Assembly: GCA_016184305.1 (NCBI GenBank)
Contig: JACPCX010000144.1
Coordinates: 1-24,835, forward strand
DNA from: Candidatus Rokuibacteriota bacterium
Lineage (GTDB): Bacteria > Methylomirabilota > Methylomirabilia > Rokubacteriales > CSP1-6
Reading direction: 5' to 3'
Length of the DNA stretch: 24,835 nt
Below are positions 1 through 24,835 of the stretch, in pieces. Both the position numbers and the translations under genes were made by a program. The notes under the pieces were generated by a model. The model was given only the letters and a program-made list of their open reading frames with translations, was not told the origin of the DNA and made no database searches. How positions within the stretch are numbered: the stretch's first letter is position 1; every line of letters begins with the position of its first letter.

Positions 1-236
1 TCTCGTCCGGCACGTACTTCGGCGAGATGCAGAACTTCGTGGACATGACCGACATCATGACCGGCTTCTGGAAGGCGCTCTCCTTCGGCGTGATCGTCAC
101 CTGGGTCTGCACCTACAAGGGCTTCCAGTGCGGGCACGGGGCCGAGGGCGTCGCGCGGGCCACCACCCAGGCCGTCGTGCTGTCGTCGGTCTTGATCCTG
201 GTCTGGGACTACTTCCTGGGGTCGGTGCTCCCGTGA
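1..236 (+). CDS. mlaE: MlaE-family ABC transporter permease (3' part; truncated by window start)
   Basis: Open frame from base 3. The C-terminal sequence KALSFGVIVTWVCTYKGFQCGHGAEGVARATTQAVVLSS is the typical MlaE/YrbE C-terminus. The stop overlaps the next start (GTGA). Confidence 0.93.
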   Translation, partial: SSGTYFGEMQNFVDMTDIMTGFWKALSFGVIVTWVCTYKGFQCGHGAEGVARATTQAVVLSSVLILVWDYFLGSVLP

Positions 237-979
237 TCCGCGTCGAGGATCTGCACCGGTCGTTCGGCGGCCAGCAGGTGCTCAGGGGGCTCAGCCTGCA
301 GGTGGCCCCGGGCGAGATCATGGTCGTCATCGGGCGGAGCGGCGGCGGCAAGTCGGTGCTGCTCAAGCACCTCGTCGGGCTGCTCCGGCCGGATTCGGGC
401 CGCGTGGTGGTGAACGGCACGGACATCACGCATCTGCGGGGCCCTGCGCTGGACCGCATCCGCGAGCGCTACGGCGTCGTCTTCCAGGGCGGCGCACTCT
501 TCGACTCCATGTCGGTCTTCGACAACGTCGCCTTCCCGCTCCGCGAGAAGACGCGCCTCCGCTCCCGAGAGATCGCGGGGCGCGTGGAGGAGAAGCTCGA
601 CCAGGTGGGCCTCGCGGGCATGGGACACAAGAACCCGGCGGAGATCTCCGGAGGCATGCGCAAGCGCGTGGCCATCGCACGGGCACTGGTCACCGAGCCC
701 GAGGTGGTGTTCTTCGACGAACCGACGACCGGGCTCGACCCGATCCTGGTCAACACGATCCACCACCTGATCCTCGGGATGCACCGCAAGTTCCGCTTCA
801 CGGCGGTGATGGTGAGCCACGAGATCCCGGAGATCTTCGGCATCGCCGATCGTGTCGCCATGCTCCACGACGGGGTGATCGTGGAGCAAGGGACGCCGGA
901 CGCCATCCAGGGGTCCGCGAACCCGATCGTGCAGCAGTTCGTCCGCGGGGACGTCGAGGGCGCCCTCCGGCCCGAGTGA
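233..979 (+). CDS. mlaF: MlaF-family ABC transporter ATP-binding protein (248 aa)
   Basis: GTG at 233 overlaps the mlaE stop. Walker A GRSGGGKS, Q-loop VFQGGALFDS, signature ISGGMRKRVAIARAL, Walker B FFDEPTTGLDP and H-loop SH are all present. Confidence 0.95.
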   Translation: MIRVEDLHRSFGGQQVLRGLSLQVAPGEIMVVIGRSGGGKSVLLKHLVGLLRPDSGRVVVNGTDITHLRGPALDRIRERYGVVFQGGALFDSMSVFDNVAFPLREKTRLRSREIAGRVEEKLDQVGLAGMGHKNPAEISGGMRKRVAIARALVTEPEVVFFDEPTTGLDPILVNTIHHLILGMHRKFRFTAVMVSHEIPEIFGIADRVAMLHDGVIVEQGTPDAIQGSANPIVQQFVRGDVEGALRPE

Positions 980-1019
980 GGATACCAATGGAGACAACCC
1001 GAATCCTGGGAGGCTCGGC

Positions 1020-1460
1020 ATGAGGCGGTCCACGCTCGAGCTATCCGTAGGGGTGTTCGTGCTGATCGGCATCTTGGCATTGGGGTGGCTGTCCATTAAA
1101 CTCGGCAGGGTCGATCTGTTCGGAGGCCACGGCTACGCGATCACGGCTGACTTCCCCTCCGTCGGCGGGCTGAAGGCCGGCTCCACCGTCGAGATCGCGG
1201 GCGTCGAGGTGGGCCGGGTGGATGCGATCACGCTGTCGGATTACCAGGCCCGGGTGCTGATGAGCATCCGCCAGGGCATCCGGCTCCAGGAAGATTCGAT
1301 CGCCTCGATCAAGACCAAGGGCCTGATCGGTGAGAAGTACATCCGCATCAACCCGGGGGGCTCCGAGAAGATCATCGCGCCCAACGGGCGCATCACCGAG
1401 GTGGAGCCTCCGGTGGACTTCGAGGAGCTCCTGTCCAAGTACATCTTCGGAAAGGTGTGA
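1020..1460 (+). CDS. mlaD: MCE-domain lipid-binding protein MlaD (146 aa)
   Basis: GGAGG upstream; N-terminal TM helix (LSVGVFVLIGILALGWL); MCE motifs GGLKAGSTVEIAGVEVGRV and IKTKGLIGEKYIRINPGG. Confidence 0.95.
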   Translation: MRRSTLELSVGVFVLIGILALGWLSIKLGRVDLFGGHGYAITADFPSVGGLKAGSTVEIAGVEVGRVDAITLSDYQARVLMSIRQGIRLQEDSIASIKTKGLIGEKYIRINPGGSEKIIAPNGRITEVEPPVDFEELLSKYIFGKV

Positions 1461-2938
1461 GCACCGGTGAGAGGAAGACGCGCCGCATGAACCGCCGCCG
1501 TGGCGTAACCCCCGTCCGGGTCGGGCTCTGCGCCCTGAGTCTCGTGCTCGCCAGCGCGGGCGGGGCCGCGGCCCAGACGCCGCAGGGCAGCACGGTCGTG
1601 CTCTCCGTCCGCGACGCCGTGAAGGCCGCTCTCACCCGGAGCCCGGAAGTCAAGGGCGCGGCCCTGGACGTCGAGGCGTTCCTGGCGAAGAAACAGCAGG
1701 CAGACAGGGCCCGCTGGCCTCAGCTCACGGCGCTGGGCGTGGTCGGGCCCTCCGCCGAGGCCGAGCGCCTGGACGGCTCTGGGCTCTCGACTCCGCTGCG
1801 CTCGATCAATGCCCGGGAGGGCACGGTCAACGGCGCCTTCGGCCGGCTGGATCTCCTCCTGGCCCAGCCCATCTACACGTTCGGGCTCATCGACAACCTG
1901 CGGGCCGCGGCCGAGCACGGCATACGGGCCCAGAAGGCCGGTCGGGACAAGACGGCCTCGGAGGTCGGCCTCAGGGTGCGGGAGGCCTACACAGGGCTCC
2001 AGCTCTTCAAGGAGCTGGGCTCGCTCCTGGGCGACCTCCACGAGCAGCTCATCAAGGCCGGCGAGCGCCTCGAGCTCCTGCAGGAGGGGGGCTTCGCCGC
2101 CGACCAGGATCTCTTCAAGCTGCGCGCCTTCCAGGGAGAGCTGGAGAAGAACATCAACGTGGCCGCTCGCGGGCACAGCATTGCCGCCGAGGCGCTCCGC
2201 GTCTGGACGGGACGTCCGCCCGGCGTCATGATCGAACCGAGCGAGAGCCGGCTCGCGGCGGACCTGGAGCCCCTGGCGCCGCTCGAGAGCTTCGTCGAGG
2301 ACGCCCGCGCGAAGCGCCCCGAGTTCACCCAGCTGGCAGAGGGGCTCCGCGCCAGGCAGGCGCTCGTGGAGGCCGCGCGCGCCCGAGCCTGGCCCATGGT
2401 GTTCTTCGGTATCCAGGGCTCGGTGGCCCAGGCGACGAACCGGGACCGGGTGCTCAACAACGCCTACATCTCCGATCCGCTCCAGCACGCCTACATCGGC
2501 CCGGTGCTCGGACTCAAGTATGACCTGGACTTCGGCGTCTCCTCGGGACGTGTCCGCGAGGCCGAGGCGGAGGTGGGCAAGATCGAGGCCCTCCGCGCCC
2601 AGGTCGTCGAGGGCATCGCGCTCCAGGTGGCGAAAGCCCACGGCGAGGTGCGCGAGGCGGCTCGGAACGTGGAGGCGCTCGACCGGGCCCACGGCAACGC
2701 CAAGAAGTGGGCCGTCTCGGCGAGTGCCAACTTCGACCTGGGGATCGGCGACACCAAGGACCTGGCGGACGCGGTACTGGCCTTGGCCAAAACCCGCGCC
2801 GAGTACCTCCAGGCCGTGTTCAACTATCGCGTAGGGCTGGCTCGACTGGACAACGCCGCGGGTCGCGATCTGGAAGAGCTCCGGGCGCTCATGGCGGAAG
2901 CCTATCCATCACTGACGACAGCGGAGGTCTCTCGATGA
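1457..2938 (+). CDS. TolC-family outer membrane efflux/channel protein
   Basis: Signal-peptide-like N-terminus (alternative ATG at 1487). OEP-type features: LSVRDAVKAALTRSPEV, LAQPIYTFG, ARAKRPEF and the C-terminal YLQAVFNYRVGLARLDNAAG. Coupled to mlaD (GTGA) and mlaC (ATGA). Confidence 0.85.
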   Translation: MSTGERKTRRMNRRRGVTPVRVGLCALSLVLASAGGAAAQTPQGSTVVLSVRDAVKAALTRSPEVKGAALDVEAFLAKKQQADRARWPQLTALGVVGPSAEAERLDGSGLSTPLRSINAREGTVNGAFGRLDLLLAQPIYTFGLIDNLRAAAEHGIRAQKAGRDKTASEVGLRVREAYTGLQLFKELGSLLGDLHEQLIKAGERLELLQEGGFAADQDLFKLRAFQGELEKNINVAARGHSIAAEALRVWTGRPPGVMIEPSESRLAADLEPLAPLESFVEDARAKRPEFTQLAEGLRARQALVEAARARAWPMVFFGIQGSVAQATNRDRVLNNAYISDPLQHAYIGPVLGLKYDLDFGVSSGRVREAEAEVGKIEALRAQVVEGIALQVAKAHGEVREAARNVEALDRAHGNAKKWAVSASANFDLGIGDTKDLADAVLALAKTRAEYLQAVFNYRVGLARLDNAAGRDLEELRALMAEAYPSLTTAEVSR

Positions 2939-3585
2939 TGCGTTCTCGGGTGGTGGGCATGGGACTCGCGTGGCTCCTCGTCCTGGCCGCGGCAGGCGGC
3001 GCCTGGGCGGGAGCGCCCACGGATCAGCTCCGGGGCGCCATCGACCGCGTGATCAAGGCGCTGGACAACCCGGCCCTGAAGGGCGACAGCAAGGTCGGCG
3101 AGCGCCGGACCGCCGTCCGGAAGATCGCCAACGACATCTTCGACTTCGGGGAGATCGCCCGGCGCTCGCTCGGGCGGCACTGGCAGGGACGCACGGACAA
3201 GGAGCGGGAGGAGTTCATTTCCCTCTTCGGCGATCTCCTGGAGCGCTCCTACATCTCCAAGATCGAGCTGTACGGCGGCGAGAAGATCCTCTACACGAAC
3301 GAGCGGATGGACGCGGAGGTAGCGGTGGTGAGCACCAAGATCATCACCAAGAACGGCACCGAGGTGCCGATCGACTACCGCCTGCTCCGCCGGGGAGATC
3401 GCTGGCTCGTCTACGACATCAGCATCGAGGGCGTCAGCCTCGTCTCGAACTACCGCACCCAGTTCAACAAGATCATCCAGACCACCTCGTACGGCGAGCT
3501 CGTCAAGAAGATGCGGGCCAAGCAGGACGAAGTCTCCTTCGAGGACGAGGCCCAGAAGAAGGGCAAGACGTCGAAGACGCAGTAG
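2935..3585 (+). CDS. mlaC: MlaC/Ttg2D (HpnM-like) periplasmic lipid shuttle (216 aa)
   Basis: GGAGG at 2923-2927, ATG 2935 and a signal peptide ending AWA. MlaC motifs FDFGEIARRSLGRHW and WLVYDISIEGVSLVSNYRTQF. Confidence 0.92.
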   Translation: MMRSRVVGMGLAWLLVLAAAGGAWAGAPTDQLRGAIDRVIKALDNPALKGDSKVGERRTAVRKIANDIFDFGEIARRSLGRHWQGRTDKEREEFISLFGDLLERSYISKIELYGGEKILYTNERMDAEVAVVSTKIITKNGTEVPIDYRLLRRGDRWLVYDISIEGVSLVSNYRTQFNKIIQTTSYGELVKKMRAKQDEVSFEDEAQKKGKTSKTQ

Positions 3586-3600
3586 CCCGACGGAGTCTCC

Positions 3601-3965
3601 ATGACCACGACCGCGTGCTGCCCGCCCCCCCTGCTCCGCCGAGGCCCCGGGGCCAGGGGGATGGCGACGGCGTGACCGCCAACGGCGACATTCAGCGGGG
3701 CCCCTTCTTTTGTCTCGCCTGAACGTGAAGGCCCTCACGCGGCGGCTTGGCCTCTTCGCCCTCATGGGGCTCATCGGTTTGTCTCGCCTGAACGTGAAGG
3801 CCCTCACGCGGCGGCTTGGCCTCTTCGCCCTCATGGGGCTCATCGGTCGCGCTCGCCACGGTCACGGTCGGGGACCGGCCGGCGCCGCGGATCCCCGACG
3901 CGCCCGGGGAGATCCGGGACCGCTTCCGGCGCGCCCTCGGCCGCCGCGGAACGGAGCGCCCGTGA
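3601..3965 (+). pseudogene. Probable decayed remnant of a TPP-dependent (sulfo/phosphono)pyruvate decarboxylase beta subunit
   Basis: One frame reads VTANGDIQRGPFF (3672-3710), then GLASS..VALA, then PAPRIPDAPGEIRDRFRRAL, ending in TGA 3963-3965, which overlaps the next GTG. These resemble the ANGxIxR, MGLASSIGLGVALA and PxIPxxPxEIxxRF segments of ComE/Ppd-beta proteins. Internal stops are present and the central TPP-binding region is absent. Confidence 0.5.
3710..3847. repeat. Exact tandem duplication, 2 x 69 bp
   Basis: ttgtctcgcctgaacgtgaaggccctcacgcggcggcttggcctcttcgccctcatggggctcatcggt occurs at 3710-3778 and 3779-3847 with no spacer. Confidence 0.97.
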
Positions 3966-4702
3966 AGGCCATCATCCTGGCCGCCGGCGTCGCCCGCCGA
4001 CTGGCCCCGCTCACCGACTACACCCACAAGTGCCTGATCCCGATCGGCGGGCACTCGCTCCTCGACCGGATGGTGTCCTCCCTGGCGGACAACGGCGTCG
4101 CGGAGACCGTCATCGTCGTCGGCCACTGCCAGGACCAGATCCGCGCGGCCGCGGGTGACTGCCGCGGTGCCATGCGCATCCGCTACGTGGACAACCCCGA
4201 GTACCAGAAGGGCTCCATCCTGTCCCTCTGGCGGGCGCGTGACATCCTGACCCAGGGCACGACCATCGTGATGGACGGCGACGTGCTGTTCCCCACGGAG
4301 TTCCTGTCCCGTCTCATCGCCTCGCCGCACGCGAGCGCGCTGCTCCTCGACCAGAGCTTCACGGACACGGGCGAGGAGGTGAAGCTCTACGGCGTTGGCG
4401 ACCGCGTCATCGCCCTCGGCAAGAAGTTCGTGCCTCAGCAGTGGGACGTCATCGGCGAGGGCATCGGGTTCTTCAAGTGCAGCCCCGCGCACGCCCCCGA
4501 GTACATCCGGCTGCTGGCCGAGTCGATCGAGCAGACCGGCGGCGTGAACGAGTACGAGGACGCGCTCCACCACCTCCTGGGCGTCGTGGAGGTCGGCTGG
4601 GTGGACGTCACGGGCCTGCCCTGGACCGAGGTCGACTTCGTCGAGGACCTGCGGCGCGCCGAAAGCCAGGTGCTCCCGAGGATCGAGCGCCTCGGGCACT
4701 GA
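3962..4702 (+). CDS. LicC/IPCT-type phosphoester cytidylyltransferase (NTP transferase, 246 aa)
   Basis: GTG-KAIILAAGVARRLAPLTDYTHKCLIPIGG nucleotidyltransferase signature, MDGDVLF, and a C-terminal WTEVDFVEDL typical of the phosphocholine/inositol-phosphate cytidylyltransferase group. Confidence 0.85.
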   Translation: MKAIILAAGVARRLAPLTDYTHKCLIPIGGHSLLDRMVSSLADNGVAETVIVVGHCQDQIRAAAGDCRGAMRIRYVDNPEYQKGSILSLWRARDILTQGTTIVMDGDVLFPTEFLSRLIASPHASALLLDQSFTDTGEEVKLYGVGDRVIALGKKFVPQQWDVIGEGIGFFKCSPAHAPEYIRLLAESIEQTGGVNEYEDALHHLLGVVEVGWVDVTGLPWTEVDFVEDLRRAESQVLPRIERLGH

Positions 4703-4703
4703 C

Positions 4704-5894
4704 GTGGCGCGGGCCGTCCTCTACCTTCCCGATCCGGCCGAGCGCCGCCTCCCCGCGCGCTCCGTCGCCGGCCGCTCGCTGGCGCTGCGCGCGATCGTGG
4801 CGGCCGCGCGGGGCGGGGTCGAGATCGTGGGCGTCCCGGCCGCGCTGCGCACCCCCTCCCTGGAGACGGCCCTGCGGCGCACCCGCGGCCTGGCGGGCGT
4901 GTTGCGCTGGCTCGACGCGCGCGATCCGGCCGAGGCCCGCGCCTTCGCCAGTGAGCCCTGCTTGCTGCTGCCGGCCTCGGTCCTCGTCGAGCCGCGCACG
5001 CTCGCCGGCCTCCTGGAGGGCCCGATGGAGGTCGGCGGAGCCGCGATCGCGGAGTCGGCGGAGGGCGGAGCCCCGGTCGTGCTGGCGCCGCCCGAGCTCA
5101 TGGAGCGGCTCTGGCCGCGCCTGGCCGCGGGCGAGGCGCTGGGGCCCGAGCTCGTCCGCCTGCTGGAGGAGACGCGGCCCAAGCTCCGCTCGGCAGCGGG
5201 TCTCTGCCTGCACGTGCGGACGGAGGCGCGGCTCCGGGACGCCGACACCGCGCTCTACGTCGCCCTCGGCACCGACGATGACACGGGCGTGGACCGGTTC
5301 CTCCACCGGCGTTGCTCGCGACAGATCACGCGGCTCCTGGTCCGCACCCCGGTCACACCGAACCACGTGAGCCTCGCGAGCCTCGCCATCGGGCTCGGCG
5401 CCTTCTGGGCGTTCTGGCACGCCACGCCGGTGAGCGCGATCCTGGGGGTGGCCCTCTACTCGGTCGCGGTGGTGCTGGACCACGTGGACGGGGAGATCGC
5501 TCGGCTCACGTTCCAGGAATCGCGCTTCGGTGCCAGCCTGGACTGGGCCGTCGACACGATCATCCACTCGACGCTCGTGCTCGGCATGGCCGTGTCGGCA
5601 GCGCCCGGTCCATCGATGATGGCCATCGGCCTCCTCGGCGCGGCCGGAGTGACGCTGAGCGCCCTGTTCGCGCGCTCTCTGCCGCGCGAGATCGCCGTGG
5701 GCGAAAGCGTCGGCGGCGCGCTGAGGAACATGGGCACCCGCGACTTCTTCTACCTGCTGCTCGTGGCCTTCGTTCTCCTGCGGTGGGCGCGGCCCGCGCT
5801 GCTGCCCCTCCTCGCCACCGTTGTCGCCGTGGGCTCCCAGTCGTACTGGATCGCCTGCGTCGCGCGGATCCGGCGAGGGGCGGCGACGCGATAG
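4704..5894 (+). CDS. CDP-alcohol phosphotransferase with N-terminal degenerate NTP-transferase-like domain (396 aa)
   Basis: Complete CDP-AP motif DxxDGxxARx8GxxxDxxxD (LDHVDGEIARLTFQESRFGASLDWAVD), TPNHVS helix start and C-terminal TM helices. Confidence 0.9.
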   Translation: MARAVLYLPDPAERRLPARSVAGRSLALRAIVAAARGGVEIVGVPAALRTPSLETALRRTRGLAGVLRWLDARDPAEARAFASEPCLLLPASVLVEPRTLAGLLEGPMEVGGAAIAESAEGGAPVVLAPPELMERLWPRLAAGEALGPELVRLLEETRPKLRSAAGLCLHVRTEARLRDADTALYVALGTDDDTGVDRFLHRRCSRQITRLLVRTPVTPNHVSLASLAIGLGAFWAFWHATPVSAILGVALYSVAVVLDHVDGEIARLTFQESRFGASLDWAVDTIIHSTLVLGMAVSAAPGPSMMAIGLLGAAGVTLSALFARSLPREIAVGESVGGALRNMGTRDFFYLLLVAFVLLRWARPALLPLLATVVAVGSQSYWIACVARIRRGAATR

Positions 5895-5962
5895 GGCCGT
5901 CCGCCACCCGACCGCATCCGGTGCCCCGTCTTCCCGTCGACCTCGGCCCGGCTCTCGTCCGG

Positions 5963-6940
5963 ATGTTCCGCCCGCTGCTGCTCCTCGCGGGCGTCGCGTT
6001 CATCGCGTACCTCGTGTACGAGGTGGGCCCGGCAGCCGTGTGGGACTCGGTGCGCACGCTCTCCTGGCGCCTCCTCCTGGTGCTCTGCTTCCCCTACACG
6101 CTCACGACGACGCTGGACACGCTCGCGTGGCGCTGCGCCTTCCGCGGCCGCGGGTTGCCCTTCTGGAAGCTGTGGGGGGCGCGGCTCGCGGGGGAAGCCG
6201 TCAATGCGACCACGCCGACGGCCTCCGTCGGCGGCGAGCCCGTGAAGGCCTATCTGATGCGCCCGTGGGCTTCGCTGCAGGACGGGCTCGCCTCGGTGAT
6301 CGTCGACAAGACCGCGATCGTCGTCGGCCAGGGGCTCTTCCTCGTGCTCGGCCTCCTCGTCGCCACCACGCGCATGCCGGTCTCGAACCCCGTGATGACC
6401 GCCATGCTCGTGCTCCTCGCGGTGGAAGCCGCGGCCGTGGGCGGGTTCGTCTTCGTCCAGCTCCAGGGCGCCGCCGGCCGCGGCGGCCGGCTGCTCGGGC
6501 GGTTCGGCATGGGGCCAGGAGAACGCGGTCAGGAACGCCTCGATGGCCTCGACCGGGCCCTGCTCATCTTCTACCGCCATCACCGCCGGCGTCTCCTCGC
6601 CGGCATCCTGCTTCACTTCATGGCCTGGACGGCCGGCAGCCTCGAGATCTACCTGGTGCTGAGCTTTCTCGGGCTGCCGGTCTCGCTCCCGACCGCCGTG
6701 GCGATCGAGGCCTTCGGGACCGCGATCAAGTTCGCGAGCTTCATGATCCCGGCCTCGCTGGGGGCGCTCGAAGGGGGCAATGTCGCCATCTTCGCCGCCT
6801 TCGGGCTGGGCGGCGTCGCCGGTCTCTCGTACACGCTGATCCGCCGGCTGCGCGAGGCGGCGTGGATCGTGGTGGGCCTGGCCGCCATGGCTCTGCTGTC
6901 GGCGCGCCCGGCGCCCGGCGTCGAGGGCTCCGCGATGTAG
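5963..6940 (+). CDS. Lysylphosphatidylglycerol-synthase TM / flippase-like membrane protein (HpnL-like, ~325 aa)
   Basis: Hydrophobic multi-TM protein with [22 protein letters not shown] and [13 protein letters not shown] family motifs. Start ATG 5963 (alternative GTG 5921). Confidence 0.85.
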
Positions 6941-6961
6941 CGCCGGGCTCGACCCCGGCGC
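6940..6961 (+). terminator. GC-rich hairpin after the flippase stop (possible terminator or mRNA-stabilising stem)
   Basis: gcgccggg-ctcgac-cccggcgc, an 8-bp stem. There is no U-tract, so terminator function is uncertain. Confidence 0.3.
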
Positions 6962-6970
6962 CTCCCGGTG

Positions 6971-6979
6971 TGCTAGACT
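6971..6979 (+). promoter_or_regulatory. Candidate extended -10 promoter for ino1
   Basis: TGcTAGACT (TGn + TAnnnT) in the intergenic gap about 80 bp upstream of the ino1 start. Confidence 0.45.
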
Positions 6980-7055
6980 CGGGGCGCTCGTCGCGGACCG
7001 CGCGTCCCGCATCCAGGACGGCGTGCCGACGACGGCACAGCCAAAGGAGGCGCCC

Positions 7056-8129
7056 GTGGGCTCTGTTCGCGTCGCGATCATCGGAGTGGGCAACTGCGCC
7101 TCGGCCCTCGTCCAGGGGGTGCAGTACTACAGGACGGCGGATGATGATGGCTTCATCCCGGGCCTCATGCGGCCCCGGCTCGGCCAGTACCGTGTGGGCG
7201 ACATCGAGTTCTCGGCGGCCTTTGACATCGATGCGCGCAAGGTCGGGACCGACCTCTCCGAGGCCATCGCCGCCGCGCCGAACAACACCGTGCGTTTCGC
7301 GGAGGTGCCGCGGCTCGGGGTCCCGGTCCACCGCGGGATGACCCACGACGGTCTGGGCCACTACCTGTCCCAGGTGATCACGAAGGCACCCGGCTCCACG
7401 GCCGACATCGCGGGGATCCTCCGCGACACCCGCACGGACGTGGTGGTCAATTACCTGCCCGTGGGGAGCGAGATGGCGACCAAGTGGTACGTCGAGCAGG
7501 TGCTCGACGCCGGCTGCGGGTTTGTCAACTGCATCCCCGTGTTCATCGCGCGGGAGGCGTACTGGCGCGGCCGCTTCGAGGAGCGCGGCCTGCCCGTCGT
7601 GGGGGACGACGTGAAGTCGCAGGTCGGCGCCACCATCGTGCACCGGGTGCTGGCCAAGCTCTTCATGGACCGGGGCGTTCACCTGGACCGCACCAGCCAG
7701 CTCAACGTCGGCGGGAACACCGACTTCTACAACATGCTGGAGCGCCAGCGCCTGCAGTCCAAGAAGATCTCGAAGACGGACTCCGTCCGCTCCCAGCTCA
7801 CCCACGACCTGCCCGACGACGCCATCCACATCGGGCCCAGCGACTACATCCCGTGGCTCGCCGACCGGAAGTGGGCCCACATCCGGTTGGAGGGGCGCGG
7901 CTTCGGGGACCAGCCGATCAACGTGGAGCTCAAGCTCGAGGTCTGGGACTCGCCGAACTCGGCCGGCGTCGTCATCGACGCGATCCGCTGCTGCAAGATC
8001 GCCATGGACCGCGGCCTCAAGGGCACCCTCCTGGCCCCCTCCGCCTACCTCATGAAGTCCCCGCCCGAGCAGTGGTCGGACGAGCAGGCCCGGACGCGCC
8101 TGGAGCAGTTCATCACCGGCGACGAATAA
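7056..8129 (+). CDS. ino1: myo-inositol-1(3)-phosphate synthase (357 aa)
   Basis: Strong SD AAGGAGG at 7044-7050 before GTG 7056. [45 protein letters not shown] and [12 protein letters not shown] are diagnostic MIPS motifs. Confidence 0.96.
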
Positions 8130-8209
8130 CCCCGGCCCCGAGCTCGCCTCGCCCTCCTGGCCCCTGTCTCTCATCCCCGGGACCATATCTCGGCCCCCGC
8201 AGGGCATGG

Positions 8210-8218
8210 TGGTACACT
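8210..8218 (+). promoter_or_regulatory. Candidate extended -10 promoter for the MMPL-led sub-operon
   Basis: TGgTACACT 25 bp upstream of ATG 8244. Confidence 0.45.
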
Positions 8219-8243
8219 GCCAGAGTCTTCGCTGTCCCTGCCC

Positions 8244-10988
8244 ATGATCGCCATCTCCAGAACCGGTCGTCTGCTGCGCAGCCTGGTTCGGGTGTCCTGC
8301 CGGCGCCCGGTCCTGACGGTATTGGTGTCCCTCGTCCTCGCGCTGGCGGGCACCGCGCACACCGTCCAGGGTCTTCGCTTCAAGACCTCGGGGAGGGACC
8401 TGCTGCCCCAGAACGCCGGCTACGTCCTCCGCTACGCCGAGTACTCCCGGGACTTCGGTGAGCTGGAAGACATCGTGGTGGTCGTGGAAGCCGGCTCGTT
8501 CGAGGCCGCCAGGGACTACGCGAGCCGCCTCGTTCAGGAGTTGCGCAATTCCCCCGTGAAGTTCCCCCGAGCCTCGTACCGGATCGATCCCAAGCGCTTC
8601 GAGGGTCGCCAGCTCCTCTACCTGTCCACGGCAAAGCTGCGCGAGATCCGGGACAAGATCTTCGACCACCAGGAGTTCATGGAGAGCTTCGCGGCGGATC
8701 CGAGCCTCGCCCAGCTCCTGGAGGGGATCAACACCCAGATCGCCGCCAGCTTTCTCACCAACATCTTTGACCTCGGCCTCCAGGAGGACAAGGCGGTCGA
8801 CACGCGCTTCCCGCGGGTGCTGCTGGACCAGATCACGAGCCGCCTCGACCACCCGACGCAGTACCGCTCGCCGTGGGCCACGATGTTCACCTTCGGCGCC
8901 GACGTGGACTCCGATGCCGGCTACTTCCTGTCGGACGACAAGAGCCTGCTCTTCGTGCTGGTCGAGGCGCCGCAGGGCGAGAAGGGGAGCTTCGTCGGCG
9001 ACCACCGGGCCATCGACGCCATCCGCGGAGCCATCGCCGGGCTGCGCCCGGTCTTCCCCGACGTGCAGGCGGGGGTGACGGGCGCCCCCGCGCTGTCCAA
9101 CGACGAGATGGCGGCGGCGTTCGCCGACAGCAAGGTCGCCACACTGATCGCCTTCGCGCTCACCCTGCTCGTGATCACGCTCGCCTTCTGGCGAGTGGGG
9201 AAGCCGCTCCTGATGCTGGTCGTCCTCGCGGTGAGCCTGGCGTGGTCCATGGGCGCGATCACGCTGATCGTGGGCCACCTCACCATCTTCTCGGTGATGT
9301 TCATCTCCATCGTGATCGGCATCGGGATCGACTATGGCATCTACTTCCTCTTCCGCTACGAGGAGGAGATCTTCCTCGGCCGCAACCTCAACGAGGCCCT
9401 GGAGGTCACCGCCGCCCGGACCGGACCCGGCATGCTGCTCGGCGCCCTCACCGCGGGCGGCACCTTCTACGTCCTCCGTCTCACCGACTTCCGCGGCATC
9501 CAGGAGCTGGGCGTCATTGCGGGGACCTCCATCTTGCTCGCGTGGCTCAGCATGATGACCCTCTTCCCGGCCCTCCTGGTGCTGGTGGACGGCCGCCACG
9601 CCGCTCGGCCCCGCGACCAGAAACCCCGCGCCCATCACCTCGAGCAAATACACGTGCCGGTCCTCGAGCGGCTCACGCGCTACCCGGGGACGATCCTGGC
9701 CGCTGCGGGCGTGCTCACCGTCTTGGCGGCCTGGGGGGTGCCATCGGTGGGCTTCGACTACAACCTCTTGAACCTGCAGGCGGAGGGCACCGAGTCGGTG
9801 GTCTGGGAGAAGCGCATCCTGGCCACGACGGGCCGCTCAGGCTTCAACGGCCTCGCCTCCGCGGCTTCGCTGGAGGAGCTCCGGCGGAAGCAGGAGGCGT
9901 TCGAGCGGCTGCCGTCCGTCTCCGAGGTGGATTCGGTGCTCCACCTGATCCCCGAAAACCAGGCCGCCAAGATTGCGATCATCAAGAGCTTCGCGCCGCT
10001 GGTGAATCCTGTCCGGATCGGGCGATCGAGTCCCGTGGACCTCGACCGGCTGACGCAGGCGGTGCGCGACCTCAATCGACGCCTCGACATGGCCGCCGCC
10101 GAGGCGGGCGCGAAGCTCCCCGCCGAGATGAAGCGGCTCCGGGAGCTGGCGGCCGCCTTGCTGACGCGCCTCGAGTCGGCCGACCGGGACGTGGCCGAGG
10201 CCGCCCTCACCCACCTGCAGGCCCAGCTCTACCGGGACTTCGTGGACAAGTTCTACGGACTCCAGCGCCGCCTGCGCCCGAAGATCATCACGCCCACGGA
10301 CGTGCCGGAGGAGCTGCGGCGGAAGTTCATCGGCGCCAGTGGGCACTTCCTGATCCAGGTGCACCCCAAGGTGGACATCTGGGAGCGCGCCGGCGCCGAG
10401 CAGTTCGTGCGAGAGCTGCGCTCGGTGGACCCGAACGTGACGGGCCCGCCCGTGATCACCTACGAGGCGATCCGCCTCATGGAGCGTGCGTACGTGCAGG
10501 GGACGGTGTATGCGTTCATCCTCGTGGGCGGGCTCACCTTCTGGATGATCCGGCGGGTCCGCGAGACGCTCCTCGCCCTGCTGCCCCTCGTGCTCGGCCT
10601 CGTGTGGACCATCGGGCTCATGCGCCTCTTCGGTCTCCAGTTCACCCTCGCCAACGTCTGGGGCCTGCCCCTGATCATCGGGACCTCGGCGGAGTTCGGC
10701 CTCAACGTGGTGATGCGCTACCTGGAAGGGCGCGAGCACGGCGGCCCGCTCGTGGCGCGGAGCACGGTGATGGCGGTGGCGCTCAACGGGTTGACGACGA
10801 TCGTCGGGTTCGGGAGCCTGATGATCGCCCACCACCGCGGGATCTTCGGCCTCGGGCTGCTCCTCACCATCGGGGCGACCTGCGCCCTGCTGGCCTCGCT
10901 CGTGGTGCTGCCGGTCGTCTTGCGGATGATCCCCCGGCACGCCGCGCAGCCCGTGGGGGACTCCATCTCCACCTCCGCCGCCGCATGA
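8244..10988 (+). CDS. MMPL/RND-family lipid transporter, HpnN-like (914 aa)
   Basis: Two-repeat RND topology with large periplasmic loops. Motifs VTGAPALSNDE, IGIGIDYGIY, FDYNLLNLQAEGTESV and VTGPPVITYE; GFGSLMIAHHRGIFGLG is typical of HpnN-like proteins. Confidence 0.9.
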   Translation: MIAISRTGRLLRSLVRVSCRRPVLTVLVSLVLALAGTAHTVQGLRFKTSGRDLLPQNAGYVLRYAEYSRDFGELEDIVVVVEAGSFEAARDYASRLVQELRNSPVKFPRASYRIDPKRFEGRQLLYLSTAKLREIRDKIFDHQEFMESFAADPSLAQLLEGINTQIAASFLTNIFDLGLQEDKAVDTRFPRVLLDQITSRLDHPTQYRSPWATMFTFGADVDSDAGYFLSDDKSLLFVLVEAPQGEKGSFVGDHRAIDAIRGAIAGLRPVFPDVQAGVTGAPALSNDEMAAAFADSKVATLIAFALTLLVITLAFWRVGKPLLMLVVLAVSLAWSMGAITLIVGHLTIFSVMFISIVIGIGIDYGIYFLFRYEEEIFLGRNLNEALEVTAARTGPGMLLGALTAGGTFYVLRLTDFRGIQELGVIAGTSILLAWLSMMTLFPALLVLVDGRHAARPRDQKPRAHHLEQIHVPVLERLTRYPGTILAAAGVLTVLAAWGVPSVGFDYNLLNLQAEGTESVVWEKRILATTGRSGFNGLASAASLEELRRKQEAFERLPSVSEVDSVLHLIPENQAAKIAIIKSFAPLVNPVRIGRSSPVDLDRLTQAVRDLNRRLDMAAAEAGAKLPAEMKRLRELAAALLTRLESADRDVAEAALTHLQAQLYRDFVDKFYGLQRRLRPKIITPTDVPEELRRKFIGASGHFLIQVHPKVDIWERAGAEQFVRELRSVDPNVTGPPVITYEAIRLMERAYVQGTVYAFILVGGLTFWMIRRVRETLLALLPLVLGLVWTIGLMRLFGLQFTLANVWGLPLIIGTSAEFGLNVVMRYLEGREHGGPLVARSTVMAVALNGLTTIVGFGSLMIAHHRGIFGLGLLLTIGATCALLASLVVLPVVLRMIPRHAAQPVGDSISTSAAA

Positions 10989-11698
10989 GGACAGCCTCCC
11001 CAACCGCGGCTCGCCCGCTGACCCGGTGCCGCGCGGTGCTGTTCGACTTCGGCGGCACCCTCGACGCCGACGGCCACCCCTGGAAGGAGCGCGTCGCCCG
11101 GCTCCTCGGGGAGGAGGGGCTCGCCCTCACCCCCGAGCGCTTCGACCCCGTGTTCTACGCGGCCGACGACGCGCTCGTCGGGGCCGTGCCGCCCACGCTG
11201 TCGTTCGCGGACACCGTCCACCGGCTCATCGCCGGCGTGGCCCGCGGGCTCCGGCTGGCCGATGCGGCGGTAGCGGACCGTGTGGCAACGCGGTTCCTCC
11301 AGCAGTCGCTGGCGGCCGTGCGCGCCAACGCCCCTCTGCTCGAGGCCCTGGGCGGCCGCTACCGCCTTGGCATCGTCTCCAACTTCTATGGCAATCTCGA
11401 GGCCGTGTGCGATGATTGCGGCGTCCGGAGCCTCTTCGCGACAATCATGGACTCGGCGCGCGTGGGGTGGCGCAAGCCCGACCCGCGCATATTCCGGACG
11501 GCGCTCGAAGCGCTCCGCGTGAGGCCGGCCGAGGCGGTGTTCGTGGGCGATTCCCTCCCACGCGACATGGTCGCGGCGCGAGCGGTGGGCATGCCTCACG
11601 TGTGGCTGGCCGCCGAGGCGTCTCAGGGGCGAGGCTCTTGCTGTCCGGGTGACCCCATCGTGCATTCCCTGAAGGATCTGGAGGGGCTGTTGCTGTGA
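10985..11698 (+). CDS. HAD-superfamily hydrolase/phosphatase (237 aa)
   Basis: ATG 10985 overlaps the MMPL stop (ATGA). Motif I variant VLFDFGGTLD, motif II IVSNF, motif III KPDP and motif IV FVGDS..RD. Confidence 0.9.
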   Translation: MRTASPTAARPLTRCRAVLFDFGGTLDADGHPWKERVARLLGEEGLALTPERFDPVFYAADDALVGAVPPTLSFADTVHRLIAGVARGLRLADAAVADRVATRFLQQSLAAVRANAPLLEALGGRYRLGIVSNFYGNLEAVCDDCGVRSLFATIMDSARVGWRKPDPRIFRTALEALRVRPAEAVFVGDSLPRDMVAARAVGMPHVWLAAEASQGRGSCCPGDPIVHSLKDLEGLLL

Positions 11699-12426
11699 CC
11701 CAGGAGGGACGGTTGCAAGGCGGAATCATCGCGGCGGGGGACGGCAGCCGCCTGCGCGAGGCGGGCTTCGCGATGCCCAAGCCGCTGGTCCCGGTGGCGG
11801 GGGTGCCCCTGATCGAGTCGGTGATCCGGAACTTCGTGGCCGCCGGCATCACCTCCGTCGTCGTCATCGTGAACGAGCGCGAGCGGGACTGCGTGGAATG
11901 GGCGCGCGGGCGCTTCGCCGGGCTCCATCTCGAGTTCATCGTGAAGACCACCCGCTCCTCGCTCGAGAGCTTCCTCGAGGTGACGGCGCGGTCCGGGACG
12001 GGGCGGCTCCTGGTCTCCACGGTGGACGCGTGGTGCCGGGAGACCGACTTCGTCGGGTTCGTCGAGGCGGCGCGGCGGCGGCCGCCCCAGGCCACCGTCC
12101 TGGCCGTGACGCCGCTCGTGGCCGACGAGAAACCCCTGTGGGCACGGCTCGGCGCCGGCGGCCGCATCGTGCAGCTCGGTGAGTCCGGCGGCACCTTCGT
12201 GACCGCCGGCATGTACCTGCTCTCCGAGCGCATCCGGCTCCTCCGCCCTCCGCCGGGGCTCGGGCGGCTGCGGGATCTCCTGGGATGGCTCGTGCGCTCG
12301 GGAGAGCCGGTATACGGTGAGATCATCCAGACGGTGGTGGACGTCGACCGGGCGAGCGATGTTGCGTTCGCTGAAGCGCTGGTCGCCGCCACGACCCATT
12401 CGGCAGTGGGAGGTGGTGCCGGGTGA
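11695..12426 (+). CDS. Nucleotidyltransferase (NTP transferase, 243 aa)
   Basis: GGIIAAGDGSRL...PKPLVPVAG signature, STVD, and C-terminal VDVDRASD; GTGA coupling on both sides. Confidence 0.88.
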   Translation: MTQEGRLQGGIIAAGDGSRLREAGFAMPKPLVPVAGVPLIESVIRNFVAAGITSVVVIVNERERDCVEWARGRFAGLHLEFIVKTTRSSLESFLEVTARSGTGRLLVSTVDAWCRETDFVGFVEAARRRPPQATVLAVTPLVADEKPLWARLGAGGRIVQLGESGGTFVTAGMYLLSERIRLLRPPPGLGRLRDLLGWLVRSGEPVYGEIIQTVVDVDRASDVAFAEALVAATTHSAVGGGAG

Positions 12427-13262
12427 GCCGTGGGCGCTCCTGGGGCGTGTTTCGAGAACGGACGCATTCGCCGAACCGTGAAGTCGACGATGCCGAGATC
12501 CTCCGTCTGACGGGCAAGCACCTGGAGGAGCGAGGCTTCGACGTGGTCCTCAAGAGCCCGGACGAGCTGATGGCGCCGGCCGAGGGGCCCCCGGACTTCG
12601 TCTTTCTCATGTGCGAGGGCGCGGAAGTCCTGCGTCAGCTCCGCAACTGGGAGACAGGCGGGTTGCGCCAGGTCAACAGTCCGGTCGCCGTCCTCAATAC
12701 GTACCGCGAGCGGATGATCGCCCGGTTCGAGGAGGCCGACGTGGCCTTCATCCCGAGCACCCTCGTCTCCACAGCCGCGTCGCCACGCCCGGCATCGCTC
12801 CCCGTCTGGGTCAAGCGGTCCGATGTCCACAACACCCAGGACGGCGACGTCGTCTTCGCCGCCACCGAGGAAGCCTGCCGCGCCGCCCTCGAGGCGCTGG
12901 CGCGGCGCGGCCTGCCGCGTGCCGTGCTCCAGGAGCACCTCGAGGGCGACCTCGTCAAGTTCTATGGCATCGGCACCGGAGGCGGTCGCGACGGAGGGCC
13001 TCCGTGGTTCAGGTGGTTCTACCACAAGGACCAGACAGTTGCCGGTCATCCCCTCGATCCGCGCGGCCTCGCGCGCCTCGCGCGGACGGCGGCGGCGGCC
13101 CTGGGCCTCGAGGTGTATGGGGGCGACGCCATCGCAACCGCGCGCGGGGACCTCGTGCTCCTCGATCTCAACGCCTGGCCGAGCTTCGCCCTGTACCGCG
13201 ACGAGGCCAGCACCGAGATCGCTGCCTATCTCGAGCGGCGGCTCACGGGAGGAGCCCGGTGA
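12423..13262 (+). CDS. ATP-grasp fold protein with ITPK1-like motifs (279 aa)
   Basis: PVWVKRSD (ATP-grasp lysine), AVLQEHLEGDLVKFYGIG and LGLEVYGGDAI...LLDLNAWPSF. The ATP-grasp fold is well supported; the specific function is not. Confidence 0.75.
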   Translation: MSRGRSWGVFRERTHSPNREVDDAEILRLTGKHLEERGFDVVLKSPDELMAPAEGPPDFVFLMCEGAEVLRQLRNWETGGLRQVNSPVAVLNTYRERMIARFEEADVAFIPSTLVSTAASPRPASLPVWVKRSDVHNTQDGDVVFAATEEACRAALEALARRGLPRAVLQEHLEGDLVKFYGIGTGGGRDGGPPWFRWFYHKDQTVAGHPLDPRGLARLARTAAAALGLEVYGGDAIATARGDLVLLDLNAWPSFALYRDEASTEIAAYLERRLTGGAR

Positions 13263-14587
13263 CGACGCCTCGTGTCCCGGGCCCCCGCTCGCGGAGGATC
13301 GTCGCGCAGGAGCAGCGGCACATGGCGGCCGGGCTGCAGTCCTTCGCGCTGCGCGCCGGGCGCGCCATGGCGCGGGGCACCGGCTGCACGCTGATCGACG
13401 AGGACGGAAACACCTACATCGACTTCATCGCGGGCATCGCCGTCGGGAGCGTCGGCCACTGCCATCCCCACTACGTCGAGACGCTGAAGCGGCAGGTCGA
13501 GCGCCTCACCTTCGGCAGCTTCACGACGGAGGTGCGGGCGAAGTTCCTCGAGCTCCTCGCCACCGTCACTCCTCCCGGGCTCACCCGGATCCAGCTCTTC
13601 TCGGGCGGCGCCGAGGCGGTGGAGGCGGCCCTGCGCCTGGCCAAGGCCGTGACCAAGAAGCACGAGGTGCTCGGCTTCTGGGGCGGGTTCCACGGCAAGA
13701 CGGGCGGGGTGCTGGGCCTCCTCGGCAGCGACTTCAAGCACCACCTGGGCCCGTTCCTGCCGGGTCAGTACCTCTCGCCGTACGCCGACTGCTACCGCTG
13801 CCCGTTGAAGCTCCGGTATCCCGAGTGCGGGATCGCCTGCGCCGAGTACCTCCGCGACGTGATCCGCCATCAGACGAGCGGCGAGATCGCTGCCATCATC
13901 GTGGAGCCGATGCAGGGGACTGCGGGCAATGTGGTGCCGCCCGAGGGGTTCCTCCGGGCCGTCCAGGCGCTCGCCCGCGACCACGGGGCCCTGCTCATCA
14001 CCGACGAGATGATCACAGGCTTCGGGCGGACGGGATCCATGTGGGGCTCGGATCACGACGGGGTCGTCCCGGACGCCATGACGGTGGGCAAGGGCATGGG
14101 CGGGGGCTTCCCCCTGAGCGGCGTGATCTCCACGGACGCGCTCACGGGCTTCCCGCCCTGGTCGAATCCGAGCGCCAGCTCGTCGAGCTACGGCGGCAAT
14201 CCCCTGGCCGCCGCCGCCGGCCTCGCCTCCCTCGAGATCATCCTGGGTGAGGACCTGGTCAAGAATTCGGCCCGGGTGGGCGCGGTCATGCTCGCGCGCC
14301 TGGAGCAGATGAAGGAGCGGTTCCGCTCCGTCGGCGAGGTGCGCGGCAAGGGCCTGATGCTGGGCATCGAGCTCGTCCGGGACCGCCTGACGAAGGAGCC
14401 GGTCCCGAAGGAGGTGGCGCAGGCGCTCTACCAGGAGTGCCTCCGGCGCGGCCTCGTCGCCATGACGTACTCGCCCACCATCCGGATCAACCCGCCCCTC
14501 GTCATCTCCGAGGACACTGCGCTCGAGGGGCTCGGCCTCCTCGAAGAGGCGCTCGCCGCCATCCTCCCCCGGCACGGGCTCGAGTGA
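13259..14587 (+). CDS. Class III PLP-dependent aminotransferase (442 aa)
   Basis: GTG 13259 after GGAG. YIDFIAGIAVGSVGHCHP, SGGAEAVEAA, FHGKT, IVEPMQG, DEMITGFGRTG and the PLP lysine in GKGMGGG. Confidence 0.93.
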   Translation: MTTPRVPGPRSRRIVAQEQRHMAAGLQSFALRAGRAMARGTGCTLIDEDGNTYIDFIAGIAVGSVGHCHPHYVETLKRQVERLTFGSFTTEVRAKFLELLATVTPPGLTRIQLFSGGAEAVEAALRLAKAVTKKHEVLGFWGGFHGKTGGVLGLLGSDFKHHLGPFLPGQYLSPYADCYRCPLKLRYPECGIACAEYLRDVIRHQTSGEIAAIIVEPMQGTAGNVVPPEGFLRAVQALARDHGALLITDEMITGFGRTGSMWGSDHDGVVPDAMTVGKGMGGGFPLSGVISTDALTGFPPWSNPSASSSSYGGNPLAAAAGLASLEIILGEDLVKNSARVGAVMLARLEQMKERFRSVGEVRGKGLMLGIELVRDRLTKEPVPKEVAQALYQECLRRGLVAMTYSPTIRINPPLVISEDTALEGLGLLEEALAAILPRHGLE

Positions 14588-14599
14588 CGCGGTCATGGC

Positions 14600-14751
14600 C
14601 CAGCAGGCTGCTGAAAAAGGCCCATCTGCTTCGTTGGCGCCCTCGGCCGCACGCTCAACGTACACAGAGTACGCCTCGCGTGCGGCCGTCGGGTGCCGCC
14701 TCGCATCTGGGCCTTTTTGAGCAGCCTGCGGGTCTTTCAGGAGGCTGCTAG
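14600..14751. mobile_element. ~150-bp palindromic non-autonomous element (MITE/REP-like)
   Basis: Arms 14603-14629 (gcaggctgctgaaaaaggcccatctgc) and 14703-14729 are inverted complements at 24/27 positions. Inner stems are cggccgcacgc/gcgtgcggccg and cgtac/gtacg. A second degenerate terminal repeat at 14733-14751 matches 14600-14618 at 15/19. No transposase is present. Confidence 0.7.
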
Positions 14752-14752
14752 G

Positions 14753-15754
14753 ATGCGGCGGGGCGCCATCATCGGTCTCGGCAACGTCGCCGTCGACGCG
14801 CGCCCGGCGCAGCGGGCCGAGGCCGCAGCGCGGCTGCCCGGCGCCCGCTGGTACGACTCGGCCGACGAGCTCCTGGCCGTGGAAGGGCTCGACTTCGTCG
14901 ACATCTGCACCCCGCCGTCGAGTCATGCCGGCCTGGTCACCGCCGCCCTGCGGCGCGGGCTCCACGTCCTCTGCGAGAAACCGCTGGTCTGCTCTCCGGG
15001 CGAGCTCGCCACGGTCACCCAGATCGCCGCTGCCACCGACCTTGTGCTCCACACCGTCCACAACTGGCATCACGCGCCCATCGTCCGGCGCACCTGGGAG
15101 CTGGTGCGCGACGGCGCTATCGGCCAAGTCCTGCGTGTCGTCTGGCACACCCTCCGGACCCGCCCGGCGGCGACCCACGACGAGCACGCCGGGAACTGGC
15201 GCACCGACCCGGCCATGGCGGGGGGCGGCGTGCTCACGGACCACGGCTGGCACGTGGTCTACGTCCTGCGGCGCTGGATCGGGCGCGAGCCCCTCACCGT
15301 GAGCGCCGCGCTCGAGCGGCGCCGGCATTTCCAGTGGCCGCTGGAGGACACCGCCCGGCTGCGGCTCACCTTCCCTGGCGCCACCGCGGAGGTGTTCCTC
15401 ACCTGGGCTTCCGACGTCAGACGCAACTGGGTCGAGCTCACGGGTACCGAGGGCACGCTGTGCATCGAGGACGACACGCTCGTGCTGACCCGGCGCGACG
15501 GGGCGCCCCGCGAGCAGCGGTGGCCGTGCCCGCCGGCGATGTCCGACGGCTCCCAGCACCCCGACTGGTTCGGCCCGGTCGCGGAGCAGTTCCTTGCCGA
15601 GATCGACGGCTCGGCGCCCCGGGGCGAGAACCTCGCGGAGGTGTCCCTCTGCGTGGCGCTGGAAGCCTCCGCGCGGGAATCGAGCCAGCGCGGCGAGCAG
15701 CCCATCCCCCTGCCGCTGACCCGGCCGGCGGTCGGGCGGGGGCCGTCGGTCTGA
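14753..15754 (+). CDS. Gfo/Idh/MocA-family NAD(P)-dependent oxidoreductase (333 aa; apparent in-frame deletion in the Rossmann fold)
   Basis: GAIIGLGNVA, LDFVDICTPPSSH, HVLCEKPL and GGGVLTDHGWH. The segment normally lying between GxGxxA and the beta-2 Asp appears to be missing. Confidence 0.85.
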   Translation: MRRGAIIGLGNVAVDARPAQRAEAAARLPGARWYDSADELLAVEGLDFVDICTPPSSHAGLVTAALRRGLHVLCEKPLVCSPGELATVTQIAAATDLVLHTVHNWHHAPIVRRTWELVRDGAIGQVLRVVWHTLRTRPAATHDEHAGNWRTDPAMAGGGVLTDHGWHVVYVLRRWIGREPLTVSAALERRRHFQWPLEDTARLRLTFPGATAEVFLTWASDVRRNWVELTGTEGTLCIEDDTLVLTRRDGAPREQRWPCPPAMSDGSQHPDWFGPVAEQFLAEIDGSAPRGENLAEVSLCVALEASARESSQRGEQPIPLPLTRPAVGRGPSV

Positions 15755-15756
15755 GG

Positions 15757-16853
15757 GTGGCCCTGGCGGGGGCGGCTCCGGACGGGGGTGGGGTCCTGCT
15801 GATCCTGCCTCCGGAGCCGGACGGCCGTGGGATTCCGCCGAGCTTGCTCGTGGCCGGCCTGCCCCTCTTGCGCCGGATCGTCCTGGCGGCGAATCGTGCC
15901 GGATTCGGCGCCGTGCTGGTGGGCGGGCTGCGGTCCGAGGATCAGCCGCTTCTCGCTGGGACCTCGGCCACCCCGATCGGCGGCGCCGGCGCGCTCCCTT
16001 CGCCGCTGCCGCCGCGCATCGTCCTCCTGGCCGCCAACGTGGTTCCGCAGCCCGCGTGGCTGCGCGGCCTGCGCGAGAGGGCATTGGAGCCCGATCAGCT
16101 CTGCGTCGACGACGCTTGGGTCGCCGTGATCGAGACGACGGAGTCGGCGCGCGTCGTGGAAGCGGCGGCCCGAGCCCGCAGCGCGGGCGAAGCGATGGCC
16201 GCCCCGCCGAGAGCTGGCTGCTGCGCAGCCTGATCACGCCCAGCGAGGGATTCATGTCGCGCCACTTCGAGCGGCGGCTGTCGCTGGCCCTCACGCGCCG
16301 GCTCGTCAGGACGGCAATCACCCCGAATCTGATGACGCTCGTGAGCGTCGCCGTCGGTCTGGCCTCCGCGCCGTTCTTCCTGTCCTCGGCGCCAGGCTGG
16401 CAGCTCGCCGGGGCGCTCCTGTTCCTGGCCCACTCGATTCTCGACGGCTGCGACGGCGAGCTCGCCCGTCTGAAGTTCCTCGATTCGCCTCACGGGGCCA
16501 TCCTGGACTTCTGGGGGGATAACCTGGTGCATGTGGCCGTGTTCGCGGGCATGGCCCTTGGCTGGAGCCTGGACGCCCGCGCCTCCTGGCCCCTGGTATT
16601 CGGCGCCGTGGCAGTGGTGGGCACCGCGGGGGCGGCCGTCGCGGTATACCGGCGCGGCGCGCACACCCTTGTCCCTGTCGCGAGCGCTTCGCCCTCGTCG
16701 CGGGTGGTGGAGGCGCTCGCCCACCGCGACTTCATCTACCTGATCGTGCTCCTGGCGGCGGCGGGGAAGGCCGCCTGGTTCCTCGTCCTCGCCGCGATGG
16801 GGACCCCGATCTTCCTCATCCTGGTCCTGTGGAGCGGGCGGAGGCGAAGTTAA
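15757..16853 (+). pseudogene. Second CDP-alcohol phosphotransferase with NT-like N-domain, split by a frameshift/deletion near 16200
   Basis: The N-part from GTG 15757 (LLVAGLPLLRRIVLAANRAGF) stops at 16233. The C-part is in another frame (AESWLLRSLITPSEGFMSRHFERRLS, TPNLMT, LDGCDGELARLKFLDSPHGAILDFWGD) and ends at 16853. The architecture parallels 4704-5894. Confidence 0.8.
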
Positions 16854-16864
16854 TTGGACCGGCG

Positions 16865-18589
16865 CTAGAAGGCGTCGGGGGCGGTGGCGATCCGGTCCAG
16901 GTCGGCCCGCGTGTACGAGCCCAGGCTCCGGAAATCGAGTTCCGTGTAGCTCCTGATCCAGCGCATGGCGATCTTCGCGGCCTTGCGGTAGCGCTGCTCC
17001 GCCTCGGCGTAGGCCGCGCGCCCCTTGTCGTCCCTCACGGTGGCCTTCAGGCGCACGAGGATGTCCTCGGTCTCCTCCTGGAGGAGCCGCTTGACCAGCG
17101 GGACGTCGTGGACCTGCGCGCCGTCGGTGGTCCTTGCCCGGTGCCGGATCCGCTGGGCGATCTGCGCCACCGACATCCGGCCCGTCGCGAGGTCCTCCAT
17201 CAGCGCCGGATGGACGCCGGGCTTGCCCGCCAGGCTGTCGATCCCCTTGGCCCCGCGTCCGTTGACCCAGCCCTCCAGGTACTCGACGACCATGCGCGCG
17301 TTGCGGCGCGTCCCCTCCACCGTGACGGGCCCCTCGGGCACCTCGATCTTGACCGGGTAATTGTCGGGGTTGGCCATGTCGGCGGTCGGCTTCCAGCCCG
17401 AGGCGATCAGCTCCCTGAACGGGTCGCTCGCCGTCTTCATGTGGAAGATGTGCGCCACCCAGGCACGGATGAAGCCCTGGCGCGCCTCCCACTCCTTGTC
17501 CTTCCGGATGGCCTCCCCGGCCACGCGGTTGACCTCCGGATCGCTGCTCGGCAGCGCCGTGGCCATGCCGCCGATGGGCGCCGCACCACGCTTGAGGCAG
17601 ATGGCCACGAGGCGCCGGAAGATATTGGCGAGGAACGGGGTCGTCTTGATGTCCACACCGAACCGATCGGGCCACACGGACCTGGGGTCCGCCATGATGA
17701 ACTCGAAAATGCTCGCCTTGAGATCCCAGCGAGCCGCGTTGAGCCCCCCGGCGTAGGGACCGAGGGCGTGGAGCATCTCCTCCATCTGGTACACCGCCGG
17801 CAGGGACTCGACGAGCGGGACGGCGCTGATCACGGCGCGCTCGAGGAAGGGCAGACACTCGCGCGTGCGGTCGAACAGGTCGCGGTACCACGCGCACTCC
17901 TCGGCGGACTCGAGCTTCGGCAGATAGAAGTAGATCCCCTGCCCGCGGTTGGCCTGCGCCCGGCCCGCATAGTAGAAGGTGAGCGCGGTGCCCAGGATCG
18001 CCGCGGGGATGGGCTGGCCGTCCACGGTGAAGTCCGGCTCGTCCAGGTGGATGCCCCGCTCGCGGTGCATGAAGAAGGGCAGCTCGCCGTCGAGGATCCT
18101 GTACTCCTTGCCCTTCCCGGCGTCGAAGGCGCGGAGCTCGCGGTTGACGGCGGCGAGCCGGTTGTGCGCGGCGCGCGCCGTGTCCACGAGCCGGTGGCCC
18201 GCCGAGTCCTCGTCGTCGTCGAGATCGCCCACGGCCCGCTCCCCCTCGGGTCCGGGATTCAGCGCGTTGATGAACATGCTCGTGATGGAGCAGGGGCCCG
18301 AGATCTCGATGCCCGGCTTGCGCAGGTCCTCCGGCACCGGCGGCACCTTCCAGTCCCCGGTGTTGATGGCGGTCCTTGGCGGATGCGTGGGCAGGAGGCC
18401 CTGGTCAAGCGCGCGCCTGAGGACTGCGTGGCGCTTGGCGAGCAGCGCGCGGATCCGCGGCGTGAGCTCGTCGTGCAGCCGGACGACGTAGTCGAGGAAC
18501 TCGGGGGTGAACAGCTCCGCGGCGCCTTCCACGGGAGCCCACTGCGCGCGCCTCACTGCGGGACTCCCCGAACCAGTCGTTGCAGCCAT
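16865..18589 (-). CDS. aceB: Malate synthase (MSA-like, divergent; 574 aa)
   Basis: ATG 18589 with GAAAGG upstream. RERGIHLDE, YFYLPKLES, GLNAARWD, GGMATALP and LMEDLAT correspond to the conserved malate synthase motifs. Confidence 0.82.
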   Translation of the reverse strand: MAATTGSGSPAVRRAQWAPVEGAAELFTPEFLDYVVRLHDELTPRIRALLAKRHAVLRRALDQGLLPTHPPRTAINTGDWKVPPVPEDLRKPGIEISGPCSITSMFINALNPGPEGERAVGDLDDDEDSAGHRLVDTARAAHNRLAAVNRELRAFDAGKGKEYRILDGELPFFMHRERGIHLDEPDFTVDGQPIPAAILGTALTFYYAGRAQANRGQGIYFYLPKLESAEECAWYRDLFDRTRECLPFLERAVISAVPLVESLPAVYQMEEMLHALGPYAGGLNAARWDLKASIFEFIMADPRSVWPDRFGVDIKTTPFLANIFRRLVAICLKRGAAPIGGMATALPSSDPEVNRVAGEAIRKDKEWEARQGFIRAWVAHIFHMKTASDPFRELIASGWKPTADMANPDNYPVKIEVPEGPVTVEGTRRNARMVVEYLEGWVNGRGAKGIDSLAGKPGVHPALMEDLATGRMSVAQIAQRIRHRARTTDGAQVHDVPLVKRLLQEETEDILVRLKATVRDDKGRAAYAEAEQRYRKAAKIAMRWIRSYTELDFRSLGSYTRADLDRIATAPDAF

Positions 18590-18603
18590 CGCTGTGCCCT
18601 TTC

Positions 18604-19416
18604 TCAGGACGTCACGTCGGATGTGTGACTCGACACGATGCCGGTACGCCGGCGCGCGCGGCGGCGGCCCTGCCACAGCGCCCGCACGCCGAAGTAGGCG
18701 AAAGCATCCTTGAGGTCCGAGAAGAGCTTCGTCGCCCGGCCCATCTCCTGGCTCGTCACGTACTCGAGCGTCAGCACGACGCGCCGGTCGCCGGCCTGCG
18801 AGGGACTCACGCCGTGGTACACCTTGTCGCCGTTGAAGATGACCATGGAGCCGGGCGTCGTGGCGACGGCCAGGTCGCGCGGGGCGCGTCCCGGCTGGCG
18901 CGTGTGGAGCCGGCAGAGGAGACGGCTCGCGGAGTCCTGCACGAGGCCCACGAGGACCGTGTAGCGCGCCCCCTTGTAATAGGAGGTGTCGTAGTGGTAG
19001 CCCATGTGGTCCCCGGCCGCCGTGTAGAAGTACAGGGCGCAGGCGTGGGGATCGTCGTCCGGGCAGAGCGTGAGGTCGGCCCGGACCAGCCGGCCGAGGA
19101 AGCGCCGGAAGGCCTCGGACCGGTAGAAGGCCAGCAGCGCGGGCCCGCCATCGGCGATGGCGAAGTGACTCACGCTCCCCCCCTTCTTGTGGCGCGGGAT
19201 ATAGTTCCGGTTGAGCCCGGGCTCCAGGCGCTCGACGTCCTCCAGGAGAGGGGCCACGGTCTCTCGAGGCACGGCGTCCGGGATGAAGAGGAACTCGTCC
19301 TGCTCCCAGTACTGCCGCTCGAGCGCCTCGACGGGAAGCACGGCGAGCGCCCGCTCGATGGCGGCCACGACCGCGGCCGCGAGGGACGGTGGGGCGGAGG
19401 CGGCGTCAGAGGACAC
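18604..19416 (-). CDS. 2-oxoglutarate/Fe(II)-dependent oxygenase (270 aa)
   Basis: HxD...H triad (GYHYD; VYHGV) followed by the 2OG-binding Arg (RRVVL). SD GAGGTG upstream of GTG 19416. Confidence 0.85.
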   Translation of the reverse strand: MSSDAASAPPSLAAAVVAAIERALAVLPVEALERQYWEQDEFLFIPDAVPRETVAPLLEDVERLEPGLNRNYIPRHKKGGSVSHFAIADGGPALLAFYRSEAFRRFLGRLVRADLTLCPDDDPHACALYFYTAAGDHMGYHYDTSYYKGARYTVLVGLVQDSASRLLCRLHTRQPGRAPRDLAVATTPGSMVIFNGDKVYHGVSPSQAGDRRVVLTLEYVTSQEMGRATKLFSDLKDAFAYFGVRALWQGRRRARRRTGIVSSHTSDVTS

Positions 19417-19528
19417 GCGTCGTCACCTCGATCAGGTTCGAGGTGATGCGCCCGCTCTCCACCGACACGAGGAGAGAGCACTGGCCAGGGCGGTCGCGAG
19501 GGCAGACGGAGGGCTTCATGTCGCGCAT
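19406..19528 (-). pseudogene. 40-aa collapsed relic of a molybdopterin oxidoreductase gene
   Basis: The ORF reads MRDMKPSVCPRDRPGQCSLLVSVESGRITSNLIEVTTRVL*. The first part resembles the N-terminal Fe4S4 motif region SVCPHDCPxxCSLLVxVExGRI; SNLIEV resembles the usual extreme C-terminus. It overlaps the oxygenase start. Confidence 0.6.
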
Positions 19529-19537
19529 CAAGGCCCA

Positions 19538-19559
19538 AGCCTAGCACACGTTGTATAGT
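19538..19559. promoter_or_regulatory. Back-to-back candidate -10 elements of divergent, probably leaderless transcripts
   Basis: Minus strand TGcTAGGCT (19538-19546) lies 6-9 nt before the TTG/ATG of the relic ORF. Plus strand TATAGT (19554-19559) lies 6 nt before ATG 19566. Neither gene has an SD. Confidence 0.5.
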
Positions 19560-19565
19560 GCTGGG

Positions 19566-20834
19566 ATGCTGAGCGGGCTCCAGCGCCTCCATCCGTTCCA
19601 GACCGCGGACGCCCAGCGGCTCGCCCTCCTCTTCGGGATCGTCTACTTTTCCCAGGGGATGTGGTACCTGCCCAACCAGACGATCACCATCGTCTTCAAG
19701 GACCTGGGGTTCTCGGCCGGACAGGTGGCGACCTTCTTCACCATCAGCACGGTCCCGTGGCTGATCAAGCCCGTGTACGGGCTCCTCTCGGACTTCGTGC
19801 CGCTCTTCGGCCGCCGGCGGAAGAGCTACTTCCTCCTGATGTCGGCGCTGGCGGCCTCGGCGGGGCTCGCGCTGGGGCTCATGACGGAGCGGCCGTACTG
19901 GTGGCTGGCGGGGCTCTTCACGGTGATGGGCCTCGGGCTGGCCTTCACCGACGTGCTGACCGACGCGCTCATGGTGGAGAACGGCAAGCGGCTGGGGCTC
20001 ACCGGGGCCTTCCAGGCTGTGCAGTGGGCCTGTATCTACGGGGCCTCCATCCTGGTCGGCGTCATCGGCGGCCGGCTCGCGGAGATGCGGAACCTGCGCA
20101 GCGCCTTCCTCCTGGCGGGGTGCTTCCCGCTGGTCTCGTTCCTCATGGCCGCGCTCTTCATCAAGGAGGCGGCCACCCGTACCGACAGGGCGGCCTTTCG
20201 CGAGACGCTCCGCGCCATCCGCGAGGCCGTCGCGGAGCGCGAGATCTGGGTCGTCGCGGGGTTCATCCTCTTCTGGACCTTCAGTCCGTCCTTCGGGCCG
20301 GCGCTCGTCTACTACCAGACGGACACGCTCAAGTTCAGCCAGCAGTTCATCGGGGTCCTGGGCTCGCTGGGCTCGGCGGCCGCCGTCGTGGGTGCCCTGG
20401 TCTACGCGCCGCTCTCCCGGCGGATGCCGCTCAAGTGGCTGATCAACTACGCGATCGGCGCGGGTCTGGTCGGGACGCTGGCCTACCTCGTCTATCGTGA
20501 TGCCACCTCCGCCATCATCATCGATACCGTGTTCGGCTGCATCGGCATGATCACCCAGCTCGCCTTCCTCGACCTCGCCGCCAAGGCCTGCCCGCGCCGC
20601 GTGGAGGGCACGTTCTTCGCGTTGCTCATGTCGGTCTTCAATGGCGGCGCCCAGGGCTCGCAGGTCGTGGGCGGCTACCTCTACGACTGGCTCGGCTACA
20701 CGCCGCTGGTGCTCATCTCGGCGGCGATGACGCTCCTCGCCTTCCCCCTCGTCCCTCTGGTCAAGGTGGAGCGGATCGAGGCGCAGGCGCGCGCCGAGGC
20801 CGCGGCGAGCGCCGCGGGCCCGATCGAGACATGA
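19566..20834 (+). CDS. MFS transporter, BT1/folate-biopterin-like family (422 aa)
   Basis: PWLIKPVYGLLSDFVPLFGRRRKSY, FTDVLTDALMVE and ACPRRVEGTFFALLMS are BT1-family motifs; about 12 TM helices. Confidence 0.88.
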   Translation: MLSGLQRLHPFQTADAQRLALLFGIVYFSQGMWYLPNQTITIVFKDLGFSAGQVATFFTISTVPWLIKPVYGLLSDFVPLFGRRRKSYFLLMSALAASAGLALGLMTERPYWWLAGLFTVMGLGLAFTDVLTDALMVENGKRLGLTGAFQAVQWACIYGASILVGVIGGRLAEMRNLRSAFLLAGCFPLVSFLMAALFIKEAATRTDRAAFRETLRAIREAVAEREIWVVAGFILFWTFSPSFGPALVYYQTDTLKFSQQFIGVLGSLGSAAAVVGALVYAPLSRRMPLKWLINYAIGAGLVGTLAYLVYRDATSAIIIDTVFGCIGMITQLAFLDLAAKACPRRVEGTFFALLMSVFNGGAQGSQVVGGYLYDWLGYTPLVLISAAMTLLAFPLVPLVKVERIEAQARAEAAASAAGPIET

Positions 20835-20841
20835 GGGACTG

Positions 20842-20979
20842 ATGGCTCCGCCCCGCCAGGAGGGCCGGCGCCGCCTCTTCGCGTTCCATGCGCCCGAGGC
20901 CCGGCGGCTGGCGGCGCTCTTCGGGGTCGTCTCCGTCGCCCAGGGGATATGGTCGCTCCCCAACCAGACCATCACCATC
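20842..20979 (+). pseudogene. Truncated paralog of the upstream BT1-family MFS (first TM only)
   Basis: ARRLAALFGVVSVAQGIWSLPNQTITI versus AQRLALLFGIVYFSQGMWYLPNQTITI in 19566-20834. DNA cccaaccagaccatcaccatc versus cccaaccagacgatcaccatc. Similarity stops abruptly at 20979. Confidence 0.8.
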
Positions 20980-20996
20980 TGCCTCGTTGGCGCCCT

Positions 20997-21437
20997 TCAC
21001 GTGGTCTTCCGCTCCTTTCGCTCGAGATCCTGCTTCACCGCCTCGTAGCTCCGCCTCAGCCAGCGAATCGCCTTCCCCACATCCCGCGACGTCTCCACGT
21101 GGCACTCGACCCACCCGCGTGCCGCGAAGCGGCGGTGGGGTACGACGCCCGGCACCTGGAGCGCCCGCCGTTGATCCTCGGGCGTCAGCCGGATCCAGAG
21201 GTCAGTGTCCTTGGCGCGAAGGGGGAAGCAGGCGAAGAGCTGGGGCCCGACGAAGTAGCCCCAGCGTCCGAACATGGGCGTGATCTTCACGCGCGGCCAG
21301 GAGCCCAGCTGGGTGTTCAGCTCGCCGGCCGGCCCCGTCCCGCCGCGCTCGAGGGTCCGGCGTGTCTTGCGCCCCGGCCCGATTCCTCTCACGCGGCCGG
21401 GCTGGCTACGGCCAGACCTGGGCATAATGGTCGCCAT
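20997..21437 (-). CDS. Small TfoX-N/YjbR-like (luciferase-domain/DUF-type) protein (~146 aa)
   Basis: GGAGG upstream of ATG 21437. WPRVKITPMFGRWGYFVGPQLFA...GWV...AIRWLRRSYE resembles the TfoX-N/MmcQ-YjbR fold families. The start is uncertain. Confidence 0.6.
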   Translation of the reverse strand: MATIMPRSGRSQPGRVRGIGPGRKTRRTLERGGTGPAGELNTQLGSWPRVKITPMFGRWGYFVGPQLFACFPLRAKDTDLWIRLTPEDQRRALQVPGVVPHRRFAARGWVECHVETSRDVGKAIRWLRRSYEAVKQDLERKERKTT

Positions 21438-21468
21438 TGTCTTGCCGCCTCCCGCACGGGTTCGCTGC

Positions 21469-22725
21469 TCACCGCTTGCCCCCCGCCAGCCGCCGCGCCT
21501 CGGGGAGGGCGCGCAACCAGAGGATGCTCGCGAGCCCCAGGACGCCGCCGATGCCCAGTACCGAGAAGCCCCAGCCCCAACCCGCCACCGCGGTCCGGTC
21601 CTGGTAGAGGTCGAGCACCATGCCGAAGACGCTGGGCGCGATGGCGCCGGCGCCGAAGCCCAGGAGAGACCGGATGGCCAGCACCGAGCCGAGCCGCGCG
21701 GGCGGCACGGTCTCGGTGATCCCGGTGGAGTAGACGGGCGAATCGCCGAGCGCCGAGAAACCGTAGAGACATCCGGCCACGAGAACCAGCGCGAACGGAG
21801 CGCCAAGCAGCCAGCCGAAGCTGAACGAGCAGGCGCTGCTCACGATCATCATGCCGGCGATCACGGCCGTGCGCCCCCACCGGTCCGAGAGCCATCCGCC
21901 GGTGCTCGAGGCGGCGATGCCCATCACGTGGAAGAGCGCCGTGAGCCCGGCCCCGAGCCCGGCCGCCGGCGTGGGGGCCGTCCCGTGGGCCACGAGGACG
22001 GCCGTCATGAACGCCGGGGTCCAGGCCCACATGCCCAGGAGCTCCCACGAGTGGAAGACATAGCCGGCGATCATGAGCTGCGCCGCGCGGTTGCCCCCGA
22101 GCCCCGTGTCCCAGGTGAAGCGGCTGGAGGGAACGGCGCCGCGCTCCGGGCGCCCTCGGAACAGGACGAGGGACAGCAGCAGGCACCCGACGGGCCCCAG
22201 CGCCAGGACGAAGAGCGCCGCGCGCCAGCCGGCACGCGCGACGACGAGTCCGCCGATGGCCAGGGCCAGCACATACCCCACCGACGAGGAGGCGAGGAAC
22301 CAGCCGACAGCCCCGCCACGCCGGGCGGGCTCGAAGCGGGCCGCGATCAGCATCACGCCCGGAGTGTAGGTCCCCGCGATCGCGACGGCCGAGAGGAAAA
22401 AGAGCACCACGGCCGACGCATGACCATGGGCGAAAGTCGGGATGAGGAAGGACGTGACGGCGGCGAGGACAGCCGAGCCGAGGAACACCGCCCGCGGACC
22501 CAGGTAGTCCGCCAGGACGGACAGCACCACGAGGGACAGCGCCGTCCCGGCCTGGGTGGCCGAGTTGATGGTGCCCGCCGCCGTGAAGGAGAGCCCCCAC
22601 TCCTCCTGGACCGAGGCCAGCACCGCGGGGTAGGCCATGGACATGACCGAACTCCCGGCGCGGGCCATGCAGATGCCGGCGAGCCAGAGGGTGTGGCCGC
22701 GATGCCCGCCGCCGGTCCCCGTCAT
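21469..22725 (-). CDS. MFS transporter (418 aa)
   Basis: MFS motif A (LADYLGPR; GWLSDRWGRT), GTYTPG and HSWELLGMWAW; about 12 hydrophobic segments. Confidence 0.9.
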   Translation of the reverse strand: MTGTGGGHRGHTLWLAGICMARAGSSVMSMAYPAVLASVQEEWGLSFTAAGTINSATQAGTALSLVVLSVLADYLGPRAVFLGSAVLAAVTSFLIPTFAHGHASAVVLFFLSAVAIAGTYTPGVMLIAARFEPARRGGAVGWFLASSSVGYVLALAIGGLVVARAGWRAALFVLALGPVGCLLLSLVLFRGRPERGAVPSSRFTWDTGLGGNRAAQLMIAGYVFHSWELLGMWAWTPAFMTAVLVAHGTAPTPAAGLGAGLTALFHVMGIAASSTGGWLSDRWGRTAVIAGMMIVSSACSFSFGWLLGAPFALVLVAGCLYGFSALGDSPVYSTGITETVPPARLGSVLAIRSLLGFGAGAIAPSVFGMVLDLYQDRTAVAGWGWGFSVLGIGGVLGLASILWLRALPEARRLAGGKR

Positions 22726-22750
22726 GAGCGGGGGACGCGCCCGCCCCGCC

Positions 22751-22813
22751 TCAGCGCGCCGGATCCAGGTGGCCGAGGGCGACGATGCGGCCGTCCACTT
22801 CCCTGAGTCTCAT
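22751..22813 (-). other. 20-aa mini-ORF with SD (possible gene relic or small protein)
   Basis: CAGGAG 9 nt upstream of ATG; MRLREVDGRIVALGHLDPAR*; sits within the gap between mce and the MFS gene. Confidence 0.3.
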
Positions 22814-22855
22814 GACGGACAGCTCCTGCGTCGAGCGCCCGGAGCGTGGAAGGGC

Positions 22856-23617
22856 TCAGGGGAAGTGGTAGCGGCTGATGTGGAGGTGGACGCCGTTGGA
22901 CGAGCGCGGCTCAACGCTCACCTCGGCGGCTCCCACCAGCATGGCGGCTGCCGCGCGCCGCAGCCGCTCCGCCAGGGGCGCCATCTCCGGAGCCACCATG
23001 GACAGCGCCACCATGCCCTCCACGTCCCCCACCTCGGCCGCCGGCACCATGAGGATCGTGCCGCCGCCCTCCCAGCCGAGCATGCAGCGCGCGCCGCCGT
23101 TGATGGCGACCTCGGGCAGCCCGAAGAGACGCTGGTAGCTTCGCGCGGCGGCGGCGGGCTCGCGGCAGCCGATGACGAGCCGCTTGAGACGGACGGGCGA
23201 GTCCTGGGACTGGTTGCCCTGCGGCGGCGTGGCCAGCTCCACCAGCACGCCATGGCACGCCGTCGGGCTGAGGAACGCGATCCGTCCCGCGAGCCCCTGG
23301 CGGGAGCGCTCATCGAGGAGCGGCACGGCCTCCGCCCGGAGCCCGCCCAGCGCCGCGTCCACGTCCGGCGTCTCGAAGCAGACGTGGTGGAGCCCTTCCC
23401 CGCGCCTGGCCAGGAAGCGAGCCACGCCGCTGTCCGGCGTCATGGGCTCGAGCAGCTCGATCTCGCTCTCGCCGGCGGCCAGGAGCGCGGCCCGCACGCC
23501 CTGGTCAGGGATCTCGGCCTGACGGACGAGCGGCAGCCCCAGGGTGTCGCGCCAGAAGCCATAGGCGCGATCGAGCCGCTCGACGACAATCCCGACGTGA
23601 TGGATCTTGGTGACCAT
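22856..23617 (-). CDS. mce: Methylmalonyl-CoA epimerase (VOC family) with extra C-terminal degenerate VOC domain (253 aa)
   Basis: KIHHVGIVV, EIPDQGVRAA, IELLEP, GEGLHHVCF and HGVLVELA provide the His/Glu metal ligands of the MMCE family. The C-terminal half lacks them. Confidence 0.75.
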   Translation of the reverse strand: MVTKIHHVGIVVERLDRAYGFWRDTLGLPLVRQAEIPDQGVRAALLAAGESEIELLEPMTPDSGVARFLARRGEGLHHVCFETPDVDAALGGLRAEAVPLLDERSRQGLAGRIAFLSPTACHGVLVELATPPQGNQSQDSPVRLKRLVIGCREPAAAARSYQRLFGLPEVAINGGARCMLGWEGGGTILMVPAAEVGDVEGMVALSMVAPEMAPLAERLRRAAAAMLVGAAEVSVEPRSSNGVHLHISRYHFP

Positions 23618-23684
23618 TGCCAGTCGAAGCACGTCGCATCACCGTAGCCGACAACTCCGGAGATTTCAAGGACTCGCCTCGGCG

Positions 23685-24794
23685 TCACGCCTCCTGGAAC
23701 AGCTTCCTGAACTCGGGCCACGGCACGGGAGGCACGGCGACCAGCCGCCCGTTCTCCTCCACGTGCGCGACGCCTTTCATGCCCACGAGCGCGGTCCCGA
23801 TGCCGGGAGTGGAGCGCACGAACTGGAGCGCGCGCTGGGCGTCGGTGTCGAGCCCCGGCAGGAACCGGCCCACGACCTCCGGCAGCCCGCGGGCAAGCTG
23901 GCCCTGGTAGATCGAGGCCGAGCTCATGAGATAGATGCCGAGGCGCTGGGCCACCGCCAGGAGCGTCACCGTGTCCCCGCCCGCGCGCTGGTTGGCCGTG
24001 GTGAAGGCCTCGGTCATGGCGAGGTTATACGGGAGCTGGATCACCCGGAAATGGTGCGCCTCGCCTGCCACCTCGGCGGCCAGGAGCGCCAGATCCTCGA
24101 GCGAGAGGTAGTCAGGCGCCGCGGGCGGCTGACGAAATCCGTTCCACGTGGCGGTCCCGAACACGCGGATCTTCCCGTCGCCCACGGCGCCCTCGAGGAA
24201 CTCGAAGGCGGCGCGCATCCGGGTCCTGAAGGTGGGGCGATCCACGGCCGAGAGCTGCATCTCCGGGTTGTGAAGATAGTAGACGTCGATGGTCTCCACG
24301 CCGAGGTTGGCCCGGCTCCGGTCAAGCTGGTCGGCGAGGTAGCGCGGGGTGAGGCAGTGGCAGCCGCCCACCAGGTCCTCCGGGCGCAGGATGCCGGGAC
24401 CGATGTAGGTCTCGGCGAGATAGGCGCCGGGATTGGGCGGCATGGCACCGTCGAAGGGGACGAAGCCCCCCTTCGTCGCCAGCACCACCTGGTCGCGCGT
24501 CACGCCACCCGAGGCGATCACGTCGCGCAGCGCCACACCCACGGCCCGCTCGCTCCGCTGGTAGCGGTAGTTCACGGCGGAGTCCACCACGTTGATCCCG
24601 ACCGCGACGGCGCGCGTCACCGCCTCTCGGTACGAGCGGTCGGTGGCGTCGTCCTCGGCACCGAGATAGGTGCCGATGCCCACGGAGGACAGGGTGAGCC
24701 CGCGCCACGAGCGGAAGTGCTCCGGCGCCGCCGCCGCGCCCAGGCCCGCCCGATAGGCCGCCGTTCCTTCAGCCGTCGCGAATCCGGTGATCAC
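23685..24794 (-). CDS. Aldo/keto reductase (369 aa)
   Basis: SSVGIGTY, DSAVNY (catalytic D/Y), LATKGG (K), DVYYLHNPE (H), IQLPYNL and ALVGM. Confidence 0.92.
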   Translation of the reverse strand: MITGFATAEGTAAYRAGLGAAAAPEHFRSWRGLTLSSVGIGTYLGAEDDATDRSYREAVTRAVAVGINVVDSAVNYRYQRSERAVGVALRDVIASGGVTRDQVVLATKGGFVPFDGAMPPNPGAYLAETYIGPGILRPEDLVGGCHCLTPRYLADQLDRSRANLGVETIDVYYLHNPEMQLSAVDRPTFRTRMRAAFEFLEGAVGDGKIRVFGTATWNGFRQPPAAPDYLSLEDLALLAAEVAGEAHHFRVIQLPYNLAMTEAFTTANQRAGGDTVTLLAVAQRLGIYLMSSASIYQGQLARGLPEVVGRFLPGLDTDAQRALQFVRSTPGIGTALVGMKGVAHVEENGRLVAVPPVPWPEFRKLFQEA

Positions 24795-24795
24795 G

Positions 24796-24835
24796 TCAGG
24801 CCTCCCGGTAAGAGAGAAGGATGGCTCCGATCAAC
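24796..24835 (-). CDS. 3' end of an upstream gene, probably a membrane protein (truncated by window end)
   Basis: The frame reads ...LIGAILLSYREA* and ends 1 nt before the reductase start codon. Confidence 0.4.
   Translation of the reverse strand, partial: LIGAILLSYREA

What the first reader, a model, noticed from the sequence alone, without database searches (positions are those of the whole stretch)
12423..13262. ATP-grasp protein with ITPK1-like (inositol-phosphate kinase) rather than RimK-like catalytic motifs
Seen: LQEHLEGDLVKFYGIG and LGLEVYGGDAI-x8-LLDLNAWPSF. Established: ITPK1 kinases have LQEFVNHxxxxFKVYVVG and LGLxLFGxDxI...VIDINxFPGY, with a Lys and a D-x-N metal motif. RimK/LysX amide ligases have D-x-R and E-x-N at these positions. 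ITPK1 can phosphorylate the inositol monophosphate made by MIPS. Inference: this may be a bacterial ITPK1-like kinase producing inositol polyphosphates or a multiply phosphorylated headgroup, which would be unusual for bacteria. Its position in a MIPS cluster between an NTP transferase and an aminotransferase supports this.
Basis: partly seen in the sequence, partly recalled or inferred. Interest (0 to 1): 0.82.

Follow-up and report, generated by a model that had tools for sequence, protein, structure and literature searches.

The report
Orphan ATP-grasp enzyme in inositol-lipid cassette
This gene encodes a widespread but unnamed bacterial ATP-using enzyme that always sits with the genes that attach inositol-type head groups to membrane lipids, and it most likely adds the phosphate that lets the head group be activated, though no experiment has tested this.

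Summary
The ORF 12423-13262 (+) is real and intact. Both quoted motifs are present and almost invariant across 94 homologues. The protein has an ATP-grasp fold (AlphaFold pLDDT 96.4) but passes no curated family model.

- **Sequence:** no significant match to Pfam RimK or Ins134_P3_kin.
- **Two catalytic positions:** the family has Lys (K179-x-Y181) and Asp (D248-x-N250), as AtITPK4 and ITPK1 do. RimK and PsnB have Arg and Glu there.

Context is the strongest evidence. The gene is translationally coupled in an operon: HAD, NTP transferase, ATP-grasp, class III aminotransferase, GFO/IDH/MocA dehydrogenase, CDP-alcohol phosphatidyltransferase. MIPS lies 4.3 kb upstream. The cassette recurs across about ten phyla. 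Relatives are fused to NTP transferase (16 of 22 long forms), CDP-alcohol transferase or HAD. In the phylum sample, 74 of 76 genomes with the gene also have MIPS.

The minimal cassette (NTP, ATP-grasp, CDP-alcohol transferase, flippase-like protein, HAD) matches the "alternative inositol lipid cluster" of Bacteroidetes, whose description never mentions this gene.

Best reading (about 0.55): a cyclitol or cyclitol-phosphate kinase that feeds CDP activation. It is not an ITPK1 family member, and nothing supports inositol polyphosphate synthesis.

The parts
12423..13262 (+). The finding: a 279-aa ATP-grasp protein of an unnamed family. In homologues K131, D248 and N250 are invariant, and K179, D235 and Y181 are kept in 93/94.
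12957..12965 (+). K179-F180-Y181. It aligns with K-F-Y of AtITPK4 and with R of RimK/PsnB. In ZmITPK1 the Lys198 and Tyr200 coordinate a substrate phosphate.
13125..13172 (+). D235 ... D248-x-N250, the predicted Mg/ATP ligands. The middle ligand is Asp as in ITPK1/ITPK4, not Glu as in RimK/PsnB.
10985..11698 (+). HAD-superfamily hydrolase gene, hidden inside a longer ORF in the ORF list. Its ATG overlaps the MMPL stop and its stop overlaps the NTP2 start. Motif I is D-x-G-G-T (Gly, not Asp, at +2).
11695..12426 (+). NTP transferase 2 (NTP_transf_3 / NTP_transferase). It resembles sugar-1-phosphate nucleotidyltransferases and only weakly resembles IPCT.
13259..14587 (+). Class III aminotransferase. 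The start is a GTG overlapping the ATP-grasp stop.
14693..15754 (+). GFO/IDH/MocA sugar or cyclitol dehydrogenase.
16056..16853 (+). CDP-alcohol phosphatidyltransferase 2. Below-cutoff matches to DIPP synthase, archaetidylinositol-phosphate synthase and PIP synthase.
8244..10988 (+). MMPL/RND transporter, HpnN-like (below the curated cut-off).
7023..8129 (+). myo-Inositol-3-phosphate synthase (MIPS), short bacterial type.
5984..6940 (+). LPG_synthase_TM / HpnL-like flippase-like membrane protein. The start codon was not determined.
4704..5894 (+). CDP-alcohol phosphatidyltransferase 1.
3710..4702 (+). NTP transferase 1. Its best specific NCBIfam match is the IPCT half of IPCT/DIPPS (5.5e-20, below cut-off).

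Best explanation
The gene encodes a member of a large, unnamed ATP-grasp family. I propose it works as a small-molecule kinase, not an amide ligase. It would put a phosphate on the cyclitol made through MIPS: myo-inositol, inositol 3-phosphate, or their aminated derivative in this window. The adjacent NTP transferase could then make a CDP-cyclitol, and the CDP-alcohol phosphatidyltransferase could pass the phospho-cyclitol to a membrane lipid.

The HAD enzyme of the cassette would remove the MIPS-derived phosphate, before or after transfer. The kinase/HAD pair would thus move the phosphate to the ring position that becomes the phosphodiester. This is the same logic as kinase, HAD phosphatase, nucleotidyltransferase in NDP-heptose synthesis.

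In this window the GFO/IDH/MocA dehydrogenase and the class III aminotransferase would turn one ring CHOH into CHNH2, so the predicted head group is a phospho-inosamine.

Shown here:
- the ATP-grasp fold;
- conservation of the ATP/Mg residues;
- K and D at the two positions where ligases have R and E;
- the operon structure;
- recurrence of the cassette across phyla;
- the gene fusions;
- co-occurrence with MIPS.

Inferred, not shown: the kinase chemistry, the substrate, the order of steps and the final lipid.
For: 1. Fold and catalytic residues. AlphaFold model pLDDT 96.4, pTM 0.92, with the ATP-grasp fold. K131, D248 and N250 are invariant; D235 and K179 are kept in 93/94.

2. Ligase-versus-kinase positions. 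K179-F-Y aligns with K-F-Y of AtITPK4 and with R of RimK and PsnB. D248-x-N aligns with D-x-N of AtITPK4 and human ITPK1 and with E-x-N of RimK and PsnB. In ZmITPK1, Lys198 and Tyr200 coordinate a substrate phosphate (PMC7614388, passages read).

3. Operon. HAD, NTP2, ATP-grasp and the aminotransferase are joined by 4-base start/stop overlaps.

4. Conserved cassette. The 80 related loci examined are the best 80 of at least 594 matches and come from Methylomirabilota, Acidobacteriota, Verrucomicrobiota, Thermodesulfobacteriota, Myxococcota, Ignavibacteriota, Bacteroidota, Gemmatimonadota, Elusimicrobiota, Chloroflexota, Nitrospirota and Pseudomonadota. Counts around the gene:
- NTP transferase within 2.5 kb: 62/80;
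- aminotransferase within 3 kb: 67/80;
- GFO within 5 kb: 59/80;
- CDP-alcohol transferase within 10 kb: 67/80;
- HAD within 3.5 kb: 52/80 (66/80 anywhere in the locus);
- MIPS within 10 kb: 33/80.

5. Fusions. Of 22 relatives of at least 490 aa, 16 carry an NTP-transferase domain, 2 a CDP-alcohol transferase, 1 a HAD and 1 an aminotransferase fragment. A HAD-NTP-ATP-grasp triple fusion also exists, P0150. Kinase-nucleotidyltransferase fusions are a recurrent theme (HldE, fucokinase/GDP-fucose pyrophosphorylase: established knowledge, recalled).

6. The gene persists without the amine-making genes. About 12 of the 80 loci have no aminotransferase or dehydrogenase match in the stretch fetched (L006, L021, L024, L027, L037, L040, L054, L065, L069, L070, L072, L076). 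So its substrate does not depend on an amine or on a carboxylate from those enzymes.

7. MIPS at genome level. 74/76 genomes with the gene have MIPS against 43/75 without; the tallies include the unpublished genome G058. 5/5 genomes from other phyla also have MIPS.

8. A second, IPCT-like NTP transferase plus CDP-alcohol transferase lies next to MIPS in the same window without any ATP-grasp gene. This suggests that NTP2 uses a different phosphate ester from the one MIPS supplies.
Against: 1. No kinase chemistry is shown; everything about activity is inference.

3. The best PDB sequence match of the family profile is the ester/amide-forming graspetide macrocyclase PsnB (E 2.3e-8 over 204 positions). 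RimK chains match over about 200 positions. AtITPK4 matches only 93 positions and ITPK1 only 48.

4. K for R and D for E are only two positions. That they separate kinases from ligases across the superfamily rests partly on recall (PPIP5K) and was not tested here.

5. MIPS already delivers a phosphate ester, and IPCT-type enzymes use it directly, so a kinase is not strictly required.

6. The cassette HAD has Gly, not Asp, at motif I position +2 in 7 of 7 sequences aligned. That is atypical for a simple phosphatase and weakens the phosphate-relocation scheme.

7. I had no access to model coordinates, so I could not check whether the conserved basic residues (R11, R132, H136, H172, R259) line a phosphate-binding pocket.
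Confidence: 0.55

Rival explanations
1. It is an ATP-grasp ligase, as its nearest folds are. It would use an acyl-phosphate intermediate to attach a carboxylate (for example an amino acid) to the amine or a hydroxyl of the inositol/inosamine head group, or of its CDP- or phosphate-bound precursor. The product would be a decorated, possibly cationic, head group that the MprF-like flippase domain then moves across the membrane.
For: - The best PDB sequence match is the graspetide macrocyclase PsnB (E 2.3e-8).
- Among the 94 members, weak Pfam hits go to ATPgrasp_ST (25) and RimK (19), more often than to Ins134_P3_kin (15).
- An aminotransferase that would create an amine is the next gene in 67/80 loci.
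- An LPG_synthase_TM (MprF flippase-type) gene is within 10 kb in 44/80 loci.
Against: - The gene is kept in about 12 of 80 loci that have no aminotransferase or dehydrogenase match in the stretch fetched.
- Its fusion partners are NTP transferase (16/22), CDP-alcohol transferase and HAD, not amine- or carboxylate-forming enzymes.
- The Arg and Glu of RimK/PsnB are replaced by Lys and Asp in 93/94 and 94/94 members.
- The flippase-like gene also accompanies the BT-type inositol cluster, which has no ATP-grasp gene (PMC9246714, passages read).
Confidence: 0.25
2. One reading: a true bacterial ITPK1-type kinase that builds inositol polyphosphates (InsP2 up to InsP6) or a multiply phosphorylated head group.
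For: - Motif resemblance to ITPK1/ITPK4: K-x-Y and D-x-N-x-x-P-S-F.
- Linkage to MIPS.
- One relative, P0285, has a HAD domain N-terminal to the ATP-grasp domain. AtITPK4 has a HAD-like domain in the same position (PMC7614388).
Against: - PF05770 gives no match to the protein or to any frame of the genome at E <= 1.
- The ITPK alignments cover only the C-terminal 48-93 positions.
- The ITPK folds rank below about 16 other ATP-grasp representatives.
- The invariant partners are a nucleotidyltransferase and a CDP-alcohol transferase, which need a single phosphomonoester.
- No other inositol-phosphate kinase or phytase-type gene was seen among the Pfam matches of the window's genes.
Confidence: 0.07
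3. Some other ATP-dependent chemistry on the head-group precursor. Examples: N-phosphorylation of the inosamine to give a phosphoramidate that the NTP transferase then cytidylylates (as glutamine kinase and a cytidylyltransferase do in Campylobacter O-methyl phosphoramidate synthesis), or phosphorylation of a phosphate to give a diphosphate (as PPIP5K does).
Against: Cassettes without the aminotransferase keep the gene. There is no sequence similarity to PEP-utilising or glutamine kinase families in Pfam or NCBIfam.
Confidence: 0.08

Closest known systems
RimK / LysX / ArgX alpha-L-glutamate and LysW ligases (ATP-grasp)
   Different: - Below every curated cut-off: Pfam RimK 13.1 bits against 21; TIGR00768 13.7 against 143.4.
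- The conserved Arg (D-x-R) is Lys, and the Glu of E-x-N is Asp.
- The gene context is CDP-alcohol head-group synthesis. I did not search for a LysW or ribosomal protein S6 partner.
ITPK1 / ITPK4 inositol tris/tetrakisphosphate kinases (ATP-grasp, Pfam Ins134_P3_kin)
   Same: K-x-Y strand motif and D-x-N-x-x-P-S/G-F/Y motif. The substrates are plausibly inositol phosphates made by MIPS. Some relatives carry an N-terminal HAD domain in the position where AtITPK4 has its HAD-like domain.
   Different: - No significant Pfam match.
- HMMER alignment is limited to the C-terminal 48-93 positions.
- The context predicts a single phosphorylation for CDP activation, not polyphosphate signalling.
Putative 'alternative inositol lipid cluster' of Bacteroides vulgatus / Prevotella (Heaver et al. 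2022, PMC9246714)
   Same: That cluster is described as an NTP transferase, a CDP-alcohol phosphatidyltransferase and a HAD hydrolase near MIPS, with a lysyl-PG-synthase-like gene nearby (passages read). The Bacteroidota loci found here have exactly that content plus the ATP-grasp gene. L072 (Phocaeicola sp.) reads NTP, ATP-grasp, CDP-alcohol transferase, LPG_synthase_TM, HAD. L070 (Dyadobacter luteus) is the same. L076 has MIPS next to it.
   Different: - The paper does not mention this gene: 'ATP-grasp' occurs 0 times in its text. Its proposed scheme goes straight from inositol phosphate to CDP-inositol.
- That the unnamed gene between BVU_RS13095 and BVU_RS13105 is the homologue is my inference from the locus-tag spacing. 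I did not check it in that genome, and I did not see the figures or supplements.
- The window's cassette adds an aminotransferase and a dehydrogenase.
IPCT/DIPPS (inositol-1-phosphate cytidylyltransferase / DIPP synthase) of hyperthermophiles
   Same: The same two-step logic, with related CDP-alcohol transferases. NF041135 matches CDPOH2 at 3.2e-21 and NTP1 at 5.5e-20, both below cut-off.
   Different: IPCT uses the MIPS product directly and needs no kinase. The window has such an IPCT-like pair (3710-5894) in addition to the ATP-grasp cassette.
Kinase, HAD phosphatase, nucleotidyltransferase route to NDP-heptose (HddA/HldE, GmhB, HddC)
   Same: The same three enzyme types. Kinase-nucleotidyltransferase fusions are known there (recalled knowledge), which parallels the NTP-ATP-grasp and HAD-NTP-ATP-grasp fusions found here.
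   Different: The kinase there has a GHMP or PfkB fold, not ATP-grasp. The substrate is a sugar and the end product is not a lipid head group. This is an analogy only.

Membership tests
ATP-grasp superfamily | Three-domain ATP-grasp fold | tested here: met
ATP-grasp superfamily | Conserved ATP-binding Lys and the acidic / acidic-x-Asn Mg ligands | tested here: met
   K131, D248 and N250 in 94/94; D235 in 93/94. They align with the corresponding motifs of RimK, PsnB and ITPK4.
ITPK (Pfam PF05770 Ins134_P3_kin) | Sequence match to the family model above its gathering score | tested here: not met
   PF05770 is not listed for the window protein at E <= 10. No match in the six-frame search of the whole genome at E <= 1. 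15 of 94 relatives give hits, best E 0.0022.
ITPK (Pfam PF05770 Ins134_P3_kin) | K-x-Y substrate-phosphate strand and D-x-N metal motif | tested here: met
   K179/Y181 in 93/94 and D248/N250 in 94/94. They align to K-F-Y and D-L-N of AtITPK4 and to D-I-N of human ITPK1. ZmITPK1 Lys198 and Tyr200 coordinate the 5-phosphate (PMC7614388).
ITPK (Pfam PF05770 Ins134_P3_kin) | Fold closer to ITPK than to other ATP-grasp families | tested here: not met
ITPK (Pfam PF05770 Ins134_P3_kin) | Basic inositol-phosphate pocket and kinase activity on inositol phosphates | not testable with these tools
   No model coordinates were available to me and no assay is possible. Conserved basic residues exist (R11 94/94, R132 88/94, H136 84/94, H172 89/94, R259 79/94), but their positions in space were not examined.
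RimK / LysX ligases (Pfam PF08443, TIGR00768) | Sequence match above the curated cut-off | tested here: not met
   PF08443: 13.1 bits against cut-off 21, E 0.071, C-terminal 55 residues only. TIGR00768: 13.7 against 143.4. PF08443 found nothing in the genome at E <= 0.001.
RimK / LysX ligases (Pfam PF08443, TIGR00768) | D-x-R strand Arg and E-x-N metal motif | tested here: not met
   Lys (93/94) and Asp (94/94) at the positions where P. aeruginosa RimK and PsnB have Arg and Glu. The E. coli RimK alignment shows Glu at the metal motif; its strand region is gapped there. LysX was not aligned over these positions.
RimK / LysX ligases (Pfam PF08443, TIGR00768) | Closest fold | tested here: met
Alternative inositol lipid cluster (Heaver 2022) | NTP transferase + CDP-alcohol phosphatidyltransferase + HAD hydrolase close to MIPS | tested here: met
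   Window: HAD 10985-11698, NTP 11695-12426, CDP-alcohol transferase 16056-16853, MIPS 7023-8129. Description of the cluster from PMC9246714.
Alternative inositol lipid cluster (Heaver 2022) | Production of inositol lipids by carriers | not testable with these tools
   The paper reports PI-DHC in B. vulgatus and P. veroralis, but states that the cluster's function is not confirmed. Nothing is known for this uncultured lineage.

The most novel reading that the evidence does not exclude
This is a new, phylogenetically broad family of bacterial ATP-grasp cyclitol (or cyclitol-phosphate) kinases: a prokaryotic counterpart of the eukaryotic ITPK and PPIP5K kinases. Together with an atypical HAD enzyme and a nucleotidyltransferase it makes CDP-inositol. 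In the aminotransferase/dehydrogenase version present in this window it makes CDP-inosamine. The end product would be a membrane lipid class not yet described, a phospho-inosamine (aminocyclitol) glycerolipid or sphingolipid, exported by HpnN/Mla-type transporters. The same enzyme would be the missing step in the unconfirmed 'alternative' inositol-lipid pathway of gut Bacteroidetes.
Probability: 0.35. Interest if true: 0.82.

Novelty: new variant of a known kind. Interest (0 to 1): 0.66.

Why it matters
1. Inositol lipids of gut Bacteroidetes affect capsule regulation and fitness in the host. About half of those species are proposed to use an 'alternative' pathway whose enzymes are unconfirmed (PMC9246714). 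A conserved, overlooked fourth enzyme changes the proposed chemistry and gives a direct knock-out target.

2. ATP-grasp kinases acting on inositol are so far known from eukaryotes, and ITPK homologues have been reported in archaea (PMC8024741, abstract only). A bacterial family with the same two catalytic substitutions would bear on how that chemistry arose.

3. The aminotransferase/dehydrogenase form predicts an aminocyclitol phospholipid head group. It is found in soil phyla (Rokubacteria/Methylomirabilota, Acidobacteriota, Verrucomicrobiota, Gemmatimonadota). Such a head group could explain some 'unidentified aminophospholipids' and could serve as a biomarker.

4. If the protein turns out to be a ligase, it would define a tRNA-independent way of decorating lipid head groups.

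Tried and rejected
- **Single-sequence searches.** Pfam, NCBIfam and PDB gave nothing significant. The top PDB rows (CD1d, Fc receptor-like 5, glyoxalase) are chance matches.
- **ESM Atlas.** It returned only the protein's own unnamed family, plus one cluster in which 14% of members carry RimK. No structure search was possible.
- **Profile-profile comparison with an ITPK alignment.** Not done. No ITPK sequences were obtainable from the tools without typing them from memory.
- **Pocket analysis.** Mapping the conserved residues onto a pocket was not possible, because model coordinates are not exposed to scripts (one search lists /data).
- **Earlier notes of this scan.** Nothing near the place.
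- **Literature.** Searches for the family found no description of it: 'ATP-grasp' + inositol + cytidylyltransferase + gene cluster; ATP-grasp / inositol-1-phosphate synthase / CDP-alcohol / aminotransferase; CDP-inositol / Bacteroides / kinase from 2022 on. The search for inosamine phospholipids was uninformative because three common terms sufficed for a hit. I therefore make no claim that such lipids are absent from print.
- **Hopanoid link.** Considered because the transporter and flippase-like genes resemble HpnN and HpnL and a squalene-hopene cyclase lies near the cassette in 3-4 of 80 loci. I rejected it as the main reading. The matches are below cut-off, the genome's own cyclase is on another contig, and the cassette occurs in Bacteroidota loci of the Phocaeicola type (that these organisms make no hopanoids is recalled, not tested).
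- **Ligase using a GFO-made carboxylate and an aminotransferase-made amine.** Rejected as the general function, because the ATP-grasp gene persists without both genes.
- **Tree.** The careful tree search did not finish in the time allowed. The quick IQ-TREE tree was used.
- **Complex prediction.** Not used. I make no claim that the proteins bind each other.
Full report
**Observation**

The window is 24,835 bases at 70% GC. Its codon-position GC is that of a coding frame. Its GTG start overlaps the stop of the upstream gene (GTGA, 12423-12426), and its TGA overlaps the GTG start of the downstream gene (13259-13262). Purine-rich stretches that could be ribosome-binding sites precede both starts (read from the sequence). 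The gene is real and intact.

**Family**

Searched alone, the protein matches no curated family:
- Pfam RimK: 13.1 bits against a cut-off of 21, over the last 55 residues only.
- NCBIfam RimK models: about 14 bits against cut-offs of 143-331.
- No significant PDB match.

It nevertheless has very many relatives. The word-indexed search gave 1,794 clusters at E <= 0.001 among the 8,000 candidates scored; the best 120 are 66-97% identical, and those that carry an organism name are Rokubacteria/Rokuibacteriota MAGs. The exhaustive search of 50%-identity representatives gave 947 at E <= 0.001 and 129 at E <= 1e-30. The best 80 come from about a dozen phyla and include two cultured strains, Dyadobacter luteus RS19 and Desulfoferrobacter suflitae DRH4.

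I aligned 93 full-length relatives with the window protein (A1). Conservation:
- Invariant: R11, D23, W129, K131, G175, G233, G234, D248, N250, P253.
- At least 88/94: S16, P17, N85, R95, R132, D142, H172, K179, F180, Y181, D235, W252, S254, F255.

When the 94 members are scanned singly against Pfam, the hits are all weak (best E about 1e-3): ATPgrasp_ST 25, RimK 19, Ins134_P3_kin 15, TTL 8. This is an orphan ATP-grasp family.

**Fold**

|---|---|
| ArgX | 21.9 |
| RimK | 21.8 |
| LysX/ArgX | 21.5 |
| Synapsin | 20.9 |
| Carbamoyl-phosphate synthetase | 20.8 |
| Ddl | about 20 |
| Human ITPK1 | 18.8 |
| PPIP5K2 | 18.8 |
| StITPK1 | 18.2 |
| EhITPK1 | 17.8 |
| AtITPK4 | 17.7 |
| GshB | 17.4 |
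| PsnB | 16.9 |

One search agrees. The nearest shapes are therefore the small RimK/LysX ligases, about 3 Z units ahead of the inositol kinases. It says nothing about the substrate site.

**Catalytic motifs**

The A1 profile searched against PDB sequences gave:

| Target | E-value | Positions aligned |
|---|---|---|
| PsnB | 2.3e-8 | 204 |
| AtITPK4 | 6.1e-6 | 93 |
| RimK chains | 9e-5 to 6e-4 | about 200 |
| ITPK1 chains | 4e-4 | 48 |

In the printed alignments the family's G-D-x-V-K-F-Y strand lies on G-A-D-I-R-C-F of P. aeruginosa RimK, on G-D-D-V-R-V-Y of PsnB, and on R-I-F-K-F-Y of AtITPK4. The family's I-D-x-N-D-W-P-S-F lies on M-E-V-N-S-S-P-G of RimK, L-E-L-N of PsnB and V-D-L-N-Y-L-P-S-F of AtITPK4. 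The C-terminal 120 residues alone find human ITPK1 as the only ATP-grasp hit, with D-I-N-A-F-P-G-Y opposite D-L-N-A-W-P-S-F, but at E = 2.

The AtITPK4 structure paper states that ZmITPK1 Lys198, Tyr200 and Lys306 coordinate the 5-phosphate and are conserved in AtITPK4 (PMC7614388, passages read). The K-x-Y spacing fits K179/Y181. That PPIP5K shares K and D-x-N is my recollection and was not checked.

**Neighbourhood in the window**

Pfam and NCBIfam give this gene order on the + strand:
- ABC ATPase, MlaD, an outer-membrane efflux protein;
- an IPCT-like NTP transferase (3710-4702);
- a CDP-alcohol phosphatidyltransferase (4704-5894);
- an LPG_synthase_TM / HpnL-like membrane protein;
- MIPS (7023-8129);
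- an MMPL / HpnN-like transporter (8244-10988);
- a HAD hydrolase (10985-11698);
- NTP transferase 2 (11695-12426);
- the ATP-grasp gene;
- a class III aminotransferase (13259-14587);
- a GFO/IDH/MocA dehydrogenase (14693-15754);
- a second CDP-alcohol phosphatidyltransferase (16056-16853).

The ORF list hid the HAD gene inside a longer ORF. I found it because related loci have a HAD gene there. MMPL, HAD, NTP2, the ATP-grasp gene and the aminotransferase are linked by four-base overlaps.

**Conservation of the cassette**

tblastn with the window's proteins and with proteins from related loci, over the 80 loci, gave the following. Misses include loci cut short by contig ends.

| Partner (distance from the gene) | All 80 loci | 43 loci with >= 5 kb upstream and >= 6 kb downstream |
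|---|---|---|
| NTP2 (2.5 kb) | 62 | 33 |
| Aminotransferase (3 kb) | 67 | 36 |
| GFO (5 kb) | 59 | 36 |
| CDP-alcohol transferase (10 kb) | 67 | 39 |
| HAD (3.5 kb) | 52 (66 anywhere in locus) | 34 |
| Flippase-like gene (10 kb) | 44 | 24 |
| MIPS of either type (10 kb) | 33 | 21 |

Pfam scans of eight loci confirm the assignments. They show that many MIPS genes are the long eukaryote-like type, which my first tblastn missed. About 12 loci have no aminotransferase or dehydrogenase match in the stretch fetched, but keep NTP (where detected), the ATP-grasp gene, the CDP-alcohol transferase, the flippase-like gene and HAD. Examples are L070 (Dyadobacter), L072 (Phocaeicola sp.), L076 and L065.

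**Fusions**

Among the 150 listed representatives I scanned 12 long or odd ones:
- 7 are NTP transferase-ATP-grasp;
- 1 is ATP-grasp-CDP-alcohol transferase (P0129);
- 1 is HAD-NTP transferase-ATP-grasp (P0150).

A search restricted to proteins of 490-2000 aa gave 22 hits:
- 16 with an NTP-transferase domain;
- 2 with a CDP-alcohol transferase;
- 1 with HAD at the N-terminus (P0285; HAD 13-216, ATP-grasp 243-522);
- 1 with an aminotransferase fragment;
- 2 without Pfam domains.

**MIPS at genome level**

In 151 genomes sampled from the window's phylum, 76 have the gene and 117 have MIPS. Comparing the two lists by hand:
- 74 of the 76 carriers have MIPS. The two exceptions, G117 and G126, are 88% and 86% complete.
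- 43 of the 75 non-carriers have MIPS.
- In 26 of the 76 carriers the two genes lie within 10 kb on one contig.

These genomes are related to each other, so this is not a statistical test. The tallies include one unpublished genome (G058). Five carriers from other phyla whose fetched flanks lacked MIPS all have it elsewhere in the genome.

**Link to published work**

Heaver et al. [quoted passage not shown] It comprises an NTP transferase (BVU_RS13095), a CDP-alcohol phosphatidyltransferase (BVU_RS13105) and a HAD hydrolase (BVU_RS13115) next to MIPS, with a lysyl-PG-synthase-like gene nearby. The authors state that its function is unconfirmed. The Bacteroidota loci found here have this gene content, with the ATP-grasp gene between the NTP transferase and the phosphatidyltransferase. 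The term 'ATP-grasp' does not occur in that paper. The gap in the locus tags suggests the gene is present in B. vulgatus but was not discussed. That is my inference. Three further literature searches found no description of this family.

**Mechanism**

A nucleotidyltransferase needs a phosphomonoester, and a CDP-alcohol transferase needs the CDP-alcohol. An ATP-using enzyme fused to either of them, and kept even when the amine-forming genes are absent, is most simply the kinase that makes the phosphomonoester.

MIPS yields 1D-inositol 3-phosphate. The window already has an IPCT-like pair next to MIPS that could use this directly. NTP2 is of a different subfamily: its NCBIfam hits are to sugar-1-phosphate nucleotidyltransferases and MurU, and to IPCT only at 4e-6. 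I therefore propose that the ATP-grasp enzyme phosphorylates another ring position of inositol, Ins3P or the aminated ring, and that HAD removes the MIPS-derived phosphate. The net effect is to move the phosphate to the position that becomes the diester. Whether HAD acts before the kinase, between kinase and NTP2, or on the lipid product cannot be told from these data.

The dehydrogenase and aminotransferase would convert a ring CHOH to CHNH2. Its below-cutoff relatives are xylose 1-dehydrogenase, levoglucosan dehydrogenase, IolG and UDP-GlcNAc 3-dehydrogenase. The result would be a phospho-inosamine head group. The MMPL, Mla and outer-membrane genes fit export of a lipid.

Points against this scheme:
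- the nearest folds are ligases;
- the HAD has an invariant D-x-G-G-T motif I lacking the usual second Asp (7 of 7 sequences);
- no activity is shown.

**Paralogues**

A quick maximum-likelihood tree of 86 ATP-grasp sequences from the 80 loci was built; sequences whose match covered fewer than 230 query residues were left out, and the careful search did not finish. It shows that Acidobacteriota often carry two copies a few kb apart. One copy sits next to the aminotransferase (clade of 13). The other sits in a HAD-ATP-grasp-CDP-alcohol transferase arrangement (clade of 11, SH-aLRT 100, long stem). The label 'aminotransferase adjacent' needs 6 changes on the tree against a mean of 19 for shuffled labels. 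Two ATP-grasp steps may thus occur in one pathway in those organisms.

**Verdict**

The family is undescribed as far as my searches reach, is widespread, and fills a gap in a pathway of current interest. Interest 0.66.

Noticed in passing
window 10985-11698 (+): A HAD hydrolase gene does not appear as its own ORF in the mechanical ORF list because its frame stays open from 8873. Its motif I is D-x-G-G-T-x-D, with Gly instead of the usual general acid/base Asp at +2. This is invariant in the 7 cassette HADs aligned. It may be a phosphotransferase rather than a plain phosphatase.
   Followed up: partly
window 3710-8129 (+): A second head-group module without an ATP-grasp gene: IPCT-like NTP transferase, CDP-alcohol phosphatidyltransferase with a roughly 200-residue N-terminal extension, HpnL-like flippase-type protein, and MIPS. 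The window therefore has two CDP-alcohol modules side by side. L007 has the same pair, the second as an NTP-CDP-alcohol transferase fusion (L007:16589-18082).
   Followed up: partly
window 8244-10988 and 5984-6940; L007:5226-7157; G000:C164:679-1635: The MMPL transporter and the flippase-like protein best match the hopanoid-associated HpnN and HpnL models (below cut-off). A squalene-hopene cyclase lies within the fetched flanks in 3-4 of 80 loci. The window's genome has its cyclase on another contig. A hopanoid acceptor for the head group is not excluded.
   Followed up: partly
L047:13084-15707 and L046, L052, L056, L061, L067, L074: In Verrucomicrobiota the cassette is followed by a class I/II aminotransferase resembling serine palmitoyltransferase and a sphingolipid-type desaturase (Lipid_DES). 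This hints that ceramide is the lipid acceptor there.
   Followed up: no
L017, L022, L025, L030, L033, L035, L039, L044: Acidobacteriota carry two paralogous ATP-grasp genes of this family 7-9 kb apart, in different sub-cassettes (NTP-ATP-grasp-aminotransferase and HAD-ATP-grasp-CDP-alcohol transferase).
   Followed up: partly
window 12975-12995 (residues 185-191, TGGGRDG): The window protein has a seven-residue Gly-rich insertion in the loop after the K-F-Y strand. 77-84 of the 94 aligned homologues lack it; the HAD-fused relative P0285 has a similar one.
   Followed up: no
L070:13640-15754: In Dyadobacter luteus the minimal cassette is followed by a PfkB-family kinase, a DUF4833 protein and a fatty-acid hydroxylase. 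No MIPS is within the flank (the genome has one elsewhere). The PfkB kinase might salvage inositol.
   Followed up: no
L055 (record titled uncultured Bifidobacterium sp.): This locus groups with Verrucomicrobiota and a betaproteobacterial MAG in the ATP-grasp tree and has the full Gram-negative-type cassette. The bin's label looks doubtful.
   Followed up: no
window 2938-3700: No family match for either long ORF (2970-3722 +, 2902-3843 -) between the outer-membrane efflux gene and NTP transferase 1. Coding status is unclear.
   Followed up: no
P0285, P0150; PMC7614388: Some relatives have a HAD domain N-terminal to the ATP-grasp domain, the arrangement reported for plant ITPK4, which is also the best-scoring ITPK against the family profile. 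Whether this is homology or coincidence was not tested.
   Followed up: no
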